Below, piece by piece: positions 1 to 64,000 of a DNA stretch of 64,000 nt (positions within the stretch are counted from its first letter, which is position 1; the number at the start of each line of letters is the position of its first letter). Location of the stretch: contig DASZTF010000044.1 of the NCBI GenBank assembly GCA_035548315.1, forward strand, positions 95,484 through 159,483, in the 5' to 3' direction. This stretch comes from Minisyncoccota bacterium. Lineage in GTDB: Bacteria > Patescibacteriota > Minisyncoccia > Phycocordibacterales > Phycocordibacteraceae. Under the pieces are notes generated by a model. The model was not told the origin of the DNA. It saw nothing but the letters and a program-made list of their open reading frames with translations, and searched no databases. The translations under genes and the position numbers were made by a program.

Positions 1-1
1 A

Positions 2-439
2 TTCCTACCGTATCTGCGCAGCTGCATCGGTATGGATGAGTTCATCCCGCCCACAGTGCCGGTAGGGAAGCGTCACGCCAATACGCTCCCTCGTCCGGAC
101 GTGCCCGCAGTACTCAAGGCCACGGTGTCTTCCGGGATGAAGGGCGTGTACTTCTCCGATATCGACGGCGATGGGTACACGTCCGCACTCGCCAAGGCGT
201 CCGCACTCAAGCATTCCTCGTGGATCTTGCAAGAACAGGTTCCGCAAGAGGCGCTCCCGATCGTGGTATTCGAGGAAGACGGTACGCGTGTCGTCCGCGA
301 CTACTTTCTGCGCATCACCGCGTATGTGCGTGCGGATGGGGTCGTGGATGCTGAGATCACCGGCCGCCCCGACCGTAAGGTCCACGGCGCGCCCGATTGC
401 ATCCAAATCCCCGTGATCTTGAACCGCGATTCCACCTAA
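2..439 (+). CDS. hypothetical protein, 3' portion (reading frame open to the window edge)
   Basis: ORF continues from position 2 in frame with the 32..439 ORF. High GC3 codon bias on this strand. The antisense 5..406 ORF is Arg-rich and looks spurious. Confidence 0.4.
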   Translation, partial: FLPYLRSCIGMDEFIPPTVPVGKRHANTLPRPDVPAVLKATVSSGMKGVYFSDIDGDGYTSALAKASALKHSSWILQEQVPQEALPIVVFEEDGTRVVRDYFLRITAYVRADGVVDAEITGRPDRKVHGAPDCIQIPVILNRDST

Positions 440-510
440 TCGTGTGCTCCCTCAAACGAGAAAGGGCGGCTGGAAACAGTCGCCCTTTTGTCATGCCGTA
501 TACTGGCGGT

Positions 511-684
511 ATGAAAATCGAATGGAATAAAGTGACGTGGTATTCGAAACTGATCGCTATCGTCGTGTACGTCGGTACGTTCGCGCTCGCGTTTTGGTTC
601 GGCCGCATGTACGAAGCAGCGCACCCCGCATATTCCTTCACGCCGGAGGGCTACCTCATCCCCGAAGGCCCTGCGGCGGAGTAA
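511..684 (+). CDS. small membrane protein (57 aa, one TM helix)
   Basis: ATG at 511 lies 6 nt after a TATACT box (499-504), the leaderless pattern. Hydrophobic stretch IAIVVYVGTFALAFWF. Followed by a hairpin terminator. Confidence 0.45.
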   Translation: MKIEWNKVTWYSKLIAIVVYVGTFALAFWFGRMYEAAHPAYSFTPEGYLIPEGPAAE

Positions 685-686
685 CA

Positions 687-722
687 AAAAGGGGCCGGAA
701 CCTGCGTTCCGCCCCCTTCGCT
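687..722. terminator. bidirectional hairpin terminator; copy 1 of a repeated ~38-nt palindromic element
   Basis: GGGGCCGGAAC-ctgc-GTTCCGCCCCC, A-run upstream and T-run downstream. Sits between convergent genes ending at 684 and 736. Confidence 0.5.
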
Positions 723-735
723 TTTGTTTCGTTGA

Positions 736-1338
736 TTAGTGCCCGTCGAGCAGCACCGCCACTCGGGCGAGTTCTGCTTTCTCGTCCTTGAAGAACGCCT
801 GCACATCGATAAGGAGCCATTCGGGTGGTGTGCGGCACTTGAGGAGGGGGAGCGGATTGTCGAAAATCCGCCCCACTTTCCACAAGATGGCGATCACGTA
901 CGCCGCGGCGCCGATCGTCACCACACCGCTCATGGTCGAGGCGTAGCAGAGGAACGACAGGATGAACAGCAGCGCCACCGACAGGGTGAACAGGATCGCG
1001 TGGATCGGCAGCGGGATCTGTTCATCCCGGCGCTCGAGGAACTTCGCACGGTCGTTCTTTCTGAGCGCGGTGGTCAGCACTTCCGTGCGTTCCCACAAGC
1101 GCGGATAAACATACGCGACCGTGACGCCGAAGAAGAATGCGATCGATCCTGCACCACCAGCGGTGAGCGGGATCTCGTCTTCGTGCGGCGCATGGAAGCC
1201 CGTGAGCCGGAACAACAGATACCAGCCGAGCACTGCTATGGCCGCGATGAGAAGCGGCTCAGTGGCGAGCGCAAAAGCGGTGCGCCATTCCGTGCCATCG
1301 CGATTCGAAAGGCGTTTCAAGTTGGTGCCAAGGATCAT
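736..1338 (-). CDS. hypothetical membrane protein (4 predicted TM segments)
   Basis: 200-aa ORF with GGGAGAG ribosome-binding site 6 nt upstream of the ATG. Hydrophobic helices. No family recognised. Confidence 0.55.
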   Translation of the reverse strand: MILGTNLKRLSNRDGTEWRTAFALATEPLLIAAIAVLGWYLLFRLTGFHAPHEDEIPLTAGGAGSIAFFFGVTVAYVYPRLWERTEVLTTALRKNDRAKFLERRDEQIPLPIHAILFTLSVALLFILSFLCYASTMSGVVTIGAAAYVIAILWKVGRIFDNPLPLLKCRTPPEWLLIDVQAFFKDEKAELARVAVLLDGH

Positions 1339-1402
1339 GGCAATCTCTCCCGGTTACATTCGTATCTATATTGACTCAAAAATAGGAAGCTGTCAAGTAA
1401 GC

Positions 1403-1434
1403 AAAAGGGCCGGAACGTTTGTTCCAGCCCTTCG
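1403..1434. terminator. hairpin terminator; copy 2 of the palindromic element
   Basis: GGGCCGGAAC-gttt-GTTCCAGCCC followed by cttcgc, about 85% identical to the element at 687-722. Sits between the convergent gene ends at 1338 and 1450. Confidence 0.5.
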
Positions 1435-1449
1435 CAATTCAAGAGGTGA

Positions 1450-2457
1450 TCACGACCCATTCAGCAGCTGCAGATACCGATGCATGGTCTGCAGGGCATC
1501 GGTGCCTTCGCCTGCTGCGGCGCTGATGCGCTTGGTCGACCCGAGGCGGACGTCTCCTGCGGCGAACACGCCGGGGATACACGTCTCGCGATGGAGAGGA
1601 CGGCGGTCGCCGCCTTTCCATGCGTCCTGGATCGCCAGCATATCGTGACCCGTGAGCACGAAGTTCTTCGGGTCGAGGCTGATCGTGCCGTTGAGCCATG
1701 CGGTCTTGGGCTGGGCGCCGATGAAGATAAACATTGCGTCCATTTTCATGGTGCGCTTCGTACCGGTCTTACGGTCGTTGAGTTCGATTTCCGTAAGACA
1801 CTCGCCGCCGTCGACCGCGGTCACCTCGACACCCTCGAGCACCTCGATGTTCGGCTGCTTCCGGATGCGATCCACCAAGTATCCCGACATTTCAAGGTCG
1901 AGCTCGCGGCGGATGAGCATCTTTACCTTGGCCGTCGGTTCCGCAGCAAGCTGCATCGCAGCCTGGCCTGCGGAATTGGCGCCGCCCACGACGCACACGG
2001 TTTTACCCGCGTACGCTCCAGACGATTGCTCGGGAACGCCGTAGTAGACGCCGTTGCCAAGGTATGTCGCGAGGTTCGCCGCGCCGAGTGTCCGGTAGGA
2101 CAACCCGTTCGCGAGAATCACGCCCTTGCAGCAGTACTGTTCACCGTCTTCCGTCGTGAGCACGATGCGCTGCCGCTCCGTGTCACGCTTCAGATTGCCG
2201 ATGCGCAGGGGACACAAGAGCTCAGCTTTGAACTTGGCGGCCTGCTTGACGCAGTTGAGCGCGAACTGCTGTCCAGATATCCCTTCTGGGAATGCGGGGT
2301 AGTTCTCGATCCGGCTGCTTCTGCGTGCCTGTCCGCCGAGCTCGGGGCCCGAGTCGAACACGACCGTTTTGAGTCGTTCTGATGCGGCGTTGATCGCGGC
2401 GGCAAGGCCGGCTGGCCCTGCACCCACAATTGCGACGTCGTACTCTTTGATTGGCAT
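1450..2457 (-). CDS. thioredoxin-reductase-like FAD/NAD(P)-binding oxidoreductase (no CxxC; ferredoxin-NADP reductase/YumC-like)
   Basis: N-terminal GAGPAGLAAA Rossmann motif and a second GGANSAGQAA dinucleotide site. C-terminal GVFAAGD motif. The CAxC redox pair of true TrxB is missing. GGAGAAATCACC ribosome-binding site before the ATG at 2457. Confidence 0.8.
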   Translation of the reverse strand: MPIKEYDVAIVGAGPAGLAAAINAASERLKTVVFDSGPELGGQARRSSRIENYPAFPEGISGQQFALNCVKQAAKFKAELLCPLRIGNLKRDTERQRIVLTTEDGEQYCCKGVILANGLSYRTLGAANLATYLGNGVYYGVPEQSSGAYAGKTVCVVGGANSAGQAAMQLAAEPTAKVKMLIRRELDLEMSGYLVDRIRKQPNIEVLEGVEVTAVDGGECLTEIELNDRKTGTKRTMKMDAMFIFIGAQPKTAWLNGTISLDPKNFVLTGHDMLAIQDAWKGGDRRPLHRETCIPGVFAAGDVRLGSTKRISAAAGEGTDALQTMHRYLQLLNGS

Positions 2458-2489
2458 GGTGATTTCTCCTCTAAATTGCCAGAGAGCTT

Positions 2490-2508
2490 TGCGCACATTC
2501 AGTGCGCA
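2490..2508. promoter_or_regulatory. inverted repeat TGCGCAC-attca-GTGCGCA in the promoter of the oxidoreductase gene
   Basis: Perfect 7-bp arms, centred about 40 bp upstream of the 2457 start codon. Candidate operator. Confidence 0.3.
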
Positions 2509-2622
2509 GCATAACATGCATTCTATGGAAAGTCAACTACCAGGTGCACCCTGATTTGAGCCGTTTTGCCCCTTCCGGCAGCGGTATACTAGAGGCATTA
2601 GCCCTCGCACATATATTTATTT

Positions 2623-3054
2623 ATGATTCTCATGATCAACTGGGCAGCAGTCGTCGTGGCAGCGATTATCAATATGGTGCTCGGCATGCTCTGGTATGGG
2701 CCGCTCTTCGGTAAGTATTGGATGAGCGCCACCGGTGTGTCGCGCGATGCGATGCAGAACAATCCGTCTGCTAAGAGCGCGATGTACCGCTCGATGGTGA
2801 TCGCGTTCATCCTCGCGCTCGTGCAGAACTTCGTATTCGCACACATGATCGGCTTCACCTCGGGCCTCTCAGGCATCTCGGGAGTCCAGGACGGCCTCTG
2901 GCTCGGATTCTTCATCTGGCTCGGCTTCGTGCTCCCGGCGCACTCGGGCGTCACGCTCTGGGAAGGGAAGCCGCTCAAGCTCTGGGCCGTCTACTCGGGC
3001 TACTACCTGGTGCTCCTCCTCATCAACGGCGCGGTGCTTGGTGCGTGGATGTAG
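2623..3054 (+). CDS. DUF1761-family membrane protein
   Basis: WYGPLFGKYW motif followed by multiple TM helices, typical of DUF1761. Confidence 0.55.
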   Translation: MILMINWAAVVVAAIINMVLGMLWYGPLFGKYWMSATGVSRDAMQNNPSAKSAMYRSMVIAFILALVQNFVFAHMIGFTSGLSGISGVQDGLWLGFFIWLGFVLPAHSGVTLWEGKPLKLWAVYSGYYLVLLLINGAVLGAWM

Positions 3055-3091
3055 TCATATAAAAGCCAATCGCGCGTCTGGAGACGCGCGA

Positions 3092-3283
3092 TCATAGGCC
3101 AATGGCCAGCAAGATAAGGCTGAGCGCGAGCGTTGCCACCGCAAGCACCGAGAGGGTGTCGAACCCATCTCTACCAAAGCCGTAGTCGAAGTCCAGCTTG
3201 AAGCTGAAGTCATGCCTCATGAGGGCCCGGGTGAAGAACATAAGCACGCTCACAATGAACACTTTTAAGCTTAGTGGCAGCAT
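3092..3283 (-). CDS. small membrane protein (63 aa)
   Basis: Strong AAAGGAGG ribosome-binding site 6 nt before the ATG (MLPLSLK...). Two hydrophobic helices. A hairpin terminator (ATCGCGCGT...ACGCGCGAT at about 3066-3086) lies downstream. Confidence 0.45.
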   Translation of the reverse strand: MLPLSLKVFIVSVLMFFTRALMRHDFSFKLDFDYGFGRDGFDTLSVLAVATLALSLILLAIGL

Positions 3284-3336
3284 AGCCCGCCTCCTTTCGT
3301 CCGGGAGTATCACATAGAACGTGCACATGGGCAACC

Positions 3337-3368
3337 ATCGAATCACCGCATTAATGCGGTGATTCGAT
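3337..3368. promoter_or_regulatory. perfect 15-bp inverted repeat (ATCGAATCACCGCAT-ta-ATGCGGTGATTCGAT) over the -35 region of the island promoter
   Basis: The IR ends 15 bp before the TATACT box at 3384-3389. No T-run follows, so it is an operator rather than a terminator. Confidence 0.5.
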
Positions 3369-3395
3369 CGCTGCCAGGTGGGGTATACTGGGGCT

Positions 3396-3587
3396 ATGGC
3401 AGGGAGGAGGAAAGAAGGGCAGGAACTGATCCGCTCGCTCGTGAAGACGTCGGGCGGGAGGTCCTACAGCATCTCGATCCCCATAGAGGTAATCCGCGCC
3501 TTCCGCTGGGAGAAGCGCCAGAAGCTCGAGCTCTCCATCGACCCCAAGCGCAAAACCATCACCATCTCCGATTGGCCTAAAAAGTAA
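3396..3587 (+). CDS. AbrB/MazE/SpoVT-like small DNA-binding protein (putative controller of the island)
   Basis: 63 aa. SYSISIPIEVIRAFRWEKRQKLELSID resembles the swapped-hairpin AbrB fold. Leaderless (ATG 6 nt after TATACT). Stop codon is 2 nt before the methyltransferase start. Confidence 0.5.
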   Translation: MAGRRKEGQELIRSLVKTSGGRSYSISIPIEVIRAFRWEKRQKLELSIDPKRKTITISDWPKK

Positions 3588-3589
3588 TC

Positions 3590-4576
3590 ATGGCGAAGAC
3601 CTTACATGCTGCGAGGTCGCAGAAAAAGGACGAATTCTATACTCAACTTGCGGATATTGAGAATGAACTAAAGCACTACAAGGATCAGTTCCGAGGCAAG
3701 ACCGTATTTTGTAATTGTGATGATCCACGAGAAAGCAATTTCGTTAAATACTTCACAAACAACTTTGAGAAGCTAGGGCTTAAGAAATTAATAGCGACAC
3801 ACTACAAAGATGCGACTCTGTTTTCTCACGAACCGCCATATAAGTTGGAGTATGTTGGCGATAGAAATGGGAATCATTTGCCAGATCCGAGCGAACTCAT
3901 AACCAAGATGATAAGTGATGGTGATTTCCGTAGTGAAGAGTGCATCGACTTATTGCAGGAAGCAGACATTGTAGTTACCAATCCACCTTTCTCTCTTTTC
4001 AGAGAATACGTTGCTCAGCTTGGTAAGTACAATAAGAAATTTTTGATTATTGGCAACACAAACGCGATCACTTATAGGGAAATATTTGATCTAATCAAGG
4101 AAGACAAAATGCGCACAGGATATACGAATTTCAATATCGGCATGTTCTTTGTTGTACCCGATGACTGGGAACAGTTCCATCACATCGATAAGGATGGAAG
4201 AAAAATTGCACGAGTATCTACTTCATGTTGGTTCACTAACCTCGAAGTTGAACGACATAAAGAGAAAATAACACTCTATAAAAGGTATTCTCCGTCTGAG
4301 TACCCTAAGTATGATAATTATGATGCTATCGAAGTCTCGAAAGTATCAGAAATCCCGATGGACTATGAAGGTAATATGGGCGTGCCAATAACCTTTCTTG
4401 ACAAATTCAATCCAGAGCAGTTTAAGATCATTGGGAGTTTTAACGCAGGTGCTCACGGGGAAGAGCTTGGCGCTGTAAAAACCGAGACGCATACTAAAGG
4501 CAGAGTGATTATGTGGAATGGGCCCGTCGTAAATAAGCAGCCGTTATATAAGCGTATTATTGTTAAGCGGAAATAA
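3590..4576 (+). CDS. N6-adenine DNA methyltransferase, EcoRI-methylase family
   Basis: N-terminal KKDEFYTQ motif and catalytic TNPPF (motif IV) typical of M.EcoRI-like gamma-class methyltransferases. AT-rich codon usage unlike the flanks. Confidence 0.8.
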   Translation: MAKTLHAARSQKKDEFYTQLADIENELKHYKDQFRGKTVFCNCDDPRESNFVKYFTNNFEKLGLKKLIATHYKDATLFSHEPPYKLEYVGDRNGNHLPDPSELITKMISDGDFRSEECIDLLQEADIVVTNPPFSLFREYVAQLGKYNKKFLIIGNTNAITYREIFDLIKEDKMRTGYTNFNIGMFFVVPDDWEQFHHIDKDGRKIARVSTSCWFTNLEVERHKEKITLYKRYSPSEYPKYDNYDAIEVSKVSEIPMDYEGNMGVPITFLDKFNPEQFKIIGSFNAGAHGEELGAVKTETHTKGRVIMWNGPVVNKQPLYKRIIVKRK

Positions 4577-4577
4577 T

Positions 4578-5669
4578 ATGAAAATCGAACTACAGCGTAT
4601 TCCCATTCGCGAAGTGGTTGAAGGGTACAAAGATAGCGCTGAGGAGGGCGTCACTGCTTACGCAGGGAGGCTCGATATTCGGCCTAAATACCAACGTGAA
4701 TTTGTGTACAAGGGACATCAGCGTGACGCCGTCATCGAGACCGTCAAAAAAGGATTCCCCCTTAACGTTATGTACTGGGTGAAAACCGATGAGGGCGGGT
4801 ACGAAGTCTTGGATGGTCAACAGCGAACAATTAGCATTGGGCAGTACGTAAATGGCGACTTTTCGCTTAATGAAAGATACTTCCATAACCTAACTACGGA
4901 AGAGCAGGACCAGATTTTGAATTACGAATTGATGATTTATTTTTGTGAAGGCACTGATAAAGAGCGGCTTGACTGGTTCCGCATCATAAATATTGCTGGC
5001 GAGAAGCTCACCGAACAGGAACTGCGTAACGCCGTTTATACGGGGCCCTGGCTCTCAGATGCAAAGTTAAAATTTAGTAAGTCGAATTGCGCGGCTTATC
5101 TACTTGCGAATGATCATGGAAAGCTGGTTGAAGGCTCGCCAATTAGGCAGCAGTATCTGGAAACTGTGCTGTCCTGGATTAGCGATGAAAAGATTGAGGA
5201 TTATATGGCTCGACATCAGCACGACCCTAATGCCGATGATCTATGGGAATACTTTCAGGGTGTTATCGCATGGGCTCGTAGTACATTTCCGAATTATCGT
5301 CATGAAATGGCGAGTGTCGACTGGGGCAGCTTGTACAACGAATTCAAAGATGCAAAGTTAGATCCTAAGAAGCTAGAGATGGAGGTGAAGGAATTAATGC
5401 AGGACGAAGATGTCACCAAGAAGTCAGGTATATACCCATATCTTCTGACTAAGAAGGAGAAGCACCTGTCGATACGTGCATTTACCGATAAGATGAAGCG
5501 AGAAACTTATGAACGACAAGACGGTATTTGTCCGGTATGTAAGAAGCATTGGGATATTTTAGAAATGGAAGCAGATCACATAACGCCATGGCACGAAGGA
5601 GGTAAAACTACTGCCGACAACTGCCAAATGCTTTGCAAAGAGGATAATCGTAGGAAGTCAGGGAAGTAG
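4578..5669 (+). CDS. DUF262 (ParB/GmrSD-like NTP-binding, DGQQR motif) fused to a C-terminal HNH endonuclease
   Basis: LDGQQRTISIGQY (DGQQR signature) in the N-terminal half. C-terminal CPVCKKH...DHITPWHEGGKTTADNCQMLCKEDNRRK is a zinc-ribbon HNH motif. Start codon is 1 nt after the methyltransferase stop. Confidence 0.8.
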   Translation: MKIELQRIPIREVVEGYKDSAEEGVTAYAGRLDIRPKYQREFVYKGHQRDAVIETVKKGFPLNVMYWVKTDEGGYEVLDGQQRTISIGQYVNGDFSLNERYFHNLTTEEQDQILNYELMIYFCEGTDKERLDWFRIINIAGEKLTEQELRNAVYTGPWLSDAKLKFSKSNCAAYLLANDHGKLVEGSPIRQQYLETVLSWISDEKIEDYMARHQHDPNADDLWEYFQGVIAWARSTFPNYRHEMASVDWGSLYNEFKDAKLDPKKLEMEVKELMQDEDVTKKSGIYPYLLTKKEKHLSIRAFTDKMKRETYERQDGICPVCKKHWDILEMEADHITPWHEGGKTTADNCQMLCKEDNRRKSGK

Positions 5670-5673
5670 GTTT

Positions 5674-6024
5674 ATGGCGTCTAAGAAAACCATCTACGTC
5701 GCACATCCGATCTCGGGGGATTTGGAGGGGAACCAGAAGAAGGTGCTAGCCATTTGCGAAGAAATACATCGCCAGGGAGTTATTCCGGTTGCGCCGTACC
5801 TAGTCTCATTGCAGTACTTTAATGATGACATTCAAGAAGATAGGGAACTCGGGATAGAGGCGAGCCTTGAGCACTTCCGACGCGGATTTGTCGACGAGCT
5901 CTGGCTCTACGGGGACCGCATATCCAAGGGTATGTGGGGAGAAATACGCACGGCTCGTGAACACAACGTCCCTGTATTTGCTAAGACACCAGAAACCGAG
6001 CGAGATCTCGCAAACGAATCCTAG
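5674..6024 (+). CDS. nucleoside 2-deoxyribosyltransferase-like (DUF4406/DNPH1-like Rossmann) protein
   Basis: IYVAHPISGD N-terminal motif and a conserved Glu in GMWGEIRTARE, matching the catalytic Glu of the NDT superfamily. AT-rich like the island. Start codon is 4 nt after the previous stop. Confidence 0.5.
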   Translation: MASKKTIYVAHPISGDLEGNQKKVLAICEEIHRQGVIPVAPYLVSLQYFNDDIQEDRELGIEASLEHFRRGFVDELWLYGDRISKGMWGEIRTAREHNVPVFAKTPETERDLANES

Positions 6025-6028
6025 GATT

Positions 6029-6484
6029 ATGCAGTATTGGTTAATGAAGACGGAGCCGGAGGAGTTCTCGATCGATGACTTGAAACGCATCAAGGTCGAG
6101 CCGTGGTCGGGCGTGCGCAATTACGCCGCGCGCAATTATATGGTGCGGGATATGAAGGTGGGGGACATGGTGCTGTTCTACCACTCGAGCTGCGAGGTGC
6201 CGGGCGTGTATGGACTCGCGAAGGTCTCGCACCTTGCTGAGCCCGACGCCGCGCAGTTCGATAAGAAAAGTAAGTACTTTGATCCGAAGGCAAAGAAGGA
6301 GAAGCCGACCTGGTACGGCGTGCGAGTGCGGTTCGTACGCAAGCTCAAGAAGCCAGTTCCACTCGCGACGCTCAAGAACGAGAAGAAGCTGGCGAACATG
6401 TTCCTTTTCAAGAACGGGCGCCTGTCCGTGGGTCCGGTCACACCGGCGGAATACGCGCACATCGTGAAGCTCGCGGGTGCGTGA
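6029..6484 (+). CDS. EVE (PUA-like) domain protein
   Basis: MQYWLMKTEPEEFSIDDL...WSGVRNYAARNYMRDMKVGDMVLFYHS is the canonical EVE N-terminus. GC returns to the host level. Start codon is 4 nt after the NDT-like stop. Confidence 0.75.
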   Translation: MQYWLMKTEPEEFSIDDLKRIKVEPWSGVRNYAARNYMVRDMKVGDMVLFYHSSCEVPGVYGLAKVSHLAEPDAAQFDKKSKYFDPKAKKEKPTWYGVRVRFVRKLKKPVPLATLKNEKKLANMFLFKNGRLSVGPVTPAEYAHIVKLAGA

Positions 6485-6854
6485 TATGGCGATCGCAGTG
6501 ATAGAGCTGCCGCGGATGCGGCGGGGGACGAGACAATATAAGACGGCCGTGAAGGTGGCGCGCGAGCTCGCGACGGCGCGGGTGCAGCACTTCAATGCGC
6601 ACTATGGTGCGCGGCACACGAGCATCACGATACGCAAGCAGCGTACGCGGTGGGGGAGCGCGAGCACGCGCGGCACGCTGTCATTCAATTACCGGATCGT
6701 GCACCTGCCGCCGGAACTCGTGGACTACATCATCGTGCACGAGCTGTGCCACTTGATCGAGATGAATCATTCGACCCGATTCTGGGCGCGGGTAGCAGAG
6801 ACCGTCCCCGATTGGAAGGAACACCGGAAGGCGCTGCGCCGCTACCGGTTCTAA
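6477..6854 (+). CDS. YgjP/DUF45-family zinc metallohydrolase (short form)
   Basis: HELCHLIEMNHSTRFW is the DUF45/WLM HExxH-type signature. Overlaps the EVE stop by 8 nt. GTG or ATG start at 6477/6486. Confidence 0.5.
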   Translation: MRDMAIAVIELPRMRRGTRQYKTAVKVARELATARVQHFNAHYGARHTSITIRKQRTRWGSASTRGTLSFNYRIVHLPPELVDYIIVHELCHLIEMNHSTRFWARVAETVPDWKEHRKALRRYRF

Positions 6855-6862
6855 GGCGGAGA

Positions 6863-7291
6863 CTATTTACGACCCTTGAGGCGTGCTGCGAAGTGGAAGC
6901 TCGCATACGCGAGATACGCGGCGAATGCGACGCCGACCCAGGAGAGCCAGAGCGGCACCGTGAGGTCCCCCACGATGAGCTCCCAGCCGAACACCAGTCG
7001 CATCGCGTGTATCACGGCGACGAAGAGGAAAATGAGTCCTGCGATGGTGACGAGCATGCGCTCAGATGGTGAGTGGATCGGGCTCTTCATGTGCCAGCCG
7101 TAGTACACCAGCATGAGGAGCAGCGCGACATTGAACACCAGCGCCGGGCCGACGCTGTCGGCGGTAAACGGCGTACCCGCAAGGATCACCGGAGTGAGTC
7201 CGACGGCGCTGAACCACAGCACGAACGCGAGCTTCGCCGCGACCATGCCCGAAAGGAACTTACATGCTTCCCGGAGTGTGTGATGGGTCAT
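6863..7291 (-). CDS. hypothetical membrane protein (4 TM)
   Basis: ORF with an internal start at MTHHTLRE. Hydrophobic helices. No family recognised. Confidence 0.4.
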   Translation of the reverse strand: MTHHTLREACKFLSGMVAAKLAFVLWFSAVGLTPVILAGTPFTADSVGPALVFNVALLLMLVYYGWHMKSPIHSPSERMLVTIAGLIFLFVAVIHAMRLVFGWELIVGDLTVPLWLSWVGVAFAAYLAYASFHFAARLKGRK

Positions 7292-7395
7292 GAAGATAGT
7301 ATGAAGCCGGTGGCAACTTTTACCACCACATGTCCACAGGTGCTCCACGGATAGCTTCCCTGCGGCGCAAGCTTCTCGGGAACTATCCGTTCCGC

Positions 7396-8142
7396 TTACA
7401 CAAGCATCGCCTTGATCACGAGCGCGGTTTCTTCGGGGTTCGCGACTTGCTGCGTTTTGATGCCGGTTTCTTTCACGACATCATCGTTCCCGCCCGGATA
7501 GAGCTGATCGCCGATGTAGAGCATATCAGCAATGGGAATGTTCAGATGCTCGGAAAGTCTGCGGATGCCGAATGCTTTATTCACGCCGTGCTTGGTCACA
7601 TCGATGGAGGTCGACCCGCCGCGCTTCACATCGTACTGCGGGAGGAGCGGGGCGATCGCGTTACGCAGCTGCTCGCGCTTGGTCTGGTCCGGATCCCATG
7701 CGAGCTTCTCCTCGACCGGGGCTTCCTGTCCGAAGACCGACAGTGTGACCTCTGAGCCGCGGAACTCGATGCGGTCGCCGTGCGACGGGGTAGAAAAGTC
7801 CACGAGCCCGGTCTTTTCCGCACCCTCCATAAGTGCGTCGCGGATAGTGAGGGCATCTTCCTCGGTCAGCGTTTCTATATACACGGGCGACCACTCGCCG
7901 AGTGCGTACTCGTAGAGCGCTGCTCCCGATGTGGGAAGAAGGTATAGATTCGTAAATGCAGCGTCGCTCGGCAGCTGGTCGACGAGCTGCTTTTTGAATT
8001 GCTCGAGTTTTCCGCCGCCCACGAGCGCGACTTTTGCTTTCCGCAGGAGCGCGGTGAGCGCGATCGCCATGTCGACTTCGAGCGGCGCTTTGCTCACGGT
8101 CAGGGTGTTGTCGATATCAAAGCAGATGAGCTTGGGAATCAT
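7396..8142 (-). CDS. eukaryotic-type phosphomannomutase (HAD-IIB, PF03332-like)
   Basis: CFDIDNTLT (DxDxT) motif. Along the full length it resembles human PMM2 (VALVGGG, RGSEVTLSVFGQE, GGSTSIDV, YIGDQLYPGGNDD). Overlaps the upstream GH130 gene stop by 4 nt. Confidence 0.7.
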   Translation of the reverse strand: MIPKLICFDIDNTLTVSKAPLEVDMAIALTALLRKAKVALVGGGKLEQFKKQLVDQLPSDAAFTNLYLLPTSGAALYEYALGEWSPVYIETLTEEDALTIRDALMEGAEKTGLVDFSTPSHGDRIEFRGSEVTLSVFGQEAPVEEKLAWDPDQTKREQLRNAIAPLLPQYDVKRGGSTSIDVTKHGVNKAFGIRRLSEHLNIPIADMLYIGDQLYPGGNDDVVKETGIKTQQVANPEETALVIKAMLV

Positions 8143-10073
8143 GGCGTCAGGTGGGGGAGTAGTTTGCGCACCAGCGTGGAAAGCGAGAGGGTTGCCACGC
8201 CGAGCGCCGTGTCGGCACCGCCGTAGTAGATCGCGAGGGTGTCGCCGGAGAGCGTCATGCCGTCCGAGAATACCACGTTCCCCACGACGCCGTCCTTTTC
8301 CCAGGTCTCCACCGGCTCGAGGATGGGGAGCGTGGTGCGTGCCAGCACGTTCGTGCAGGTCTCTGCATCGAGTAGTACTGCGCCGAGCCGGTAGACTTTA
8401 TCCGCGCCGATCGCGTGATAGATGAGGAGCCAGCCCTCGGGGATGCGCATCGGGGGAGCAGCGCAACCGACTTTCTCGTGATCCCACATCCCCGGCCGCG
8501 GGCCGATAAGCTCGATGCAACGATTCACTGGTCGCGCGAACGCGAGGTCGTCGAACACGTCCGCGCAGATATTGGGATCGATCCGATGGATCACCATGTA
8601 TTTCCCGCCGACTTTCCCGGAGACAAGACATACGTCTTTATCGGTGACGCCGTCTGGAGTAAGGAGGCGCGGGAGCGCCCAGCGGTCAAACCGCTTCGCG
8701 AGGAAGTCGCTCACCGGGATAGAACTCACTGCGCCGCGAGGGTCGCGGACGCCGTCGTAGGCGGTGTAGGTGAGGTACAGGGTGTCGCCTATAAGCGTGA
8801 GACGCGGATCCTCGCAGCCGGAATTGCCATTCGGATCGCCCTGCTTTTGCTCGAATGGCTCGCGCGGCACATACGCAGGATTGTGCAAGCGCTCGACGAC
8901 GCGGAAGTCTTTATCCACGCGTGCGTACCCCATGACCGAGGTGTTGTCGGCACCCATCGCGCGGTAGAGGAGGTGCGTCTCACCATTCAATTCCACCGCA
9001 GCGGCATTGAGTACCGCGCGTGATTCCCAGGCGTGGTCGGCGATCGGTTCGAGGATGGGATTTTTAGCGTACCGCTTTACGAAATTAAGCCGGTACTGTT
9101 CGTCCATGGCGTCGAAGAGATCGGGGAGGAAAAGAGACCCCATCCCACACACGGTATCGGCAGCGCCGTAGAAAATATCGAGCGTATCTTCGCGCAGCAC
9201 TGCACCCGAAGGGAATACGATATTGGGGACGGCGCCGTAGCGCTCGTAGGATTCTTTGGGCGACATGAACGACCCCGGTGTGCGCATCACGACCTTTTGC
9301 GGATCGTGCGCGTCGAGTACGAGCGCTTCCACGCCAAAGAGGCGGTTGTGCTCGTCGTAGTAATTGCGGATATGGGAGTACACCAGCAGCCAGCCCTTTT
9401 CCGTGCGCAGCGGCGCGGCGCCGACCTCCACATGCTCGCTATCCTGGCGGCGCAGTTCAGGGAGCGCGTGATCGGCGAGGCGCTCGTGCCAGCGCTGCCA
9501 GAACTCCGGATTCCAAAAGTCTTCAATGTTCTTCGCGCGCGCTATAGCGATCGTCGGGCGCGGGTACTCCGGCGTGTAATCCGTGTGGCAGGTGAGGAGC
9601 AGCACCACGTCGCCACCGATGCGTTCGGGGAACAGTGTCGCGGCTTTTGCATTGAACGGCGTCACCACGTGTTTCTCGGTAAGTGCGGTGGGTGACGCAC
9701 CGACCGCCGCACCGACTTTAATATTGCTCGGGCCGAACGGGAACCCGCCGAGCGCCGTGTAGAACACGTACCATTTTCCTTCGAAGAATGTGGCGCGCGG
9801 ATCCTCGCACCCATACGCTTCCCACGGGTGCTCGGGGACGATCACTTGCGTACGCTCACCCACGACGCCATCGGCGAGCGTGGCGTGGCCGATCGTGGAG
9901 AGTCCGGCGTACGGCGTGAGGAGTACGTCCGGCCGCGCGGTAGCACGGTAGAAGAGGTGTGTGGTATCGCCCTCGCGCACCGCAGAGGGGTTGAATGTCG
10001 CAAGCGCTTCCCATGCACGCTCGCGCACGGGCGCGATGATCGGATTTTGAGGAGAGCGGGTGAGGTAGAACAT
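8139..10073 (-). CDS. tandem two-module GH130 beta-mannoside phosphorylase (DUF377 x2)
   Basis: Two consecutive GH130-like modules, each with NPxxV, LFYRA and CEDPRxT motifs, in a single 644-aa polypeptide. Confidence 0.8.
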   Translation of the reverse strand: MFYLTRSPQNPIIAPVRERAWEALATFNPSAVREGDTTHLFYRATARPDVLLTPYAGLSTIGHATLADGVVGERTQVIVPEHPWEAYGCEDPRATFFEGKWYVFYTALGGFPFGPSNIKVGAAVGASPTALTEKHVVTPFNAKAATLFPERIGGDVVLLLTCHTDYTPEYPRPTIAIARAKNIEDFWNPEFWQRWHERLADHALPELRRQDSEHVEVGAAPLRTEKGWLLVYSHIRNYYDEHNRLFGVEALVLDAHDPQKVVMRTPGSFMSPKESYERYGAVPNIVFPSGAVLREDTLDIFYGAADTVCGMGSLFLPDLFDAMDEQYRLNFVKRYAKNPILEPIADHAWESRAVLNAAAVELNGETHLLYRAMGADNTSVMGYARVDKDFRVVERLHNPAYVPREPFEQKQGDPNGNSGCEDPRLTLIGDTLYLTYTAYDGVRDPRGAVSSIPVSDFLAKRFDRWALPRLLTPDGVTDKDVCLVSGKVGGKYMVIHRIDPNICADVFDDLAFARPVNRCIELIGPRPGMWDHEKVGCAAPPMRIPEGWLLIYHAIGADKVYRLGAVLLDAETCTNVLARTTLPILEPVETWEKDGVVGNVVFSDGMTLSGDTLAIYYGGADTALGVATLSLSTLVRKLLPHLTP

Positions 10074-10076
10074 GCG

Positions 10077-11279
10077 CTACGCGGGGCGGGGCAAGAGACT
10101 CATGACGCGAATCGGCAGCGCCGGCTTCTTGCGACCCATGAGTTCTGCAAGGAACACCTCGAGTGGGGCAGCAGCAGCACATACGCGCATGTCGCCGCCG
10201 CCGTAGTACACGATGAGCATGCCGTCCTTCACAACGGCACCGGTCGCATAGATCACGCCAGGCTTGCCGTCGTTCTCGTAGGGCATATCGGGCTCGAGGA
10301 TGGGGTAAGGCGAGCGCGCGATGACCTTGGTGATGTCGTCCTTATCAAGAAGAACCGCGCCGATTTTATATTTATGCGGCTCGCGGGCATCATTCGCATG
10401 GTAGAGCACGAGCCAGCCGTATACGGTTTCGATGGGTGGCGGGCCCGATCCGCGTACGCGGCTGTCCCACACGTTCTCGTCGAACTCGTCGCGGAAACGC
10501 GCATCGCTCTTCACGTAGTCGGCGGGTTCGGTGTCGAGCGAGTCGAGGTATTCGATCAAGACGCGGCGGCGCGTGCCCTTCCTAAATCCGTGGAGCACGG
10601 CGTACGTACCATTAATTTTCCGCGGGAAGAGCACCCAGTTCTTCTGGACTTCACCGGGCGCGGAGAGGAAGACTGGTTTGGTCCAATTCCAGTGGTTCAT
10701 TTCCATGTCGTCGAGCGCGATCGAGGTGACGCCGATCCGGAGCGAGTCCCAATCGCTGAATGCCGAGAAGGAGAGGTACAGGCGGTCGTCCACGACGACC
10801 GCGCGAGGATCTTCCGTACCCGCCCACGTGCCGCCCGACTGCATCAATTTCTCGTAGAGCGCAGGATGGTAGCGCTTGCGGAGTTCTGCGTGCTGCGGCG
10901 CGCCGACACCGGTGAGCGCGAACACGGGCATCGGCAGGCGCGTATCAAAATGGAACCCATCTTCGCTTGAGGCATAGCCCACGCGCGAGACGCCGTCCAT
11001 GCCGATCGCGCGATAGAAAAGGTGCACGCGTCCTCGTGCATAGACCGCAGCCGGATTCATGACGCCGCCGGCTTCCCAGAACTTCCCGGTGGGCTCGAGC
11101 ACGGGATTATCATCGGCGCGCGCGAGCGCGAGCGGCCGGTCTAGGATGAAATCGCGGAGGCCGCGCATCGCGCGGCGCGAATGCTTCGAGTTCACAATGT
11201 GGAATGCGCCTTGGAGGAAAAAGAGCGTCGCGGCGATCGCTCCGGTGAGAAAGAGAAAGAGGATGACAATGTTACTCAT
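10077..11279 (-). CDS. membrane-anchored GH130 family glycoside phosphorylase
   Basis: N-terminal TM helix followed by a GH130 module (NPAAV, LFYRAIG, EDPRAV, YGGGD). Confidence 0.8.
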   Translation of the reverse strand: MSNIVILFLFLTGAIAATLFFLQGAFHIVNSKHSRRAMRGLRDFILDRPLALARADDNPVLEPTGKFWEAGGVMNPAAVYARGRVHLFYRAIGMDGVSRVGYASSEDGFHFDTRLPMPVFALTGVGAPQHAELRKRYHPALYEKLMQSGGTWAGTEDPRAVVVDDRLYLSFSAFSDWDSLRIGVTSIALDDMEMNHWNWTKPVFLSAPGEVQKNWVLFPRKINGTYAVLHGFRKGTRRRVLIEYLDSLDTEPADYVKSDARFRDEFDENVWDSRVRGSGPPPIETVYGWLVLYHANDAREPHKYKIGAVLLDKDDITKVIARSPYPILEPDMPYENDGKPGVIYATGAVVKDGMLIVYYGGGDMRVCAAAAPLEVFLAELMGRKKPALPIRVMSLLPRPA

Positions 11280-11692
11280 GTCGGACTGGTGCGACCAAAA
11301 TCATCTTCAATACGCTCTTCGTCGTGCTCTTCGAAGGTCCCAAGTGCGATTTCCAGCCACACCAGGCCCTCGGCGTGTGCGGCGAGACGATGTGTGACTC
11401 CTCTTGGAATATGCACTTCGCTTCCCGCGCTCACGGACTCTGGCGTACCATCGACCTCTGCGGTGCCGCTGCCGGAAATGACGCGCCAAAATTCCGCGCG
11501 CTGCGCGTGGCGCTGAAGCGAAAGTCGTTCGTCGGGCTTGAGCGTGAGCAGTTTTACGGTGGACTGCTCGTTCAGCGTAAAGCGGTCGAAGGAACCCCAG
11601 GGGCGGTCTTCGTGGTCGCGGTGGGGGAGCAGGTTCATAGCTCTCTCCAGTATAGCGAGCCTTCTCCCTCTGCCCCAGTAGGTAATGCACAT
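11276..11692 (-). CDS. cupin-type mannose-6-phosphate isomerase (COG0662-like)
   Basis: The double-stranded beta-helix motif QRHAQRAEFWRVISGSG...VHIPRGVTHRL matches the cupin domain of ManC/PMI type II. First gene of the operon. Confidence 0.6.
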   Translation of the reverse strand: MCITYWGRGRRLAILERAMNLLPHRDHEDRPWGSFDRFTLNEQSTVKLLTLKPDERLSLQRHAQRAEFWRVISGSGTAEVDGTPESVSAGSEVHIPRGVTHRLAAHAEGLVWLEIALGTFEEHDEERIEDDFGRTSPT

Positions 11693-11731
11693 CTAGTAGG
11701 GGAAAAATGTAAAACCAGCTATACTGGCGCC

Positions 11732-11932
11732 ATGGCTCGTATCGAGAACAGGGTGCAGCAATTGCGCCACGGACTGGGCATGACCCAGGAAGAACTCGCG
11801 GAGAAGGCGAAGGTCACGCGCCAGACGATTATTGCGATTGAGAAGGGCAATTACGCTCCCTCCGTGGTGCTTGCGCTGCGGCTTGCGCATATACTAAAGA
11901 CATCCGTCGAACAGCTATTCACGCTTATATGA
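11732..11932 (+). CDS. XRE-family (Cro/C1) HTH transcriptional regulator
   Basis: LGMTQEELAEKAKVTRQTIIAIEKG is a canonical HTH_3 motif. Leaderless (TATACT at 11721-26, 5 nt before the ATG). Divergent from the mannoside operon. Confidence 0.75.
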   Translation: MARIENRVQQLRHGLGMTQEELAEKAKVTRQTIIAIEKGNYAPSVVLALRLAHILKTSVEQLFTLI

Positions 11933-12282
11933 TTTGGCATTATCTCATTGCTGCGGTACTTATTATCTCGCTCATCGCGGTCACCAATCCGTGGATGATC
12001 TTCATGCCCACGGTGATGGAGATGGTCGCGCTCGTGGTCATCGCCGTGCTCGTGGCGGGATACGCAGGACTCATTCTCGCGGAGCAGCCGAACGACGAGC
12101 GCGAAGACGCGCACCGCGCCTTTGCGGCGCGGGCGGGATTCATCACCGGCATCGCGCTCCTTACGGCCGCGCTCTTGTGGCAGGGCTTCCACCACGCGAT
12201 CGACGCGTGGGTGCCGAGCGCGCTCGGCGCGATGATACTCGCGAAAGTGGCCGCCCGTGCGTGGGCGAACCACTACCGCTAG
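11929..12282 (+). CDS. small membrane protein co-transcribed with the XRE regulator (YozG/DUF2178-like arrangement)
   Basis: ATGA start/stop overlap with the regulator. Three or four hydrophobic helices. Confidence 0.5.
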   Translation: MIWHYLIAAVLIISLIAVTNPWMIFMPTVMEMVALVVIAVLVAGYAGLILAEQPNDEREDAHRAFAARAGFITGIALLTAALLWQGFHHAIDAWVPSALGAMILAKVAARAWANHYR

Positions 12283-12300
12283 CAGAAAGAACAAGAGGCG

Positions 12301-13026
12301 CTAGTGCGCCTCTTCGTTCATCATCGCACCGCTGTCCTCGTGCATCATCGCGTTATCTTGCGATTGGTTCGCGTCTCCCTCCATCATGCCTTCGCCGTTC
12401 GACTCGGTATTTTCTTCCTGCATCGAGCCCTGCTCCATAGTCGTGGATGCCATCGTGTCGTCATGCATCATCGCGTCGTCGGTGCTGCTTGCGTCCTCGT
12501 GCATCATGGCGTCCGCTGCTGCCTGCGCCGAGTCGCTGAGATCATAACCCGCGTCATCGAGCTTTGCGGCGAGGTCGGCATCCGACGGTGTTTCATCGAG
12601 CACCGCGGTGTCTGAAAGTTCCGCGCTTGCTGCGGCATCGTCACCCGCGAGTACCTCGGTATCAGAATCGTCGTACGTTCCATTACCATCGTCTGCCACC
12701 ACCGCTGCGGTAATCGTCGCACCTGCGGTCAGTGTGCCGTTCGTATGGATGTGCACATTGCGATGCTCACCCGCGGTCAAGAGATCGCTCTGACCGGCCA
12801 CGGTCTTGGGCGTGCTCGTACTGCTCGTGTAGATCACCACGTATCCCGGCTTAGCGAGCTTGGCGTATGTGACGACCATGTCGTCGCTTGGCTTCTGGCT
12901 TTCCAGAAGGACGGCATTGTCGTTCGTGACAAGCGTCGTCGCGTACGCGCGGTCGAGGTACCAGTAGCCTCCGATCACGAGGATCACAAGCACGATACCG
13001 GTAACCCACCATTGATTCATATTCAT
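12301..13026 (-). CDS. membrane-anchored acidic protein with Met/His-rich AMMHED repeats (possible Cu(I)/metal-binding)
   Basis: N-terminal TM helix. The C-terminal tail carries DAMMHEDASSTDDAMMHDD...NAMMHEDSGAMMNEEAH, four copies of an (A)MMH(E/D)D motif. Confidence 0.5.
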   Translation of the reverse strand: MNMNQWWVTGIVLVILVIGGYWYLDRAYATTLVTNDNAVLLESQKPSDDMVVTYAKLAKPGYVVIYTSSTSTPKTVAGQSDLLTAGEHRNVHIHTNGTLTAGATITAAVVADDGNGTYDDSDTEVLAGDDAAASAELSDTAVLDETPSDADLAAKLDDAGYDLSDSAQAAADAMMHEDASSTDDAMMHDDTMASTTMEQGSMQEENTESNGEGMMEGDANQSQDNAMMHEDSGAMMNEEAH

Positions 13027-13157
13027 AGTTGCTTCTTATAGTTTGCGTAATAAACGTCCGATCTGAATTAACCGTACCATGCATATGTCTCTCGTGAAGG
13101 AGGGGAGTGTGTAAAACCTACTTTACATTTCAGGTCATCGCTCTAGGATAAGCAGAT

Positions 13158-14891
13158 ATGGCGCTTTTCTTCATATCGTTCCTCGCGGGCGTATTAACCG
13201 TCGTGTCTCCCTGCGTGCTGCCGCTTCTGCCCGTGATTGTGGGCGGGACGATTGCAGGAGGGACGAATGTGAAGCGCGCGCTTACGGTGACGCTCGCGCT
13301 CGGCGCATCGGTGCTCGCGTTCACCTTCTTGCTCAAAGCATCCACACTCCTCATTAGCGTGCCGCAATCATTTTGGAGTTATGCGTCGGGCGCGCTCATC
13401 ATATTGATTGGCATTGCGACACTCTTCCCGCGTATCTACGACCAGCTGCCGTTCATGGCGGCGTTCAACCGCGACAGCAATAAGTTGATGTCGAGCGGCT
13501 ATATGCGCCAGACGTTCTGGGGTGATGTGATCGTGGGTGCCGCGCTCGGCCCCGTGTTCTCCACCTGCAGCCCGACGTATTTCATCGTGCTCGCGACCGT
13601 GCTTCCCGCGAGCCTCGCGCTCGGCGTGGCCGACATGCTCGCGTATGTGATCGGTTTGTGCGCGTTTCTCTTCCTCATTGCGATTGCTGGGCAGAAATTG
13701 GTGGGAAATCTCGCGACCGCGGCAGACCCGAACGCGTGGTGGCGAAAGGCGCTCGGCATACTGCTCATCCTCACCGGCCTACTCATCGTGACTGGTTACG
13801 CAGCAGCAGTAGAGGCACCGCTCTACACCATCTTCGACGAGACGAAGGTGGAGCAGAAGCTTTTGGGCAATGGGGGCGATACTTCGGTGCTTGCGACTTC
13901 CACATCTGCAACTACGCTTGCAGAAAAAATGGCGAAGTATCACCTCGCGGCGGAGTTGCAGAGCCCTGATGCGTACCTCAACACCGGTGGCCAGCCAATT
14001 AATCTCGCGCAGTATCGCGGGAAAAATGTCGTGCTCATCGATTTCTGGACGTATTCCTGTATCAACTGCTTGCGCACGATTCCGTATGTCACCGAGTGGT
14101 ATTCAAAATATAAAGATCAAGGCTTAGTGATCATTGGGGTGCACACACCGGAATTTGCATTCGAGCACGTACTCGCGAATGTGCAGGACGCCGTGCAGCG
14201 ACTCGGCATCACGTACCCGGTCGTGCTCGATAATGAGTATGCGACGTGGAATGCATTCCAGAATCAGTACTGGCCGCGCGAGTACCTTATCGATATCGAC
14301 GGGTTCATCGTGCATGACCATGCGGGCGAGGGCGACTATGACCAGACGGAGGCGGCGATTCAAGCGGCACTTAAGGAGCGTGCACAGCGGCTCGGCACGG
14401 CGTACGCAGCGACCTCCACCGTGAGCACCATACCGTCATCGGTCGTGAGCGGCGTGGGAAGTCCGGAGACGTACTTCGGCAGTAATCGCAATCAATACTT
14501 CGGAAATGGCGCAGCGGGACAGAGCGGGACGAGTACGTATACGCTTCCTGCGGAAGCGTCCCCGAATACCTTCGACCTTGGCGGCACCTGGGATATCGAG
14601 CCCGAATACGCGCAGGCCGTGAGCGCAGGCGCGTCGATTCAGTATGAATACCAAGCAAGCAATGTGTACTTCGTGGCGGCGAGCGATGCGCCGGTGAAGG
14701 TAGAGGTACTGCTCGATGGACAGCCGATAGGGAAGATGGGCGGCACCGATGTCGACCCGACTACTTCCACCATGACCATTCAGGCGAATCGCCTGTATAG
14801 CGTGGTGCATATGACCACGCCGGGCGTCCACACTCTCGAGCTCAAAGCCCTCACCCCAGGGCTTATGGCGTACACGTTCACCTTTGGCTAG
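13158..14891 (+). CDS. DipZ-like protein: CcdA/DsbD transmembrane domain + TlpA-like thioredoxin + C-terminal beta-sandwich domain
   Basis: SPCVLPLLP (CcdA Cys motif) and a second Cys in the FSTCSPTYF helix. WTYSCINCLR (CxxC) thioredoxin fold. C-terminal extension of about 180 aa as in mycobacterial DipZ. Leaderless-type promoter (TAGGAT 8 nt before the ATG). Confidence 0.75.
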   Translation: MALFFISFLAGVLTVVSPCVLPLLPVIVGGTIAGGTNVKRALTVTLALGASVLAFTFLLKASTLLISVPQSFWSYASGALIILIGIATLFPRIYDQLPFMAAFNRDSNKLMSSGYMRQTFWGDVIVGAALGPVFSTCSPTYFIVLATVLPASLALGVADMLAYVIGLCAFLFLIAIAGQKLVGNLATAADPNAWWRKALGILLILTGLLIVTGYAAAVEAPLYTIFDETKVEQKLLGNGGDTSVLATSTSATTLAEKMAKYHLAAELQSPDAYLNTGGQPINLAQYRGKNVVLIDFWTYSCINCLRTIPYVTEWYSKYKDQGLVIIGVHTPEFAFEHVLANVQDAVQRLGITYPVVLDNEYATWNAFQNQYWPREYLIDIDGFIVHDHAGEGDYDQTEAAIQAALKERAQRLGTAYAATSTVSTIPSSVVSGVGSPETYFGSNRNQYFGNGAAGQSGTSTYTLPAEASPNTFDLGGTWDIEPEYAQAVSAGASIQYEYQASNVYFVAASDAPVKVEVLLDGQPIGKMGGTDVDPTTSTMTIQANRLYSVVHMTTPGVHTLELKALTPGLMAYTFTFG

Positions 14892-14974
14892 GTGCATAAC
14901 TCGCCCATAAAATTGTGACAGCACTATACTGAAGGGGTGCACCTTATTCCGATAAGCTTATCGAAAGAATTCTT

Positions 14975-15199
14975 ATGAAGGCATTGCACATGATTGCGTT
15001 CATCCTTCTCATCGTAGGAGGACTCAACTGGGGCCTCGTCGGCCTCGGCGGATTCGCGGGTGCTGACTGGAATGTCGTCCACATGATCCTCGGCTCCTGG
15101 CCGGCGGTCGAGTGGCTCGTCTACGTCCTCGTCGGTCTCTCCGCACTCTGGCTCGTGTTCTCGCACAAGAAGGACTGCCGCGTCTGCAGCGCGATGTAA
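14975..15199 (+). CDS. DUF378-family small membrane protein
   Basis: GGLNWGLVGLGGF motif characteristic of DUF378. Confidence 0.6.
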   Translation: MKALHMIAFILLIVGGLNWGLVGLGGFAGADWNVVHMILGSWPAVEWLVYVLVGLSALWLVFSHKKDCRVCSAM

Positions 15200-15221
15200 G
15201 TCATCGTTCTCACGAACGAGC

Positions 15222-15260
15222 GCACGGCCCCGCCTTCTGGCGGGGCCGTGCTGTTGTGTA
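15222..15260 (+). terminator. rho-independent terminator
   Basis: Perfect 13-bp stem GCACGGCCCCGCC-ttct-GGCGGGGCCGTGC followed by TGTTGTGT. Confidence 0.6.
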
Positions 15261-15326
15261 ATTCGTTATCCCCGGTTGCCGGATTTCCAGGTTCGCTATA
15301 CTGACCCGACAGTAATTATTTTTTAT

Positions 15327-15848
15327 ATGCACACGTCCCTCTACTCCGTTACCATCCCGACCTTCAAGAAGGGTCTCTCGGCGCTTTCGGGCCTCCTCGA
15401 CAAGGCCGACGCGTTTCTTAAAGAGAAGGGCCTGCCCGAAGCAGACCTCTTGCAGAAGCGCCTCGCGCCCGACATGTTCCCATTCGTGAAGCAGGTGCAG
15501 CTCGTCTCTGATCAATCGAAGGGATTCGCCGCGCGCATCCAGGGGCGGGACCCCGTCTCGATGGAAGACACTGAAGCATCGATCGCGGAACTGAAAGAGC
15601 GCATCGCAAAGACGATTGCAGTCCTCGATGCGGTCAAGCCCGAAGATATTGATGGTAAAGAAGACACCGAGATCCGCATCAAGTGGTTCCCGGGGCAGCA
15701 CATCCTCGGCGGCCACTACGCGCTCGAGTACGTGCTTCCGAACTTCTTCTTCCACCTCACGACCGCGTACGACCTCCTGCGCGCCGAGGGCATCCAGATA
15801 GGGAAGGCCGACTTCATCGGTGCTCTTTCGCTGCGGGATGACGCGTAA
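15327..15848 (+). CDS. DUF1993-family protein
   Basis: PDMFPFVKQVQLVSD and C-terminal YVLPNFFFHLTTAYDLLR match the DUF1993 pattern. Confidence 0.55.
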   Translation: MHTSLYSVTIPTFKKGLSALSGLLDKADAFLKEKGLPEADLLQKRLAPDMFPFVKQVQLVSDQSKGFAARIQGRDPVSMEDTEASIAELKERIAKTIAVLDAVKPEDIDGKEDTEIRIKWFPGQHILGGHYALEYVLPNFFFHLTTAYDLLRAEGIQIGKADFIGALSLRDDA

Positions 15849-15868
15849 AATGCTATACTGACGCTACT

Positions 15869-16606
<738 letters not shown>

Positions 16607-16612
16607 TCAATT

Positions 16613-17383
16613 ATGAAAAATCCTGCACTCATTGGGTACTACACGATGGTCCGCAAGGCGACCGTCCGCATCATCCGCATCTGGTCGCAGACGCTCTTGC
16701 CGCCAATAGTCACCACGACGCTGTACTTCATCGTGTTCGGTACGTTCATCGGCAGCCAGCTCGCATCGGTCTCAGGGCACAGCTACATGGAGTTCATCGT
16801 GCCGGGCCTCGTGATGATGTCGATCATCACAAGCTCCTACATGAACACCGTGTCCACGTTCTACTTTGAAAAGTGGCAGCGCACGATCGACGAAATGCTC
16901 GTGTCGCCGATGCCGAGCTGGGTCATTATGCTCGGGTTCGTCTCGGGCGGCGTGATCCGTGCGATTCTCGTGGGCATCTTGGTCGTGATCGTGGCGCTGT
17001 TCTTCACGCACCTTGCGGTCACGAGCTTTCTCATCGTGCTTGTGGCGGCGTTCCTCACCGCATTTCTCTTCGCACTCGCAGGGCTCGTGAACGGATTCTT
17101 CGCGAAGTCGTTCGACGCGATTTCAATTGTTCCCACATTTGTGCTTACTCCGCTTACCTACTTGGGCGGGGTGTTCTACTCGGTCAATCAGCTGCCGCCG
17201 TTCTTCCGCGACCTCTCGCTCGTCAACCCGATCCTCTACATGGTGAATCTCTTCCGCTACGGCTTCCTCGGCGTCTCCGACGTCCCGCCGGCGACTGCGT
17301 TCCTCGTGCTCGCGGCCTTCACCATCGGATTCCTCGTGCTCACCACGTGGCTCTTCGCCCGCGGTACGGGTCTCAAGCACTAA
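16613..17383 (+). CDS. ABC-2 family transporter permease
   Basis: Six-TM ABC-2-type permease located 6 nt after the ATPase gene. Confidence 0.8.
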   Translation: MKNPALIGYYTMVRKATVRIIRIWSQTLLPPIVTTTLYFIVFGTFIGSQLASVSGHSYMEFIVPGLVMMSIITSSYMNTVSTFYFEKWQRTIDEMLVSPMPSWVIMLGFVSGGVIRAILVGILVVIVALFFTHLAVTSFLIVLVAAFLTAFLFALAGLVNGFFAKSFDAISIVPTFVLTPLTYLGGVFYSVNQLPPFFRDLSLVNPILYMVNLFRYGFLGVSDVPPATAFLVLAAFTIGFLVLTTWLFARGTGLKH

Positions 17384-17400
17384 TCTCGCTCGCCGTACGC

Positions 17401-18108
17401 ATGGATATCTCACTCGTCATACCCGCGTATAACGAGGAGGACTATATCGGCTCGTGCATCAAGTACGCGCAGAAATACGACGGGTTCAAGGAAATTGTGG
17501 TCGTCGATAATGCATCGACCGATCGTACCGCGGAGGTCGCCGCGCGCTACCCGGGCGTGCGCGTGGTGCGCGAAGACCGAAAGGGGACAGGGTACGCGCG
17601 TGACTCAGGCTACCGCGCGACGACTGCGGACATCGTGGCATTCGTCGATGCCGACACGCACATCCGCCCGCACTGGCGCGACCGCATCGTGCGCGCATTC
17701 GAGCGCGACCCACGGCTCGTGTGCCTTACGGGACCCTATTGGTTCTACGACCTGCCGAAGATTACTGCCGTCCTACTCTGGCTCAACTGGCGGCTCACCC
17801 TCATCGGCAATCTCTTCACGGGACCGCTCGGGGTTGGCGGGAATATGGCGCTGCGCCGCACGGCGCTCGACGCGATGGGCGGGTTCGATACCTCGATCAC
17901 CTTCTACGGCGACGACGTGGATGTCACGCGGCGCGCGGGACGCTTCGGGCGTGTGCGGTTTACGTTCCGCATCATCATCGATTCTTCGGGCCGTCGCTAT
18001 CGCAAGTTCGGCGTGCTGCGCACGCTTGCGCTCTATATACGGAATGGGTTCGTGAGCGCATTCCATGCGCGCCCGACGTATACGAAGGACTACGAAGAAG
18101 CGCGCTAG
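17401..18108 (+). CDS. family 2 glycosyltransferase
   Basis: LVIPAYNEE...VVVDNASTD...FVDADT (DxD) GT2 motifs. Confidence 0.75.
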   Translation: MDISLVIPAYNEEDYIGSCIKYAQKYDGFKEIVVVDNASTDRTAEVAARYPGVRVVREDRKGTGYARDSGYRATTADIVAFVDADTHIRPHWRDRIVRAFERDPRLVCLTGPYWFYDLPKITAVLLWLNWRLTLIGNLFTGPLGVGGNMALRRTALDAMGGFDTSITFYGDDVDVTRRAGRFGRVRFTFRIIIDSSGRRYRKFGVLRTLALYIRNGFVSAFHARPTYTKDYEEAR

Positions 18109-18109
18109 G

Positions 18110-18697
18110 CTACCATTCTTTGGCGGCGAGTTTCTTGAGCACGTGCTGCATCACGATCACGACCGCGACGAGCGCGATGACAACGAAGGCGAGCCGAAGC
18201 GACGGAGGCAGGAAGTCGCTTACATTGCCGAAGTAGAACCCAATCGCGATGGGGATAAGCGCCCACAGGAGTTCTCCCGAGACATTGAGTACCATATACC
18301 GCCAGAAGGGCACACGCATCATACCCGCGACCGCGAGCACGCCGATTGCTACGCCGAGCCCCATGGTGAGTTTTGAAATGATGAGGATCCACTCGTGGTA
18401 GCGCAAGAAGCGGGCTTCGAGTCGGTCGATCAAATCTCCGGTAATGCCAAAGTAATGCCCGTAGCGCAAGAGGAAGGGGCGCGCCCCGCGGCGCCCGGCC
18501 CAGTACCAGCCCACATCGCCCACGAGGTCCGCCGCCACGATGGTGCCGTACGCCGGCCAGAAATCGAGCTGGTGGATATGGATGAGGTAGCCGGCACCGA
18601 TCATCACGATCGGGCTCCCGAGCAGGGTCGTGAAGAACAGCAGCCCGTAGCGGGATGCCTCGACGAACCCCACGAGCGTGGTAAAGAGGGTTTCCAT
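18110..18697 (-). CDS. DedA/SNARE-associated (VTT domain) membrane protein
   Basis: GYLIHIHQL...GDVGWYWAGRRGARPFLLRYGHYFGI matches the DedA core. Confidence 0.7.
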   Translation of the reverse strand: METLFTTLVGFVEASRYGLLFFTTLLGSPIVMIGAGYLIHIHQLDFWPAYGTIVAADLVGDVGWYWAGRRGARPFLLRYGHYFGITGDLIDRLEARFLRYHEWILIISKLTMGLGVAIGVLAVAGMMRVPFWRYMVLNVSGELLWALIPIAIGFYFGNVSDFLPPSLRLAFVVIALVAVVIVMQHVLKKLAAKEW

Positions 18698-18726
18698 GAC
18701 GATCGTTCCAGTATAATACCTGATAT

Positions 18727-19569
18727 ATGCTTACTTTCTTTCAGGCCGTAGTACTCGGTGCGCTGCAGGGATTTACCGAACTGTTCCCGATTTCAAGCCT
18801 CGGGCACACGGTGATACTGCCGTCGCTGCTCGGCTGGAACGTCGATCAGGCCGATCCGTTCTTCGTCTCGTTCCTCGTGCTGACCCACCTCGCTACGGCG
18901 ACGGTGCTCTTCCTGTTCTTCTTGCCAGACTGGGTGCGGATTATCAAAGGATTTTTCACTACCTTCGACACAAAGCAGATCGCGGCTAATACCTATGCGC
19001 GTTTTGCCTGGCTCATCGTCGTCGCGACGATTCCGGGCGGCCTGCTTGGGCTTTTGTTCCAGAAGAAGCTCGAGGCGCTTTTTGCCACTCCGTCTATCGC
19101 TGCGGTATTCCTCATCAGTAACGGACTCATGCTCTTTTTCGCAGAGTATCTCGTGCGGCGGCGCAAGACGGGTGGGTCTGCGGAAGATGCGCGTATCGCG
19201 CGTATGCCGTGGCGTTCCGCGTTCGGCATCGGTCTCATGCAGGCGCTCGCGCTCCTGCCGGGGTTCTCGCGTACGGGCGCTGCGCTCTCGGGTGGTCTCA
19301 TCGCGGGGCTCAATCATTCGGATGCCGCGCGCTTCGCCTTCCTCCTTGCGACTCCCATCATCCTCGCCGCAGCCATACTCAAGGTGCCCCATCTCGTGAT
19401 CGGTGGCGGCATGCCGCTCATCGTCGCGCTCGCAGGCGCCCTTTCAGCGGCGGTTTTCGCCTATTTCTCAGTGAAGTTCCTCACGCGCTACTTCACGACT
19501 AAATCGCTTACGCCGTTTGCGGTGTACTGTGTGTTCGCGGGTGTCGTCGCGCTCGCACTGATCGCTTAG
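18727..19569 (+). CDS. uppP: undecaprenyl-diphosphatase
   Basis: GALQGFTELFPISSLGHTVI and GFSRTGAALSGGL, the BacA/UppP signature motifs. Eight TM helices. Confidence 0.85.
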   Translation: MLTFFQAVVLGALQGFTELFPISSLGHTVILPSLLGWNVDQADPFFVSFLVLTHLATATVLFLFFLPDWVRIIKGFFTTFDTKQIAANTYARFAWLIVVATIPGGLLGLLFQKKLEALFATPSIAAVFLISNGLMLFFAEYLVRRRKTGGSAEDARIARMPWRSAFGIGLMQALALLPGFSRTGAALSGGLIAGLNHSDAARFAFLLATPIILAAAILKVPHLVIGGGMPLIVALAGALSAAVFAYFSVKFLTRYFTTKSLTPFAVYCVFAGVVALALIA

Positions 19570-20072
19570 CTGTTCTCGGCTTCGTGCTGGATAGAGGCGA
19601 GGTCTATTTTCTGCTCCATCTCGCGGAGCGCTTCGTCTTTGCGGATGCGCACGCCGAGGTGGCCGTGCAGTCTCTCGATAAGTTCGATGATCTTAGTGAT
19701 CTCTTCTTCGGCGCGTACGTTGATCTCGAAGTCCATTTTCTGGCGCACGTCTGCGATGCGCCCGGCCCGATTCTGGCTCATGAGCACGATGATGGCGAGG
19801 AAGATGGCTTCGAGCGAAACCACCATCGTGAGGAAGTTATAGGGGTAGGGGTCAAAGGTCGGGCCGAACGCACCTGAATTGAGGACGAACCACAGCACGA
19901 ATACGACGAGGTTCAGCAAGAAGAACCAGGTCGTGCCGAAGAGTTCCGTGAGGAAGTCGGCCACGCGGTCGGTCCAGCGGGTAGAGAATTCGATGCGGGA
20001 TTTGAGCCCTGCGGAGAGGTGTTCGGTGGTGAGGGGGCCTTTGTGGTCGCGGACGCGCGGGTGGTCTTTCAT
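19566..20072 (-). CDS. DUF1003-family membrane protein
   Basis: Two TM helices followed by a coiled-coil tail, the DUF1003 pattern (NFLTMVVSLEAIFLAIIVLMSQNR). Confidence 0.55.
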   Translation of the reverse strand: MKDHPRVRDHKGPLTTEHLSAGLKSRIEFSTRWTDRVADFLTELFGTTWFFLLNLVVFVLWFVLNSGAFGPTFDPYPYNFLTMVVSLEAIFLAIIVLMSQNRAGRIADVRQKMDFEINVRAEEEITKIIELIERLHGHLGVRIRKDEALREMEQKIDLASIQHEAENS

Positions 20073-20110
20073 GCGTCCACTATAGCGTAGCGCCGGGGTA
20101 GGGAACGAGG

Positions 20111-20785
20111 TTATACCCGCAGGCGGTAGCCGATCCCGCGCACCGTCTCGATGATGCTATCCGTCTCTCCCTGGTCGAGTTTGCGGCGGAGGTTCTTCAT
20201 GTGGACGTCGATTACATTGCTGAACGATTCGTAGTTGAAGTCCCAGAGGTGGGTGAGCAGGTCCTCGCGATTTATCACTTCGTTCGGGTGGCGCATAAAG
20301 TACTCGAGCAGCATAAACTCCTTGAGGGTAAGCTCGATTGGTTTGTGTGCGCGCTTCACGGTGTGCGCCGCCGGGTCAAGCTCGATGTCGGATACTTTGA
20401 GCACGGAAGGCTTTGATTCCTGGGGGCGGCGAGAGAGGGCGTGGATGCGTGCGATGAGCTCTTCAAATGAGAAGGGCTTCACGAGGTAGTCATCGGCACC
20501 CGAGAGAAGGAGCTCCACTTTCATCTCGACTTTATTCTCGCCAGTCAGGATGAGAATCGGGGTCGTGACCTCTCGCGCACGCGCTTCGCGCGTGACTTCT
20601 ACCCCCGACATGCTGGGGAGCATGAGGTCGAGGATCACGAGGTCATAATCGCTCCGGTGGAGCGAGATACGATTGAGCGCCTGCTCGCCGTCATCGATCA
20701 CGTCTACCGCAAAGCCCTTCTTCGTAAGGCCATCCTTAAGAGTCTCGGCAAGCTTTGGTTCGTCTTCCACTACGAGGATACGCAT
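20111..20785 (-). CDS. OmpR-family response regulator (REC + winged helix)
   Basis: MRILVVEDE...DLVILDLMLP receiver domain. C-terminal trans_reg_C (ETVRGIGYRL). Confidence 0.85.
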   Translation of the reverse strand: MRILVVEDEPKLAETLKDGLTKKGFAVDVIDDGEQALNRISLHRSDYDLVILDLMLPSMSGVEVTREARAREVTTPILILTGENKVEMKVELLLSGADDYLVKPFSFEELIARIHALSRRPQESKPSVLKVSDIELDPAAHTVKRAHKPIELTLKEFMLLEYFMRHPNEVINREDLLTHLWDFNYESFSNVIDVHMKNLRRKLDQGETDSIIETVRGIGYRLRV

Positions 20786-20841
20786 ACGGTGTTCAAATAC
20801 TACGTGCTAATGGCCCCATCATGAAGCATGGCCCATGAGGC

Positions 20842-20863
20842 CTTCATGAAGAACTTCATGAAG
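20842..20863. promoter_or_regulatory. two tandem perfect 10-bp palindromes CTTCATGAAG (12-bp period) in the OmpR-regulator promoter
   Basis: cttcatgaag-aa-cttcatgaag at 60-80 bp upstream of the 20785 start. A related half-site ccatcatgaagcatgg lies at 20816-31. Confidence 0.5.
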
Positions 20864-20867
20864 CCGC

Positions 20868-21251
20868 TTATGTCTCGGCCATTTGACGGGTCGTGAGGAC
20901 TGTTTCTATATCACGAAGCCCCACGGGCTTCGTGAGGTGGTGATCGAAACCGGCCTCGCGGGCGCGTTCCCGGTCTTCGTACTGGCCGTAGCCCGTGAGC
21001 GCGATAATAAGAGGGTGATAGGAGAGCTCGCTGCGGAGTTTACTTGCCACCTCATAACCATTGATGTCGGGGAGACCGATATCGAGAATGATTACTTCTG
21101 GATTGAAGTCTCGGGCGAGGTTTTCCACACCCTCTCCTTGGTGGGCGAGTTTGAGGGTATGGCCACGGAACTCAAGGAGCTGTGCGAGTCCCGCAGCGGC
21201 GGCTTCGTTGTCGTCGACGATGAGAATACGGTAGGTGGGTTGCATGGGCAA
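20868..21251 (-). CDS. single-domain CheY-like response regulator
   Basis: ILIVDDNEAAA...VIILDIGLPDINGYEV...HLTKP, a receiver domain only. Confidence 0.8.
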   Translation of the reverse strand: MPMQPTYRILIVDDNEAAAAGLAQLLEFRGHTLKLAHQGEGVENLARDFNPEVIILDIGLPDINGYEVASKLRSELSYHPLIIALTGYGQYEDRERAREAGFDHHLTKPVGLRDIETVLTTRQMAET

Positions 21252-21306
21252 TAGAAGTTAGGTAGACGGCTCAACACATGCCATTGTACGGACCATGCGT
21301 AAACAT

Positions 21307-21353
21307 TCGATGAACTTCATCGTGCGCCATTTTCCATGAAGGAACGATGAAGG
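21307..21353. promoter_or_regulatory. ATGAAG-type repeats (CGATGAAcTTCATCG palindrome + CCATGAAGG-n2-CGATGAAGG direct repeat) upstream of the CheY-like gene
   Basis: Same ATGAAG core as at 20842-63. Spacing of 11-12 bp is typical of OmpR-family tandem sites. Confidence 0.45.
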
Positions 21354-21356
21354 TAC

Positions 21357-22226
21357 TTAATTGGGGAAATCTACCAAGTACGTATTGATATCTCGCTGGT
21401 CCATGTCGTAGAAGTATTCGTCGTCGTTGTGCAGCTGAATGGCGAGGGTTTTGCCTACAAAGCGCCAGTGCCATGGCTCAAAGACGTAGAACGAATTCCC
21501 CGGCGGGTACGAAAGGATGAATCCGTAGCGGTAGGCATTTTTGGTGAGCCAGGTGTAGGCATCGGTTTTATCAAAGCCGTCGAGAGTACCATTGAGGCTC
21601 TCGGTCGTGAAATCGATTGCCGTACCGAGCTGGTGCTCGGAGTAGCCCTGGTCTGCGGAGAATGCGTTCGCGCCCGAGCCGTAGGTGACCTTGTACTCTG
21701 ATTTGAGCGAGGCCTGATCGCTGAATGAGCGGTACGCGGAGAGCACTTCGAGGTCGACATGGTCGCGCTTTGCGGCGTCCATGAGCTGCTCGAGACGGGG
21801 CAGTGCGCTTGTGAGGAATTGGTAGTCCTTGTCATCGGGGTAGGTGTAGCGAGACGGGATATCCTCGAGAGACGCTGGGACGTAGTTCTCATTCAGGAAG
21901 TAGACCTTCGAATACTTGGCGAGGAGCTGCGGGTCGGTGCTCGCCAGTTTGTTGAGCGTCCCCACCTGGCTTGTGAGTTTGCTGATCTGATTCTGGAAGT
22001 CAGCATTCCGTGCCTGCTCGGCGGAGAGCGCATCAGAGAGCTGCTGGTTGGTCGAGGAGGCATCCGCGAGCTGGCTCTCGAGCGTGGCTACCTGGGCGTC
22101 GTACGCAGTGACCTGGGTGGTGTATTGCGTGTACCCCCAATAACCACCCCCGCCTGCGGCTATAAGGAGCACAAGGATGATCGCAAGGGCAAAGGGTGAG
22201 AGCGGGGCGGGGTGCTGATGGTCCAT
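21357..22226 (-). CDS. membrane-anchored D-Ala-D-Ala carboxypeptidase-like M15B (VanY) peptidase with coiled-coil linker
   Basis: N-terminal TM helix and a coiled coil. C-terminal SEHQLGTAIDF...EPWHWRFVG matches the VanY/M15 zinc-binding motifs. Confidence 0.7.
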   Translation of the reverse strand: MDHQHPAPLSPFALAIILVLLIAAGGGGYWGYTQYTTQVTAYDAQVATLESQLADASSTNQQLSDALSAEQARNADFQNQISKLTSQVGTLNKLASTDPQLLAKYSKVYFLNENYVPASLEDIPSRYTYPDDKDYQFLTSALPRLEQLMDAAKRDHVDLEVLSAYRSFSDQASLKSEYKVTYGSGANAFSADQGYSEHQLGTAIDFTTESLNGTLDGFDKTDAYTWLTKNAYRYGFILSYPPGNSFYVFEPWHWRFVGKTLAIQLHNDDEYFYDMDQRDINTYLVDFPN

Positions 22227-22281
22227 ATAGAGCCATGATGCGCGGGTCCGGGGGAAATGGCAAATGCGCTACACTGGGAGC

Positions 22282-22908
22282 ATGTACGGGCTCACGAAGG
22301 GGGAGGAGGCGCGGCTGCGAAAGCTCACGACGCCCGCCATGATCCAAGATTTCCTCGACGCCATCCCCATGAATCACGAGAAGCAGGGCGAGACCCATCG
22401 CTCGGTGCACGCAGCGCTTACGGCGGACAAAGCGCACTGCATCGAGGGCGCGCTCATCGCCGCTGCAGCGCTGATGCTCCAGGGCGAGAAGCCGCTCCTC
22501 ATGGACCTCACGGCGCACCGGCCGGACGACGACCATGTGGTCGCGCTCTATAAGAAGAACGGCTACTGGGGCGCGATTTCCAAGACCAATCATCCCACCA
22601 TCCGCTTCCGCGATCCGGTTTATAGGACGCTGCGCGAGCTTGCGCTCTCATATTTCCACGAGTGGTTCATGAACGGGGACGGGAAGAAGACGCTCAAGAG
22701 TTTCTCGAAGCCTCTCAATCTTAGGAAGTTCGGTACCGATTGGATCACGAGCGAAAAAGATCTGTGGTATTTGGATAAAGTACTGAATCAGCTCCCGCAC
22801 TATGCGCTCGTGCCAAAGGGGAACGCAAAATACATCCGAACTGCAGACAAAATGGAGCTCGCTGCAGGCAGGATCATCGAGTGGCCAGAATCAGATACGC
22901 GCACGTAA
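22282..22908 (+). CDS. transglutaminase-like (PF13471/lasso-peptide-B2-like) putative cysteine protease
   Basis: HCIEGALIAAAALMLQGEKPLLMDL...HVVALYKKNGYWGAI fits the Cys...His...Asp transglutaminase core. Leaderless (TACACT 4-5 nt before the ATG). Confidence 0.4.
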   Translation: MYGLTKGEEARLRKLTTPAMIQDFLDAIPMNHEKQGETHRSVHAALTADKAHCIEGALIAAAALMLQGEKPLLMDLTAHRPDDDHVVALYKKNGYWGAISKTNHPTIRFRDPVYRTLRELALSYFHEWFMNGDGKKTLKSFSKPLNLRKFGTDWITSEKDLWYLDKVLNQLPHYALVPKGNAKYIRTADKMELAAGRIIEWPESDTRT

Positions 22909-25900
22909 CTAGTCGATTTCAGCAGACTCGCGCGGGGAGCGGTAGAAGAGCACCGGGACGAGCACAAGGGTGAGGATGATCGCGAAGGAAAGCCCGAACA
23001 TGATCGAGAACGCGAGCGGGCCCCAAGTCGGATCGGAAAGGGCGAGCGGTACCATACCGATCACGGTGGTGATGGTGGTGAGAGCGATGGGGCGCAGCCG
23101 AGTGGCCGAGGATTCCACCACGGCGTCGATAAGGGGCTCGTCCGGATGTGCGCGGACGCGGTGGAGCATTGAGTCCATGAGAATGATGGCGTGGTTGATA
23201 ATCACGCCACCAAGCGCGATCACGCCAAGTAGCGAAGTGAATGAAATCGGTTGGCCCGTGAGCGCAAGGCCGTCGAGCACGCCGATAAGTGAGAGCGGCA
23301 CGATCACGAGCAGGTGGAGCGTGTGACGGATGGAGTTGAAGGAGATGATGAGGATCATAAACATGAGCACGAGCCCCGCGATGAGCGCGAAGAACATCTG
23401 GGTGAACGACTGGTTCACGTCCTCGGTCTCCCCGCCGTAGGAGACGGTGATGCCAGCAGGGAGGTTGAGCTCACCCACACGCTTCTCGAATTCTGCGACA
23501 ACGCCATTGGTGGTGGCACTGCTGCTCGGGTATGCGCTCACGGTCTCGATGCGCATCTTGTCTTTGTGGTTGATCGCAGCGTTGCTCTGGCCAAGCGAGG
23601 GCTCGAGCACCGAACCGAGTAGTACCGGGCCCTTGCTGCCGGTCACGGTGAGATTCTCGATCGATTCGATAGTGGTCTGGTTCGTGGTGTCGGGGGTGGT
23701 GTACGCCGGGTTGAGATTCACTTTCACCACGACGTCGATGTCCTGGTCGGGCTGGGTGATGCTCGTGGCTTTTGCGCCCTGGATAGCCGTGCGGAGCGTG
23801 GACGCAATTTGCACGGGCGAGACACCGAGCGCTGCGGCTTTGCCGCGGTTTACCGTGAGGTCAAACTCGTTGCCGTTACTCTCGGTGCTCGACTGGATGT
23901 TGGTCGCGCCCGCGATGGTGGAGAGCAACTGGCGACCCTTATCCGCTGCGGTCACGAGTGCATCGAGGTCATTACCTTCAAACTGGATCTGGATAGGCGC
24001 CCCGGAGGACGGCCCGTTGTCAGCCTGGAGCACCTCTACGCGCGCATCGTGGACGACCGCCAGTTTCTGCTGGAGCTCGCTCACGACTTGGCCACTGGTT
24101 TTCTTGTGGCCCTTAGGGAGGTTCACGGTGATGTTCGCTTGATTGGCGCCGGAAGAACCCTGGCCCGTGAGATTGCTGCTCGCGCCCACGGTGGTCTGGA
24201 ATGAAGAGATATCGGGATCGGTGTAGAGGATCTCCTCGACTTCGCGGGTAGCGAGGTCGGTCTCGGCAAGCGTGGTGCCCTGTGGCTTCTCGATGTTGAG
24301 GTAGACGAAGTCCATGTCTGCGGCAGGGAAGAACACGGTCTGCACGAGCCCGGTGAATGGCAGGATGAGCGACGTCACGAACCCGAGCCCGAGCGCCCAC
24401 AGGAAGATGCGCTGCGCGCGGCGGTTCTCGAGCACGCGGCGGAGTCGGTGCTTGTACCATTCGGTCGCGCGGTGGGTGTACTCTTCCTGTGCGCGTTCAA
24501 GGCGATTGGGTTCGAGCTTGGTAAAGAGCACCGCAATGAGCGGTACGATGCCGAGCGCGACAAAAATAGACGCGAGAAGGACGAAGATAAGCGTATACGG
24601 AATCCCCGCGATGAATTTACCCACGATACCCGAGATAAAGAAGAGCGGTGCGAACACCGCGACCGTGGCCATGGTGCCGGCGATGAGCGGCCACGCGTAG
24701 TCGTGGAGTGCTGCTTTTGCGGCCTGCATTTTCCCGCCGTAGATGCGCATGCGCGCGTGGATGGCTTCGGTGACCACGATGCCGGAGTCGACCAAGATGC
24801 CGACCGCGAGGATGAGCGCAAACAGGCTGATGAAGTTGAGCGTATTGCCCGTGAAGTAGAGTCCGATGAATGCGATGAGGAAGGAGAGCGGGATAGCGAG
24901 CGCGGCGACGAGCGACTCGCGCCACCCGATAGTGAGGAGGAGCGCGATGATCACGAGCGCGACGGTTTCAAGACCGGTCTCCGAGAGGCTGCCGAGTTGC
25001 TGATTGATCTGCACGCTCTGGTCGGTCGCCGGCGAGACGAAGACGTCCATGCCCTTGAGCGTGGTCGCTTGGAGATCAGCGAGTTTCTTATCTGCCGCTG
25101 CCGCGACGCCCTGGATGCTCGCGCCCGATTGACGGTAGACCAAGAGGGTAATCGCGTTATCGCTCGGCTTGCCGTTAAGCGAGAGACGGGAGTAGGTGCT
25201 CGCCGGCGCAAGGCCGTCTGAAATGGTCGCGATATCGGACAGGTACACGGGCGTCTCGCCACGCGTACCCACCACGATCCCGGGGATCTGCGAGGGATCG
25301 TCGATACCGCCTTTGAAATTGATGTCGTAGTTCACGCCGTCGAGCGAAATGCTGCCGGCAGGGAGCGCGGTGTTCGCGCTCTGCACTGCCTGCACCACCG
25401 TGGAGAGATCGAGCCCGTACTGCTCGAGCGCGGACGCGCGGACGATCACGTCCACTTCGCGTGCGGGCACGCCGGCGACGGTCACCTCGGACACGCCGTT
25501 GATTGTCTTGAGTTCGTCCGAGACTTCTTTTCCGAGTGCGGAGAATTCCGTGGGGGGAAGGCTGCCGGAGATCGACGCGACGAGGATGGGCTGATCATTG
25601 AAACTGACCTTCGAGACGATGGGTACCTGCGCTTCGGTGGGGAGCTCGGGCTGCGCGCGCGAGACGGCGTCGCGCAGGTCCTGGAGTGCCTGTACGGAAT
25701 CAGCGTTCGCATCGAACTGCACGATCACTGTCGAGACACCGCTCGACGAATTGGATGTCATCGTGTCGATGTGGCTCACACCCGAGACCTGGTTCTCGAC
25801 CTTATCGGTGACGAGCGTCTCGATGTCTTCTGCAGAAGCGCCCGGCAGGATGGTGGTCACCACCGCGTAGGGGATATCAATCGACGGCGTGTTCTCTTTG

Positions 25901-26001
25901 GGGATCGCAAAGAGCACGAAGAGGCCGGCGAGAACGAGCGTGGTGATGAGGACGTAGCTGAACTGCCGGCGCTCGAGGAAGAAGTTCCAGAGAGGCAGCA
26001 T
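22909..26001 (-). CDS. RND efflux transporter (AcrB/HAE1-like), 12 TM
   Basis: 1030 aa with the AcrB domain order: two large periplasmic loops and two 6-TM bundles. Confidence 0.9.
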   Translation of the reverse strand: MLPLWNFFLERRQFSYVLITTLVLAGLFVLFAIPKENTPSIDIPYAVVTTILPGASAEDIETLVTDKVENQVSGVSHIDTMTSNSSSGVSTVIVQFDANADSVQALQDLRDAVSRAQPELPTEAQVPIVSKVSFNDQPILVASISGSLPPTEFSALGKEVSDELKTINGVSEVTVAGVPAREVDVIVRASALEQYGLDLSTVVQAVQSANTALPAGSISLDGVNYDINFKGGIDDPSQIPGIVVGTRGETPVYLSDIATISDGLAPASTYSRLSLNGKPSDNAITLLVYRQSGASIQGVAAAADKKLADLQATTLKGMDVFVSPATDQSVQINQQLGSLSETGLETVALVIIALLLTIGWRESLVAALAIPLSFLIAFIGLYFTGNTLNFISLFALILAVGILVDSGIVVTEAIHARMRIYGGKMQAAKAALHDYAWPLIAGTMATVAVFAPLFFISGIVGKFIAGIPYTLIFVLLASIFVALGIVPLIAVLFTKLEPNRLERAQEEYTHRATEWYKHRLRRVLENRRAQRIFLWALGLGFVTSLILPFTGLVQTVFFPAADMDFVYLNIEKPQGTTLAETDLATREVEEILYTDPDISSFQTTVGASSNLTGQGSSGANQANITVNLPKGHKKTSGQVVSELQQKLAVVHDARVEVLQADNGPSSGAPIQIQFEGNDLDALVTAADKGRQLLSTIAGATNIQSSTESNGNEFDLTVNRGKAAALGVSPVQIASTLRTAIQGAKATSITQPDQDIDVVVKVNLNPAYTTPDTTNQTTIESIENLTVTGSKGPVLLGSVLEPSLGQSNAAINHKDKMRIETVSAYPSSSATTNGVVAEFEKRVGELNLPAGITVSYGGETEDVNQSFTQMFFALIAGLVLMFMILIISFNSIRHTLHLLVIVPLSLIGVLDGLALTGQPISFTSLLGVIALGGVIINHAIILMDSMLHRVRAHPDEPLIDAVVESSATRLRPIALTTITTVIGMVPLALSDPTWGPLAFSIMFGLSFAIILTLVLVPVLFYRSPRESAEID

Positions 26002-26003
26002 GG

Positions 26004-27494
26004 TTACGGCGTGTCGACGATGACGGTCTCGCCATCGGTGAGCCCACGGGCATCGGTCACGATCATGAGGTCTGGAGTGAGTCCCGTGAGCACGGTGACC
26101 TGATCACCGAGGAGCGTGCCGAGTGTAATCGGATGCGCGACGAGCGTACTCGACGCGACCGTGAATACGATCGGGCCCTGCGGCGTGATCTTGGTCGCCA
26201 CGATCGGAATCGCGATGGTCGAGGATGCTGTGACAGGGGTAGTGACGGCCGGGGCCGCAGTGCGCTCGAGCGAGAGCGTTACGGTGTCACCATCGACCAA
26301 GTCACCCTGCGAGGAAAGGTCGATCTTCACCGGGATCTTGCTTGTCGAGGGATCGACCGCGGGCGCGATGCTGGCGATGACGCCGGGGACCGTGCTGTTT
26401 ACCACCGCTTTACCACCCACCGAGAGCGACTTTGCATCAGTCGGCGTCACCTGCGCGTCAATTTCAAGTGCGCGCGGGTTCGATACTTCTGCTACGGTGC
26501 TGAATGCCGCGACGAAATCGCCCTGGGTCACGGGAAGGCTCACCACTGTGCCGGCTACCGGCGAGCGGATGATGGTCTTATCGAGCGCGGCCTTCGCTCC
26601 CTGGAGTGCGCCGAGCGCTTGAAGGACCGTGGCGTCCGCGCCGGCAGAGCCGCTCACGTCCTTCGACTGGTAGGAAGCCTGCGCGGTCGAAAGTGTGGAA
26701 AGAAGTGCGGTGAGGGTGCTCTGCGCCGTCGTAATGGCCGCGAGCTGTGTATCGGTTGCGCGCGAACCGGGCTTGCGCGCCGATGCGGCCAGGTCGTTCG
26801 CGAACGTAGCGAGTGTCTGCGTGTTCGCGTACGCCTCAGCGAGCAGCGACGCAGGATCGGCTGACGCGTCCTGTGCGACGTCCCTCTGCCAGGAGTTCAT
26901 AAGCGTGGTGAGTCCGGTGCGACGGCGCGAGAAATCGGGCGCATTGAAATCATTGGTAAGCAGCTGGGGGCCAAATGGCGTGTACTGCCCGAAGAACTGG
27001 TCGATGTCGTCGTTCAGTGTAGAAGCAGCGGTCGCGTATGCGCTCGCGAATTCATCACGTGCGCTTGCATCGGTGATAGTGGCGGAGCTCGCGCTGCGCG
27101 CAGCGACCGCCGCGTCGTAGGCGCCCTGCGCCTGGGTGACCGCCGCGACCTGGCTGCTGTTCTCGAACGTGCCAATTTGCTGACCGGCCGCGACCTGATC
27201 GCCGATCTTTACCGGGAGGCTCGTGATCTCGCCTGAGGTCTGCGCGAGGATGGTGGCCTGATTGAGCGATGACACCTTACCAATAAGTGACAGAGGACCA
27301 GCGCCCGAAGAGAGACCTGCGGCGCTCTCGAGGGTCACGTGGGGCGTCGCTGGAGGAGCGGGCGGGAGTTCTGCCGCGCGCGTGAAGAAATGCACGAGCA
27401 CCACAATGAGGAGCAGTACAATCACCCCACCGATAATCTGGGTGCGGCGGGAGCGTGTTTTGATCCAATTCCACGGGCGGGTGAGCCAATTCAT
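26004..27494 (-). CDS. RND membrane-fusion (periplasmic adaptor) protein, long coiled-coil form
   Basis: N-terminal TM helix, long Ala/Gln-rich coiled coil, C-terminal beta-barrel (RSPVAGTVVSLPVTQGDFV). Stop codon is 3 nt before the RND start. Confidence 0.7.
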   Translation of the reverse strand: MNWLTRPWNWIKTRSRRTQIIGGVIVLLLIVVLVHFFTRAAELPPAPPATPHVTLESAAGLSSGAGPLSLIGKVSSLNQATILAQTSGEITSLPVKIGDQVAAGQQIGTFENSSQVAAVTQAQGAYDAAVAARSASSATITDASARDEFASAYATAASTLNDDIDQFFGQYTPFGPQLLTNDFNAPDFSRRRTGLTTLMNSWQRDVAQDASADPASLLAEAYANTQTLATFANDLAASARKPGSRATDTQLAAITTAQSTLTALLSTLSTAQASYQSKDVSGSAGADATVLQALGALQGAKAALDKTIIRSPVAGTVVSLPVTQGDFVAAFSTVAEVSNPRALEIDAQVTPTDAKSLSVGGKAVVNSTVPGVIASIAPAVDPSTSKIPVKIDLSSQGDLVDGDTVTLSLERTAAPAVTTPVTASSTIAIPIVATKITPQGPIVFTVASSTLVAHPITLGTLLGDQVTVLTGLTPDLMIVTDARGLTDGETVIVDTP

Positions 27495-27549
27495 GTGCTA
27501 AAGCATACCATAAAACCTCCAAATCCTCAACGTTTAGGCTATAAAAAGC

Positions 27550-27571
27550 GGCACCCGATTGCTCGGGTGCC
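27550..27571 (-). terminator. hairpin terminator GGCACCCG-attgct-CGGGTGCC
   Basis: A-run on the plus strand reads as a T-run on the minus strand, directly after the stop of the 27577 gene. Confidence 0.5.
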
Positions 27572-27576
27572 AGATA

Positions 27577-28362
27577 TTAGCGAGGACTTGCCGGGAACGG
27601 ACGTATAAATATTTTGGTCCATTTGTCCGTCGGCTTTTCCTGCGAAGGATCGTCTTCGTTCGGATCGGGCGCGCCATTGGTATCCTTGAAGTAGAACACT
27701 TCCTGCCCAATCGTTATTTGTCGGTGGAAGTCGAGGTAGATGTCGTACCATACCGCGCGCACGATGCTCACGAGGTATGGGTACACTGTCGACTCGTGTG
27801 GCGGGTCTTCATTGTAATCCTCCTTCTCCTCGAGGGGCAGGGGTGCGGGGAGCGGTTTCCTCGTCGTCCCCCGCAACCACAGTGCCTGAAGCTCTTCTGG
27901 ATCGACCCGCGGGATGGGTATAAGGTCCAGCACCGTGGGCCAGAAGTCGAGGAATTTCCAGAGGCGACGCATTTCCTCGATCAGACATCGAAGTGCTGTC
28001 GTGATGGCGCGCGTCTCGTGCCGTTTGCAGGTTTCCGAGGCGGTAGATTCCTTTTCCACTTTGCTCACGCCGCCGCTGGGATACGAGCGCATGACTTCTT
28101 TCCATACGACATCGCGACGGACTTCGTGGACGAGGATGCGCACTGCCCGGGCATGCCGTTCTATACGCCCCGTCTTTGGGTTGAGGATGAGGTATACGTC
28201 GTCATCCTGCAGCTCCTCGTAAAGGTCGCGAAGTGTCTTGATGCCGTTGCGGTCGAATTCGCTCACGAGATTCGGGCGACCGTTCTTGTCTTTCCCGAGC
28301 GCTATGAGCGCGCACATGTCTTCGAAGGTCGACCGATAGTCGACCCGAAGTTGGTCGGCCAT
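27577..28362 (-). CDS. hypothetical protein (261 aa, no recognisable family)
   Basis: AAGGAA ribosome-binding site. Balanced soluble composition. The antisense 284-aa ORF is Arg/Phe/Val-rich and rejected. Isolated between a terminator and the kinase gene. Confidence 0.4.
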   Translation of the reverse strand: MADQLRVDYRSTFEDMCALIALGKDKNGRPNLVSEFDRNGIKTLRDLYEELQDDDVYLILNPKTGRIERHARAVRILVHEVRRDVVWKEVMRSYPSGGVSKVEKESTASETCKRHETRAITTALRCLIEEMRRLWKFLDFWPTVLDLIPIPRVDPEELQALWLRGTTRKPLPAPLPLEEKEDYNEDPPHESTVYPYLVSIVRAVWYDIYLDFHRQITIGQEVFYFKDTNGAPDPNEDDPSQEKPTDKWTKIFIRPFPASPR

Positions 28363-28429
28363 GGCCTATTCCTTATTGCTGAGATGAACCCCCGTGGCGA
28401 CTCTACTACGTAATGGAGATACGTAAAGC

Positions 28430-30463
28430 CTAGGTGATTTCGGGGATGACGGCCTGGAGCTCGGCGAGGCCTGCCGGTTTTACGACGTACGCGTCAAAAG
28501 TGCCGTCGCTTTTGCGCGCCTTCGCTTCTTTTGCTGTGAACCCGGAGAGCGCGATGATGCGGCCCTGATAGCCGCGCTCGCGCAGGCGCAGCGCGGCCTT
28601 ATCACCGTCCATATCGGGGAGCCCGATATCAAGGAGTATGACTTTTGGCCGATGATCGAGTGCGTACTTGATGCCTTGTTCGGCGTTGTAGGCGTAGTCC
28701 ACACTGCAGCCGCGCATTTCAAGTAGCTTGCCGATGCCCCACGCAGCGGCGTCGTTATCGTCGACGACGAGTACGGAGAGGCCCGATTCTTTTCTCTGTG
28801 GGACCAGTGTCGCCATGCGCGCAGCGAGTGTTGGTCTGCTCGTATGCGGGGTAGGAGGCTCAATGAGCGGGAGCGTTACGGTGAACGTGCTGCCTTTTCC
28901 GGGCCCCGGGCTCTCCACGGTAATCGAACCGTCGTGCTTCTCCACGAACGAGCGCACCAGCGCAAGCCCGATGCCGAGTCCGCGCTTTCCGCGCACGTCC
29001 CAGTCGATTTGGTGGAATGGTACGAAAATGTCTTCAAGCGACTCGGGCGCAATGCCAATGCCGGTGTCGGCGACGGTCACGACAGCTTCCTCCGCGCGGG
29101 AGGTCAGCGAGAGCGTGATGCTGTCGCCCGTCTCGGAATATTTTGAAGCGTTCGTGAGGAGGTTCGTGAATATCTGCTCGAGACGCACCGGATCGCCGAG
29201 CACGAAGTGGGACGCCTTGGGGATTCGTGTCGTGAAGAACTGGTGTCGGTTCTCAAAATGGTGCCGCGTCGATACGATCGCGTGCTCGAGCACCCCCGTG
29301 AGATCGGTGCGCTCCTTCCGGAGTGCAATTTTCCCCTCCGAAATGCGGGAGATATCGAGCAAGTCGTCGAGGAGCCGTCGAATGGTCTGCATGCGATCGC
29401 CCATGACGGCGAGGAGGTCCGCTTCTTCCTTCGGTCGCTGCGCCGAGAGTTGGAGGTACTCGATACCCGAGCCAATTGGCGCGAGCGGATTGCGGAGCTC
29501 GTGCGCGAGAATGGCGATGAAGTCATTTTTCGCTTGCGATTGCGAGGAGACGCGCGAGACGGCGTTCTCGAGCGCGGCGAGCTGGCTGCGCATGAGGTTC
29601 GTGGTGAGACGGCGGTCTTCTTCGAGTGTGGCGATGACGAGGAATATGCTGCCCAAGATTACGATGAACGCCTGAAGCTGGAACAATCGCTCTGCGAACG
29701 CGCTCGTGTGCGGCACGAGTCCGGCGTGGAAAAGGCCGTACATGGCGAGCGCAGCGGTAATAAATATAACGAGCGTCACGAAGCGTGGTCGCAGGCGCAG
29801 CGCGATCCAGAAGAGCGGGATGAGCAAGAGGTAGACGAGGGAGAGCCCGTGGAATGACCCAATGCCAAGCACGAAAATGAGCACGTCGAGCGCTATCGCT
29901 ACCGCGAATACGCCGACGGTCTCGAGCGCTTCGCCGAGCGGGCGTACAAAACGCGGCTTCGCAAACCACCGCATGATGAACGGCGTGAAAATCAGGAAGT
30001 AGAACAATGTACCGGTATAACGTTCGCCCCACGTGAGAGTATCGCCGCTCGGAAGTGCCGACCAGGTGACGGGCATAATGGCAGCGACGCACACGAGTAT
30101 GAGCAGGAGCCATAGCGAATCTCGGCGCGTGCGGAAGAGGGGGTCAATCTTGAGGGTCCGCAACAGGTGCGCACCGATCACGGACTGGAGCGCAAGTGCG
30201 ATGGGGAGGACGAGACGATAAAAGAGCGGCGCGTGTGCGATAGTGGTGTTCGTGAGCGCAGCCAGATAGATGGCCGGCCACAGCCACACCCCCTCAAGAA
30301 AGAGCACGGGGATGCCGAACGCGGAACTCGGCAGTACGAACGCTGTACCAGGCGCGATGGTGTGCGCAAGCGTGGCGGCAGCCACGCACCACGCATAGAG
30401 TATGACGCCCACGATGAGTCGGCGTACGGTGATGCGTCGCAGCAGCGCCTCCATGGCCCGCAC
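28430..30463 (-). CDS. hybrid sensor histidine kinase (membrane sensor + HisKA + HATPase_c + C-terminal receiver)
   Basis: AHELRNPLAPI H-box, G-boxes DTGIGI and GLGLAL, and a C-terminal REC domain (VLVVDDND...ILLDIGLPDMDG). Confidence 0.85.
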   Translation of the reverse strand: MRAMEALLRRITVRRLIVGVILYAWCVAAATLAHTIAPGTAFVLPSSAFGIPVLFLEGVWLWPAIYLAALTNTTIAHAPLFYRLVLPIALALQSVIGAHLLRTLKIDPLFRTRRDSLWLLLILVCVAAIMPVTWSALPSGDTLTWGERYTGTLFYFLIFTPFIMRWFAKPRFVRPLGEALETVGVFAVAIALDVLIFVLGIGSFHGLSLVYLLLIPLFWIALRLRPRFVTLVIFITAALAMYGLFHAGLVPHTSAFAERLFQLQAFIVILGSIFLVIATLEEDRRLTTNLMRSQLAALENAVSRVSSQSQAKNDFIAILAHELRNPLAPIGSGIEYLQLSAQRPKEEADLLAVMGDRMQTIRRLLDDLLDISRISEGKIALRKERTDLTGVLEHAIVSTRHHFENRHQFFTTRIPKASHFVLGDPVRLEQIFTNLLTNASKYSETGDSITLSLTSRAEEAVVTVADTGIGIAPESLEDIFVPFHQIDWDVRGKRGLGIGLALVRSFVEKHDGSITVESPGPGKGSTFTVTLPLIEPPTPHTSRPTLAARMATLVPQRKESGLSVLVVDDNDAAAWGIGKLLEMRGCSVDYAYNAEQGIKYALDHRPKVILLDIGLPDMDGDKAALRLRERGYQGRIIALSGFTAKEAKARKSDGTFDAYVVKPAGLAELQAVIPEIT

Positions 30464-30548
30464 TATAGCAGATGACTAGGGTGAAGAGACGATGAGCAGC
30501 GGAAATCCGCTTTGCAACGAGGCCGATTTGGGCTAGAATGCGCACTAT

Positions 30549-30623
30549 TCCGGGATAGCTCAATGGTAGAGCAGCGCCCTGTTAAGGCGTTGGTTGCAGG
30601 TTCGAGTCCTGCTCCCGGAGCCA
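30549..30623 (+). tRNA. tRNA-Asn (GTT)
   Basis: Manual fold: 7-bp acceptor stem TCCGGGA/TCCCGGA, D-arm GCTC...GAGC, anticodon loop CTGTTAA, T-arm GCAGG-TTCGAGT-CCTGC, encoded CCA. Confidence 0.8.
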
Positions 30624-30695
30624 GTAAAATTTCTTTTATTTTAGCCATCAATTTTTGGATGGTAGTTGGACGCTAGAACTTGTTATACTTCCACT

Positions 30696-30875
30696 ATGTT
30701 TACAAAGGAAGAATTAGAGGAAGCTCTCCGCTCAATAACCTCAACGATAAGTAAGTGTGAAAAGGTGCTACCAAAATTGAAACAAGGCACTTCACAACAC
30801 ACGCTCCTCGTACGAAGAATCAAAGCGCTCAACATTGCATCGTCGTTGATAACACAATCTTTGAAGGAATCCTAG
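30696..30875 (+). CDS. small hypothetical protein in the AT-rich islet downstream of the tRNA
   Basis: 59-aa helical ORF with very AT-rich codons. Coding status uncertain. Confidence 0.25.
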   Translation: MFTKEELEEALRSITSTISKCEKVLPKLKQGTSQHTLLVRRIKALNIASSLITQSLKES

Positions 30876-31063
30876 TAATACTTGCTGAGATTCGGAATGT
30901 GGACGTAAGCTGTATTGGCCATAAAGTAGGTTCTAACGTCGTCTACTACGCGGAGCATAGTTTGACATATCTATTTTAATATGACATACTGACTTTGCGT
31001 CAATGTTGGCGCGCCTATGGCCTGACTGTGGTAAAGCCACGGCAGAGCGAAAGGAGAAGTTCT

Positions 31064-31540
31064 ATGAAGATTTTGCGCTTGTCGAATACCTGCGGCTCGT
31101 CGTGCGGTGGACTCGACCTCTGGTCGGTTCTCAACGGCTCGTTGCCGAAAGAGTATCTCGAACGCTATGTCATCAGCTTGCGGGACGATTTGTGGGTCAC
31201 CACACTTCCTCGCAGCGGAGACGGCCTGCGGCCGAGTTATTTCAAAATATTCTCGCTCGGCGAAGCAAAGGCAGTCATCACCGAGTCGCTCGATAATGGC
31301 GGCCGTCGCACGGTGCAGATTGCTATCGAGAGCCCGAATACCGTTGACTTCGTTGCGCTCTACAAGAGCGTATATGAAGACTGGCTGGGCATCCCGCACG
31401 AAGTCATCCCGCTGCCGAAGTATCGGCTGCAGGAACCGTCCTTCGTCCGCGGCATCCGCAACGACCTGCACGACCTCTGGCAGTTCATCCAGAACCGCTG
31501 GCGTCGTGCTCGCGCAATGATTGTTGGGCAGTTCGCCTAA
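31064..31540 (+). CDS. hypothetical protein (158 aa)
   Basis: GGAGAAG ribosome-binding site 5 nt before the ATG. Hairpin plus T-run terminator at about 31545-31592. No family recognised. Confidence 0.4.
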   Translation: MKILRLSNTCGSSCGGLDLWSVLNGSLPKEYLERYVISLRDDLWVTTLPRSGDGLRPSYFKIFSLGEAKAVITESLDNGGRRTVQIAIESPNTVDFVALYKSVYEDWLGIPHEVIPLPKYRLQEPSFVRGIRNDLHDLWQFIQNRWRRARAMIVGQFA

Positions 31541-31824
31541 CGCCACCTACGGGGAGCCATCCGCTCCTGTGGGTGGCTTTCTGTTTTTATACAAACGCCA
31601 AAAGTCCGCTATAGCCAAGTTCGCGCTCAACTTCTGCCCAGTTTACTGTTCTGAACTTAGCCGCAATGGGGAGCAGCAAGTACGGGTTCACGCTATGCGT
31701 GCGAGACGAAGAAGAGGGAGAGGAGTTCCACCACGAGCCAGCCGAGCGCGGGCCAGGTGGAGTATTCAGGCAACATTCATTTCGACACGGTATGATGAAA
31801 ACATACTCCGTAACACTTTGCGGT

Positions 31825-32181
31825 ATGCACATCACGATCAAAGCGACTCGGCATCAGTTGAACGACGAAGAACGCACTCTGGTGAACAAGAAACTCGGCT
31901 CGGTTGAGAAACTGCTCGGTCGCGACGGCGAGACCGCAGAGTTGAATGTAGAGATCGCGGTGACCGCGGAAGGGGAGAAGCATGGCGAGGCTTGCCGCAC
32001 TGAAGTGAACCTCACCGCGGGCGGGAAATTTTACCGCGCGAGTGCATCGGCGGATACGATGAATTCCGCCATTGAAGCGGTACACCGCGAACTCGCGCGG
32101 GAAGTGAAAAGCGAGCGTGGTCGCGCGCGCACGCTCTGGAAACGCGGTCGCGCCGCTATTAAGGCGATGCTGCGGAGCTAG
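31825..32181 (+). CDS. hpf: ribosome hibernation-promoting factor (short HPF/RaiA form)
   Basis: MHITIKATRHQLNDEERTLVNKKL...FYRASASADTMNSAIEAVHRELAR matches the sigma-54-modulation/HPF fold. Confidence 0.7.
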   Translation: MHITIKATRHQLNDEERTLVNKKLGSVEKLLGRDGETAELNVEIAVTAEGEKHGEACRTEVNLTAGGKFYRASASADTMNSAIEAVHRELAREVKSERGRARTLWKRGRAAIKAMLRS

Positions 32182-33011
32182 CCCACCCAGTCAGTCTCGT
32201 TCTTTCCTTCGGGTACCACACGCAGGGGAACAAATTTCCCGTTATTAAATGCGGCGGTCTTGATTTTGATACGCTTGCCATCCTTGAAGAAATACGTGCC
32301 GGGGCCCTCGGCGTATGCGCGATACTTATTCCAATTGAGTTGCTGATCGCCGTCGAGGTCGAGTTCGCCCTCGCTCTTATCAATTTTCCCCGAATGAGTC
32401 GCCTTGCTCTCGTCTTGTGTAGTGGAAAGCATCGCGCCCGCGAAGAATTCCGGAAGAATGGTGGCGAGCAGCTCCGCGCCGATGGTCACGAGGCGCGGGC
32501 GTAGCTCGCGCGTCGTCTCGGTCGGTATAATCGCGACCTCTTTCTGCGCGAGGATGTCGCCCGCGTCCATTTTGAACACCATTTTTTGTATGGAAACTCC
32601 TGTCACGGTCTCGCCGTGAAGCAGTGCGCCCTCGACCGGCGAGGCGCCGCGATACTTGGGCAATAGCGAGTAGTGGATGTTGAGGATGCCGAGCGGGAAT
32701 GCATCGATGAGCGCACGCGGCAGGATTTTCCCGTACGCCACGCAGATGCCCGCCACGCAGCCGCGGCTGGTAATTTCCTCCACCACTTCTGGTGTCAGGT
32801 TCTCTGGCGTGATTACCGGGATGCCGTGGGTCTCTGCCAGCACGCGCGTCTCGCTCGGCGTGAGCGTAAGTCCACGGCCGCGCGGCGCGTCGGGGGAGGT
32901 CACGACGAGTTCCGGGATGAACCCGCGCTCGATTAGTATCGCGAGCGTATCGCGCGCCACATACGGCGTGCCGAAATAGACGAACTTCGCGCTGTTAGGA
33001 TTCGTCTCCAT
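32178..33011 (-). CDS. fmt: methionyl-tRNA formyltransferase
   Basis: FVYFGTP...VTSPD and HYSLLPKYRGASPV formyltransferase motifs. Immediately downstream of def. Confidence 0.85.
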   Translation of the reverse strand: METNPNSAKFVYFGTPYVARDTLAILIERGFIPELVVTSPDAPRGRGLTLTPSETRVLAETHGIPVITPENLTPEVVEEITSRGCVAGICVAYGKILPRALIDAFPLGILNIHYSLLPKYRGASPVEGALLHGETVTGVSIQKMVFKMDAGDILAQKEVAIIPTETTRELRPRLVTIGAELLATILPEFFAGAMLSTTQDESKATHSGKIDKSEGELDLDGDQQLNWNKYRAYAEGPGTYFFKDGKRIKIKTAAFNNGKFVPLRVVPEGKNETDWVG

Positions 33012-33543
33012 GTGGTTCTTCTGCGGCTTCGTGTCGTACCTCGAGTATGACTTCAGCGTGATCGGTGAAAAGGATACCGTTCAGGTGGTCGATCTCATGC
33101 TGGAAGGCTTGCGCGAGCACACCACCGCCACCGCGCTCGAATTTCTTACCGTCTGCATCATACGCGCGTACGGTTGCGCGTTCGCGGCGCTTCACTTTCC
33201 CATATTTGCCGCGCACCGAAAGACAACCTTCATCCACCGCCTTGCTCTTCTGTGAGAGACGGACGAACTCGGGATTCACAAATACCCCAAGCTCAGGTGG
33301 CGGCACCGGCTCTCCTTCGGCGGGCGGTGGCGCGATGCGGTCATACCGCACGAGGAAGATACGGTAGGGGACACCGATCTGGGGCGCCGCGATAGCGACG
33401 CCGTCCGACTCTGCATCCATGGTATCTGCCATATCGGCGATGATGCTGCGCAGGCTATCGGTGCCGAATAGGTCAGCTGGCACTGCCGCCGCGGTGCCGC
33501 GGAGTACGGGATCCTCTGTTTGGCGGATAGGGACGATAGCCAT
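32995..33543 (-). CDS. def: peptide deformylase
   Basis: GVAIAAPQIG, EGCLS and HEIDHLNG, the three PDF motifs. Confidence 0.85.
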   Translation of the reverse strand: MAIVPIRQTEDPVLRGTAAAVPADLFGTDSLRSIIADMADTMDAESDGVAIAAPQIGVPYRIFLVRYDRIAPPPAEGEPVPPPELGVFVNPEFVRLSQKSKAVDEGCLSVRGKYGKVKRRERATVRAYDADGKKFERGGGGVLAQAFQHEIDHLNGILFTDHAEVILEVRHEAAEEPHGDES

Positions 33544-33544
33544 A

Positions 33545-33826
33545 TTAAAAGGGGTTGAATTCGTTGTGCTTTTTCGGATCGATCTCGTACCAGAACTTTT
33601 TGCTGAAGTTCTTGGCTTTGCTGCAGACCGACTGCAGATAGTACAGATCCTCGGTCGGGATTTGTTCCAAAATGTATCCCATGCGAGACATGGTAATGGC
33701 GTCGAGCCCGTCTTGCTTGCGGGAATAATTAAGGTGCCGGCGGAAGAATTCCATGAGCTCCCCTCGTTCGGTCTTGCGGCTCTTTTCCTTCTTTACCTCC
33801 GGCAGGATGTCCTTGATGGACTTCAT
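33545..33826 (-). CDS. small basic hypothetical protein (93 aa)
   Basis: ORF between def and the PEGA-like gene. No family recognised. Confidence 0.3.
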   Translation of the reverse strand: MKSIKDILPEVKKEKSRKTERGELMEFFRRHLNYSRKQDGLDAITMSRMGYILEQIPTEDLYYLQSVCSKAKNFSKKFWYEIDPKKHNEFNPF

Positions 33827-33861
33827 GCAAGCAGGGTAGCACAGGGCACCCGGCTCACGCA

Positions 33862-34662
33862 TCAAAGTGCGATGAAGTAGCTCGCGCCCGAGTCGAAGAG
33901 ATAGAACCCACTCGTGCTTGCGGTACCGATGCGCGGATCTTGTGCCTTTATTACTGGGGCGAAGTATTGCGGATAGCGCGGGTCGAGCCCGATCACATTC
34001 ACCGAGGGGCCGGTGGCAACAATGACTGCATCGGTACGACCGGGGAACGGGATCACGCTATGGATCGGCGTGGTCGGAGCGTACGCGAGGGTGGGCGCGC
34101 AGGATCCATTGGTGCAAAGGTATTCCGGCGGTACCTCGCAGCCCGGAGTCGTGGTCGCCGGTGCAGCAAGCACGCGGTTATCCATCACGTATACATTCGT
34201 GCAGCCCACGGTAAGCGGCGCCCCGGACGTGGGCATCGCCGCAGCAGAAATCGCGAGCGCAGCGTTCGCCGCCGCAGCGCCCTCGAGCACGGTCGGCACC
34301 GGCTTTTGCGGCACCAAGATGGGAGAGATCGTGGTGGTCTCGTGGGACGTAATAGTCACGGTGCGCTCAAACGGCTCGTCGTCTGGCGCAGAGACGATGA
34401 CGGTGTGGGTACCCGGGACAAGCGCCACGCGGAACGACGTCGCGCGCGTGGTGCCGCGTGATGCAAGATCAGTAAATATCGTGGTGCCCGGGGTGAGTCC
34501 CGTCACTTCAAGCGTGCCTACGCGCACCACCGTGAGCCCGGGACCGGGGCGGAATCCCGCCGCATAGCCCGCGAGGAGCAGTACCACAAAGAGCAGGACA
34601 AGCATTAAAAGCCAATGCCGCTTCAGGCGGCTCAGCAGTGATTCTTCCGGAGGAGCTTTCAT
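33862..34662 (-). CDS. membrane-anchored secreted protein with PEGA-like beta domain
   Basis: TM helix (LLMLVLLFVVLLLAGY), then TLEVTGLTPGTTIFTD...FRVALVPGTHTVIVS (PEGA-like), and a Thr/Pro-rich tail with several Cys. Confidence 0.4.
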   Translation of the reverse strand: MKAPPEESLLSRLKRHWLLMLVLLFVVLLLAGYAAGFRPGPGLTVVRVGTLEVTGLTPGTTIFTDLASRGTTRATSFRVALVPGTHTVIVSAPDDEPFERTVTITSHETTTISPILVPQKPVPTVLEGAAAANAALAISAAAMPTSGAPLTVGCTNVYVMDNRVLAAPATTTPGCEVPPEYLCTNGSCAPTLAYAPTTPIHSVIPFPGRTDAVIVATGPSVNVIGLDPRYPQYFAPVIKAQDPRIGTASTSGFYLFDSGASYFIAL

Positions 34663-34690
34663 GGTGGCCCCAGGATAGCAAAAGGCCGAG

Positions 34691-36007
34691 CTAGGCGCCA
34701 ATTACCTCTATCACCGCACCGAGCGATGACAGACGCGCGGCGAGATCTTCGTAGCCGCGATTAATAGAGTAGACATTTCGCAGGATAGACGAACCCTCTG
34801 CAGCGAGCATGCCGATGAGGAGAATCGTGGCGGGGCGCAGTGCGGGCGGGCACACGATTTCAGCGCCGCGCAAGCGGCGCGGCCCCGTGATCTGGATGCG
34901 GTGCGGGTCCATAAGGTGCGTATCGGCCCCCAGGCGGTCAAGCTCGGTGTAGTAGATTGCGCGCTTCTCGTACACCCAGTCGTGAATGAGCGTCGTGCCT
35001 TCTGCCTGGGTGGCGATGACCGCGAAGAAGGGAAGGTTGTCGATGTTGAGTCCCGGGTAGGGGCGCGCATGGATCTTTTCTGGGAATGCGACAAGGCGCG
35101 ATGGGCGGATGGTGAGGTGTGCGAGTTTCGTGATGCCATTTTCAGAAACTCCCGCGTCAGTCACGGTGAAATTGAGACCCATCTTCTCCAGGATGAAGAG
35201 TTCGACCTCGAGAAACTCCATCGGCACCCGCTCGATGGTGATATTGGAATTGGTCACTGCTGCTGCAGCGATAAAGAACATCGCGTCCGTCGGGTCTTCT
35301 GCGACTGCGTAGGAAATATCGTTCTTGATGTCGGTGACGCCGTGTACGGTGAGCGTCGTCGACCCAATGCCTTCGATGTTCACGCCGAGCGCTTGGAGAT
35401 ACCCGCAGATTTCCTGGACCTGGTAGTTCGCTGAGGCGTATTTAATGACGCTCGTGCCCGCGATGCCCGCGGCAGCAAGGAGCGCATTAATAGTGGCGGT
35501 GTCGCCGGACTCGTAGAAGATCACTTCTGCTGGCTTGAGTTCAGCATGCTTCACGTGATAGTGATCAGTGAGCGTGTCGATCGATACGCCGAACTTCTCG
35601 AGTGCAGAAAGGTGCGGGCGTACGGAGCGCAGGCCAAGCGTGCAGCCGCCCGACTGCGGAATATCAAATTCCTGGAGGCGATGGATCAAGGAGCCGATGA
35701 ACATAAGGATGCTGCGCGTCTTGGTCGCCGCCGCGCGATCGATCGTACTCATATCTATGGTCTCGGGCGGCGTGATGACGAGGTCGTGATCCTGCCATTC
35801 ACACGTGACGCCGAGTGAGCGCAGCACTTCCACCAGGCGGTGGACCTCCTCGATCTTGGGCATCTTGCGGAGTGTGGTGGTGCCGCGGTTGAGGAGGGAA
35901 GCGGCAAGGAGTGCGACTGCGCCGTTCTTGGATGAATTGGTCACGATGGTACCCGAGAGCGGGTGCCCGCCCTCGACCGCGAAGCTGAGTGATTCCGGCG
36001 TCTGCAT
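34691..36007 (-). CDS. murA: UDP-N-acetylglucosamine 1-carboxyvinyltransferase
   Basis: EPSP-synthase fold. KNGAVALLAASLL N-terminus and the active-site GGCTLG loop. Confidence 0.85.
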   Translation of the reverse strand: MQTPESLSFAVEGGHPLSGTIVTNSSKNGAVALLAASLLNRGTTTLRKMPKIEEVHRLVEVLRSLGVTCEWQDHDLVITPPETIDMSTIDRAAATKTRSILMFIGSLIHRLQEFDIPQSGGCTLGLRSVRPHLSALEKFGVSIDTLTDHYHVKHAELKPAEVIFYESGDTATINALLAAAGIAGTSVIKYASANYQVQEICGYLQALGVNIEGIGSTTLTVHGVTDIKNDISYAVAEDPTDAMFFIAAAAVTNSNITIERVPMEFLEVELFILEKMGLNFTVTDAGVSENGITKLAHLTIRPSRLVAFPEKIHARPYPGLNIDNLPFFAVIATQAEGTTLIHDWVYEKRAIYYTELDRLGADTHLMDPHRIQITGPRRLRGAEIVCPPALRPATILLIGMLAAEGSSILRNVYSINRGYEDLAARLSSLGAVIEVIGA

Positions 36008-36077
36008 GTCGGCGGATTATACCATTAATCAGTCATTATTTTGACTGCGTAGAGGCTCGCGGTATCATGGCGAAGTA

Positions 36078-37091
36078 ATGGCGTATTTTTCTCCGAAACT
36101 GGGGATCGATTTGGGTACGACGAACGTGCTTGTGTTCCTGCCCGGGAAGGGCGTGGTGCTGAACGAGCCCTCGGTCGTGGCCGTCTCGACGGAGAATAAT
36201 AAAGTGCTTGCGATCGGCGTGGATGCGAAGAAGATGATCGGCCGCACGCCAGACTCCATCATTGCGTACCGCCCCATGAAAGACGGCGTGATCGCGGACT
36301 ACCGCGTGACGCAGGCGATGCTCAAATACTTCATGAGGAAAGCACTCGGGCGCTGGAACCTCTTCCGCCCGACCGTGCTTATTTCCGTGCCGGCTGGTGT
36401 GACGTCGACTGAAAAGCGCGCGGTGATCGAAGCAGCTATTAAGGCAGGTGCAAAAGATGCGTACGTGGTGAAGGAGCCGATCCTCGCGGCAATCGGCGCG
36501 GGCATTCCGATTCAAGAACCGATGGGGCGCATGGTAGTGGATATTGGAGGCGGCACGATAGACGTCGCGGTGATTTCTCTTGGCGGTATCGTGGCAGCCA
36601 CGTCAGTGAAGTGCGCGGGTAACCGCCTCGATGGCTCCATCGTGGATCACGTGAAGAAGCAGTACAATCTGGCGATCGGCGATAAGTCTGCGGAAGAAGT
36701 AAAAATTAAAGTCGGCTCTGCGGTCGCCGTGACCGAGCAGCTCGCGATCCCGGTGAAGGGCCGCGACCTGGTCTCTGGACTCCCGCGCACGGTGGAACTC
36801 AAGACGAACGAAGTAGTGGAAGCCATGAATCGCGAACTGCGCGAGATGATGGGCGCTATCAGAAAAGTATTGCAGGAGACGCCACCGGAACTTGCAAGTG
36901 ACATCATCGATAACGGCATCATCCTCACTGGGGGATCGTCGCAGCTGCGCAATATGCCAGAACTCATCCTGCGCCGCACGGGCGTCTCGGCGAAGCTCGC
37001 ACAAGACGCGTACTTCTGTGTGGCGCGCGGCACGGGCGTCGCCCTGCGCCATCTCGACACCTACAAGTCGAGTATCATCAGCAAGAAATAG
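36078..37091 (+). CDS. mreB: rod-shape actin homolog MreB (copy 1, monocistronic)
   Basis: GIDLGTTNVLVF, EPSVVAV and DIGGGTIDVAV actin-fold motifs. Leaderless (TATCAT 8 nt before the ATG). Confidence 0.9.
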   Translation: MAYFSPKLGIDLGTTNVLVFLPGKGVVLNEPSVVAVSTENNKVLAIGVDAKKMIGRTPDSIIAYRPMKDGVIADYRVTQAMLKYFMRKALGRWNLFRPTVLISVPAGVTSTEKRAVIEAAIKAGAKDAYVVKEPILAAIGAGIPIQEPMGRMVVDIGGGTIDVAVISLGGIVAATSVKCAGNRLDGSIVDHVKKQYNLAIGDKSAEEVKIKVGSAVAVTEQLAIPVKGRDLVSGLPRTVELKTNEVVEAMNRELREMMGAIRKVLQETPPELASDIIDNGIILTGGSSQLRNMPELILRRTGVSAKLAQDAYFCVARGTGVALRHLDTYKSSIISKK

Positions 37092-37160
37092 CTTGTATAG
37101 AAATAGAGAAGGCCCGCCGACATATATGCGTCGGACGGGCCTCTTACGTACCGCTGAAGA

Positions 37161-37772
37161 TCAGTACCACTCTCTGAGTGGACTACGCGTTCGAATGCGA
37201 AAGCGCAAAAGCAGAAGCGCTGTCGTCGTCGAACCAATCACCATATAGACGGGATACGCGAAATTCGCGAAGGTGTAATCGCTAATCGCGAAAAGCGATA
37301 CGAAGACACCAGTGGCGAAAGCAAACCAGGCGTACGGCCGATCCTCCCACGGCGTTACCCACGCTGCTTTGAAGGTGGGCCCAGCCGCACATACATCCGC
37401 AAAGATAGCTAGATAGAGTGCATACTGTGCCATGTCAGGATCATTGCGGACTCGCCACCATATAAGCAACGCAGCGATTCCGCAGATGCCACACACATAG
37501 TCCAGACCACCAAGCTTCGTCCATTCTCCTTTGCGCCAGATGGCGAGAATGGCGATGGCGGTCGGATTGATGAAACCGGCAACGGCGGGCCAGATATTAT
37601 CTTTGGCGCCGGAGCTGCGGTAGGTGAGAAGCAGGGCGAGCCCAATAAAGGCCCACAACACCCAGCTCGTGATTTGCGGTCGTATCGCGCCTTGGGCGAC
37701 GCGGTATATGTACGGCAGTGTGCCGATGGTGCATATCGCACCAGACAGAAGTCCAATCGTTTCTGTGCTCAA
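37161..37772 (-). CDS. hypothetical polytopic membrane protein
   Basis: Six hydrophobic helices. No family recognised. Confidence 0.4.
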   Translation of the reverse strand: MSTETIGLLSGAICTIGTLPYIYRVAQGAIRPQITSWVLWAFIGLALLLTYRSSGAKDNIWPAVAGFINPTAIAILAIWRKGEWTKLGGLDYVCGICGIAALLIWWRVRNDPDMAQYALYLAIFADVCAAGPTFKAAWVTPWEDRPYAWFAFATGVFVSLFAISDYTFANFAYPVYMVIGSTTTALLLLRFRIRTRSPLREWY

Positions 37773-37847
37773 GGAACTCTCCTATTGAGTTGCGAACTTC
37801 ATAATCGTATATTTCTTTGTATATGTCAAGTAGGGTATGATGACTCC

Positions 37848-38543
37848 ATGGCGCATCACGCGTTCTTCTGGGCTGGGGATCAGGAAGCAGGAGTGGAAGC
37901 CACGCTCCGCTATGCGGAGCGCGATATGAAGCTTTCGCTTACCGGGAACCCCGATATCATCATTGAGCGATACGGGCTCCTGCGCGTGGAGGACGCGCGG
38001 CGCATCGGGGAGAAGGCGAATCTCGCGCCGGTGAAAGGGAGCGAGAAGCTCTACATCATCGGCGCAGGCCGCATCTTCCACGAATCGCAGAATGCGATGC
38101 TTAAACTTTTTGAAGAGCCGCCTGAGGGTACGACGCTCATATTAATTGTGCCGAGCGAAGGAGATCTTTTGTATACGCTGCGCTCGCGCCTGCTGCCGCT
38201 GCCGGTAGAGACAAACGAGGCGGCACTTTCTGAAGAGGCGCAGGCATTTATCGCGGGCGGCGCGGCTGCTCGAGAGAAAGTGGTTGAAGCAATTCTCGAC
38301 GACGCGAAGTCTGACAATGATGACGAGAAGCAGGCTGCGCGCGCTCGGGCGCTGCAGCTTGCTGAAGGTCTTGCGCAGTCTGCGTATAAAGTGTGGCGTG
38401 CAGAAAGCGGCCCCGACTCGCGCGACAAACTCCAAGCGTTTCTCACCGACCTCGACCGACTCATTCCAATCCTCCACGACCGTTCTGCGCCGCTCAAACC
38501 AATCCTTGAGCATATTTTAATAATCGCACCTAAAAAGTTGTAA
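37848..38543 (+). CDS. holB: DNA polymerase III delta-prime-like subunit (degenerate P-loop)
   Basis: FHESQNAMLKLFEEPPEGTTLILI matches the clamp-loader delta-prime box. The Walker A site is degenerate (HAFFWAGDQEAG), as is usual for delta-prime. Confidence 0.55.
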   Translation: MAHHAFFWAGDQEAGVEATLRYAERDMKLSLTGNPDIIIERYGLLRVEDARRIGEKANLAPVKGSEKLYIIGAGRIFHESQNAMLKLFEEPPEGTTLILIVPSEGDLLYTLRSRLLPLPVETNEAALSEEAQAFIAGGAAAREKVVEAILDDAKSDNDDEKQAARARALQLAEGLAQSAYKVWRAESGPDSRDKLQAFLTDLDRLIPILHDRSAPLKPILEHILIIAPKKL

Positions 38544-38649
38544 TACGCTACGCAGATAATTCGCAAAAAGGGTACGCTCCAGGCCGCTCGGCAGTCAGCC
38601 CCTTTTTGCGAATCATCCGCTACGCGTTACCTTTTGTTATAATCACGGC

Positions 38650-39198
38650 ATGGCATACGACGCATCCAAATTGAAGACGCAGATTAAGGAAACAGAAGAA
38701 TGGCTTAGTCGCGAGCTCGCGGGGGTGCGCACCGGGCGCGCGACACCGACACTCCTCGACTCGATCAAGCCCGAGGTATACGGCGCGCGCACGCCGCTTA
38801 ATCAGGTCGGTTCGGTCTCGATCGAAGACGCGCGCACGCTGCGCATCGTCCCGTGGGACAAGAGCTCCATCAAAGCGATTGAAAAGGCAGTGATAGAAGC
38901 AGACCTTGGTGTGGGCGTCGCCACCGATGACCAGGGACTCCGCGTCACCTTCCCAGAACTCACGGCGGAGCGCCGCACGCTCCTCACCAAGCTCGCGAAC
39001 GAAAAGCACGAGCAGGCAAAGGTGACGCTGCGCGGTCACCGCACGGATGCGATCAAAGAAATAGAAGGTCTCCAGAAGGAGGGCATGGGAGAAGACCAGG
39101 CCAAGCGCGATAAAGAAGAAGTACAGAAGCTGATCGACGCTGCGAACACTGCACTCGAAGCACTCGCGAAGAAAAAGGCAGACGAGATCGCACAGTAA
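38650..39198 (+). CDS. frr: ribosome recycling factor
   Basis: Full-length RRF similarity (LAGVRTGRATPTLLD...RIVPWDKS). Leaderless (TATAAT 7 nt upstream). Confidence 0.9.
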   Translation: MAYDASKLKTQIKETEEWLSRELAGVRTGRATPTLLDSIKPEVYGARTPLNQVGSVSIEDARTLRIVPWDKSSIKAIEKAVIEADLGVGVATDDQGLRVTFPELTAERRTLLTKLANEKHEQAKVTLRGHRTDAIKEIEGLQKEGMGEDQAKRDKEEVQKLIDAANTALEALAKKKADEIAQ

Positions 39199-39200
39199 GC

Positions 39201-40298
39201 ATGGAGGTCCTTATACTCATTATCGTCCTTGTGCTCCTCGTGCTCGTGCACGAGCTTGGGCACTTCATCGCGGCGAAGGCGACAGGCATGCGCGTCGATG
39301 AGTTCGGCATCGGCTATCCGCCACGCGCGCTCACGATGTTTAAGAAAGGCGAGACCACCTACACGCTCAATTGGTTGCCGTTCGGTGGGTTCGTGAAGAT
39401 CTACGGCGAAGATGGGGAAGCGCACGCGACCGACGGCCGTGCGTTCTCTGATAAGAATCGCTTCTCGCAAGCCATCGTACTGGTCGCCGGTATTGCGATG
39501 AACCTTCTCTTTGCGTTGATACTCATTTCCGCGAGCCTCGCGATCGGTACGCCACGCGCGCTCGATGCAAGCGAGGTTGCGAGTGCAAGGGACGCCTCGC
39601 TCGTCATTTCTGACGTCGTGCCTGGATCGCCAGCAGCGGCCGCGGGACTCGTCGTCGGCGACGAAGTGAAGCAAGTGATCAAGGGCGATCAGACGTTCAC
39701 CGCGCTTGATCCAGCGGCATTCACGCCGTTCGTGGCGAGCGATGCAGAGGGTACGCCGATCACCTTTGACCTCGTGCGCGATGGGAGCGAGACACTCATT
39801 TCTGCGGTACCAAAGGCCGGCGTAATTCCAGAAGACCCGACGCGCCCGGCACTCGGCGTCGCACTTGCGGTCGTGGGCACCGTGCCAGTCTCGCCGGCGC
39901 GCGCAATCGTACTCGGCGCTGAGTATACCTGGGCCATCGTGGCCGAGACCGCCACGGGGCTTGCGCACTTCCTCGCGAGCTTCTTTACATTCTCCGCAGA
40001 CCTCTCGCAGGTCTCGGGCCCGGTCGGCATCGCGGGCGCGGTCGGCACGGCAGCCAACGCTGGATTCGGCGCGCTCGTGTCACTCACCGCAGTCATATCG
40101 GTGAACTTGGCGCTCATCAACCTCATTCCCGTGCCGGCGCTCGACGGCGGGAGGCTGCTGTTCGTCATTATCGAAGCGATCACGCGCCGCAAGATCAAGC
40201 CGAACGTCGCGAACGCGGTGAATAGCATCGGCTTCGCCCTTCTTATCATCCTCATGGTCGTCGTAACCGGCCACGACATTTGGAAATTGGTGGGATAG
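39201..40298 (+). CDS. rseP: site-2 protease RseP (M50) with PDZ domain
   Basis: HELGHF zinc motif, central PDZ domain (VVPGSPAAAAGLVVGDEV), C-terminal LDGG motif. Confidence 0.85.
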   Translation: MEVLILIIVLVLLVLVHELGHFIAAKATGMRVDEFGIGYPPRALTMFKKGETTYTLNWLPFGGFVKIYGEDGEAHATDGRAFSDKNRFSQAIVLVAGIAMNLLFALILISASLAIGTPRALDASEVASARDASLVISDVVPGSPAAAAGLVVGDEVKQVIKGDQTFTALDPAAFTPFVASDAEGTPITFDLVRDGSETLISAVPKAGVIPEDPTRPALGVALAVVGTVPVSPARAIVLGAEYTWAIVAETATGLAHFLASFFTFSADLSQVSGPVGIAGAVGTAANAGFGALVSLTAVISVNLALINLIPVPALDGGRLLFVIIEAITRRKIKPNVANAVNSIGFALLIILMVVVTGHDIWKLVG

Positions 40299-40351
40299 CA
40301 AAATCCCCGAACCAGCGTGAGCCGATCCGGGGATTTTTTGAGGCGTGTCGC

Positions 40352-40765
40352 TTAGTTGTTGTCAGCGAAATTCGTCTTCGGTTCCGGAGGGATGATGACA
40401 TATCCGTATTTCCGGTGGTGTGCCTTCGTGGTAGTGATGACTTCCACGACGAGCGGGACGCTACGAGGATCCTTCGACTGATCGCCGAGGAATTCGTATG
40501 CTCCGGTCATCAGGTATTCACCGACGGTGGTTTGACAGTGACCGTGGTCGACGTCTTTGTCGACGCCCTGTTCATCGTGCGGTCCGTGGATGGTCGGCGC
40601 GATGTCCTGTGCGGCGAGATACCCGAACCGCGAGTCCGATGAGTCATGGCACATGACCCGGCCGTCGACACCGAGTTTGGCCGGTACGAGTTGTATTCCC
40701 TGAGCGCACGCGGGTGCTGAAAAGAGCAGGGCGCACGCCATTCCTGCAATCGTGAGTCTCTTCAT
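40352..40765 (-). CDS. secreted His-rich hypothetical protein
   Basis: Signal peptide MKRLTIAGMACALLFSAPACAQG. His/Asp cluster HGPHDEQGVDKDVDHGHC, a possible metal site. Confidence 0.4.
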   Translation of the reverse strand: MKRLTIAGMACALLFSAPACAQGIQLVPAKLGVDGRVMCHDSSDSRFGYLAAQDIAPTIHGPHDEQGVDKDVDHGHCQTTVGEYLMTGAYEFLGDQSKDPRSVPLVVEVITTTKAHHRKYGYVIIPPEPKTNFADNN

Positions 40766-40887
40766 TTGATCCTCCCCAGTGGTGAGACTTGCCAATCCGT
40801 AGAATGGATTGCCTAGTTATACGCCCATTCAGATTAATTGCAAGGAGGGGTGGTGCATAACTTTTGCGCGCCGTATACTCTCTAGCA

Positions 40888-42162
40888 ATGCGGCAATCAC
40901 AGCTATTTACGAAAACGCGGAAGCAGGCGCCTTCAGATGAAGAGGCAAAGAACGCCCAGCTCCTTATTCGTGCAGGGTACGTGCACAAACAAATGGCCGG
41001 CGTGTATGCGTACCTGCCGCTCGGGCTTCGGGTGGTCGAGAACATCAAGAAAATAGTGCGCGAAGAGATGAACAAGGTTGGCGGAGAAGAAATGATCATG
41101 ACCTCGCTCCAGCCTAAAGAGCTCTGGGAATCGACCGGCCGCTGGGATGATGCGAACGTCGATGTGTGGTTCAAATCAAAACTCAAGAACGGCGCCGACG
41201 TCGGATTCGGGTGGTCGCACGAGGAACCCATCACCGACATGATGAAGCAGTTCATCGCGAGTTACCGGGACCTGCCAGTGTATGCGTACCAATTCCAGAC
41301 TAAATTGCGTAATGAGCTGCGTGCGAAGTCAGGCATCATGCGGGGGCGCGAGTTCGTGATGAAAGATCTGTACTCGTACACAAAAGACGAGGCGGCTCAC
41401 AAAGAGTTCTACGAAAAAATGACCGCCGCGTACCTCAAGGTGTTTGAGCGGGTTGGCCTCGGTGACCGCACGTACCTCACGTTCGCCTCGGGCGGTGCCT
41501 TCACGCAGTTCTCCCACGAATTCCAGACGATTACAGACATCGGTGAGGACACTATTTATGTGAGCAAGGAGAAAGAGATCGCGATTAATAAGGAGGTGCT
41601 CACCGATGAGGTGATGGCACAGCTCGGAGTTTCTCGCGATGAACTTGAGGAAGTGAAATCAATCGAAGTCGGAAATATCTTTAGCTTCGGCGATGTGAAG
41701 AGCAAGCAGATGGGGCTTATGTATAAAGATGAAAGCGGAGAAGAGAAACCCGTCATCCTCGGCTCCTATGGCATCGGCATCACGCGCCTCATGGGCACGC
41801 TCGTCGAGATATTCGCTGATGATAAGGGCCTCGTCTGGCCGGAAGCCGTTGCGCCGTTCATGGTGCACCTGCTGCTCCTCACGCCGGATGATGAGGCGAC
41901 TAAAGCATACGCCGATGCACTCTACGAAGACCTCCAGAAAGCGGGTGTGGACGTGCTCTACGACGACCGCAGCAACCGCGCGGGGGAGAAGCTCGCGGAC
42001 GCAGACTTGATCGGCATCCCGGCGCGCGTGGTGATCGGTAAGAACACTATTGAGGCGGGAAAGATTGAATCGACCTACCGCCGCACGGGGCAGACCAATC
42101 TCGTCTCGCGCGAGGAATTGATCGCGTTTGCGAGCGGTGCGCAGAAGGCTCACCATGGCTAA
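40888..42162 (+). CDS. proS: prolyl-tRNA synthetase (short form lacking the INS editing domain)
   Basis: MRQSQLF N-terminus, class II motifs, C-terminal anticodon-binding domain. Leaderless (TATACT 6 nt before the ATG). Confidence 0.85.
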   Translation: MRQSQLFTKTRKQAPSDEEAKNAQLLIRAGYVHKQMAGVYAYLPLGLRVVENIKKIVREEMNKVGGEEMIMTSLQPKELWESTGRWDDANVDVWFKSKLKNGADVGFGWSHEEPITDMMKQFIASYRDLPVYAYQFQTKLRNELRAKSGIMRGREFVMKDLYSYTKDEAAHKEFYEKMTAAYLKVFERVGLGDRTYLTFASGGAFTQFSHEFQTITDIGEDTIYVSKEKEIAINKEVLTDEVMAQLGVSRDELEEVKSIEVGNIFSFGDVKSKQMGLMYKDESGEEKPVILGSYGIGITRLMGTLVEIFADDKGLVWPEAVAPFMVHLLLLTPDDEATKAYADALYEDLQKAGVDVLYDDRSNRAGEKLADADLIGIPARVVIGKNTIEAGKIESTYRRTGQTNLVSREELIAFASGAQKAHHG

Positions 42163-43210
42163 GCGATTCTCCAAGAACTCTTTCTTCTCAAGCGACATCG
42201 GGATCGACCTCGGTACAGCTAACACGCTCGTCTATGTGCGCGGTCGTGGGATCGTGCTCAACGAGCCCTCGGTCGTAGCGGTGAATGATAAAACGGGGCA
42301 GGTGGTGGCAATCGGCGCAGACGCCAAGCGCATGCTCGGCAAGACGCCGCCACATATTCGCGCAGTGCGGCCGCTTTCCCACGGCGTCATCTCTGATTTC
42401 GAAGTCACGCAGGAGCTACTCGCGTATCTCATTAATAAAGCGCATGGCGGGCGTTCGCGCCTCTTTGGCCCGCGCGTGGTCGTGGGCGTGCCGACCGGCG
42501 TCACCAACGTGGAAAGCCGCGCCGTGCGCGACGCGGCGATGACCGCGGGCGCGCGTGAAGTGTTCATCATTGATGAACCAGTCGCCGGCGCTATCGGCAG
42601 CAAGCTCCCAATTCACGAAGCGCTCGGTACCATGGTGCTCGACATCGGCGGTGGTACGACTGACATCGCCGTGCTTGCGCTTACGGGCACGGTGGCGAGT
42701 AAGTCCTCGCATGTTGCCGGTGACCGGTTCAATGAAAACATCATCGATTTTGTCCGGAGCGAGTTCCAGCTCGCGATCGGTGAGCGTACTGCGGAAGACG
42801 TAAAGATCAAGATCGGTGCGGTCACCCCGCAGCCTGAACCGCTCACCATGCAGGTGCGCGGCCGCGATCTCGCCACCGGGCTCCCGCGAGAAATCACGCT
42901 TACCGATACCCATGTGCGCGAAGCGCTCGAGAGCTCACTCGACTCGCTGCTCGAAGCGATGAAGGAAGTGATCGAGAAAACCCCGCCGGAGCTACTTTCA
43001 GACGTGCTCGAGCGCGGGGTCACCATATTTGGCGGCGGTGCGCTCCTGCGCGGGCTGCCCGAGCTTTTGAGCAAAATGCTCGGCGTGCCCGTGCATGTGG
43101 CGACCGACCCGCTTACTGCGGTCGTGCGCGGCGCGGGTATTGTGACAGAAGACCCGACGCCGTGGGCGAGCGTATTTATCGATGAAGAGGACGTACTTCG
43201 GGAGGCGTAA
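42155..43210 (+). CDS. mreB: MreB (copy 2, first gene of mreBCD-mrdA)
   Basis: Same actin motifs as copy 1. Overlaps the proS end by 8 nt. Confidence 0.85.
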   Translation: MAKRFSKNSFFSSDIGIDLGTANTLVYVRGRGIVLNEPSVVAVNDKTGQVVAIGADAKRMLGKTPPHIRAVRPLSHGVISDFEVTQELLAYLINKAHGGRSRLFGPRVVVGVPTGVTNVESRAVRDAAMTAGAREVFIIDEPVAGAIGSKLPIHEALGTMVLDIGGGTTDIAVLALTGTVASKSSHVAGDRFNENIIDFVRSEFQLAIGERTAEDVKIKIGAVTPQPEPLTMQVRGRDLATGLPREITLTDTHVREALESSLDSLLEAMKEVIEKTPPELLSDVLERGVTIFGGGALLRGLPELLSKMLGVPVHVATDPLTAVVRGAGIVTEDPTPWASVFIDEEDVLREA

Positions 43211-43967
43211 TGCCCTTATATCGCGCGGCACCGCGCTTATCGGCGGCGCATTCGCGCTCGTGGCACTTATCATACTCGTCCTGCGCCTCGCGTTCCCGAG
43301 CGCGCTCGTTTCAGTCGCAACACCACTGTGGAAGTTCTCTGCAGCAGCGGGGGAGGCTTTCCACGCTGGCGCGGCATCGTTTGCGTCACCCGCCGCACTG
43401 CAACGCGAGCTCGATACCGCACGTGCGCAGAACGACGCGCTCACGAACCAGAACAAGACGCTCGCTGCACAGGTCGTTGATCTACAGAACCTGCTTGGCT
43501 CGCGAACAGACGTGCCGCCTGCAGTACTCGCGAGCGTGCTCACGCGCCCGCCCGAGAGCCCGTATGACACGCTCGTCATCGATCAAGGATCGCGCGCGAC
43601 GATCGCGCCCGACGCGCTCGTGACCGGCCCCGGCGGCGTACCGGTGGGGAAAGTGGCCTCGGTGAACGCCGCATCCGCGCGCGTGCTGCTTTTCTCTGCG
43701 CCCGGCACGGCGACCAATGCATGGGTGGGACAGCATAAAGTACCAATTACGCTTACGGGCGCTGGTAGTGGTGCGTTCGACGCCACGGTTCCGAAGGACG
43801 CGAACATTGTCATCGGTGATTCCGTGTATGTCGCCGACGGTGGCGCCGCGGCGATGGGGACGGTCGTGCGCCTTGATAGCGATCCCTCCTCGACGAGCGT
43901 GACGCTGCGCATCCAACCGCTCGTGAATCCGTTCTCGCTTACGTGGGTGCTTGTCTCTCGTTCATGA
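43182..43967 (+). CDS. mreC: rod shape-determining protein MreC
   Basis: TM anchor, coiled coil, then a beta domain (VVTGPGGVPVGKV...VIGDSVYV). Confidence 0.75.
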   Translation: MKRTYFGRRNALISRGTALIGGAFALVALIILVLRLAFPSALVSVATPLWKFSAAAGEAFHAGAASFASPAALQRELDTARAQNDALTNQNKTLAAQVVDLQNLLGSRTDVPPAVLASVLTRPPESPYDTLVIDQGSRATIAPDALVTGPGGVPVGKVASVNAASARVLLFSAPGTATNAWVGQHKVPITLTGAGSGAFDATVPKDANIVIGDSVYVADGGAAAMGTVVRLDSDPSSTSVTLRIQPLVNPFSLTWVLVSRS

Positions 43968-44221
43968 CACGCTCCGTACTGATGGTGCTCGCAGCTGTCT
44001 CGGTTTTTCTTTTTCCGTGGCCCTACGTTACGGCGCTGGTTTTCCTTGCAGCGCTCTATGTGCCGCTCATCGGCATCTCGCTCGGTGTCATCTATGACGC
44101 CCTCTATTACACGCAGGGCGGTGGGTGGCCGGTGGCAACGCTTGCCGGCATCGTGGGTTCGGTCGCTGCGTTCTTCCTCGCGCGATTCATCCGCTCGCGC
44201 ATCGCGGATGTGTCGCTCTAG
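43964..44221 (+). CDS. mreD: MreD-like small membrane protein
   Basis: 85-aa polytopic protein at the mreD position between mreC and mrdA. ATGA start/stop overlap with mreC. Confidence 0.5.
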   Translation: MTRSVLMVLAAVSVFLFPWPYVTALVFLAALYVPLIGISLGVIYDALYYTQGGGWPVATLAGIVGSVAAFFLARFIRSRIADVSL

Positions 44222-44253
44222 GCGCGAGCCGCGCTTTTCGATAGACTAGAACG

Positions 44254-45939
44254 ATGTGGGGGATAGGGAGTCGCAATCGGTACCGCGATCCGGAAATTGC
44301 ACCGGACGAGATTTTTCTTGATTCGAGCAATCTCCCCGACTTCAACCGCTCCCAGCTTGAAGGAAAACTCGAGAAGCCAATCTCGCGCCGCACCTATGGC
44401 ATATTCGGTGCGGTCATCGCGCTCATACTCATCGCCCTCCTCAGCCAGGCCTGGAATCTCCAGGTGCATCAGGGAGTCGCGTACGCGGCCCGCAGCGAGA
44501 AAAATGTCCTCGCACCCGAGACACTGTTTGCCGCACGCGGCATCATCACGGATAGAAATGGCTCGCCCCTCGTGACGAACGAAGCATCGAGTTCGAGTGA
44601 CCCCGCGGCGTTCGCGAATCGTGTGTACAAAACTCCAGGATTCGGCCAGCTGCTCGGGTACGTCTCGTATCCCAAAAAGGACACGTCGGGTAATTATTAC
44701 GACACCGACATCACCGGCGTCGCGGGAGTGGAGGAGACGTTCAATACACAGCTGGCTGGCGAGAACGGCACGCTGCTCGTGGAGCGAGACGCGCTCGGGA
44801 AAGCGCAGTCGGAAGGTACCATCGTCTCGCCTCAAAACGGCGCGACGCTCACGCTCTCCATTGATGCTCGTGCGCAGAGCGCGTTCTACAGTGCGATTTC
44901 ATCCCTCGCGGATAGGATCCCATTTAGCGGTGGCGCGGGCATCATGATGGACGTGAATACGGGGCAGGTCATCGCGCTCGTTTCCTATCCCGAATACGAC
45001 CCCAACATACTCTCTGCCGGTCAGCCGCGCAGCGTAATCGCTGGGTATTCCACCGACTCGCGCACGCCGTACCTCGACCGTCCCGTGCAGGGCCTTTACA
45101 CGCCCGGCTCCATCGTGAAGCCCGAAGAAGCTGCAGGCGCCCTTACCGACGGGGTGGTGACGCCGAACACCACGGTGAACGACATCGGCTACATCACTAT
45201 CCCTAATCCGTACGATCCAAGCCACCCGAATAAATTCGTGGACTGGAAAGCCATCGGTGTCGAGGATCTGCGTAAGGCCATCGCGTATTCCTCGGACGTC
45301 TATTTCTACATGGTGGGTGGCGGGTACCAGGGGCAGGGCGGGCTCGGCATTGATAGGCTCGGGCAATGGTACAGCACCTTTGGACTCACCAGTGAGACCG
45401 GCATACAGCTGCCCGGAGAAAAGAGCGGATTCGTCCCCGACCCCGCGTGGAAACAAAAGACGTTTAGTGAAGCGTGGAATATCGGTGATACCTATCACAC
45501 GGCGATCGGGCAGTATTCGATGCAGGTGACGCCAATAGAAATGGCGCGGGCGATAGCCGCGATCGCAAACGGCGGTAAACTCGTGACGCCGACTTTGATA
45601 AAGGACGCGCCGCCGCAGGGAGAGTCGATTGCCGTAAATCCGCAGATGCTCCAAGTAGTGCGCGAGGGCATGCGCATGGGCGTGACGGAGGGCACGTCGG
45701 TTGGTCTAAATGACATGTCGTTTGTGCAGCCCGCCGGCAAGACGGGTACCGCGCAGACTGGCCTGCACAACGAGTACTACAACTCCTGGGCGGTAGGGTT
45801 CTGGCCGTATAACGCTCCCAAATACGTGTACGTCGTGATGATGGAGCACGGCCCGGCGGGGAACGCGCTCGGCGGCATCTACGCCATGCACCAGGTTTTC
45901 ATGGACCTCCATCAGTCAGCGCCTGAGTACTTTGAATAG
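44254..45939 (+). CDS. mrdA: penicillin-binding protein 2 (elongation transpeptidase)
   Basis: SIVKP (SxxK), SSD and KTGTA transpeptidase motifs. N-terminal TM helix and dimerisation domain. Confidence 0.8.
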   Translation: MWGIGSRNRYRDPEIAPDEIFLDSSNLPDFNRSQLEGKLEKPISRRTYGIFGAVIALILIALLSQAWNLQVHQGVAYAARSEKNVLAPETLFAARGIITDRNGSPLVTNEASSSSDPAAFANRVYKTPGFGQLLGYVSYPKKDTSGNYYDTDITGVAGVEETFNTQLAGENGTLLVERDALGKAQSEGTIVSPQNGATLTLSIDARAQSAFYSAISSLADRIPFSGGAGIMMDVNTGQVIALVSYPEYDPNILSAGQPRSVIAGYSTDSRTPYLDRPVQGLYTPGSIVKPEEAAGALTDGVVTPNTTVNDIGYITIPNPYDPSHPNKFVDWKAIGVEDLRKAIAYSSDVYFYMVGGGYQGQGGLGIDRLGQWYSTFGLTSETGIQLPGEKSGFVPDPAWKQKTFSEAWNIGDTYHTAIGQYSMQVTPIEMARAIAAIANGGKLVTPTLIKDAPPQGESIAVNPQMLQVVREGMRMGVTEGTSVGLNDMSFVQPAGKTGTAQTGLHNEYYNSWAVGFWPYNAPKYVYVVMMEHGPAGNALGGIYAMHQVFMDLHQSAPEYFE

Positions 45940-45996
45940 TTGCGTGTTTTCATAGGGCACGTACAATACCTGCACATTATCCGATCGCCTCTGTAC

Positions 45997-46467
45997 ATGA
46001 CCGACCAGGAAACTATTGTTTCGCAGGAAAAATTCGATGAGATGACCAAAGAGCTTGAGCATCTCAAGACCGTGCGCCGTACGGAAATTGCGAAGAACCT
46101 CGAATACGCTCGCTCGCTCGGCGACCTTTCCGAGAATGCAGAGTACCAAGAAGCCCGCGAGCTCCAGGCCGCGACCGAGGAGCGCATCCGCAAATTGGAA
46201 GAGCTCGTGAAGCACGCCAAGATCCAGACCGATCACAAGAAAAAGGACGCGGTTGGATTCGGGTCCAAGGTATCTATCAAGAAGCAGGGAGCCACTGAGG
46301 GCCACGAGTACACCATCGTGGGCAGCGAGGAAGCAGACATGCGCGAGCACAAGCTCTCGCACCTCTCGCCGCTCGGTGCTGCGCTCATGGGCAAGAAGAA
46401 GGGAGAAGTATTCACCTTCGAAACCCCGAACGGCAAGCAGACCTACTCGATCGAAAAGGTCGCGTAA
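45997..46467 (+). CDS. greA: transcription elongation factor GreA
   Basis: N-terminal coiled coil with the conserved acidic tip (SLGDLSENAEYQEA) and a C-terminal FKBP-like domain. Confidence 0.85.
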   Translation: MTDQETIVSQEKFDEMTKELEHLKTVRRTEIAKNLEYARSLGDLSENAEYQEARELQAATEERIRKLEELVKHAKIQTDHKKKDAVGFGSKVSIKKQGATEGHEYTIVGSEEADMREHKLSHLSPLGAALMGKKKGEVFTFETPNGKQTYSIEKVA

Positions 46468-46486
46468 TCGAGCGCTTATGTGACAC

Positions 46487-46515
46487 AAAACGCCCCGCGC
46501 TGCGGGGCGTTTTGT
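46487..46515 (+). terminator. rho-independent terminator
   Basis: AAAA-CGCCCCGC-gct-GCGGGGCG-TTTTGTG. Confidence 0.65.
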
Positions 46516-46525
46516 GCACAGTTGC

Positions 46526-46574
46526 CGGGCGTGACCCGTCAGGGTTACTCTGTACCAGAACGGGCGTGACCCGT
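46526..46574. promoter_or_regulatory. two copies of the palindromic 14-mer CGGGCGTGACCCGT, 35 bp apart
   Basis: Located in the promoter region of the 46596 gene. Each copy has ACGGG/CCCGT arms. Confidence 0.4.
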
Positions 46575-46595
46575 TCTTTCACAGGGGAGTACTGC

Positions 46596-46937
46596 ATGCT
46601 CACATTGGCACGAGTACCACTCGATGGCATGCGCGGGACCATTTCGGCAAGGCTCGTCGAGGAGGCACTCAATCAGGTCATGCCGGACGACGACCATACC
46701 TGCGCTGCCGGCACGATACTGTTCGTGGTCGATGACCTGAACAACGTGCTCAGCTGGTGTCAGTTCGGCGATAATCCTCAGTTGCGCGGACGCGTCCGTC
46801 ACGCAGCGCGGGACGAGGCTCATGGCGGCAGCGCCATCTACCTCAATCGCGGCACGCCAGAAGCACTCGAGTTCGCCGGGCGGCTCCGAGCGGCCATCTA
46901 TCAGGCGGCGGTCGAAGCGTCGACTCCAGTGCACTAG
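46596..46937 (+). CDS. hypothetical protein (113 aa)
   Basis: ORF with an internal start at MLTLARVPLDG. No family recognised. Confidence 0.35.
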   Translation: MLTLARVPLDGMRGTISARLVEEALNQVMPDDDHTCAAGTILFVVDDLNNVLSWCQFGDNPQLRGRVRHAARDEAHGGSAIYLNRGTPEALEFAGRLRAAIYQAAVEASTPVH

Positions 46938-47011
46938 TACGTTCGTGTTTCGTGCGAAAAGGCGGATCGTCCCGACGATCCGCCCTTTCAGTTGTATGCT
47001 AGGATGCCGAT

Positions 47012-48469
47012 ATGGCACTTATTGAGACGATACGCGAGGAGCGCCTCGCGAAGATTGCCCGCATGAAAGACGCGGGCATTGAACCTTACCCAGCCCAGAC
47101 CTCCCGTACCCACACGATCGAGTCGTTCCTCGCGAACCACGAATCGCTCGTGGCAGCGGGGACCGAGGTCACTATCGCGGGCCGCGTCATGTCCATACGC
47201 GAGCATGGTGCGTCCATGTTCGTGGATCTCTTTGACGGCACCAAGGGGCAGGTATTCATGGAGCACGACAAGATGCCCGACGCCTTCGACTCCTTTGTGG
47301 CGTACGCTGACCAGAGCGATATTGTGGAGGTCACAGGGGTTGCATTTACCACCAAGCGCGGTCAGCCGAGCCTCTCCGCGACCGGCTGGCGCATGCTCGC
47401 GAAGTCGCTGCGGCCCGTACCGGACGAGTGGTTCGGCATCAAGGACGAGGACGAACGCTATCGTAAGCGCTACCTCGACATTTTGCTTTCCTCTGAGCGT
47501 GCAGATCGTATCAAGCGCCGCAGCGCGTTCTGGCAGGCCATTCGCTCGTTCATGCTGGGGCGCGGATATATAGAGGTGGAGACACCCGCGCTCGAGACCA
47601 CTACGGGTGGCGCCGACGCGCGGCCATTCGAGACGCACCACAACGCGCTCGATATCTCCGTATACCTGCGCATCAGCGCGGGCGAGCTCTGGCAGAAGCG
47701 CCTCATGGTCGCGGGGCTACCGAAAGTGTTTGAGATCGGGCGCATATTCCGCAACGAGGGCATGAGCGCAGAGCACCTACAAGACTACACGCAGATGGAG
47801 TCATACGAATCGTACATGGATTACCGCGCAGGTATGGAGATGGTGCAGGCGCTCTACCGCCACATCGCCGATCAGGTATATGGCACCCGCGTATTTAAAA
47901 TAAAGGATTTTGAAATCGACCTTGGGAAAGAATGGGAGGTGTACGACTACTGCGAGCTCATTCGCTCGGAGTACGGTATTGATCCGCTCGCTACAAGCGC
48001 GGCAGAGGTGGAGCGCGTGCTCGCCGAGCGCGGTATTGCGTATGAGAAAGAAGGATTCAACCTTGAGCGAGGCGTGGACCTCCTATGGAAGCAGCAGCGC
48101 AAATCAATTGCCGGCCCCGGATTCCTCACGCGCGTACCGGTCTACCTCGAGCCGCTTGCAAAGCGCGATGCGAGCGAGCCGCGCGTCGTGGAGCGCTTCC
48201 AGGTGATCCTCGCGGGCTCGGAGATGGGGAAGGGATACAGCGAGCTCAACGATCCGGTCGACCAGGCCGAGCGCTTTGCCCGTCAACAAAAGATGCGCGA
48301 CGCGGGTGACGACGAGGCGCAGATGGAAGATAAGACCTACGTCGAGGCGCTTGAGTTTGGTATGCCGCCCACATTTGGTTTTGGCGTATCGGAACGACTC
48401 TTCTCATTCCTCGAAGGAGTCTCGGTACGGGAGGGACAGATCTTCCCGCTCATGCGTCCGCGCGAGTAG
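47012..48469 (+). CDS. lysS: lysyl-tRNA synthetase, class II
   Basis: N-terminal OB fold followed by class II motifs 1-3 (FRNEG, GELWQKRL). Confidence 0.9.
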   Translation: MALIETIREERLAKIARMKDAGIEPYPAQTSRTHTIESFLANHESLVAAGTEVTIAGRVMSIREHGASMFVDLFDGTKGQVFMEHDKMPDAFDSFVAYADQSDIVEVTGVAFTTKRGQPSLSATGWRMLAKSLRPVPDEWFGIKDEDERYRKRYLDILLSSERADRIKRRSAFWQAIRSFMLGRGYIEVETPALETTTGGADARPFETHHNALDISVYLRISAGELWQKRLMVAGLPKVFEIGRIFRNEGMSAEHLQDYTQMESYESYMDYRAGMEMVQALYRHIADQVYGTRVFKIKDFEIDLGKEWEVYDYCELIRSEYGIDPLATSAAEVERVLAERGIAYEKEGFNLERGVDLLWKQQRKSIAGPGFLTRVPVYLEPLAKRDASEPRVVERFQVILAGSEMGKGYSELNDPVDQAERFARQQKMRDAGDDEAQMEDKTYVEALEFGMPPTFGFGVSERLFSFLEGVSVREGQIFPLMRPRE

Positions 48470-48472
48470 TAG

Positions 48473-48503
48473 AAAGGCGGTCCAGAAGGACCGCCTTTGT
48501 TCG
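48473..48503 (+). terminator. rho-independent terminator
   Basis: AAAGGCGGTCC-agaa-GGACCGCCTTTGTT. Confidence 0.65.
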
Positions 48504-48518
48504 TTGGGCATAGGTTTT

Positions 48519-48680
48519 TTAAAGCCGATCTTCTTGCCAGAGTCGCGTGATCCGACCCACCTTTTCTTGATAGTCAGGTGTCGGTACCGATTGTGGCGTC
48601 GTGCCCGAAGGTGCTGCGTTTTTCTTGTCGTCCTGGCCAGCAAGCGGGCCGGGTTGTTCTTCTTTGCTTCCGTTGTCCAT
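48519..48680 (-). CDS. small hydrophilic protein (53 aa)
   Basis: Strong AAAGGAGG ribosome-binding site 6 nt before the ATG (MDNGSKEE...). Coding status uncertain. Confidence 0.3.
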   Translation of the reverse strand: MDNGSKEEQPGPLAGQDDKKNAAPSGTTPQSVPTPDYQEKVGRITRLWQEDRL

Positions 48681-49022
48681 GGTCGCCTCCTTTGCACGGT
48701 GCACTGGTGAGAACCCCCTATATAGGGCGAGAACCCCGAGCCTTGCGGTCGGGGTTCTCGATTGAGATCTCTTTCCTAGATGCGCACCGTTTGGAGAGAA
48801 AGCTCAAGCGAATCCCCGACCCCCATAAGGAGGGCGCGAATAAAGACATAAAACTGAATCGCCTGATGCTTATTCATGTGTATGGATGATGATACCAGAA
48901 AGGAGCGGCTCGTCAACTTGTGTATTATCCACAGTCCCAAAAATAGGGGAGTGGGGGAGAGTGGCATATACTGGTGAGACGGTGGGATGAAGTGGAATGC
49001 TTCATTTCGCCCACAAATTCCT

Positions 49023-49445
49023 ATGTTCATCGGCGAGTACCGTCACACCTTCGATCCTAAAAATCGCATGTCGCTCCCGGCCAAGTTCCGCAAGGAACTC
49101 GGTCGCACGGTCGTGGTGACGCGTGGACTCGATAAGTGTCTCTATGTGTATCCAAAGAAAGCCTGGGAAGCCCAGGCTGCGCGCATTTCTGCGTATTCGA
49201 GCGGGAACGCTGCGGGGCGCGGACTCGCGCGCCTCATACTCGCGGGTGCGGCGGAAGCCGAGGTCGACGGCGCAGGACGCATCCTCGTGCCGGACTACTT
49301 GAAGCGGTTTGCCTCGCTTGCGACCAAGGCGGTCGTAGCGGGCGTCTCGGACCGCGTCGAGGTCTGGGATGAGGCAGCGTGGGACAAGTACACCAAGACG
49401 ATCGAGCGTGACGCCGATCAGTTCGCGGAATCGCTCGCTTCTTAA
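49023..49445 (+). CDS. mraZ: transcriptional regulator MraZ
   Basis: MFIGEYRHTFDPKNRMSLPAKFR and a second repeat (DGAGRILVPDYL). An alternative upstream start at 48987 follows a TATACT box. Confidence 0.85.
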   Translation: MFIGEYRHTFDPKNRMSLPAKFRKELGRTVVVTRGLDKCLYVYPKKAWEAQAARISAYSSGNAAGRGLARLILAGAAEAEVDGAGRILVPDYLKRFASLATKAVVAGVSDRVEVWDEAAWDKYTKTIERDADQFAESLAS

Positions 49446-49446
49446 T

Positions 49447-50397
49447 ATGCAAACGGGACACGAAAGCGTGCTTTTGAGCGAAGTGATGGAGGGACTCGCC
49501 ATCGCGCCGAGCGACATCGTCGTCGACGCTACGGTGGGCGGGGCGGGGCACTTCACCGCGCTCATGCGTGCGCTCGGCGCCGACGGCGTACTTGTGGGTA
49601 TCGACGAAGACACCGCCGCTATCGAACGTGCACGCGAGTCGCTTACGCTCGATAAGCGCGCGGAGCGCCCGATGGTCCACCTGGTCACCGATAACTTCCG
49701 GAACCTTGACCGCATTATCACACGGCTCGAGATTCCCGCGATCACGAAGGCGCTGTTTGACCTTGGGTGGAGCGGCTACCAGCTGTCGGACGGACGTGGC
49801 TTTTCTTTTCAGGGAGATGAGCCACTCCTTATGACGTACGGGAACCCAGAAGCCCATACTACGGCGGCAGAGCTCGTGAACACGCTCGGGGAAGCAGAAC
49901 TTGCAGACCTCATTTATGCGTTTGGGGAGGAGCGCTTCGCGCGACGTATCGCTAAGGCGATCGTCATGGCGCGCAAGACAAAGCGCATCACCTCGACTGC
50001 AGAACTGGTCTCCGTCATCGGATCGGCGGTACCGGCGCCGTATCGCAAGGGACGCATCCACCCGGCGACGAAAACGTTCCAGGCACTGCGTATCGCGGTA
50101 AACGACGAATTCGGCGCGATCAAGCACGGACTCTCGGCCGCGATCGGGAATCTCGCGCATGACGGGCGCATCGCGGTCATTACGTTCCATAGCATCGAGG
50201 ACCGCCTCGTGAAGACCTTGCTCCAAGATGCGGAGCGCGCAGGGAAGGGAGTCGTGCTCACGAAGAAAGTGATCACCGCTTCGCGCGAGGAAGTGCAGCG
50301 GAACCCGCGTGCACGTAGTGCGAAACTGCGCCTCTTCAAATCGACGCTGCCGTCGGCCGTTGCGGAGCTCGCCGTCGAGACCATTGCCTATGCTTAA
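49447..50397 (+). CDS. rsmH: 16S rRNA (cytosine1402-N4)-methyltransferase
   Basis: HESVLL...DATVGGAGH SAM site and TFHSIEDR motif. Confidence 0.85.
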   Translation: MQTGHESVLLSEVMEGLAIAPSDIVVDATVGGAGHFTALMRALGADGVLVGIDEDTAAIERARESLTLDKRAERPMVHLVTDNFRNLDRIITRLEIPAITKALFDLGWSGYQLSDGRGFSFQGDEPLLMTYGNPEAHTTAAELVNTLGEAELADLIYAFGEERFARRIAKAIVMARKTKRITSTAELVSVIGSAVPAPYRKGRIHPATKTFQALRIAVNDEFGAIKHGLSAAIGNLAHDGRIAVITFHSIEDRLVKTLLQDAERAGKGVVLTKKVITASREEVQRNPRARSAKLRLFKSTLPSAVAELAVETIAYA

Positions 50398-50674
50398 CCG
50401 TCTCACGACATACCTGGGTGCAACCTTTGGCGTTATGGTACTCACGTACCTCACGATGGTGGTGTTCACGGTATATCTCGCATCCGAGCAGACGCGCCTG
50501 GGGAGCGCGATCGGCGACACCCAGGCCGCTATCGGCACGCTCGAAGCCTCCTACTACCATGCGGTGACCCAGATCGATGCAGAAGACCCCACTACACTCG
50601 GCTTCACTGAGCCCGCCAGCCGTGAGTACGCGCAGGGCGCGTCTGCTCCTGTCCTCACGCGGGCAGGCATATAG
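50390..50674 (+). CDS. ftsL: FtsL-like cell-division protein
   Basis: 94-aa single-TM protein with a periplasmic coiled coil at the ftsL position. Overlaps the rsmH end by 8 nt. Confidence 0.55.
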   Translation: MLNRLTTYLGATFGVMVLTYLTMVVFTVYLASEQTRLGSAIGDTQAAIGTLEASYYHAVTQIDAEDPTTLGFTEPASREYAQGASAPVLTRAGI

Positions 50675-50676
50675 CA

Positions 50677-52413
50677 ATGCGGCACGTGTTTCGCTCGCGG
50701 TTGCGCATCGTCTTCATTCTCATCCTCGTTTTCGCGCTCCTCCTCATCGTCCGGCTCTATTTCCTCCAGGTGGTGCACGGGCGTGATTACGCCCTCGCTG
50801 CGGAGCATCAGTACGCGAACACCTCGAACACGCTCTACGATCGTGGCGATATTTACTTTACGCGCAAAGACGGCACGCTTATTTCTGCCGCGACACTGGC
50901 GACCGGCTTTTTGGTCGCGATCGACCCTGAAATACTTGCGAATCCGGAGGACACGTATCAAAAAATTAATGCGATCATCCCGCTCGATCACGACGCATTC
51001 ATGGCGCATGCGAATAAGACCGACGATCCTTACGAGGTCATCGCTGATCACGTGGCAGAAGACGCCGGGCAGAAGATCAGCGACCTCGACATCACGGGCG
51101 TGATCCTGGTGCGCGAGCGCTGGCGCAGCTACCCCGCTGGGAGCGAGGCCGCGCAGACCGTCGGGCTCGTGGCGTACGACGACGACAGCACGCTCGCTGG
51201 CCGGTACGGGCTCGAGCGCTACTACGACGATGTGCTCCAGCGACCGGGCGGTGGGCTCTTCGGCAATTTCTTCGCTGAGCTCTTCGCGAACGTGGGGAAC
51301 ACACTCGGCGATGCGCGCGAAGCGAAGCAGGGTGACGTGATTACCTCTATCGAGCCGGTGGTAGAGCAGAAGCTCGACGATGAACTCAAAAATGTAGAGT
51401 CAAAGTACGCGAGCCAAGCCTCGGGCGGCATCATCATGGATCCCGCCACCGGCGAGATCGTCGCGCTCGATGTGAATCCCTCGTTTGATCCCAATGACTT
51501 TGCCAACGAAGACGCGTCGACGTTCGGTAATCCGCTCGTGGAGCGCCGGTATGAATTCGGCTCCATTGTGAAATCCCTTACGATGACATCCGGCATCGAC
51601 TCGGGCGCGGTGACACCACAGACTACGTACAACGACACCGGCTGCATCACGGTGAATAAAAGCCGCATCTGTAACTACGACTTGCGCGCACGCGGCGTGA
51701 TCCCGATGCAGCAGATCCTTTCCCAATCGCTCAACGTCGGCGCCTCGTGGGTGGCCACGCAAGTCGGGCACGCGCGCATGCAGGCGTACTTCAAGGCGCT
51801 CGGCATGGACACCGAAACGGGTATCGACCTGCCGAGCGAAATCCCGGGCACCCTCGAGAACCTCGCGAGCCCGGGGCTCGACGTGAACTATGACACCGCG
51901 TCGTTCGGCCAAGGTATCGCGCAGACACCCGTCGAGATGATTCGCGCGCTTGGCGCGCTCGCGAACCATGGCTCCATCGTGACGCCGCACCTCGCTACGG
52001 CGATCCGACTCGATAATGGCATCACCCGCCCCTTGTCCTGGGGAGACCCCGTACAGGTCTTTAAGCCGTCCTCGGTGCAGACGGTGACCGATATGCTCGT
52101 GACCGTCGTCGATACCGCGCTCCTCCATGGCAACGCCAAGAACCCCGACTACAGCGTCGCCGCGAAGACGGGCACCGCGCAGATTGCTGCGCCGGGCGGT
52201 GGATACTATCCAGGAAGCGTCTATTTCCACTCGTTCTTCGGCTATTTCCCGGCGGAAAACCCGCGCTTTATTATCCTTCTTTACACCATCCGCCCGCAGG
52301 GCGTGGAATACGCATCGGAAACGCTCACCACATCCTTCCTTGACCTCGTGCACTTCCTGACCAACTATTACGCAGTGCCGCCTGATCGCGCTACCTATGA
52401 GAAACCTTCTTAA
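50677..52413 (+). CDS. ftsI: penicillin-binding protein (FtsI-like transpeptidase)
   Basis: SIVKS, SQSLN and KTGTA motifs. TM anchor. Confidence 0.8.
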   Translation: MRHVFRSRLRIVFILILVFALLLIVRLYFLQVVHGRDYALAAEHQYANTSNTLYDRGDIYFTRKDGTLISAATLATGFLVAIDPEILANPEDTYQKINAIIPLDHDAFMAHANKTDDPYEVIADHVAEDAGQKISDLDITGVILVRERWRSYPAGSEAAQTVGLVAYDDDSTLAGRYGLERYYDDVLQRPGGGLFGNFFAELFANVGNTLGDAREAKQGDVITSIEPVVEQKLDDELKNVESKYASQASGGIIMDPATGEIVALDVNPSFDPNDFANEDASTFGNPLVERRYEFGSIVKSLTMTSGIDSGAVTPQTTYNDTGCITVNKSRICNYDLRARGVIPMQQILSQSLNVGASWVATQVGHARMQAYFKALGMDTETGIDLPSEIPGTLENLASPGLDVNYDTASFGQGIAQTPVEMIRALGALANHGSIVTPHLATAIRLDNGITRPLSWGDPVQVFKPSSVQTVTDMLVTVVDTALLHGNAKNPDYSVAAKTGTAQIAAPGGGYYPGSVYFHSFFGYFPAENPRFIILLYTIRPQGVEYASETLTTSFLDLVHFLTNYYAVPPDRATYEKPS

Positions 52414-53680
52414 ACACGCTGTCGCAGCCGTCCTAGCGGGCATTTCGCGCGCGATCGTGGCTAAATATAAGCCCACCATTGTGATGGTCACGGGGAGTGT
52501 CGGGAAGACCTCTACCAAGGACGCTATCGCCGCCGCGCTCGCCGAACGCACCTACATCCGTGCAAGCGAGAAGAGCTTCAATAGCGAACTCGGCGTCCCC
52601 CTTACCATCATCGGCGTTCCGAATCCGTGGGCAAGCGCGCTCGGGTGGCTTGGGGTGGTGAAGGAAGGGCTCGCACTCGTGTTCTTCCCGAACCACTATC
52701 CGAAAACGCTCGTGCTTGAAGTCGGTGCAGATCAGCCGGGTGATCTTTCGAAGGTGCTCCAGATCGCGACACCCGATGTGGTCGTGGTCACCCGACTCCC
52801 GGAAGTACCCGTGCATGTGGAAGCGTACCCATCTCCTGAAGCAGTGCGCGAAGAAGAGTTTGTCCCGGCGTACGGGCTCCCGCCTGGCGCCCCACTCATC
52901 ATTTCTTCGGAAGACGAATACGCCGCCGCATATGCGAAGCGCCTCGCACTCACGATTCACACCTATGGTACGAGTAGCGATGCAGACGTGCGGGTCCATG
53001 ATGTCGATATCGCGCTCACCAGTGATCGCCCGAGCGGCATGCGGGGGAGGGTGACCGTGGACGATGTCACGATGGACCTCTCGGTACGCGGCGCACTCGG
53101 GCCGCACCAGCTCCTTGCACCCGCTGCTGCCATTGCCACCGCTGACGCGCTTGGCATTCCCCTTGAGCAGGCGCTCAAAGGACTCGAATCGTATATGCCA
53201 CCGCCAGGGCGAATGCGTATCCTTGCGGGACAAAATGACACACTTCTCATTGACGACAGTTACAACTCTTCACCAATCGCCGCAGAAGAGGCGCTCCACG
53301 CACTCAAATCACTCCCGCGGGTGAAGCGCCGCATCGCGGTTTTGGGTGACATGCTCGAACTGGGTCGCTTCTCGGTCGCAGAGCACGAGCGCATTGGAAC
53401 GCTTGCTGCAGCCTGCGTGGATATGCTGCTTACGGTAGGGATCCGCTCGCGCGCTATGGCAGAGGCGGCACGAGGTGCCGGTCCCGTGGAGGTCCACACG
53501 TTCGCTTCTGCGCAAGAAGCAGCTGCTTTTCTGCACCCGCGCCTCGCGCCCGGTGACGCCATTCTTATGAAAGGTTCGCAGAATAACATCCGCCTCGAGC
53601 GCGTCGTGGCGGCTCTTCTCGCTGATCCCGCTGACGCAGCGAAACTCGTCCGGCAGGATAAAGAGTGGCAACTCCGCTAG
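52397..53680 (+). CDS. murF: UDP-MurNAc-tripeptide--D-Ala-D-Ala ligase (N-terminal domain apparently absent)
   Basis: P-loop GSVGKTST at residue ~33, a Mur-ligase central domain, and a C-terminal domain (DDSYNSSP). Confidence 0.75.
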   Translation: MRNLLKHAVAAVLAGISRAIVAKYKPTIVMVTGSVGKTSTKDAIAAALAERTYIRASEKSFNSELGVPLTIIGVPNPWASALGWLGVVKEGLALVFFPNHYPKTLVLEVGADQPGDLSKVLQIATPDVVVVTRLPEVPVHVEAYPSPEAVREEEFVPAYGLPPGAPLIISSEDEYAAAYAKRLALTIHTYGTSSDADVRVHDVDIALTSDRPSGMRGRVTVDDVTMDLSVRGALGPHQLLAPAAAIATADALGIPLEQALKGLESYMPPPGRMRILAGQNDTLLIDDSYNSSPIAAEEALHALKSLPRVKRRIAVLGDMLELGRFSVAEHERIGTLAAACVDMLLTVGIRSRAMAEAARGAGPVEVHTFASAQEAAAFLHPRLAPGDAILMKGSQNNIRLERVVAALLADPADAAKLVRQDKEWQLR

Positions 53681-53710
53681 CGGGCACGCCGCGTACGTTA
53701 TCATGCGTAC

Positions 53711-55129
53711 ATGCCACCCGCTCGCACGGTGCGGCAGCAGGGGAGTATCACGCTCGAGATCATCATCGCGTTTGCGGTGGCGTCGCTCGTGCTTACCTCG
53801 GTGATCCTGCTTGTCGGTGGGAGCGATGCGCTTGCCTACGAGCGCAGCATTGCGGAGCGCTCGCTTGCATATGAATCTATACAAGACGCGCGCATCGCGT
53901 GGTCGAGTGACATCGCCTCGATGGCGTCGTATGCGTCGACCACTGAGCGCGATCACGTGCCATACTCGCTCGCGCTCATCGTGAGTGCTGTGACGCCCTG
54001 TCTTACCGAGCTCTCTGCTGCGGCCTCAAGCACTGGCGGGGTAGGGGACGGTATTGAGCTACGCGCCGATCTGGCGGATACCGCACTCGCTCGCGCGCTC
54101 GGCGATGACTGCGAGTACCACGCAGCAAGTGACTGGAGTCATCCGCGCGAGACCGGCACTGCACCGATAGACGCTACCGCAGTCGATGTGCTCGGCGGCA
54201 CGGTGTACCTTGGACGTTCTATGCCGCCCTACCTTGCAGTGGGAGCGGGCGACGCATCTCTCCCATTCCAAAACGGATTTGCATTGTCTGCTCCACCGAA
54301 TGCGATCGACGCCGCGCTTGTCGGAGGGACTCCGTACGTGTTTGCAGCGCTCGCTTCGTCAACGGGGCAGTTCGTCGCGGTTGATATGCGCGACCCGAGC
54401 CACCCGATTATCGCGGCGCAGCTCTCGCTCGCGGGGATCAATCCGGCCGGCAGCGATCCCGCCGCGTACCACGTGCTCTATTACGACGGCAGGGCATACG
54501 TGGTTACCCGCTACATCGCGGGTGCGCAGCCCGAACTCCATATATTCGACGTTGCCGATCCCGCGCACGCCTATGAAATGGGTAATGCAAACCTCGAGAC
54601 CACGGTACGCGGGATGACCGCGCGCACCCGGGTCGTGCACGGCGTGGCGCACACGTTTTTCTATGCTGCGACTACGTATGACACGCGCGAGCTCGCGGTA
54701 TACGACGTTACTGATCCTGCGCATGTCTCGCTCGTGTCGAGCGTGGACCTGCCCGGCACGCAGGACGGTGACAGTATCGCGGCAGAAGGGAATATGCTCT
54801 ATCTCGGCCGCGCATCTAATACAGCTGGCCCCGAGCTCTACGCGTTTGAGGTGCACGACCCGGCACAGGCTCCGGTACTTGTCGCTACAGCGGAAATTAC
54901 GAGCAAAGACATCACCGCCATCATCCCTGTGGGGAGCTTGCTGTTTGTCGCCGCTACTAATGACGGCGCGAGTAATCGCATGCTGCAGATCTGGGACATG
55001 AGCGACACCGCACACGTGTATCAGCGCGCAGCACTTAAGATCCCTGGTCTCGTGCTCGGCGGGATTGAGTATGCGAGTTCGACACTCTACGCAATCGATG
55101 CCACAACCTTTCATTCCTATGAAGACTAA
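53711..55129 (+). CDS. pilin-like protein with N-terminal class-III-type hydrophobic helix and a C-terminal LVIVD-repeat beta-propeller
   Basis: QQGSITLEIIIAFAVASLVL resembles a prepilin N-terminus. Repeated (F/Y/W)D(V/M)xDPAH(A/V) blocks (FDVADPAHAY, YDVTDPAHVS, VHDPAQAP, WDMSDTAHVY). Leaderless (TATCAT 6 nt before the ATG). Confidence 0.55.
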   Translation: MPPARTVRQQGSITLEIIIAFAVASLVLTSVILLVGGSDALAYERSIAERSLAYESIQDARIAWSSDIASMASYASTTERDHVPYSLALIVSAVTPCLTELSAAASSTGGVGDGIELRADLADTALARALGDDCEYHAASDWSHPRETGTAPIDATAVDVLGGTVYLGRSMPPYLAVGAGDASLPFQNGFALSAPPNAIDAALVGGTPYVFAALASSTGQFVAVDMRDPSHPIIAAQLSLAGINPAGSDPAAYHVLYYDGRAYVVTRYIAGAQPELHIFDVADPAHAYEMGNANLETTVRGMTARTRVVHGVAHTFFYAATTYDTRELAVYDVTDPAHVSLVSSVDLPGTQDGDSIAAEGNMLYLGRASNTAGPELYAFEVHDPAQAPVLVATAEITSKDITAIIPVGSLLFVAATNDGASNRMLQIWDMSDTAHVYQRAALKIPGLVLGGIEYASSTLYAIDATTFHSYED

Positions 55130-55508
55130 CCGCGGGTTCACGCTCATCGAAGTCATTGTGTATCTGGCGCTGTTCTCGGTGCTTATGGCCGGCGCGGTTA
55201 TGAGTTTGTCCGCAGTCACGCGCGGCGCCGACGAGCGCCGGCGCGCCGCGGCAGTCGCGAGCGAGGCAGACTTCCTCGAAGCGAAGCTCGCGGTACAGGT
55301 AGCCGAGGCGCATAGCCTTACCGGTGTCGTGTTCGACCCAGTCGCGCGCACGATAACGCTAAACGGCGTGCCGCTCACCAGCGCGAATGTATCCGTCGGT
55401 GCCTTTACAGCTGATCGCGTGGAGGACTCGCGCGGCAGCGTCGTCGCGTATGATGTTCGCTTCGTCATAGATGGCGAGGAGTTCAGTGAGCGCCTCTACC
55501 TGCCATGA
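55119..55508 (+). CDS. type IV pilin/pseudopilin
   Basis: KTNRGFTLIEVIVYLALFSVLMAG is a canonical prepilin-peptidase site (G/FTLIE). Overlaps the previous gene by 11 nt. Confidence 0.7.
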   Translation: MKTNRGFTLIEVIVYLALFSVLMAGAVMSLSAVTRGADERRRAAAVASEADFLEAKLAVQVAEAHSLTGVVFDPVARTITLNGVPLTSANVSVGAFTADRVEDSRGSVVAYDVRFVIDGEEFSERLYLP

Positions 55509-55828
55509 AAGGCTTCGCCGCACTTACCTCGGTACTCATCATCGCGGCGGTGTTACTCGTGGTAGTGGTGAGCACTAGCGTGCCGGTGTTCTATGCGCGT
55601 ATGGACCTCCTCGAGTCAGAATGGGAGGCGCAGTCCGCACTTTCTGCTCAGAGCTGTGCCGATCTAGTGAACCTGCGACGGGTGATCGATCATGCATACT
55701 CGGGAGGGGATGAAATCGAAGTGGGTGAGGCGCGGTGCGCGGTGAGTACCATTGTGCAAAAAGGAAACACAATTATATTCACCGTACAAAGCGAGTATCA
55801 CGGCTCAGTCACCGTGCTAGAGTTTTAA
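55505..55828 (+). CDS. minor pilin-like protein (no Glu5)
   Basis: MKGFAALTSVLIIAAVLLVVVVS N-terminal helix. ATGA overlap with the upstream pilin. Confidence 0.45.
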   Translation: MKGFAALTSVLIIAAVLLVVVVSTSVPVFYARMDLLESEWEAQSALSAQSCADLVNLRRVIDHAYSGGDEIEVGEARCAVSTIVQKGNTIIFTVQSEYHGSVTVLEF

Positions 55829-55856
55829 CGTTCGTTACCCATAATCCGCTCGCAAT

Positions 55857-56369
55857 ATGAAGACCGCTCGCAAGCAGTCACTGCGTCGACACGTGCACGT
55901 GTCGCGCGCCTTTACTCTTATAGAAGTCCTCGTGGTGATAGGCATCATCGCTATCCTCGCGGGGATTGTGCTCGTCGCCCTTAACCCCGGGCGCCAGTTC
56001 GCGCTCGCGCGCAACAGCGAGCGCGTGAGCAATACCACCACCATCTTGAACGCCATCGGGCAGCGTACCGCTGATAACAAGGGCATCTTTGAAGGCGCCT
56101 TTACGGTGGGAAGCGATAGTTATACATGCCCCGCGCTTACCGCTGGCACAGAGTACGACATCGCAAGTTCCGGCGGCATCGACCTCTCGTGTCTCACGCC
56201 GACCTACATCCCGGCCGCGCTGCCGTTTGACCCTTCCGCGCCAGGTGCGCACTGGAGCAGTGCCACTGACTACGACACCGGCTACCACGTCGTCATGGAT
56301 TCCTCCGGCCGGTATACCGTCTCCGCGCCATCGGCCGAACTCGGCGAGACTGTCTCAGTAACCCGGTAA
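55857..56369 (+). CDS. type IV pilin
   Basis: SRAFTLIEVLVVIGIIAILAGIVLVAL. A C-terminal Cys pair (CPAL...SCL) fits a D-region disulfide. Confidence 0.75.
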   Translation: MKTARKQSLRRHVHVSRAFTLIEVLVVIGIIAILAGIVLVALNPGRQFALARNSERVSNTTTILNAIGQRTADNKGIFEGAFTVGSDSYTCPALTAGTEYDIASSGGIDLSCLTPTYIPAALPFDPSAPGAHWSSATDYDTGYHVVMDSSGRYTVSAPSAELGETVSVTR

Positions 56370-56419
56370 TAAGGGCCTTTTTGTGGCCTGATTGCGTGCT
56401 AGTATCCCTATATCAGGCC

Positions 56420-57598
56420 ATGAAGATAGTCTTTACCGGTGGGGGCACGGGCGGGCACTTTTACCCCTTGATCGCCATTGCAGAAGCGGTACGCGAGCTT
56501 GTGGCTGAGCGACACCTCGTGCCGCCCAAACTCTACTTCTTTGCGCCGGAGCCGTACGATGAGGAGTCGCTTTTTGCGAATGATATCGCGTATGTAAAGA
56601 TTCCTTCGGGCAAGATCCGCCGCTACTTCTCGCTGCAGAACGTCACCGATGCGTTCAAGATACTGTGGGGTATCGGCGTCTCCATCGGGAATCTGTTCTC
56701 TGTGTATCCAGACGTCGTGATCTCGAAGGGCGGGTTCGGGAGCGTGCCGGTAGTGATCGCGGCAAAGCTGCTCGATATCCCCGTGATCATCCACGAGTCT
56801 GATTCAAAACCGGGACGTGCGAATCTGCTTGCCGCGCACTTTGCCGACCGCATCGGTATCGCGTTTGAAAGTTCGGCGAAATATTTCCCGAAAAGCGCGC
56901 AAGGAAAGCTCGCGCTCGTCGGCATACCGATCCGCCGCGAAGTCGCCGCAGCAGAATCAGAGGGTGCCCGTCAGGAGCTCGGACTCGAGCCATCGCTTCC
57001 GACGGTGTTCATATTTGGCGGCTCTACAGGCTCAGCGCGCATTAACGAGACCGTGCTCGGTGCGCTCCCGGATCTCGTGGCGATGACCAATGTCATCCAC
57101 CAGACAGGTAAGGCGGCGTACGCCGATGTCGACGCGACCGCGAAAGCAGAGCTGCGCAATGACCCCAATGCGTCGCACTACCATCCCTTTGCGTATCTCA
57201 ATGCGCAGTCCATCCGCCGCGCCGCAGGCGCGGCGGATGTGATCGTCGCGCGCGCAGGATCGACGTCTATTGCTGAAATATCGCTGTGGAAGAAGCCGGC
57301 GATCCTCATTCCCATTCCTGAGTCGGTGAGTCACGACCAGCGCACCAATGCCTATACCTATGCGCACACCGGTGCCGCAATCGTGCTCGAGGAGAGCAAC
57401 CTCACCCCGCACCTGCTCGCCTCTGAAATCCGCCGCATCGTCACCGACAAGCCGCTCGCCACGCAGATGGCGGAAAAGGGCGCGACATTTATGCCCGGCG
57501 ACGCAGCGAAGCTTATCGCGGAGGAAGCGCTGCGCATCGGACTCTCCCATGAGCCGGTGCAGGTCCAGGAAGTCGTGACCCCGAACCCTCTCGTATGA
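56420..57598 (+). CDS. murG: UDP-GlcNAc--MurNAc-pentapeptide-undecaprenol GlcNAc transferase
   Basis: KIVFTGGGTGGHFYP and C-terminal GT-B motifs. Confidence 0.85.
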   Translation: MKIVFTGGGTGGHFYPLIAIAEAVRELVAERHLVPPKLYFFAPEPYDEESLFANDIAYVKIPSGKIRRYFSLQNVTDAFKILWGIGVSIGNLFSVYPDVVISKGGFGSVPVVIAAKLLDIPVIIHESDSKPGRANLLAAHFADRIGIAFESSAKYFPKSAQGKLALVGIPIRREVAAAESEGARQELGLEPSLPTVFIFGGSTGSARINETVLGALPDLVAMTNVIHQTGKAAYADVDATAKAELRNDPNASHYHPFAYLNAQSIRRAAGAADVIVARAGSTSIAEISLWKKPAILIPIPESVSHDQRTNAYTYAHTGAAIVLEESNLTPHLLASEIRRIVTDKPLATQMAEKGATFMPGDAAKLIAEEALRIGLSHEPVQVQEVVTPNPLV

Positions 57599-59004
57599 CC
57601 GTCCGTACTCGCTTTGCGCCCTCTCCCACGGGCTTCATGCACGTAGGCAATGTACGCAGCGCAATCTTTGCGTGGCTGTTTGCACGTAAGCACGGCGGTC
57701 AATTTATCCTGCGCATCGAGGACACCGACAAGAATAGGGAAGTAGAAGGATCGATCGGACACATTATGGAGTCGCTTAAATGGCTCAGTCTCGATTGGGA
57801 TGAGGGGCCGGACATCGGCGGTCCTCATGAGCCGTACATTCAGTCGTCGCGACTCGAGCTCTACACTAAGTATGCGCAGCAGCTTATTGAAAAAGGATTT
57901 GCGTATCCCGATTCGCGCACACCTGAAGAACTCGACGCGCTCCGCAAGCAAGCAGAAGATGAAAGGCGGCCATTCCTTGCGCGCGAACATCGCCCAGAAA
58001 ATGCTGGTGAATGGGACGGTAGTCAGTCACTGCGCTTTCGCGTGCCGGTGATCAAGCGCTACGAATGGCACGACCTCGTGCGCGGTGATCTTTCTGCGGG
58101 AGAAGAAGCGCTCGATGATTTCATACTTATTAAGAGTGATGGATATCCGACGTACAACTTCGCGCACATCGTCGACGATATCGAGATGGGTATTACGCAC
58201 GTCATGCGTGGCGAGGAATATGTTTCTTCAACACCCAAATACCTTGCGCTCTACGAAGCGCTCGGCGTGCAGCCGCCGGTGCTCGCGCATTTGCCGCATA
58301 TTCTTGGCGAAGCCGGTACTAAAAAGCTCGGGAAGCGTGATGGTGCGAAAGATGTGCTGGAGTATCGCACCGAGGGCTACCTTCCAGATGCGATGGTCAA
58401 CTTCCTCGCGCTCCTTGGTTGGCACCCAGAGAGCGGTGATGAGGTACTCGACCGCGAGGCGCTCATCGCGGCGTTTGATATTGAAAAGGTACAGAAGAGC
58501 GGCGCGCGGTTCGATGATGCGAAGCTCCTCCATATCAATCAAGAATGGATGCGCAAACTATCCGATGCTGACTATGTGACTCAGCTTGGTCAAGAAGTAT
58601 CGCCTGCTATCGTGGCAGTACTCAAGGAGCGCGCGCAGACCTTTGGTGAGGCGCGCGAACTCCTTGCGGGTGAACTCGCATACCTCTTTGCAGCACCCAC
58701 GCTCGATCGAGCAATATTAGTATCAAAGGAACCAAGTCCGGGGCGAACTAAGATTTATCTTGAGGGGTTAATCGGTATCGTAGAACGTCTAGATGGCACA
58801 GAGCATTCTGCGGAGCAGGTTCGTGACACAATTATGCCCTATGCCAATGCAAATGAAGAGGGAAGAGGGCCTGTTCTCCACCCCCTTCGCTACGCACTTT
58901 GCGGAGCTGAGCGTTCACCTGATCCCTTCACACTTATCGCCATTTTAGGGCGGGAGGAATCGCTATCGCGCCTTAAAACGGCGCTTGGTATACTAGGCGG
59001 ATGA
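57595..59004 (+). CDS. gltX: glutamyl-tRNA synthetase
   Basis: RFAPSPTGFMHVGNVRSA (HIGH) and KLGKRDG (KMSKS variant). Confidence 0.9.
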   Translation: MTVRTRFAPSPTGFMHVGNVRSAIFAWLFARKHGGQFILRIEDTDKNREVEGSIGHIMESLKWLSLDWDEGPDIGGPHEPYIQSSRLELYTKYAQQLIEKGFAYPDSRTPEELDALRKQAEDERRPFLAREHRPENAGEWDGSQSLRFRVPVIKRYEWHDLVRGDLSAGEEALDDFILIKSDGYPTYNFAHIVDDIEMGITHVMRGEEYVSSTPKYLALYEALGVQPPVLAHLPHILGEAGTKKLGKRDGAKDVLEYRTEGYLPDAMVNFLALLGWHPESGDEVLDREALIAAFDIEKVQKSGARFDDAKLLHINQEWMRKLSDADYVTQLGQEVSPAIVAVLKERAQTFGEARELLAGELAYLFAAPTLDRAILVSKEPSPGRTKIYLEGLIGIVERLDGTEHSAEQVRDTIMPYANANEEGRGPVLHPLRYALCGAERSPDPFTLIAILGREESLSRLKTALGILGG

Positions 59005-60359
59005 TATTGGTTCGCCGCTCATTTACGATACTTTTTCTCCTCCTCGTTGTACTTCTTGCGCACCCGTCAGCGCTCCTTGCCGATACCGTATCCGACATCC
59101 AGTCGCAGATTAACGATATCAATAGCCAAAAGGCCGAACTCGACGCGCAAATCGCGCAGTATCAAAAGCAGCTCGATTCACTCGGCGTTCAGCACCAGAC
59201 CCTCCAGACCTCTATTTCCTCACTCAACACTTCCCAGTCGCAGCTCCTCGCTAAGATAAAAAGTACGCAAAAGTCGATCGACGCAGCAAATTTGAAACTC
59301 AAGCAGCTCAGCTCACTCATCGGCAGCACGCAGGATTCGATCGATATGGAGCGCCAAGCGGTCGCTGCGTCGCTGCGCGATATCGCAAGCGCAGATGATG
59401 TCCCGCTCGTTGCGACGCTGTTCTCATCCGATTCGCTCGCCACCGCGTGGGCAGCCGTCGATGCGGATAACCAGCTCGCCGCCACGCTCCAGGGGCACAC
59501 GCACAGTCTCGCGCAGGCGAAGGATGCGCTCTCTGAGGAACAGACCAGTGTTTCAGCACAGCACGACCAGCTCGCGAGTCTCGGCAGCGACCTCACGTCT
59601 CAGAACAAACAGCTCACGGCGACCAAGCAGGCCAAGCAGTCGCTGCTCACGCAGACCCAGAGCCAGGAGTCGCAGTACCAGTCGCTGATCGCGCAGAAGA
59701 AGGCGCAGGAGGCGCAGTTTGAAAAAACCCTCGCCGACCTCCAGGCCCAGCTCGCGCCGGTGTCTGCCGGATCGATCCCGCAAGCAGGGAGCGGCATCCT
59801 CAAGTGGCCGGCATCGCTTGCCTTCATGCAGGGCTGCCAGGGTAAATCAAGTGCGCTCGGTAATCCGTATTGTGTGACGCAGTACTTTGGCAATACGCAG
59901 TTCGCAGCGGCGCACGCTGCGGTCTATAACGGCATGGGTCACGATGGCATCGACATCGGTATGCCTATTGGCACCCCGGTCCTGGCGGCGCTCGGCGGTA
60001 CGGTGCTCGCGACCGGCAACACCGACGTGAAGTCTCCCTCCGGCCAGATGTGCTACTCATTCGGTAAGTGGGTGATGGTCCAGCACCCGAATGGTCTCTC
60101 CACGCTCTACGCGCACCTGTCATCCATCGAAGCGACGAAAGGGCAGGTGGTGACGACAGGCCAGGAGCTCGGCCTTTCCGGCATGACCGGGTATGCGACT
60201 GGCCCGCACCTCCATTTCGGCGTCTATGCGTCGTCGGGCGTGCAGATCATGGACCTTGGCAAATGGCGTGGCTCGGGCGGCACTCCGTGTACGGACGCCG
60301 GTGCTGTGCTGCCGGTCGCTCCGGACAACGCCTATCTCAATCCGATGGCGTACCTCTAG
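59001..60359 (+). CDS. M23 family metallopeptidase with long N-terminal coiled coil (EnvC/NlpD-like)
   Basis: Signal/TM segment, then a Gln-rich coiled coil. C-terminal HDGIDIG...GPHLHFGV M23 motifs (HxxxD, HxH). Leaderless (TATACT 6 nt before the ATG). Confidence 0.8.
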   Translation: MILVRRSFTILFLLLVVLLAHPSALLADTVSDIQSQINDINSQKAELDAQIAQYQKQLDSLGVQHQTLQTSISSLNTSQSQLLAKIKSTQKSIDAANLKLKQLSSLIGSTQDSIDMERQAVAASLRDIASADDVPLVATLFSSDSLATAWAAVDADNQLAATLQGHTHSLAQAKDALSEEQTSVSAQHDQLASLGSDLTSQNKQLTATKQAKQSLLTQTQSQESQYQSLIAQKKAQEAQFEKTLADLQAQLAPVSAGSIPQAGSGILKWPASLAFMQGCQGKSSALGNPYCVTQYFGNTQFAAAHAAVYNGMGHDGIDIGMPIGTPVLAALGGTVLATGNTDVKSPSGQMCYSFGKWVMVQHPNGLSTLYAHLSSIEATKGQVVTTGQELGLSGMTGYATGPHLHFGVYASSGVQIMDLGKWRGSGGTPCTDAGAVLPVAPDNAYLNPMAYL

Positions 60360-60379
60360 CGCGGTATACTAGGGAAGAC

Positions 60380-60577
60380 ATGCTGCATATCCTTTTCTAC
60401 ACGATCATCGTGATCCTGGTGCTCTCGTTCTTCGGTATTTCGCTTCAGAGTATCGTCCACTCGCCGCAGGCGCAGGCCAACTTCGACTACCTCTGGGGGC
60501 TCGTACTCCTCGGGTGGCACTATGTCCTTGGCTTCTACAATCTGTTCATCGACTGGCTCGGTCACTTTATCCATTAG
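60380..60577 (+). CDS. small membrane protein (65 aa, two TM)
   Basis: TATACT 9 nt upstream of the ATG. Hydrophobic helices. Confidence 0.4.
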   Translation: MLHILFYTIIVILVLSFFGISLQSIVHSPQAQANFDYLWGLVLLGWHYVLGFYNLFIDWLGHFIH

Positions 60578-60588
60578 TCGTATCCGCC

Positions 60589-60849
60589 ATGGAAAATAAT
60601 TTGGGGAACAACCACAACCAGATCTCCGTCACGATGCCGTCCGATGCGCGGCCGTCGTTCAGTAATGCGACCCAGGTCACGGTGTCCGACGATGCCGTCA
60701 TCATCCAGTTTGCCTACCTGCGTCCACATGCCGAGAGCGGCCAGCTCATCGGAGAGATCGTGATGTCGCCGAAGCACGCTATCGAATTCAGCAAGGCGCT
60801 CGACGCCACGATTAAGAAGCACTTCACGCGGCATTTGGAGGCGGAGTAA
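60589..60849 (+). CDS. DUF3467-like small protein
   Basis: SNATQVTVSDDAVIIQFAY...EIVMSPKHAIEFSKALDATIKKH fits the DUF3467 pattern. Confidence 0.45.
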   Translation: MENNLGNNHNQISVTMPSDARPSFSNATQVTVSDDAVIIQFAYLRPHAESGQLIGEIVMSPKHAIEFSKALDATIKKHFTRHLEAE

Positions 60850-61411
60850 TGTTGCATCAGTAAAATAATCTCGCTCAAATACGGCCCACTTTGTGGATAT
60901 CTCGGATGCCCGAGATCGAGGGCAGGGGAGGGCCCTCTCTTGGCCTTCCCGATCTCGGCTATTTACCCGCCCCAGCCTGCTCCGGGAAGGGCTTGCAAGA
61001 TGCCTACGTGCGATAGAAATACCCCATTGAAAGCATTCACAGAGCCTTACAGAGCAGAGTAGAGGCGTAGTATCCACCCGACTACAATCTGGTCCTGTAC
61101 AGAAGGCCTTCTAAGGGTTCTCTCTATAATAAGTACGCAAAAGATATATTGTGCGCACTTTATATATAAACTCCCCCACGTACGTAGAGGCCTAGAAACG
61201 GCCGGATCTGGGAATTCTTCAAATCGCTCCTCTGCCCTCCTGGCGTCGGCGCAAAACTTTTTGGCGGTTGGCATTAACTCTCTACTGCTCAGGAATCTAC
61301 GGATCTCTAAAAAGCAGATTTCAGCCACTTCCCCGGAAATCAAAAATGACCGGGGAAGTGTCCGGTCATTTTCTGGCCTTTATTAGGGAAGTGACTTCCC
61401 CGCCGCTTTTT

Positions 61412-62041
61412 CTAGCCTCCGTACTTCGCAAGTTCGATCTTCAGTTCGGAGCGGTAGTCATTAACCAGCTCATGAAGTGTGTAGGTGCTTACCTTGGATA
61501 GATCGATAGCGCGCCAGTAGCTGTAAGCTGAACGAGGTGGTCGTCCAAAGAGTGACTTGCCGTCGAGTTTTGTCGAGTTATTGAGAATATCCAGAACTGC
61601 ATCGTCTGTATAAGTGTCGAGCTGAGTATCGATTTGGTCTAGCTTAGCAAGTTCTACGCGTATCGCCGTGGCCTGCGAATCGTCTTCAGCATCCTGGCTG
61701 CCAGTTGGTTGGCTTTGAGTTACTGAACAGGAATTCGCATCCTTTTGCGCCTGCGCCAACTGACTCCTCAATGAAGTATTTTCCTTGTTCAATGAATTAA
61801 TTTCGGCCTGCAGAGATGCAATCTCAGTTTTGCTATCGGGATTGGCGTCAGCTTCTTTGGCTGTTGCGGAGTCTGAGGTGGTGCTGATAGTGCTTGCTGG
61901 TGCCGAGTCGGTTTGCTCAGCTGACATTTCATAAGCATTCTCGGAATGGAACCAAGTAAGAGGATTCCACCAAGCAGCGAAAGTAACTTGCGGGACTATA
62001 AATACTCCAAGTGCAAGAAGAGGAAGCGCGAGTTTCTTCAT
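61412..62041 (-). CDS. secreted coiled-coil hypothetical protein
   Basis: Signal peptide MKKLALPLLALGVFIVPQVTFA and a coiled coil (LQAEINSLNKENTSLRSQLAQAQKD). A hairpin terminator (CACTTCCCCGG...CCGGGGAAGTG) lies downstream. Confidence 0.55.
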   Translation of the reverse strand: MKKLALPLLALGVFIVPQVTFAAWWNPLTWFHSENAYEMSAEQTDSAPASTISTTSDSATAKEADANPDSKTEIASLQAEINSLNKENTSLRSQLAQAQKDANSCSVTQSQPTGSQDAEDDSQATAIRVELAKLDQIDTQLDTYTDDAVLDILNNSTKLDGKSLFGRPPRSAYSYWRAIDLSKVSTYTLHELVNDYRSELKIELAKYGG

Positions 62042-62291
62042 GGGTGTGAAAGTTATAGAGTGTACAGTTTCACCCTAGCATGGTCTAGAGTGCGGTCAAT
62101 CACATTCGCTTCAGAATCGAAGACGTAAAATTGCAGCGCCAAGCTGTCCTGTCCGCTTCTCTGTATATGGCTAGTGGGCTCGCTCCTTATCTTGCCATAG
62201 TAACCACGGTCCGCTTTTCTGGACCTGTATGCCTACCCTCCTTGAACTTGGAGCCACCGGCGGTGGCTTTTATCTACGCAAAAGATTCAGT

Positions 62292-62340
62292 CCTGAAAAA
62301 TAAAAAGAAATGCCCGGGCGGCTGTGAAGCGACCCGGGCA
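62292..62340 (-). terminator. rho-independent terminator after the Flp-like ORF
   Basis: On the minus strand: GCCCGGG...CCCGGGC stem followed by ATTTCTTTTTATTTTTC. Confidence 0.55.
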
Positions 62341-62363
62341 CATTCGGCGGTCTTGCGATTCAG

Positions 62364-62499
62364 TTACGGCTGGGAGTGCGTCGCGGCCGGCTGAGGGGCC
62401 GGGTCCGAAAAGCCTCCTTGGAAGGCCGTAACTGCGCCGATGATCACAACTCCGATCAGGGCGGCGATGAGACCGTATTCAATTGCTGTGGCGACACAT
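62364..62499 (-). pseudogene. Flp/Fap-type pilin reading frame without an in-frame canonical start (possible frameshift or non-canonical initiation)
   Basis: The minus-strand frame encodes ...SEGVCVATAIEYGLIAALIGVVIIGAVTAFQGG..., a near-consensus Flp core. A GAAGGAG ribosome-binding site is present, but the only ATG (62497-99) is in a different frame and is stopped after 6 codons. Confidence 0.4.
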
Positions 62500-62618
62500 A
62501 CTCCTTCTGAGTAAGAGAAATGACAATGCCGAGCAAACGCAAGTCTGCCGGCCTGGTGAATATAGAATAGGCGGTTTATTTCGTCAAGGCGTTATCAGGA
62601 GAATGAGCTGGTGACCAT

Positions 62619-62658
62619 GATATGTGTATGTTGTGTAGAAAACTGTGGATATGTGTAT
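62619..62658. promoter_or_regulatory. direct repeat GATATGTGTAT x2 in the lexA/Flp divergent promoter region
   Basis: Two 11-bp copies start 29 bp apart, within 80 bp upstream of lexA. Candidate SOS operator. Confidence 0.3.
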
Positions 62659-62694
62659 TTTCTCTGATTTCATATACATATATCTTGAATACAT

Positions 62695-63381
62695 ATGGCA
62701 CGGCACACCCTTACGCAAAACCAGCGCGATACGCTTTCGTATCTCAAGTCATACATTACTAAAAATGGGCAGGCACCGACGGTTTCTGAAATTGGCAAGG
62801 AGTTCAAGCTCGAGTCGCTCCGCAGCGTGACGCAGCGCCTTGAATCGCTCGAGAAAAAAGGCCTCATTGTGCGCGATCGCTTCAAGCGCCGGAATATTAG
62901 GGTGCTCGATGCTGCCGACTCCCCCACTTCTTCCAACCTGCTCCAGGTACCGGTGATCGCTTCCGCGGGCTGCGACGCCGTGGATGTGTATGCGCAGGAC
63001 GAGTTCGGCGAATATATCCTCGTGGATAAGAACCTCCTCAAGAAGCACACGAACATTGCCGCCGTGCGTGCCGTCGGAGACAGTATGCAGGACGCGGGCA
63101 TTAAGGACGGCGACTATGTGATCGTGGAAGTGACCGACGCCGTAGAGAATGGCGACCGCGTGGTGGCCGTGCTTGGCAATATGGCCGTCATTAAGCAGTA
63201 CAGCAAGGTTGATGAGGTCGTGTACCTCAATCCCCGGAATGAGGGCGGCGGATACCATCCCATCGTGGTCGCGCAGGAAGATTCCAAGATCTTCGGCAAG
63301 GTGCTGAGCATCATCCCGGGCACCGAGTGGGTGGAGGACGTGAAGATCGAGTACTACCCCGAATACTCTCCGAAGCATTAG
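62695..63381 (+). CDS. lexA: LexA repressor (S24 peptidase)
   Basis: N-terminal winged HTH (TVSEIGKEF). Catalytic Ser in GDSM and Lys in AVIKQY. Confidence 0.85.
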   Translation: MARHTLTQNQRDTLSYLKSYITKNGQAPTVSEIGKEFKLESLRSVTQRLESLEKKGLIVRDRFKRRNIRVLDAADSPTSSNLLQVPVIASAGCDAVDVYAQDEFGEYILVDKNLLKKHTNIAAVRAVGDSMQDAGIKDGDYVIVEVTDAVENGDRVVAVLGNMAVIKQYSKVDEVVYLNPRNEGGGYHPIVVAQEDSKIFGKVLSIIPGTEWVEDVKIEYYPEYSPKH

Positions 63382-63390
63382 GCCGCGAGG

Positions 63391-63993
63391 CTAGCAGTGC
63401 ACGTTCTTGATGATGTACTCGTAGGCTTCGTCGACGGAGTCTACGAGGTGGAAGATCTCGAGATCCTCAGGATCAATTGCCTGGTGTTCGGCGAGGAGCT
63501 TGGTCTTGAAGAATTCGATAAGAGGCGTCCAGTATTCCCGGCCGTAGCAAACGATCGGCACGGATTTAATTTTCTTGGTCTGAATAAGCGTCACAATTTC
63601 AAAGAATTCGTCGAGGGTGCCGAAGCCGCCCGGGAAATAGATATAGACCTCGGACGCAAAGGTGAGCATCACCTTCCGGACGAAGAAGTGGTCAAAAATC
63701 ATGTAGTCCGTGAGGTACTGGTTTGCGCCCTGGTTCGCCTCGAGCCGGATGTTGAGGCCCACGGATGATCCGCCGGCCTCATAGGCGCCCTTATTGGCCG
63801 CCTGCATGATGCCCGCTGCGGCGCCCGTGATGATGGCGAAGCCAAACTTCGCGAGACGTCCCGCGAGTTCGGTCGCCTCGTCGTAGAAGTGGCTCTCGAA
63901 GGTGGGGCGCGCAGTGCCGAAGAACGTCGCCGCAAGGCCGTAGCGGCCGAGGAGCTCGAATCCTTCCACGAACTCCGACATGATCTTGAACAC
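63391..63993 (-). CDS. LOG family protein (TIGR00730; cytokinin riboside 5'-monophosphate phosphoribohydrolase-like)
   Basis: PGGFGTLDEFFE and GYE... LOG motifs. The start lies 7 nt from the window edge, so the N-terminus may be slightly longer. Confidence 0.7.
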   Translation of the reverse strand: MFKIMSEFVEGFELLGRYGLAATFFGTARPTFESHFYDEATELAGRLAKFGFAIITGAAAGIMQAANKGAYEAGGSSVGLNIRLEANQGANQYLTDYMIFDHFFVRKVMLTFASEVYIYFPGGFGTLDEFFEIVTLIQTKKIKSVPIVCYGREYWTPLIEFFKTKLLAEHQAIDPEDLEIFHLVDSVDEAYEYIIKNVHC

Positions 63994-64000
63994 GCGCCAG

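Follow-up and report, generated by a model that had tools for sequence, protein, structure and literature searches.

Gene content and base composition of the locus

The window (the whole 64-kb stretch of DNA that was analysed) contains four co-oriented genes encoding an AbrB/MazE-like protein, an EcoRI-family DNA methyltransferase, a nuclease with DUF262 and HNH domains and a protein with the fold of nucleoside 2-deoxyribosyltransferases (NDT), headed by a palindrome and followed by a gene for an EVE-domain protein (Table 1). A first-pass annotation of this DNA had read the four genes as a single AT-rich island and a candidate novel defence module, with the EVE gene as a linked reader of modified bases. 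Its description of the parts was accurate: the five domain assignments (AbrB/MazE, EcoRI methylase, DUF262-HNH, NDT-like and EVE) all agree with profile searches, the four open reading frames are tightly packed on the + strand with spacers of 2, 1 and 4 nt, and the EVE gene does start 4 nt beyond the block. Such short spacers are nonetheless nothing distinctive here: a crude gene call of the genome gives 35 same-strand neighbour pairs, 12 of which overlap or are separated by at most 4 nt, and the EVE and YgjP genes lie 1 nt apart.

Table 1. Features of the locus, numbered from the first nucleotide of the window
Feature	Position	Strand	Remarks
Candidate palindromic operator	3330..3375	.	23-nt arms, 91% complementary
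TATACT, -10-like hexamer	3384..3389	+	6 nt before ATG 3396
MazE/AbrB-like ORF	3396..3587	+	63 aa; Pfam PF04014
EcoRI-family N6-adenine DNA methyltransferase ORF	3590..4576	+	328 aa; Pfam PF13651
DUF262 (ParB-like, DGQQR) + zinc-ribbon HNH nuclease ORF	4578..5669	+	363 aa
NDT-fold protein ORF (DUF7768)	5674..6024	+	116 aa; PF24963, phrog_355
EVE-domain ORF	6029..6484	+	PF01878 at 6.6e-53

In a windowed GC profile the trough at the block is the sole stretch below 0.47 GC within the 64 kb, and GC falls immediately past the stop codon of the AbrB-like gene. GC at third codon positions (GC3) is 0.43 in the methyltransferase, 0.49 in the nuclease and 0.58 in the NDT-like gene, as against 0.83 in the AbrB-like gene, 0.81 in the EVE gene and 0.81-0.85 in the flanking genes. 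The GC trough is therefore real, and the proposed horizontal acquisition is borne out for the methyltransferase-nuclease pair, which occupies the only deep trough in the window; an island of four AT-rich genes is not, since the AbrB-like gene is host-like in composition.

A widespread methyltransferase-nuclease pair

Both enzymes match known families over their full length. The methyltransferase, whose translation carries the catalytic NPPF motif, aligns with Pfam EcoRI_methylase (PF13651) at 1.5e-127 over profile positions 2-345 of 345, and with PADLOC MTase_II (PDLC03297) at 5.2e-114 from end to end. For the nuclease, the PADLOC profile REase_II (PDLC03418) is covered along its whole length (positions 1-372 of 372, 4.5e-142), both PADLOC profiles being REBASE-derived type II models. 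Its Pfam domains are GmrSD_N/DUF262 (6e-17, residues 34-154) and HNH (PF01844, 3.6e-11), with no Pfam match to DUF1524 at the C-terminus, and its translation shows the DGQQR motif, a Cys4 zinc site and DH...N...N residues. The HNH region also matches 4h9d and the HNH of a group II intron maturase, and weak PADLOC matches were obtained to NsnA (4.5e-26) and PD-T4-2_A.

The nuclease has more than 8000 homologues and shares about 80% identity with the best 120 listed, most of them from Patescibacteria. Among 80 related loci from many phyla, the methyltransferase adjoins the nuclease on its upstream side in 78, while AbrB-like, NDT-like and EVE genes, sought in the same loci, were found in none (0/80). 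Nucleotide homology to these loci (blastn) is confined to positions 3596-5676. The pair is also found on plasmids of Proteobacteria, Firmicutes, Actinobacteria and Bacteroidota, where the two genes are annotated as "DUF262 domain-containing protein" and "adenine-specific methyltransferase EcoRI family protein". In about 15 of the 80 loci the pair is preceded by an XRE-type helix-turn-helix (HTH) gene in the same orientation; other members stand alone.

Only the methyltransferase and nuclease (3590-5669) thus form a unit, which is a known, widespread and mobile two-gene restriction-modification (R-M) cassette. The novelty claimed for the module and the claim that the arrangement is not a classical type II one are contradicted by the end-to-end profile matches, the number of nuclease homologues and the constancy of the pair across phyla and plasmids. 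Likewise, the reading of all four genes as one island fails on the absence of the other genes from the 80 pair loci and on the point at which DNA homology ends. It should be noted that the type II label rests on profile labels and gene adjacency, because no biochemically characterised prototype of the DUF262-HNH nuclease family was identified in the searchable literature, and that the DUF262 domain suggests NTP dependence or an extra sensing step. A plain type II model, in which the nuclease needs no NTP hydrolysis and cuts at or near a defined sequence that its partner has left unmethylated, would not account for either. Palindrome avoidance, considered as a clue to the recognition site, gave no signal.

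The AbrB-like gene and its upstream element

The AbrB-like protein matches the Pfam MazE_antitoxin family (PF04014) at E 1.8e-5, a borderline call because the score is 25.1 bits against a cutoff of 24.7, and a profile search against PDB sequences returned nothing significant. Its AF2 monomer model (pLDDT 71) has a beta-alpha-beta-beta core, and the top 12 Foldseek matches all belong to the SpoVT-AbrB superfamily, yet with E-values of only 0.4-3.6, the best being Sso7c4, MazE, AbrB and SpoVT. The SpoVT-AbrB/MazE superfamily consists of dimerising swapped-hairpin beta-barrel half-domains of beta-beta-alpha-beta-beta topology, and the protein encoded here is predicted to bind DNA.

The perfect inverted repeat said to head the block is real and exceeds the 15 bp first described: a perfect 16+16 core (ATCGAATCACCGCATT followed by AATGCGGTGATTCGAT, positions 3337-3368) lies inside the 23-nt arms, within the 112 nt that separate the AbrB-like gene from the divergent gene upstream of it. 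The palindrome is unique within the window and had no matches in 100 shuffles. In a relative with 85-91% nucleotide identity to the window (L090), the core differs at its last base only, within a segment that is 85% identical, and seven more homologous loci have a related inverted repeat at this position. Nine loci, "empty" ones among them, conserve a TAnnCT box with an ATG 5-7 nt further on, and inverted repeat, box and nearby ATG are kept upstream of all AbrB-like homologues aligned (9 loci). The distance from TATACT to the ATG would fit a leaderless or near-leaderless transcript. Of the leaderless promoter proposed earlier, the hexamer is present and conserved in orthologous loci; however, a sigma-70 consensus scan did not flag it, for which reason we regard it as a putative promoter only, the promoters of these bacteria being poorly known. 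The same type of scan found no sigma-70-like site on the + strand between 3396 and 3590.

Homologues of the AbrB-like protein fall into 28 clusters, whose named members are from Paceibacterota or Kaiserbacteria. Of 11 independent gene neighbourhoods, seven have a methyltransferase cassette immediately downstream in the same orientation and none has one upstream; the remaining four have housekeeping genes downstream and no R-M cassette, and the two of these that were aligned (L081 and L177) possess the same upstream element. Here the AbrB-like stop codon and the methyltransferase ATG are separated by 2 nt, and five other loci show junctions of 0-4 nt behind the AbrB-like gene with unrelated cargo. 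The gene is a resident one of host composition that probably encodes a self-repressing regulator heading the operon, and its co-transcription with the methyltransferase-nuclease cassette is predicted from this arrangement. The earlier suggestion that an AbrB-fold protein with a palindrome is an analogue of R-M controller (C) proteins is favoured by the conserved upstream element and by the strictly downstream position of methyltransferase cassettes. As a dedicated R-M controller it does not stand, because four of its 11 loci have no R-M cassette; the gene is moreover host-composed and missing from all 80 pair loci.

A variable slot with NDT-like and EVE neighbours

The slot between the DUF1761 and YgjP genes in this Candidatus Paceibacterota genome is variable. 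In L090, the palindrome with the AbrB-like gene on one side and the NDT-like gene on the other are kept, and frame a different R-M pair consisting of an N6_N4 methyltransferase and a MutH-like nuclease. In another locus (L056), the methyltransferase-nuclease pair lies between DUF1761 and YgjP with other cargo. A cassette swap at a fixed slot can be read directly from this near-isogenic comparison of the window, L090 and L056.

The EVE gene is host-like, lies outside the cassette and is unlinked to it. Its GC3 is that of the host, it is replaced by a minus-strand gene of 159 aa in L089 and L090, and it is absent from L056, observations that speak against a linked reader.

The NDT-like protein matches DUF7768 (PF24963) at 1e-23 and phrog_355, "nucleoside 2-deoxyribosyltransferase", at 9e-17. 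Its AF2 model (pLDDT 90.3) has nucleoside 2'-deoxyribosyltransferases and DNPH1 as its top Foldseek matches, with probabilities of 0.98-1.00 and TM scores of 0.50-0.69. Sequence searches reached no solved member of the NDT/DNPH1 superfamily, and a profile alignment to an NDT sequence was uninformative, with a probability of 0.3%. Residues H11, R57, E75 and E90 are invariant in 43 homologues, and E90 lies at the start of the helix following strand 75-78 in the model, by secondary structure a plausible position for a putative catalytic glutamate. The reaction of the superfamily, in which N-glycosidic bonds of deoxynucleosides or dNMPs are cleaved or transferred, is a predicted activity of the protein. 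A DNA methyltransferase lies within about 3.7 kb, sometimes only 23-80 nt away, in 12 of 64 dereplicated NDT-like loci (about 19%), with operon-like NDT-methyltransferase-MutH arrangements in L092 and L101 and combinations of methyltransferase, DUF262-HNH and NDT genes in L100 and L157. This proximity makes a functional tie to R-M possible. The immediate neighbours are as often dCTP deaminase or ThyX, however, and the protein is 97% identical in L089-L091. The NDT-like gene therefore adjoins the mobile pair without belonging to it: it stands unchanged beside a different R-M pair in L090 and has mixed neighbours elsewhere, which argues against the dedicated effector that had been envisaged.

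Alternative scenarios for the origin and function of the locus

Taken together, we consider it quite probable that a mobile two-gene R-M cassette lies behind a resident AbrB autorepressor in a variable slot, and that the NDT-like protein is not a subunit. Under this scenario, the EcoRI-family enzyme would methylate adenine in a short site, and the DUF262(ParB-like)-HNH nuclease would cut DNA without its partner's methyl mark. The 63-aa AbrB/MazE-fold protein most likely represses its own promoter by binding to the palindrome just ahead of it. Regulator, methyltransferase and nuclease would be transcribed from there in that order; given the 2-nt junction between stop codon and ATG, the cassette is most likely transcribed from this self-limited promoter. 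Such transcription would keep expression low and place methylation ahead of restriction. Cassettes would land at the 3' end of the AbrB-like gene, and the NDT-fold gene would be an older foreign gene that stayed while the R-M pair separating it from the AbrB-like gene was exchanged. Its product is most likely an enzyme for the salvage or clean-up of deoxynucleosides or deoxynucleotides, carried along in the same variable regions.

Three other explanations were weighed against this one. The tight packing, the shared orientation, the foreign composition of the NDT-like gene and the methyltransferases found near NDT-like genes elsewhere (including L092, L101, L100 and L157) could be taken to mean that all four genes, with or without EVE, make up one new defence system in which the NDT-like protein is an effector or base-exchange partner. 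This is very unlikely and is already largely refuted by synteny: homology ends at the borders of the methyltransferase and nuclease genes, the other genes do not accompany the pair, a nearly identical NDT-like protein sits beside an unrelated R-M pair in L090, dCTP deaminase or ThyX is equally often its neighbour, PADLOC has no model for it, and spacers of 1-4 nt are common in the genome. That the nuclease is instead a GmrSD-like modification-dependent (type IV) enzyme beside an independent or orphan methyltransferase is extremely unlikely. DUF262 with DGQQR is indeed the N-terminal module of GmrSD, BrxU and SspE, and the weak matches to NsnA and PD-T4-2_A point the same way, but REase_II is a far better, full-length match (4.5e-142 against 4.5e-26 for NsnA), a methyltransferase is immediately upstream in nearly every locus, the C-terminal half is a classical Cys4 HNH rather than DUF1524, and an m6A-dependent nuclease encoded beside an m6A methyltransferase would be toxic to its own cell unless the two differed in specificity.

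The remaining alternative concerns the regulator. If the AbrB-like gene were an unrelated resident gene, such as an orphan antitoxin-type or small regulator beside which cassettes simply happen to land, and the R-M pair had its own promoter outside the control of the palindrome, then the host-like GC3 of this gene, the contexts without R-M in which the upstream element persists (L081 and L177) and the pair members that carry an XRE-type HTH gene upstream, or nothing, would all be as observed. We regard this as unlikely in view of the 2-nt junction with the methyltransferase and the comparable junctions in five other loci, the strong directionality of the neighbourhoods (seven of 11 downstream, none upstream), and the failure to find a promoter-like site on the + strand within 3396-3590.

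Comparison with known systems

The pair resembles type II R-M systems of the PDLC03297 and PDLC03418 kind in that both proteins match end to end, M precedes R with a 1-nt spacer, and the genes are mobile, richer in AT than their host and found in many phyla and on plasmids. Neither protein is unusual in itself; the pair differs in its position 2 nt behind a host AbrB-like gene. In GmrSD, BrxU and SspE, as in this nuclease, a DUF262/ParB-like domain with DGQQR at the N-terminus is joined to a His-Me finger nuclease at the C-terminus, but the present protein is much shorter (363 aa) and ends in a zinc-ribbon HNH (PF01844) where theirs is DUF1524. GmrSD-type type IV enzymes also stand alone and act on modified DNA, whereas this nuclease is paired with a methyltransferase in 78 of 80 loci, and such obligate pairing implies that it would act on unmodified DNA.

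The C proteins of type II R-M systems, for example C.PvuII, C.AhdI and C.Esp1396I, are XRE-type HTH proteins that travel with their own R-M system and usually precede R, not M. Like them, the AbrB-like protein is a small predicted DNA-binding protein encoded first, with a palindrome at its own putative promoter, and by analogy feedback control of R-M expression would be expected. Unlike them, it has a putative AbrB/MazE swapped-hairpin fold, and its gene has host codon usage, precedes M and exists without R-M. A literature search for R-M controllers of AbrB fold turned up no description of one. With operons headed by MazE, VapB or PrlF antitoxins the locus shares a short first gene of putative AbrB fold, a putative autoregulatory palindrome and a second gene starting a few nucleotides past the stop codon. 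Here, however, the downstream partner is not a cognate toxin but varies among R-M pairs, a type III-like methyltransferase with helicase, and unknown small proteins, and no C-terminal toxin-binding tail is evident in the 63-aa protein. As for the NDT/DNPH1 (Rcl) superfamily, the fold (Foldseek probability 0.98-1.00 to 6evs, 8pqt, 2a0k and DNPH1 entries) and the invariant Glu E90, putatively equivalent to the catalytic residue, are shared, but the protein has only 116 aa as compared with about 140-160, and 13-18% identity.

Implications for R-M dynamics in CPR genomes

The main value of this analysis is corrective, in that what looks like a new defence system of four genes is a standard two-gene R-M cassette of very wide distribution, whose neighbours are not part of it. 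The DUF262-HNH and EcoRI-family pair is abundant and no characterised member was found; its specificity and any NTP requirement would be an easy and useful biochemical target. The locus also illustrates clearly how cassettes are swapped at one fixed slot in ultra-small CPR genomes, whose defence-island dynamics have been little studied.

A more far-reaching interpretation is possible but somewhat doubtful. Paceibacterota and Kaiserbacteria may have a landing pad marked by a resident AbrB-fold protein that represses its own leaderless promoter; R-M or other defence cassettes lacking promoters may be repeatedly exchanged behind the stop codon of this protein's gene and so come under its control. 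Separately, adenine-methylating R-M cassettes of these nucleotide-auxotrophic bacteria may have a genuine accessory in the DUF7768 NDT-fold protein, which could for instance clear N6-methyl-deoxyadenosine nucleotides coming from degraded DNA, and the DUF262-HNH family may be NTP-gated and hence not plain type II.

The AbrB-like regulator at the head of the slot is a detail of modest interest to specialists. Its position ahead of methyltransferase cassettes in seven of 11 contexts suggests that R-M can be governed by a resident non-HTH repressor. If the landing-pad interpretation is true, the regulator would be a non-HTH, host-owned functional analogue of C proteins, with a flavour of integron-like promoter capture.

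Layout and composition of the block

The four plus-strand ORFs were recovered at the same positions as in the first-pass annotation, together with the palindrome upstream, which is real (see the table of features); it occurs once in the window and in none of 100 shuffles.

Features of the block and its flank in window coordinates
Feature	Position	Strand	Remarks
Palindrome, core	3337-3368		perfect 16+16, ATCGAATCACCGCATT / AATGCGGTGATTCGAT
Palindrome, full	3330-3375		23-nt arms, 91% complementary
TATACT box	3384-3389		upstream of ATG 3396
AbrB-like gene	3396-3587	+	ATG at 3396
EcoRI-family methyltransferase gene (M)	3590-4576	+
DUF262-HNH nuclease gene (R)	4578-5669	+
NDT-like gene	5674-6024	+
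EVE gene	starts 6029
YgjP-like gene	starts 6486

The spacers between the ORFs (2, 1 and 4 nt) had been described as tight packing, but such spacing is ordinary in this compact genome, where a crude gene call gave 12 of 35 same-strand neighbour pairs equally close or overlapping, and it was therefore dropped as evidence for a module. A GC trough of 0.38-0.47 at the block is the sole deep one in 64 kb, and GC3 is 0.43 in the methyltransferase, 0.49 in the nuclease and 0.58 in the NDT-like gene. The description of an AT-rich island of four genes holds for the trough but not for the AbrB-like gene, whose GC3 of 0.83 is the same as in the flanking host genes (0.81-0.85). A milder second dip lies at 61001-62000 (0.483, 1-kb window). 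Elsewhere in the window, and unrelated to the finding, two adjacent large minus-strand ORFs of 644 and 400 aa (8139-11279) look alike by eye.

Divergent to the AbrB-like gene lies a short hydrophobic minus-strand ORF (3092-3346), which probably begins at the ATG at 3283, with AGGAGG 7 nt upstream. The palindrome then falls inside a 112-nt divergent intergenic region and could regulate the genes on either side; transcribed into RNA, it would fold into a hairpin of -22.8 kcal/mol (centroid structure). A sigma-70 and terminator scan of 2900-7000 found sites no more numerous than in shuffles and did not flag the proposed promoter.

The methyltransferase-nuclease pair is a mobile unit of a known family

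Profile searches bore out every domain call of the first-pass annotation: MazE/AbrB (E 1.8e-5, barely over the Pfam cutoff), GmrSD_N/DUF262 (6e-17) and HNH (3.6e-11) in the nuclease, DUF7768 in the NDT-like protein (1e-23; also phrog_355, 'nucleoside 2-deoxyribosyltransferase'), EVE (6.6e-53), and EcoRI_methylase (1.5e-127), which establishes the identity of the methyltransferase. Among PADLOC profiles, the methyltransferase matched MTase_II PDLC03297 (5.2e-114; residues 1-327 on positions 6-327 of 332) and the nuclease matched REase_II PDLC03418 (4.5e-142; residues 1-363 on positions 1-372 of 372), the next-best nuclease match, NsnA, being far weaker (4.5e-26). Standard defence-annotation tools thus already file this family as type II restriction-modification (R-M). 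Sequence-only searches of the PDB with the methyltransferase, NDT-like and AbrB-like proteins returned nothing significant.

More than 8000 homologues of the nuclease are present in the protein collection; the best 120 share about 80% identity with it and belong for the most part to a wide range of Patescibacteria lineages. An identical sequence is on record from a 'Candidatus Paceibacterota' MAG, and this match identifies the host. A locus scan with one genome per species gave 245 loci, the best 80 of which were analysed by tblastn. The methyltransferase gene is directly upstream of the nuclease gene in 78 of these 80, the other two having little upstream sequence, while the AbrB-like, NDT-like and EVE genes occur in none. 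DNA similarity of the window to these loci spans 3596-5676 only. The pair is also found on plasmids of Aeromonas, Macrococcoides, Chryseobacterium, Sulfitobacter, Variovorax, Gordonia, Enterococcus and others, annotated as 'DUF262 domain-containing protein' beside 'adenine-specific methyltransferase EcoRI family protein'. The adjacency, the limits of similarity and the plasmid-borne pairs argue that the mobile, functional unit is the pair, and we are highly confident that it is such a unit, one from an already known family. The four-gene module proposed earlier is therefore not borne out, nor, at the level of gene content, is its supposedly novel, non-classical arrangement.

It should be noted that the literature yielded no biochemically characterised member of the family, so that 'type II' rests on the profile labels and the obligate methyltransferase partner. 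Papers on prototypes, AbrB-fold R-M controllers and R-M systems of CPR bacteria named no DUF262-HNH enzyme with an EcoRI-family partner. A search for the recognition site by palindrome avoidance (Markov observed/expected for 4-, 5- and 6-mers) gave no outlier in the host part of the window or in 738 kb of loci carrying the system; the lowest ratios, from loci pooled over many hosts, were ACGT (0.66) and GGCC (0.75).

When the 1062 flanking ORFs of the best 80 loci were clustered, no conserved downstream partner emerged, and the sole recurrent neighbour was an XRE-type HTH family at 18 of the 80 loci, in 15 of them upstream of the methyltransferase on the same strand. This neighbour looks like a conventional controller (C) protein or an HTH-antitoxin-type regulator; some members are long (258 aa; for example, L044:6507-7283). 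PDC-M43A/B, a PADLOC candidate defence pair (receiver-like and HATPase_c-like), follows an EcoRI-family methyltransferase and a DUF262-HNH gene at two independent loci (L056:3670-5309 and L087:6587-8130; E down to 1e-32 and 1e-48). It was rejected as a regular partner, being found in none of the other 79 R-M loci nor in the window.

The methyltransferase is usually the more conserved partner of an R-M pair. Across the 72 loci of the 80 with a long methyltransferase match, compared with window 3590-5669, the nuclease is uniformly 76-82% identical to that of the window, and its partner only 46-76% (median 52%; 48 of 72 below 55%). This suggests that methyltransferase subtypes may have been exchanged against a constant nuclease, although selection of the loci on nuclease identity explains part of the contrast.

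The pair occupies a variable slot between DUF1761 and YgjP

In the window, DUF1761 is followed by a short minus-strand membrane-protein gene and then, in this order, by AbrB-like, M, R, NDT-like, EVE and YgjP. Logan assemblies of a close relative (L089-L091; 85-91% nucleotide identity in shared segments) share part of this order. L090 1-292, which carries the same palindrome and the AbrB-like gene, aligns to window 3308-3587; the window's pair is replaced by an N6_N4 methyltransferase (PADLOC MTase_II, 7e-97) and a MutH-like nuclease, followed by an NDT-like gene 91% (nucleotide) and 97% (amino acid) identical to the window copy. A minus-strand 159-aa gene takes the EVE position (L089/L090), and YgjP and a PMM-like gene follow as in the window. 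In a more distant relative, L056 (DUF1761 62%, YgjP 63%), the low-GC island from DUF1761 to YgjP carries the same pair (nuclease 77% identical) and then PDC-M43A/B, and lacks the AbrB-like, NDT-like and EVE genes. Three related genomes thus show three contents at one place, and the interval is a variable defence slot of which the pair is one interchangeable occupant. The EVE gene had been read as a linked reader of modified bases; its GC3 is host-like (0.81), it is replaced in L089/L090 and absent in L056, and nothing ties it to the cassette.

The AbrB-like gene as a proposed resident head of incoming cassettes

The AbrB-like family comprises 28 clusters at 62-77% identity, and its named members are Paceibacterota or Kaiserbacteria. 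In seven of 11 independent contexts, including the window, a DNA-methyltransferase cassette lies directly downstream on the same strand, while none of the 11 has a methyltransferase within 4 kb upstream.

Genes downstream of the AbrB-like gene
Locus	Downstream content
Window	M-R pair
L090	N6_N4 methyltransferase, MutH-like nuclease
L087	different EcoRI-family methyltransferase (46% identical), DUF262-HNH (only 36%), PDC-M43A/B, DpnI-like gene
L176	EcoRI-family methyltransferase, DUF262-HNH, Mrr
L085	two unknown genes, then N6_N4 methyltransferase and ResIII helicase
L083	two unknown genes, N6_N4 methyltransferase, possible PD-(D/E)XK protein, C5 methyltransferase
L174	HTH-Peptidase_M78 protein, N6_N4 methyltransferase, DUF4145
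L081, L177, L180, L182	housekeeping or unknown genes

The AbrB-like gene has a GC3 of 0.75-0.83 against 0.38-0.44 for the gene starting 0-3 nt later (window, L083, L085, L087). An inverted repeat whose half-sites resemble AATyACnGs is conserved upstream of it in all nine aligned loci, among them the 'empty' L081 and L177. A TAnnCT box adjoins the repeat, with the ATG 5-7 nt after the box, and the window and L090 have an additional 16-28 nt between repeat and box. The AF2 monomer (pLDDT 71) has a beta-alpha-beta-beta core, and its top 12 Foldseek matches are all SpoVT-AbrB members (E 0.4-3.6), which is consistent with, but not strong evidence for, that fold in the predicted model. Our reading is that the gene encodes a vertically inherited, predicted self-repressing small DNA-binding protein, and that defence cassettes land preferentially at the 3' end of this gene. 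Since 3396-3590 offers neither room nor a promoter-like site, the cassettes are most likely transcribed from the AbrB-like promoter.

In two loci, L174 (4195-4290) and L180 (just after 1687), a small ORF with a shared opening (MRIK...) begins 2-4 nt behind the AbrB-like stop codon. The L180 ORF reads MRIKDAPKYERPREKL, a start that we take to resemble the N-terminus of RadC-like proteins; the ORF may be what is left of earlier cargo. In two loci (L083:3570-3938, L180:379-1431) a RhuM-family gene directly precedes the AbrB-like gene, and the upstream side may therefore also be variable or related to mobile elements.

The NDT-like gene

Absent from the best 80 M-R loci, the NDT-like gene lies outside the unit. 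Its confident model (pLDDT 90.3) best matches bacterial and protozoan nucleoside 2'-deoxyribosyltransferases and DNPH1/Rcl (probability 0.98-1.00, TM 0.50-0.69). All 43 homologues aligned keep H11, R57, E75 and E90, and E90 appears, judging by secondary structure, to sit where the NDT nucleophile is expected; an hhalign comparison of the alignment with a Lactobacillus NDT sequence (probability 0.3%) was uninformative on catalytic residues. A likeness of the profile to the ryanodine-receptor RyR repeat among PDB sequences (E 0.036, motif DE(L/G)W(L/T)YG(D/E)) was judged to be probably chance. Literature on DUF7768/DUF4406 touched on DUF4406 only in passing and on DUF7768 not at all.

Among 80 metagenomic NDT-like loci (64 groups after dereplication), a DNA methyltransferase lies within the available flank in 12 of 64 groups, and in 9 of the 39 with at least 3 kb of flank. 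Operon-like NDT-M-MutH arrangements occur in L092 and L101, and M, DUF262-HNH and NDT together in L100 and L157. The surroundings of the gene are mixed: a Pfam scan of 133 immediate neighbours found RE_endonuc (5), N6_N4_Mtase (4), ResIII (3), dCTP deaminase (4) and ThyX (3); in L093 the gene stands beside aminoacyl-tRNA synthetases. On raw counts, uncontrolled for background, the association with R-M regions looks above chance. At 0.58, the GC3 of the NDT-like gene matches that of the L090 copy and is near the value of the L090 methyltransferase (0.56), which suggests that the gene may have come in with an earlier cassette and remained in place after the pair was swapped. Its most economical function, in a nucleotide-auxotrophic bacterium, would be to salvage or clean up deoxynucleosides or dNMPs; any specific tie to adenine methylation is speculative.

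In a low-GC CPR genome, L092:1-6933 carries the NDT-like gene together with genes for an N6_N4 methyltransferase, a MutH-like nuclease, a 111-aa protein and a HEPN RiboL-PSP protein, and a serine recombinase and a Rep-like gene adjoin them. This order is a circular permutation of that in L090 (M, MutH, NDT), a hint that a circular or tandem intermediate was involved. L153 and L087 lie on one contig (Ga0172379_10006598), on which about 7 kb separates an NDT-like gene from an AbrB-headed R-M cassette on the other strand; the two genes framing the window's pair are thus not generally adjacent.

Proposed mechanism and alternatives

We propose that the AbrB-like protein would bind the palindrome and thereby keep transcription from the leaderless promoter in check, with the operon yielding regulator, then methyltransferase, then nuclease; the methyltransferase would mark host adenines and the nuclease would cut unmarked DNA. 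We hold this explanation as a whole to be probable. An integrated four-gene system, for which the compact layout speaks, is very unlikely given that the pair travels by itself. That the nuclease is a type IV enzyme, as its GmrSD_N domain might suggest, is hardly credible beside its full-length REase_II match and its constant methyltransferase partner.

Control of the cassette by the AbrB-like promoter is somewhat favoured. That gene and cassette share no regulatory link is the less likely reading, one to which the repeat at 'empty' loci is congenial and against which stand the same-strand cassettes starting at the AbrB-like stop. The first-pass annotation had likened the AbrB-like protein to a non-HTH C protein. 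The functional resemblance stands, but C proteins have an HTH fold and travel with their system, and this protein does neither; the literature gave no paper on an AbrB-fold R-M controller. Together, the slot with exchanged contents and its AbrB-fold head are a modestly new observation on the dynamics of defence islands in CPR bacteria.

Follow-up and report, generated by a model that had tools for sequence, protein, structure and literature searches.

A Paceibacteria operon with three differentiated GH130 modules, one of them phosphorylase-like, that may lead from beta-1,2-mannosides to fructose-6-phosphate

Introduction

The GH130 phosphorylases of mannan catabolism in Bacteroides and Ruminococcus are beta-1,4-specific (Tyr/Arg signature), and their systems, to which secreted mannanases and importers supply the substrate, use a phosphomannomutase (PMM) of the alpha-D-phosphohexomutase type and a type-I mannose-6-phosphate isomerase (PMI). 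PMM and PMI act there after a GH130 phosphorylase of the mannosylglucose or mannooligosaccharide type, as Senoura in 2011 and Kawahara in 2012 reportedly described. The beta-1,2-mannoside cluster of Thermoanaerobacter contains an ABC importer and a GH5 gene (PMC4264767). In the literature, an Arg/His pair that binds phosphate is the criterion for a GH130 phosphorylase, and proteins with two GH130 modules are few, four having been counted among 1592 CAZy sequences in 2018 (both PMC7660257).

Here we describe an operon in a 64-kb stretch of DNA from a Candidatus Paceibacterota MAG, referred to below as the window. Its genes point to an operon that is typical of the Paceibacteria (CPR) lineage and would lead from beta-1,2-mannosides to fructose-6-phosphate (Fru-6-P), with one of three GH130 modules being phosphorylase-like. 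The linkage and mechanism calls for these modules were based on the residue signatures of a few characterised enzymes.

Operon Organization and Divergent Regulator

The operon consists of four minus-strand ORFs, rather than the five joined genes of a preliminary description, encoding proteins of 248, 644 (8139-10073), 400 and 138 aa in coordinate order (Table 1). In that order, neighbouring ORFs overlap by 4 nt at the first and last junctions and lie 3 nt apart at the middle one, in agreement with the spacing described previously, and the gene set, operon structure and family assignments were upheld by ORF and domain searches. The next ORF (6863-7348, minus strand), 47 nt away, had no Pfam match and no counterpart in related loci.

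Table 1. Coordinates of the operon features and of the divergent flank within the window.
Feature	Coordinates	Strand	Basis
Cupin, type-II mannose-6-phosphate isomerase domain, stand-alone	11276..11692	-	PF01050
T-type GH130, 400 aa, N-terminal membrane anchor and predicted cytoplasmic beta-propeller	10077..11279	-	PF04041
Signal-anchor (TM helix, residues 1-29) of T-type GH130	11193..11279	-	hydropathy
N-type GH130 module, residues 1-328 of 644-aa protein, hydrolase-like	9090..10073	-	residue signature
P-type GH130 module, residues 332-644 of 644-aa protein	8142..9080	-	beta-1,2-mannoside phosphorylase signature
HAD-IIB phosphohexomutase, PMM / alpha-PGM family	7396..8142	-	PF03332
XRE-family HTH regulator, 66 aa, divergent	11732..11932	+	HTH_3
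Small membrane protein, 117 aa, 2-3 hydrophobic segments	11929..12282	+	hydropathy; no Pfam match
Perfect 10-bp inverted repeat CCAGTATAGC / GCTATACTGG	11647..11727	.	93-bp divergent intergenic region

The divergent gene matched HTH_3 (E = 3e-13), which agrees with the XRE regulator previously placed there. Homologs in the same divergent position were found only in two related loci (L001 and L004). The XRE gene is translationally coupled, by a 4-nt overlap, to that of the 117-aa membrane protein, whose homologs adjoin the XRE gene in the same two loci. The inverted repeat in the intergenic region could be an XRE operator or could represent two divergent -10-like elements. Its motif, allowing at most one mismatch, occurred 10 times in the window versus 2.1 expected, and the repeat was not conserved in L001.

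The Double GH130 Protein

Two stretches of the 644-aa protein matched PF04041 (256 bits), its N-terminal half aligned alone matched residues 12-304 of 7fip (E = 1.5e-39), and its AF2 model had two beta-propellers (pLDDT 94.5, pTM 0.91), the pTM indicating a defined packing between the predicted modules. These data agree with the two GH130 modules proposed earlier, and a check for a single GH130 joined to an unrelated domain found both halves to be GH130. This architecture and the membrane-anchored GH130 had been called unusual, which holds relative to characterised GH130s only; in Patescibacteria both are standard. Among the 120 best homologs, 117 had the double-GH130 size of 620-660 aa.

The modules were typed with the residue schemes of UhgbMP, Uhgb_MS and BT3780 (PMC7660257, PMC12814180, PMC4599007). 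All three had been put forward as phosphorylases, but the Arg/His phosphate pair is kept only in the C-terminal, P-type module of the 644-aa protein. In this module E421, D422, K479, H496-R497, K534 and Y552-H553 were invariant across 117 homologs. It shares 36-38% identity with Teth514_1789/1788, and in Foldseek the whole 644-aa model aligned to Teth514_1788 (9gph) with a target-normalised TM of 0.90. The best NCBIfam model for the module was beta-1,2-mannobiose phosphorylase, at a score under the model cut-off. As judged by its sequence, the P-type propeller has every defining residue of a beta-1,2-mannoside phosphorylase.

The N-type module differs at the phosphate site. In the same 117 homologs E90, D91, K143 and D306 were invariant, the Arg168-equivalent was Thr, with T161-x-H163-T164-D165 invariant, the Arg/Lys242-equivalent was His214, flanked by D/E213 and E216, and the His231-equivalent was Ser233. 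E216, invariably Glu, shares an HMM column with BT3780 Glu268, the beta-mannosidase base, and the module has Y-S at the site of the BT3780 Y-N. No placement was found in the N-type module for the Glu227-equivalent of BT3780. With all three basic phosphate-site residues replaced, the signature suggests that the N-type module is hydrolase-like. Stand-alone N-type proteins also occur (P0134-P0136; L019).

The Membrane-Anchored GH130

The 400-aa T-type protein had one PF04041 match (123.5 bits). A Kyte-Doolittle 19-mer mean of 2.71 in its N-terminal segment bears out the membrane anchor noted previously, and a hydrophobic N-terminal segment was present in all 116 full-length homologs. The mean net charge in the homologs was -0.55 ahead of the helix and +2.7 over the 20 residues that follow, and three Nomurabacteria-type orthologs had a Lys/Arg-rich N-extension instead. 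The predicted topology is N-out/C-in, which would place the catalytic domain in the cytoplasm. The cytoplasm is where Pi and sugar phosphates occur.

Alignment to 9fj8/7fip showed that the T-type has HG at the phosphorylase HR position. Still present are the proton donor Asp, both residues of the Glu/Lys beta-1,2 pair and the phosphate His; the phosphate-binding Arg and the hydrolytic-base Glu are absent. In the 123 GH130 modules of the 120 listed homologs, the Arg168-equivalent was Ser (80), Gly (29), Asn (7), Ala (4) or Arg (1), with two gapped, and the single Arg came from P0282, a T-P fusion, in its phosphorylase half. The phosphate His was retained in 120 of these modules, and 119 had an Arg one column past the Arg242-equivalent. 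A 25-aa insertion (SGG[SG]WGG) lies directly ahead of the Glu-Asp motif. By published criteria, neither the T-type nor the N-type module is a phosphorylase.

The Mutase and Isomerase

The HAD protein matched PF03332 (PMM) with 43.8 bits (cut-off 22.4; profile positions 5-219 of 221) and TIGR01484 (HAD-IIB) with 60 bits, and its DIDNT motif is formed by residues 8-12; a check for placement outside PF03332 found it to fall inside. Its best PDB match was 4bnd, the L. lactis alpha-phosphoglucomutase (alpha-PGM; E = 4e-48, 39% identity, full length), with a PMM2 match at ~1e-12. The L. lactis enzyme is reportedly glucose-specific and inactive on mannose phosphates, a result credited to Neves in 2006. 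HAD-type PMMs are often bifunctional PMM/PGM enzymes (PMC8808168). We infer that the HAD protein converts mannose-1-phosphate (Man-1-P) to mannose-6-phosphate (Man-6-P) and, possibly, Glc-1-P to Glc-6-P.

The cupin matched PF01050 (MannoseP_isomer) with 69.5 bits (cut-off 23.6; profile positions 13-116 of 116), which marks it as a type-II PMI domain, and its SLQ-H-x2-R-x-E-x-W motif and motif-2 His were invariant in 8 orthologs. Because the orthologs begin at the position of its Met19 and GGAGAG lies just upstream of the corresponding ATG (11638), the true product probably starts there and has 120 aa.

Conservation in Related Loci

The GH130 cluster was present in all 10 related Patescibacteria loci examined, with or without the cupin, in two gene orders. 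The HAD gene was retained beside the GH130 genes in nine loci and the cupin in seven. The T-, N- and P-type modules form a single 971-aa chain in P0121, T-P fusions occur in P0168 and P0282, and in L023 the HAD and cupin sequences are fused in frame into one protein; these fusions support functional coupling. The HAD gene adjoins the T-P fusion in L017, and in L001 and L003-L005 an FAD-linked oxidase resembling D-lactate dehydrogenase follows it or is fused to it, which hints weakly at a connection with fermentative carbon flow.

None of the loci examined had a transporter, binding protein or secreted glycanase associated with the cluster. In L016 the triple GH130 follows genes for a GDP-mannose pyrophosphorylase (GMPP) and a processive-type GT2, with nucleotide-sugar dehydrogenase and epimerase genes also present, and in L024 the divergent neighbour is a GT2. 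Both neighbourhoods point to biosynthesis or turnover, not to catabolism. A motif scan of the 64-kb window identified no GMPP gene.

Proposed Pathway and Alternatives

Our proposal, to which we give an even chance, is that the operon connects beta-1,2-mannosides in the cytoplasm with central metabolism by way of Man-1-P. The P-type module would use Pi to release alpha-Man-1-P from a beta-1,2-mannoside, the HAD mutase would convert this to Man-6-P and the cupin would convert Man-6-P to Fru-6-P, all of the steps being reversible. The N-type module would be an inverting beta-mannosidase of the cytoplasm and would hydrolyse what the phosphorylase leaves, for example the last disaccharide or mannose on a non-mannose aglycone. 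The T-type would work at the membrane on incoming substrate or on a mannoside bound to the membrane, and may be a transferase. Our best guess is that the net flux would be catabolic, from mannoside through Fru-6-P to fermentation. The chain from Man-1-P to Fru-6-P had been part of the preliminary description and is plausible given the retention of the HAD and cupin genes and the L023 fusion, the mannose specificity of the HAD protein being the presumptive element. The label "ATP-independent" given to it is partial at best, since a hydrolase step would yield free mannose.

The lack of linked uptake or secreted enzymes and the contexts in L016 and L024 count against the catabolic reading, and so against the salvage of an exogenous substrate presumed in the preliminary description. 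Beta-1,2-mannan is also a rare substrate in the environment. The name of the nearest solved HAD relative, an alpha-phosphoglucomutase, counts against the proposed pathway as well.

The absence of uptake genes from every locus examined would also suit the turnover of a self-made polymer, like Leishmania mannogen, with an intracellular or membrane-associated beta-1,2-mannan being made and then degraded. The T-type would then be the dedicated mannosyltransferase (donor GDP-Man or Man-1-P), with phosphorolysis left to the P-type and hydrolytic trimming to the N-type, and PMI and PMM would join the mannan pool to Fru-6-P in both directions. This is consistent with three differentiated paralogs that are always together and can be fused, with the GMPP and GT2 genes that immediately precede the L016 T-N-P fusion, and with the weak GDP-Man transferase activity of all characterised beta-1,2 GH130 phosphorylases (PMC12814180). 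The loss of the phosphate-pocket Arg in the strict GT108 transferases of Leishmania (PMC10913872) parallels the T-type; however, Franceus et al. found that Arg presence in GT108 does not predict phosphorylase activity, the residue being an imperfect indicator there, although its replacement by His abolished an installed phosphorylase activity. Moreover, the modules are GH130 and not GT108 (Foldseek to the MTPs, E ~1e-9, 14-16% identity), the window has no GMPP gene by motif scan, synthesis by reverse phosphorolysis would be unfavourable at cellular Pi, and in the literature searched there was no beta-mannan from CPR cells and a single CPR paper mentioned GH130, in passing. We consider such turnover rather unlikely. 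An operon based on these two enzymes, PMI and PMM, suits both directions of flux equally. The same two enzymes might make Man-1-P from Fru-6-P for GDP-mannose and glycoconjugates, with the GH130 set recovering the mannose of beta-mannosides as Man-1-P at no cost in ATP. A role of this kind has been proposed for Thermoanaerobacter, in which Teth514_1788/1789 lie beside GMPP and a mannosyltransferase and were suggested to feed GDP-mannose (PMC4264767). GMPP adjacency recurs in L016, together with the nucleotide-sugar dehydrogenase and epimerase genes, but PMI and PMM, rather than GMPP or a GT, accompany the GH130 genes of the window and its 10 closest relatives, and we find this supply role distinctly improbable.

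Two further alternatives concern single components. The N-type module, its phosphate site gone, might be a non-catalytic pseudo-enzyme acting as a built-in dimer partner or carbohydrate-binding lid for the P-type, which would leave one or two working GH130 catalysts in the operon. The fixed propeller packing indicated by the model is in keeping with this, as is the occurrence of GH130 phosphorylases as dimers or higher oligomers, with the partner loop L2 of Uhgb_MS shaping the donor site (PMC12814180). Nevertheless, the proton donor Asp91, Glu90, Lys143, Asn28, Arg43 and Asp306 are invariant, T161, H163, T164, D165, H214 and E216 are invariant or nearly so in the 117 homologs, and the module also occurs in stand-alone proteins. 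With this pattern of conservation the site appears to be selected rather than decayed, and we regard a pseudo-enzyme as very unlikely. The HAD protein, whose match to the L. lactis alpha-PGM is far above those to PMM2, could be a housekeeping alpha-PGM placed beside the GH130 genes by chance, so that the operon would encode no mannose-phosphate pathway. This is scarcely credible given its adjacency in nine of 10 loci with two different gene orders, its position next to the L017 fusion, the in-frame L023 fusion to the PMI cupin and the common bifunctionality of HAD-type PMMs.

Comparison with Known Systems

The proposed pathway resembles that of Bacteroides and Ruminococcus in that a GH130 phosphorylase would yield alpha-Man-1-P and a mutase and an isomerase would lead on to Fru-6-P. 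The N-type module resembles the beta-1,2-mannosidases BT3780 and BACOVA_03624 (GH130_3) in four respects: it has lost the three basic phosphate ligands, the Glu268 column holds Glu, the conserved Tyr is followed by a residue other than His, and the beta-1,2 Lys is present. Those enzymes are secreted, stand-alone proteins of polysaccharide utilisation loci, whereas the N-type has no signal peptide, is fused to a phosphorylase and is 26% identical to BT3780. Uhgb_MS, one of the dual-activity GH130 mannosyltransferase-phosphorylases, is likewise beta-1,2-specific and shows that GDP-Man-dependent transfer is possible in GH130 chemistry, but its phosphate pair, Arg202 and His, is intact and it has the GH130_4 lid loop, whereas the T-type has no such Arg and a different insertion of 25 aa.

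The GT108 MTP array of Leishmania, which synthesises and phosphorolyses mannogen, is similar in that several paralogs, each a five-bladed propeller, share out the work on beta-1,2-mannan; loss of the phosphate-pocket Arg, also seen in the T-type, marks its transferase-only members. The MTPs, however, are a separate family at the Foldseek distance given above and are neither fused nor membrane-anchored. The HAD protein shares the DxDxT nucleophile motif and HAD-IIB cap with L. lactis PgmH (APGM, 4bnd); PgmH is a stand-alone housekeeping gene, whereas the CPR protein is encoded within a GH130/PMI operon, and one relative has it joined to PMI in a single chain.

Among solved structures, Thermoanaerobacter Teth514_1788/1789 come closest to each of the three modules (30-38% identity; target-normalised TM 0.90). 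Both systems have the Glu/Lys beta-1,2 signature and side-by-side GH130 paralogs tied to Man-1-P metabolism. The Teth enzymes are both canonical soluble phosphorylases, encoded beside an ABC importer, GH5, GMPP and GT4. In contrast, the Paceibacteria operon has PMI and a HAD-type PMM as partners and no importer, and of its three modules one is canonical, two are fused and one is membrane-tethered.

Operon organization and promoter region

The interval 7396-11692 contained four ORFs on the minus strand, not the five genes given in the preliminary description: a cupin gene, a gene for a membrane-anchored GH130 protein (T-type), a gene for a tandem GH130 protein (N-terminal module N-type, C-terminal module P-type) and a gene for a HAD-family mutase. 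The tight junctions it reported were borne out: neighboring ORFs overlap by 4 nt at the first and third junctions and lie 3 nt apart at the second, and translational coupling of the four genes is therefore likely. The divergent XRE regulator was also recovered by domain search. An additional ORF lying 47 nt from the HAD gene had neither a Pfam match nor a counterpart in the related loci. The true start of the cupin is probably Met19 (nt 11638), as the orthologs begin there and GGAGAG precedes that ATG.

Coordinates of the features in the window and in related loci from other genomes (L numbers)
Feature	Location	Strand	Size or domain
Cupin	11276-11692	minus	138-aa ORF; PF01050
GH130, T-type	10077-11279	minus	400 aa; PF04041 once
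Tandem GH130 (N-type and P-type)	8139-10073	minus	644 aa; PF04041 twice
HAD protein	7396-8142	minus	248 aa; PF03332
XRE regulator	11732-11932	plus	66 aa; HTH_3
Small membrane protein	11929-12282	plus	117 aa; 2-3 TM
ORF next to HAD gene	6863-7348	minus	
Inverted repeat, two arms	11647-11656 and 11718-11727		10 bp
Arg-rich insertion in T-type	10500-10560		residues ~240-260
Low-GC island	3590-6024		
DUF7282 protein	12301-13026	minus	
HAD-oxidase fusions	L003:2637-5273; L004:9922-12519; L005:9926-12460		844-878 aa
Oxidase gene adjoining HAD ORF	L001:9923-12429		
Small membrane protein beside XRE gene, relatives	L001:5759-6229; L004:5076-5438		
Gene run ending in triple GH130	L016:1-7916		971 aa (triple GH130)
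Third GH130 upstream of tandem	L021:4574-6004; L023:1212-3071		

A promoter and terminator scan of 6700-12500 gave nothing beyond shuffled expectation. The 93-bp spacer between the XRE and cupin genes held a perfect inverted repeat, CCAGTATAGC, a motif that occurred in 10 copies in the window (at most one mismatch) versus 2.1 expected, several of them close to gene starts. The repeat was not found in the corresponding spacer of L001. The XRE gene overlaps by 4 nt, and is translationally coupled to, a gene for a small protein with two or three TM segments, to which domain searches assigned no family. This protein may serve the regulator as a sensor in the membrane; the pair adjoins the GH130 operon in L001 and L004 only.

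Two other regions of the window were noted. Judging by translations only, an island of low GC content (44.6% vs ~59%) resembles a restriction-modification or defence cassette that was acquired: one ORF is similar to a DNA methyltransferase, and a second, of 369 aa, combines DGQQR with an HNH-like CxxC...H motif towards its C-terminus. The DUF7282 protein carries a TM segment at its N-terminus; its C-terminal half is acidic and contains repeated AMMHED, AMMHDD and AMMNEE motifs, which possibly bind metal.

Three types of GH130 module

PF04041 matched the 644-aa protein in two stretches (256.5 bits) and the 400-aa protein in one (123.5 bits; cut-off 26), so that the larger protein is indeed composed of two GH130 modules and not of a single GH130 joined to an unrelated domain. 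An AF2 model of the 644-aa protein showed the fold of a five-bladed beta-propeller (pLDDT 94.5, pTM 0.91), and the confidence of this model suggests that the two propellers are held in a fixed mutual arrangement. In Foldseek searches the model gave target-normalised TM scores of 0.86-0.90 to 9gph, 9fj8 and 7fip, the top match being Teth514_1788 (0.90). The three types share only 25-32% identity with one another and are 30-38% identical to the Thermoanaerobacter enzymes; they are old paralogs.

To compare the active sites we used the published scheme, which comprises the proton-donor Asp, the phosphate ligands Arg168 and His231 (UhgbMP numbering) and Arg242 (Uhgb_MS numbering), and the bases Glu227 and Glu268 of the hydrolase BT3780 (PMC7660257, PMC12814180, PMC4599007). 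Equivalent residues were taken from PDB alignments and an HMM alignment of all modules. The donor Asp (UhgbMP D104) lies in the motifs CEDPR, CEDPR and TEDPR and was invariant in homologs of all three types. Also invariant was a pair consisting of the Glu beside the donor and a Lys at the position of UhgbMP R150 (E90/K143, E421/K479 and an equivalent E/K in the T-type), which marks beta-1,2 specificity under a published predictor rule (PMC7660257, PMC4599007). With donor and pair kept in all three modules, beta-1,2-mannosides are the predicted substrates.

The claim of three phosphorylase modules did not survive this comparison, as the phosphate-binding Arg (UhgbMP R168 / Uhgb_MS R202; criteria of Li et al. 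2020) was kept by the C-terminal module only. The phosphate His (UhgbMP H231) was present in that module (H553) and, for the T-type, in 120 of the 123 modules of its listed homologs, and is Ser233 in the N-terminal module.

The P-type module has the canonical phosphorylase signature by alignment: H496-R497, K534 and Y552-H553 did not vary among 117 homologs. It joins the beta-1,2 phosphorylases as a new member.

In the N-type module T161-x-H163-T164-D165 replaces the His-Arg pair, D/E213-H214-x-E216 stands in place of Lys/Arg and Y232-S233 in place of Tyr-His, all invariant or nearly so in the 117 homologs. The three basic phosphate ligands are thereby lost, the positions being taken by T164, H214 and S233. 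E216 occupies the BT3780 Glu268 column of the HMM alignment, and the Tyr-Ser corresponds to Tyr-Asn at the same site of BT3780. For Glu227 the alignment gave no clean counterpart, the candidates being the invariant D165 and D/E213. The N-type thus appears to have a hydrolase pattern. The first residue of the module is Met1 of the soluble fusion, with neither a secretion signal nor a hydrophobic segment, and we infer that it would act in the cytoplasm as a beta-mannosidase and form a pair with the phosphorylase. N-type proteins also occur stand-alone, beside a tandem (L019).

Among the 123 GH130 modules of the 120 T-type homologs listed, the Arg168 position was Ser in 80, Gly in 29 (as here), Asn in 7, Ala in 4 and Arg in one, with two gapped; the one module with Arg was the phosphorylase part of a T-P fusion. 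The T-type retains the His231 equivalent together with an Arg close to position 242 (Uhgb_MS numbering), and has Gly in the Glu268 column. Having lost the Arg at position 168 and carrying this Gly, the T-type falls outside both the phosphorylase and the hydrolase rule. The protein from this genome carries a 4-residue Arg-rich insertion (HGFRKGTRRR) where phosphorylases have His-Arg and the other aligned orthologs have HS[IV]SP. We considered FRKGTRRR as a T-type trait restoring the missing Arg, and dropped the idea because the insertion was confined to close relatives of this genome and absent from other orthologs.

Residues 1-29 of the T-type were strongly hydrophobic, and all 116 full-length homologs among those listed had such a segment. 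By hydrophobicity and charge analysis this anchor looks uncleaved, whereas the N-terminus of the 644-aa protein is not hydrophobic. The mean net charge in the homologs listed was -0.55 before the helix and +2.7 after it, which by the positive-inside rule predicts a propeller tethered to the membrane on its cytoplasmic face. The catalytic domains of the GH130 proteins are accordingly all predicted to be cytoplasmic, with no signal peptide, and the T-type would act at the inner membrane face. In three Nomurabacteria-type loci (L007, L009 and L010) the first 45 residues of the T-type ortholog, counted from the apparent starts, form a Lys/Arg-rich N-terminal extension instead of the TM helix.

The HAD mutase and the cupin

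The HAD protein fell inside PF03332, the PMM family of eukaryotic type (43.8 bits, cut-off 22.4, profile positions 5-219 of 221), and the full-length similarity to PMM2 described earlier held, with PMM2 structures aligning over residues 3-242. Its DxDxT motif lies within FDIDNTL (residues 6-12); the two Asp and the Thr were kept in all seven orthologs aligned and in APGM. The closest solved relative (39% identity) was deposited as an alpha-phosphoglucomutase of L. lactis, and bifunctionality is frequent among HAD-type PMMs (PMC8808168). The best evidence that the HAD protein and the cupin catalyze consecutive steps comes from L023, in which a single 375-aa ORF joins the HAD mutase and the PMI cupin in frame. 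By extension, this fusion suggests that the HAD protein handles mannose phosphates despite its alpha-phosphoglucomutase relative.

The cupin matched PF01050 with 69.5 bits (cut-off 23.6). In NCBIfam the models of full-length GMP/PMI proteins were matched over no more than the last 110 residues of the models, far below cut-off, and a PDB search returned no close solved structure. SLQxH..RxExW and the motif-2 His were invariant in eight orthologs, and the metal ligands are presumably Gln, His, Glu and His. An initial reading of the metal site as degenerate (HHH to HAQ) was dropped on the strength of this alignment. The cupin, which stands alone with no guanylyltransferase half, is a putative PMI.

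Distribution and gene order in relatives

The 644-aa protein was identical to a hypothetical protein from a Candidatus Paceibacterota MAG and had 3670 homologs at E <= 1e-10. Among the best 120, 117 were 620-660 aa long and all those named were from Patescibacteria or unclassified bacterial MAGs. The fusion of two GH130 modules had been called unusual; this is so among catalogued enzymes, CAZy having listed four GH130-GH130 proteins in 2018 (PMC7660257), but not in Patescibacteria, where the fusion is standard.

A scan of species-representative genomes yielded 15 loci, and synteny was counted in those Patescibacteria loci, 10 in number, that continue past the tandem gene. All 10 had the T-type gene immediately upstream of the tandem gene, nine had an adjacent HAD gene and seven an adjacent cupin gene; the gene orders were two, cupin-T-NP-HAD and HAD-cupin-T-NP. 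Other arrangements were N-P followed by T (L020), T-P fusions (P0168 and P0282) and a 971-aa protein (P0121) whose T, N-like and P modules follow the gene order seen here, with three GH130 stretches in Pfam. Parts of the cluster are co-inherited and in places fused, and the fusions support a functional coupling of the parts. In two more distant relatives (L021 and L023) a third GH130 with a phosphorylase signature, not of T-type, stands upstream of the N-P tandem; it carries a 130-290-aa N-terminal extension with no domain match.

No transporter, GMPP or GT gene was a conserved neighbor among the 10 loci. The sole recurrent neighbor was an FAD-linked oxidase, found in a subset of the loci and absent from the window. 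Three loci had it fused to the HAD mutase in one ORF, the oxidase half matching PF01565 and PF02913 (D-lactate-dehydrogenase / GlcD type), and in L001 the oxidase gene begins on the final base of the HAD ORF.

Direction of the pathway

Sequence assigns to the operon one GH130 module that is a canonical beta-1,2 phosphorylase, a mutase of the PMM family and a cupin of the PMI family. The P-type module would convert a beta-1,2-mannoside and Pi to Man-1-P, which the HAD mutase and then the cupin would convert to Man-6-P and Fru-6-P. Bacteroides and Ruminococcus provide pathway precedents for this catabolic direction. The Thermoanaerobacter cluster provides a further one (PMC4264767). These precedents, together with the linkage of the HAD mutase to the FAD-linked oxidase in L001 and L003-L005, argue for catabolism.

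Simple salvage is harder to reconcile with the surroundings, as no locus had an importer or secreted enzyme linked to the cluster. In L016 a triple-GH130 protein ends a same-strand run encoding a UDP-Glc/GDP-Man dehydrogenase, a weak CBP_BcsS match, an NAD epimerase/dehydratase and, directly before the triple GH130, a 652-aa processive-type GT2 and a mannose-1-P guanylyltransferase (GMPP); in L024 a GT2 is the divergent neighbor of the cluster. These contexts would fit turnover of a self-made mannan, as would the weak GDP-Man transferase activity of beta-1,2 GH130 phosphorylases (PMC12814180) and the parallel between a T-type lacking Arg and base and the transferase-only GT108 of Leishmania (PMC10913872). 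We consider such turnover rather unlikely. A specific form of it, a Leishmania-like mannogen cycle in Paceibacteria, is speculative and similarly unlikely: the T-type would be a membrane-tethered beta-1,2-mannosyltransferase, the N-type a cytoplasmic hydrolase and the P-type the phosphorylase, with a self-made beta-1,2-mannan pool buffering carbon and the HAD-type PMM and mini-cupin PMI linking it to glycolysis. If true, CPR bacteria would have their first proposed storage glycan, and GH130 its first dedicated transferase.

Relation to known systems

The genomes of Paceibacteria and their relatives are tiny and encode very few carbohydrate-active enzymes, and to our knowledge little has been established about the carbon sources of these cells or their dependence on hosts. 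A lineage-wide four-gene module with three differentiated GH130 paralogs is, against so few such enzymes, likely to be a core of sugar handling in these cells. Our literature search found no description of the cluster and one passing mention of GH130 in CPR bacteria. The pathway logic is already known; undescribed in the literature searched are the conserved set of three GH130 types, the hard-wired pair of hydrolase-like and phosphorylase modules, the membrane-tethered Arg-less GH130, and the pairing in CPR bacteria of a HAD-type PMM with a stand-alone cupin PMI.

The N-type and T-type would represent two uncharacterised GH130 active-site types. The beta-1,2-mannosidase class typified by BT3780 is secreted, whereas the N-type has no signal peptide, and both the N-type and the T-type break the heuristic that GH130 phosphorylases are cytoplasmic and GH130 hydrolases secreted.

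Follow-up and report, generated by a model that had tools for sequence, protein, structure and literature searches.

The open reading frame at positions 53711..55129 (+ strand) of the window, by which we mean the whole 64,000-nucleotide stretch of DNA analysed here, belongs to an ultra-small CPR/Paceibacterota bacterium and encodes, as read from its sequence and its predicted structure, a pilus subunit in two parts, in which a seven-bladed LVIVD β-propeller is joined to a small stem of the type IV pilin kind. The frame opens with ATG, spans 472 aa plus a stop codon and is present exactly as the sequence-only reading had delimited it. We computed its signal motif and the invariance of that motif, its predicted folds (AF2), its LVIVD membership and its synteny with pilins and with the T2SSE and T2SSF proteins of pilus assembly. 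The best explanation, to which we assign a probability of roughly 70%, is a modular minor type IV pilin that presents the propeller at the filament tip, where the protein is probably displayed as a binding device.

At NCBI, the 100% match to the focal ORF is a 'hypothetical protein' from Candidatus Paceibacterota, a source label that is consistent with an episymbiotic lifestyle but is no test of it. Every database copy of the protein is labelled 'hypothetical'. The gene is conserved, with 14 close homologues and 888 cluster representatives at E < 1e-30; when the family profile was used in a second word-indexed search for homologues, just two proteins were gained, and the names were uninformative, all of them again 'hypothetical'. 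Across its hundreds of cluster representatives, this family has a common plan of pilin stem plus LVIVD propeller. The small residues Gly, Ala, Ser and Thr (GAST) make up 39.6% of the focal protein, versus 27-33% of its cytoplasmic neighbours; GAST content is a measure that has been applied to the pilins of TM7x (PMC11623550).

Signal, pilin module and propeller

The predicted leader peptide, MPPARTVRQQG (aa 1-11; 53711..53743, + strand), is hydrophilic, has a net charge of +2 and ends after 11 residues in an invariant Gly at position -1. Residues 11-28 of the protein read GSITLEIIIAFAVASLVL, and the predicted mature N-terminus is SITLEIIIAFAVASLVLTSVILLVGG, with a mean Kyte-Doolittle hydropathy of 2.33 over 22 residues. 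The hydrophobic stretch is ~21-22 residues long and starts with SITLE, which places Glu at +5. By definition, a class III signal consists of a hydrophilic leader ending in Gly or Ala, followed by 20-25 mainly hydrophobic residues, usually with Glu at position 5 (PMC10191384); the focal N-terminus has both the leader and the hydrophobic stretch with Glu5.

The same residues stand out in the family. An alignment of 109 relatives, with a mean column identity of merely 25%, held only three invariant columns, among them Gly-1 (G11) and Glu+5 (E16). The G-x4-E motif was found in 110/134 size-matched relatives, and Gly occupied position -1 in 110/110. At +1, 45 relatives had F and 25 had S; the canonical G|FSTLE is present in many family members, but the focal protein's own +1 residue is Ser, not Phe. 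Neither Pfam N_methyl (PF07963) nor TIGR02532 matched the focal protein, even at E <= 1. G|SITLE is the form found in the focal subclade, and G|FTLIE the one on which this profile is centred; PF07963 was reached by 19/98 aligned relatives (best E = 5.8e-6). The sequence-only reading had taken the N-terminus for a prepilin helix, and the positively charged leader ending in Gly, the Glu at +5, their invariance in 109 relatives and the lollipop model described below all uphold that view. The N-terminus has the character of a class III signal; given the invariance of Gly-1 and Glu5 and the fixed synteny, an ordinary Sec signal peptide or a simple membrane anchor was discarded as the principal interpretation.

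The pilin module (aa 12-129; 53744..54097, + strand) was predicted to consist of an α-1 helix that starts at SITLE, and so carries Glu5, followed by a four-stranded antiparallel sheet. DSSP applied to the AF2 model gave a helix at residues 13-63 (51 residues) and strands at 74-80, 83-93, 98-107 and 115-122; the predicted structure has the pilin 'lollipop' fold, a ~50-residue α-1 on an antiparallel sheet. When the module was isolated, its best Foldseek matches in the PDB were the type II secretion minor pseudopilins XcpV, EpsI and GspI (probability 0.94-1.0, but weak by E-value, 0.025-0.5); the top matches also included a Thermus competence pilin. When AF2 was run on this module alone, only one of the five models was confident (74.8), and the other four scored 46-57. 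A PDB sequence search with the single focal protein returned nothing at E <= 10, while the family profile gave a marginal match to the N-terminus of a Geobacter pilin (E = 0.01). The NCBIfam profile TIGR01707 (gspI) did not match the focal protein, even at E <= 1.

Between the two modules lies a conserved junction of the form LGxDC...W (aa 130-145; 54098..54145, + strand). C97, G131, C134 and W142 were nearly invariant across 98-109 sequences, and Cys134 may pair with Cys97 as a disulphide.

The remainder of the protein (aa 146-472; 54146..55126, + strand) is a predicted seven-bladed LVIVD β-propeller, identified by PF08309, motif blocks, strand pattern and Foldseek. Pfam LVIVD (PF08309) scored 25.3 bits against a curated gathering cutoff of 20.2 (E = 9.2e-6), a signal beyond chance that bears out the propeller family named in the sequence-only reading; the same model matched 76/98 family members (best E = 1.4e-29). 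The count of at least four repeat blocks given there stands for a relaxed motif and fails for the exact one: [FYW]D[VM]xDPAH[AV] occurs in only two blocks (FDVADPAHA at 279 and YDVTDPAHV at 331), and allowing 1-3 substitutions raises the number to five by adding VDMRDPSHP at 224, FEVHDPAQA at 379 and WDMSDTAHV at 428. These five blocks are spaced 48-55 aa apart, and the protein shows the tandem repetition expected of LVIVD propellers, whose blades are formed by repeats of about 42-50 aa. AlphaFold modelling, proposed earlier as a check, predicted the propeller fold: in the AF2 model (mean pLDDT 82.9), 27 strands between residues 146 and 471 form seven predicted four-stranded blades, and the best PDB matches in Foldseek were seven-bladed propellers (E = 3e-8 to 1e-6). 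Matches to the NCBIfam choice-of-anchor I and B families (E = 5e-3 and 1e-4) were far under their cutoffs and were set aside. The LVIVD repeat corresponds to IPR013211 (PMC10210494), and in the literature the function of the LVIVD propeller is unknown (PMC2447325, PMC10210494).

The pilin cassette and related loci

Gene 2 of the cassette (55119..55508, + strand) encodes a small pilin of 129 aa in a 'J-like' position, with the leader MKTNRG followed by FTLIE, and matches both Pfam N_methyl (37 bits) and TIGR02532. Its start at 55119 is the same as that of the gene call in locus L010, and position-specific orthologues are present in loci L009, L007, L011, L012 and L003. Gene 3 (55505..55828, + strand) encodes a pilin-like protein of 107 aa in which MKG is followed by FAALT, without Glu5, and which has two conserved Cys. 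A Pfam scan of gene 3 gave no match; it has position-specific orthologues in related loci, and in their alignment G3, C51 and C78 were invariant and the +5 residue was non-acidic. As a rule, tip complexes are capped by a subunit without Glu5 (PMC10191384), and because its lack of Glu5 fits this rule, gene 3 is a candidate for the capping ('K-like') subunit. Gene 4 (55857..56369, + strand) encodes a major-pilin-like protein of 170 aa (SRA followed by FTLIEVLVVIG...NPGRQF) with a Pfam N_methyl score of 28.9 bits and a GAST content of 40%. No other gene of the cassette is as well conserved (46-84% identity among position-specific orthologues); gene 4 is homologous to tandem pilin paralogues in the Saccharibacteria locus L008 and is the probable major pilin.

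The cassette is flanked by genes of cell-wall synthesis. Upstream, murF (52397..53680, + strand; Mur_ligase_M and Mur_ligase_C) ends 30 bp before the focal start, and downstream, murG (56381..57598, + strand; Glyco_transf_28 and Glyco_tran_28_C) follows 11 bp after gene 4. The murF-cassette-murG order was kept, at 35-63% identity, in the window, in loci L001, L003 and L009 and in the P0012 contig. A promoter and terminator scan of positions 50000-60500 gave counts not over shuffled expectation, with no promoter or terminator site on the + strand at the murF, cassette and murG junctions.

Pilin genes were located directly 3' of the focal homologue in 10/10 loci examined, and a T2SSE ATPase, a T2SSF platform and a GspH/XpsH-like pilin lay directly upstream of it in L006, L007, L008, L011 and L012. 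These five related CPR loci thus have an H-I-J-K-like order with the focal protein at the I position; in the focal clade, the cassette sits between murF and murG instead of behind T2SSE/T2SSF. A scan of the genome collection with a 14-sequence alignment found 4 loci. By sequence and fold, the accessory pilins matched GspH, XpsH, ComGD and GspI best. When the L007 and L008 proteins served as tblastn queries against the 64 kb window, no T2SSE or T2SSF was detected at E <= 1; Pfam scans of 36 other window ORFs detected neither pilus machinery nor a prepilin peptidase, and the peptidase was seen neither in the window nor at related loci. The filament machinery of the focal genome is therefore assumed.

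Comparison with known pilins and propellers

The combination of pilin and LVIVD is already catalogued, and the design has been shown to work in a related bacterium through PilX2. Dataset S1 of the survey by Raynaud et al. (2021) includes pilin plus LVIVD (IPR012902 followed by IPR013211 repeated N times) among the modular pilins (PMC8179133); ~30 such proteins are tabulated, and one example, from Candidatus Falkowbacteria (CPR), is given in the text (PMC8179133). Their domain order is that of the focal protein: a class III signal/pilin module and then LVIVD repeats. The survey provides counts only and describes the LVIVD motif as 'of unknown function' (PMC8179133). It drew on an InterPro pilin signature to which the focal protein gives no match. 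Nor does it describe how large the family is (888 representatives), that the N-terminal module is GspI-like, where the gene lies in an H-I-J-K-like set, or the placement between murF and murG.

PilX2 belongs to the thin T4P-2 pili of Nanosynbacter lyticus TM7x (Saccharibacteria), where its deletion halves host binding, leaves filament assembly unaffected and has led to its being proposed as a tip adhesin (PMC11623550). PilX2 and the focal protein both read as minor pilins of a Patescibacterium, and both combine a seven-bladed propeller at the C-terminus with a non-canonical signal and high GAST content. The PilX2 propeller is described as RCC1-type (PMC11623550), whereas the focal propeller is LVIVD and did not match the Pfam RCC1 family at E <= 1; no PilD signal is predicted for PilX2 (PMC11623550), whereas Gly-1 and Glu5 are retained throughout the focal family. 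The relation between the two, compared here by the description of PilX2, is most likely one of analogy.

Modular pilins polymerise via the pilin module and leave the grafted module exposed (PMC8179133). In Streptococcus sanguinis, PilB (vWA) and PilC (lectin) follow the same principle, in which a small pilin carrier bears a bulky binding module on a short link; there, in an envelope that has no outer membrane, a three-member minor-pilin tip complex with an I-like PilA takes the place of HIJK (PMC8179133, PMC9934059, PMC10191384). The grafts differ (vWA and lectin against the LVIVD propeller), the proteins have no sequence relationship, and in the focal case, unlike in S. sanguinis, it is the I-like subunit that bears the graft. 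PilY1/PilC of type IVa pili (IPR008707 propeller) is likewise a tip propeller presented by a minor-pilin complex (PMC11623550, PMC8179133), but it is a non-pilin carried by the HIJK complex, whereas the focal protein brings a pilin module of its own. We rejected a relationship to PilY1: the PilC/PilY1 Pfam family did not match the focal protein at E <= 1, and PilY1 was not among the best 50 Foldseek matches.

The closest structural likeness of the N-terminal module is to the 'I' core minor pilins, GspI, EpsI, XcpV and PilV. Gene order points the same way, as the focal homologue follows an H-like pilin and precedes two further minor pilins, the last without Glu5. It is structure and gene position that back this comparison, membership of GspI by sequence (TIGR01707) being absent. 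The I subunits known to us are 100-130 aa long, and none has a grafted domain.

Proposed assembly, alternatives and implications

The assembly that we infer would begin with entry of the prepilin into the membrane via its class III signal. A prepilin peptidase encoded elsewhere would then cut off the 11-residue leader after Gly11, and the Glu5-bearing α-1 of the small GspI-like module would dock the protein into a type IV filament. Together with the products of gene 2 and the Glu5-less gene 3, and in relatives with the GspH-like pilin, the focal protein would form a priming complex that reaches the tip of a filament polymerised from the gene 4 major pilin, with assembly powered by the T2SSE ATPase and the T2SSF platform. 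There the LVIVD propeller would be held, via the conserved Cys-containing junction, as a ligand-binding (adhesion) module, and its likely target would be the surface of another cell or a substrate.

The same pilin identity could instead serve a short Com-like or T2SS-like pseudopilus for DNA uptake or export, in which the propeller binds DNA or cargo or acts as an enzyme rather than in host adhesion. The ATPases beside the Paceibacterota and Nomurabacteria relatives are indeed short, at 405-428 aa, and without the MshEN N-domain that the Saccharibacteria L008 ATPase has, no retraction ATPase adjoins any of the loci seen, the accessory pilins are most like the Gsp, Xps and Com proteins listed above, and the order E-F-pilins resembles that of comG and gsp operons. 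We nevertheless consider a pseudopilus unlikely. To our knowledge, CPR cells have no outer membrane for a T2SS to cross, and proteins of the gene 4 type (165-183 aa) are homologous to multi-copy pilins of Saccharibacteria, in which type IV pili are known to be extended (PMC11623550). Pilus-borne seven-bladed propellers, PilY1 and PilX2, have so far been tied to adhesion (PMC11623550, PMC8179133).

That the protein is no filament subunit at all, and that an uncleaved signal-anchor tethers the propeller to the cell surface in 'choice-of-anchor' style with a superficial likeness to pilins, seems to us very improbable. The missing N_methyl match and the weak choice-of-anchor matches would suit such a protein, as would the common occurrence of LVIVD repeats in non-pilin surface proteins, including giant multi-repeat homologues (PMC2447325). 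But a plain anchor would not hold Gly-1 and Glu+5 invariant in so divergent a set of 109 sequences, has no need of a GspI-like sheet packed on its helix and would give no reason for the fixed synteny with pilins and T2SSE/T2SSF across ten loci. Finally, because murF and murG of the dcw operon enclose the cassette, it might have been co-opted in the focal clade for a role in the cell wall or in division, and the conserved murF-cassette-murG order, the intergenic gaps of 30 and 11 bp and promoter and terminator signals not over chance agree with this. Every pilin hallmark is kept, however, orthologous cassettes elsewhere adjoin pilus machinery, and operon position alone does not alter biochemical function, all of which make such a role exceedingly improbable. 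CPR genomes are compact, and they frequently co-transcribe unrelated genes.

The reading as a tip-presented modular minor pilin can be carried further, into a tentative proposal that we think quite unlikely to hold in full. An H-I-J-K-like priming complex might be conserved across Paceibacterota-type CPR with the LVIVD-propeller pilin as its 'I' subunit, so that the adhesin would be built into the core assembly complex and not added to it. In the focal clade, the cassette of minor and major pilins would have been transferred to the dcw operon, with murF and murG on either side, coupling the supply of the tip subunits transcriptionally to wall synthesis and division. If true, this coupling could, for instance, equip every daughter cell to attach.

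Type IV pili are the leading candidates for the attachment organelles of CPR/Patescibacteria, whose cultivated members, as far as we know, all live attached to other microbes, and whose pilins are too divergent for routine annotation. The current picture is unchanged by the focal protein, since modular pilins and a propeller-bearing CPR pilin were both already published. Within that picture, the family holds a fixed place in a GspH/I/J/K-like gene set, beside the pilus motor in relatives. This gene set supplies a concrete candidate for a tip adhesin together with a few partner genes, and the LVIVD repeats gain a testable role.

A pilin module joined to a predicted seven-bladed propeller

The open reading frame at 53711-55129 (+) starts with ATG and encodes a protein of 472 residues. 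An identical NCBI entry, annotated 'hypothetical protein', comes from a MAG of Candidatus Paceibacterota (contig of 278,842 bp). The sequence-only reading had proposed that it joins a prepilin helix to an LVIVD-repeat propeller, and the N-terminal string it gave is indeed residues 11-28 of the protein, GSITLEIIIAFAVASLVL. Its count of at least four repeat blocks of the form [FYW]D[VM]xDPAH[AV] stood for a relaxed motif but not for the exact pattern: only FDVADPAHA at 279 and YDVTDPAHV at 331 match exactly, and with one to three substitutions allowed there are five blocks (224, 279, 331, 379 and 428), 48-55 residues apart. Pfam bore out the LVIVD assignment (PF08309, 25.3 bits, E = 9.2e-6; curated cutoff 20.2).

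We modeled the full protein with AlphaFold2 using a 14-sequence alignment (mean pLDDT 82.9, pTM 0.76). As had been expected, the model contains a propeller, with 27 strands at 146-471 arranged as seven four-stranded blades. In a Foldseek search of the PDB, it matched the seven-bladed propellers of the LGI1 EPTP domain, beta-TrCP WD40 and NUP43 (E = 3e-8 to 1e-6, ~350 aligned columns). The predicted N-terminal part consists of a helix (13-63), four strands (74-80, 83-93, 98-107 and 115-122) and a short helix (124-129). Modeled alone, the N-terminal 145 residues gave the same helix-plus-sheet (best pLDDT 74.8; the other four models 46-57). The best PDB matches of this isolated module were all type 4 filament subunits: XcpV of the XcpGHIJK model (E = 0.025), EpsI, XcpV, GspI and a Thermus competence pilin, with probabilities of 0.94-1.0 for the pseudopilins and target-normalised TM-scores of 0.5-0.75. 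The E-values of these matches are weak, which is usual for a fold of 80 residues, and no unrelated fold in the PDB ranked above the pilin and pseudopilin matches.

By the published definition, the leader of a class III signal ends in Gly or Ala and precedes a stretch of 20-25 hydrophobic residues; this stretch, often with Glu5, makes up the N-terminal half of alpha-1, a helix of ~50 residues (PMC10191384). In both sequence and predicted fold, the N-terminus appears to be that of a type IV pilin, as first suggested. The protein fell below N_methyl and TIGR02532 in Pfam and NCBIfam scans; its subclade has G/SITLE (slash, cleavage site), whereas the N_methyl profile expects G/FTLIE. Its GAST content is 39.6%, close to the 40% of the third gene downstream (gene 4) and compared with 27-33% in MurF, MurG and GltX, a trend also described for TM7x pilins (PMC11623550).

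Family and gene neighborhood

A word-indexed search returned 14 homologues from metagenome bins of Paceibacterota and Minisyncoccia (26-63% identity, barring the identical entry), and a profile run against 1.84 billion cluster representatives returned 888 proteins at E < 1e-30. The best 150 of these are mostly 430-560 residues long and align over profile positions ~5 to ~465. Among 134 relatives of 430-560 residues, taken from the best 150 and the close homologues, 110 carry an N-terminal G-x4-E with a median leader of 12 residues; the -1 residue is Gly in 110/110, and at +1, F occurs 45 times, S 25 times and I 11 times. Most of the other 24 start inside or past the hydrophobic helix, which suggests that they are mostly truncated gene calls. 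Across a 109-sequence alignment only G11 (Gly-1), E16 (Glu5) and G366 are invariant, with C97, G131, C134 and W142 nearly so. Pfam matched LVIVD in 76 of 98 members, N_methyl in 19 and Beta_propel in 17. Against PDB sequences, the family profile found the N-terminus of a Geobacter pilin (E = 0.01), aligning RG/FSTLEILIA to KG/FTLIELLIV.

The gene lies 30 bp after murF (52397-53680, +) and heads a cassette. Gene 2 (55119-55508, +; 129 aa) has the leader MKTNRG before FTLIE (N_methyl, 37 bits). Gene 3 (55505-55828, +; 107 aa) begins with MKG, then FAALTSVLII, without Glu5; in its homologues the Gly is invariant, two Cys are shared and the residue at +5 is non-acidic. In gene 4 (55857-56369, +; 170 aa; N_methyl, 28.9 bits), SRA is followed by FTLIEVLVVIGIIAILAG...NPGRQF. 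The -1 residue here is Ala (SRA/FTLIE), whereas 6/6 orthologues examined have Gly, as in SRG/FTLIE of locus L009, a one-base change (GCC vs GGC). Ala at -1 is tolerated in class III signals, and cleavage is usually poorer. The start of murG is 11 bp past the end of gene 4; farther out lie mraW and ftsI upstream, and gltX and an M23 peptidase gene downstream. No promoter- or terminator-like sites rose above chance between murF, the cassette and murG. The prepilin motifs of the window are all in this cassette, and neither tblastn over the 64 kb nor Pfam scans of 36 further ORFs found T2SSE or T2SSF.

The same four genes stand between murF and murG in L001/L002, L003/L004, L009 and the P0012 contig, where the propeller proteins are 35-63% identical to ours. 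The cassette sits inside the dcw cluster, mraZ-mraW-ftsL-ftsI-murF-[pilins]-murG-gltX-M23 peptidase, on at least five contigs. In L003 an extra 187-aa gene (7407-7970) with a weak Gmad2 (immunoglobulin-like) match, absent from the window, separates murF from the propeller pilin.

In distant members the order is T2SSE ATPase, T2SSF platform, g0 (a ~150-aa pilin), propeller pilin, and genes 2, 3 and 4. We saw this in L006 (Paceibacterota), L007 (Nomurabacteria), L008 (Saccharibacteria), L011 and L012, the last ending short of the ATPase. In NCBIfam, g0 scored best against GspH, XpsH and ComGD, each time under the curated cutoff; in L006 it spans nearly the whole XpsH model. By BLAST, genes 2-4 are position-specific orthologues between loci, and gene 4 is the best conserved (46-84% identity); its homologues in the Saccharibacteria locus are five pilin paralogues in tandem. 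From the g0 matches and this orthology, the order may be read as H-like, I-like by predicted fold (the propeller pilin), J by position only (gene 2), gene 3, which lacks Glu5 as K does, and the probable major pilin (gene 4), mirroring GspH-I-J-K and PilH-I-J-K. Capping of the tip complex by a Glu5-less subunit is the rule (PMC10191384), and gene 3 fits it. The Nomurabacteria orthologue of gene 3 (L007, 7996-12024) has 1342 residues and includes prealbumin-like domains (SpaA_2); large grafted modules can thus occur at the 'capping' position as well. Membership of the GspI family by sequence was rejected, as NCBIfam gave no match; the likeness is structural and positional.

Elsewhere in the window, a low-GC island at 3590-5669 (GC 0.45 vs ~0.59) has genes for an adenine methyltransferase of the EcoRI type (PF13651, 426 bits) and for a GmrSD_N + HNH nuclease, and is probably an acquired restriction/defence module. 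Two adjacent GH130 genes (beta-1,4-mannooligosaccharide phosphorylase family; 8139-11279, -) adjoin a phosphomannomutase-like gene (7396-8142). The rod-shape system is complete in this ultra-small Paceibacterota genome, with two MreB paralogues, MreC, a small ORF of MreD size and a transpeptidase of the PBP2 type (36078-37091 and 42128-45939). An AcrB-family RND transporter (1030 aa, 616 bits) adjoins an HlyD-type membrane-fusion protein (22909-27494, -), a pair unexpected here because the lineage is thought to lack an outer membrane.

Minor pilin or another role

The best-supported reading is that the protein is a bimodular minor pilin. Its pilin module would be the carrier, processed by prepilin peptidase; alpha-1 and Glu5 would dock the protein into the priming complex, and hence at the filament tip, with the LVIVD propeller as the module on display. 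Conservation of the LGxDC...W junction and of the Cys97/Cys134 pair suggests a rigid rather than floppy attachment. LVIVD repeats occur in surface proteins and have no assigned function (PMC2447325; PMC10210494). A role in adhesion would follow the precedent of TM7x PilX2, a propeller-bearing minor pilin needed for efficient host binding and not for filament extrusion (PMC11623550).

The pilin identity could also be kept and its purpose differ, in a Com-like or T2SS-like pseudopilus for DNA uptake or export. The short ATPases of the relatives (405-428 aa, without an MshEN domain) and the Gsp/ComG-like matches of the accessory pilins speak for this, which we consider unlikely but worth bearing in mind. 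That the N-terminus is a plain membrane anchor and not part of a filament subunit would make it hard to explain why Gly-1 and Glu5 are invariant and why the synteny is fixed, and seems improbable. Operon position is all that brings up a cell-wall or division function of the cassette, and we give this very little credence.

Relation to known systems

The minor pilin reading places the protein in an architecture already described: in Raynaud et al. 2021, Dataset S1 has ~30 proteins with IPR012902 followed by 1-13 copies of IPR013211, the LVIVD repeat (PMC10210494), and an example from Candidatus Falkowbacteria appears in the text as 'of unknown function'. By analogy, PilX2 is the closest functional counterpart, but it is described with an RCC1-type propeller and without a predicted PilD signal (PMC11623550); our protein had no RCC1 match in Pfam. 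PilY1 is a propeller adhesin but not a pilin, and we rejected this identity: the protein fails the PilY1 signature in Pfam, and PilY1 was absent among the best 50 Foldseek matches of the model in the PDB.

The protein is thus an unannotated member of a known architecture and would not surprise a specialist. Modestly new are three points: how large the family is, that the subunit with the propeller takes the I-like place in an H-I-J-K-like set, and that in one Paceibacterota clade the cassette has been relocated to the dcw cluster. The finding is useful for annotation and as a candidate adhesin.
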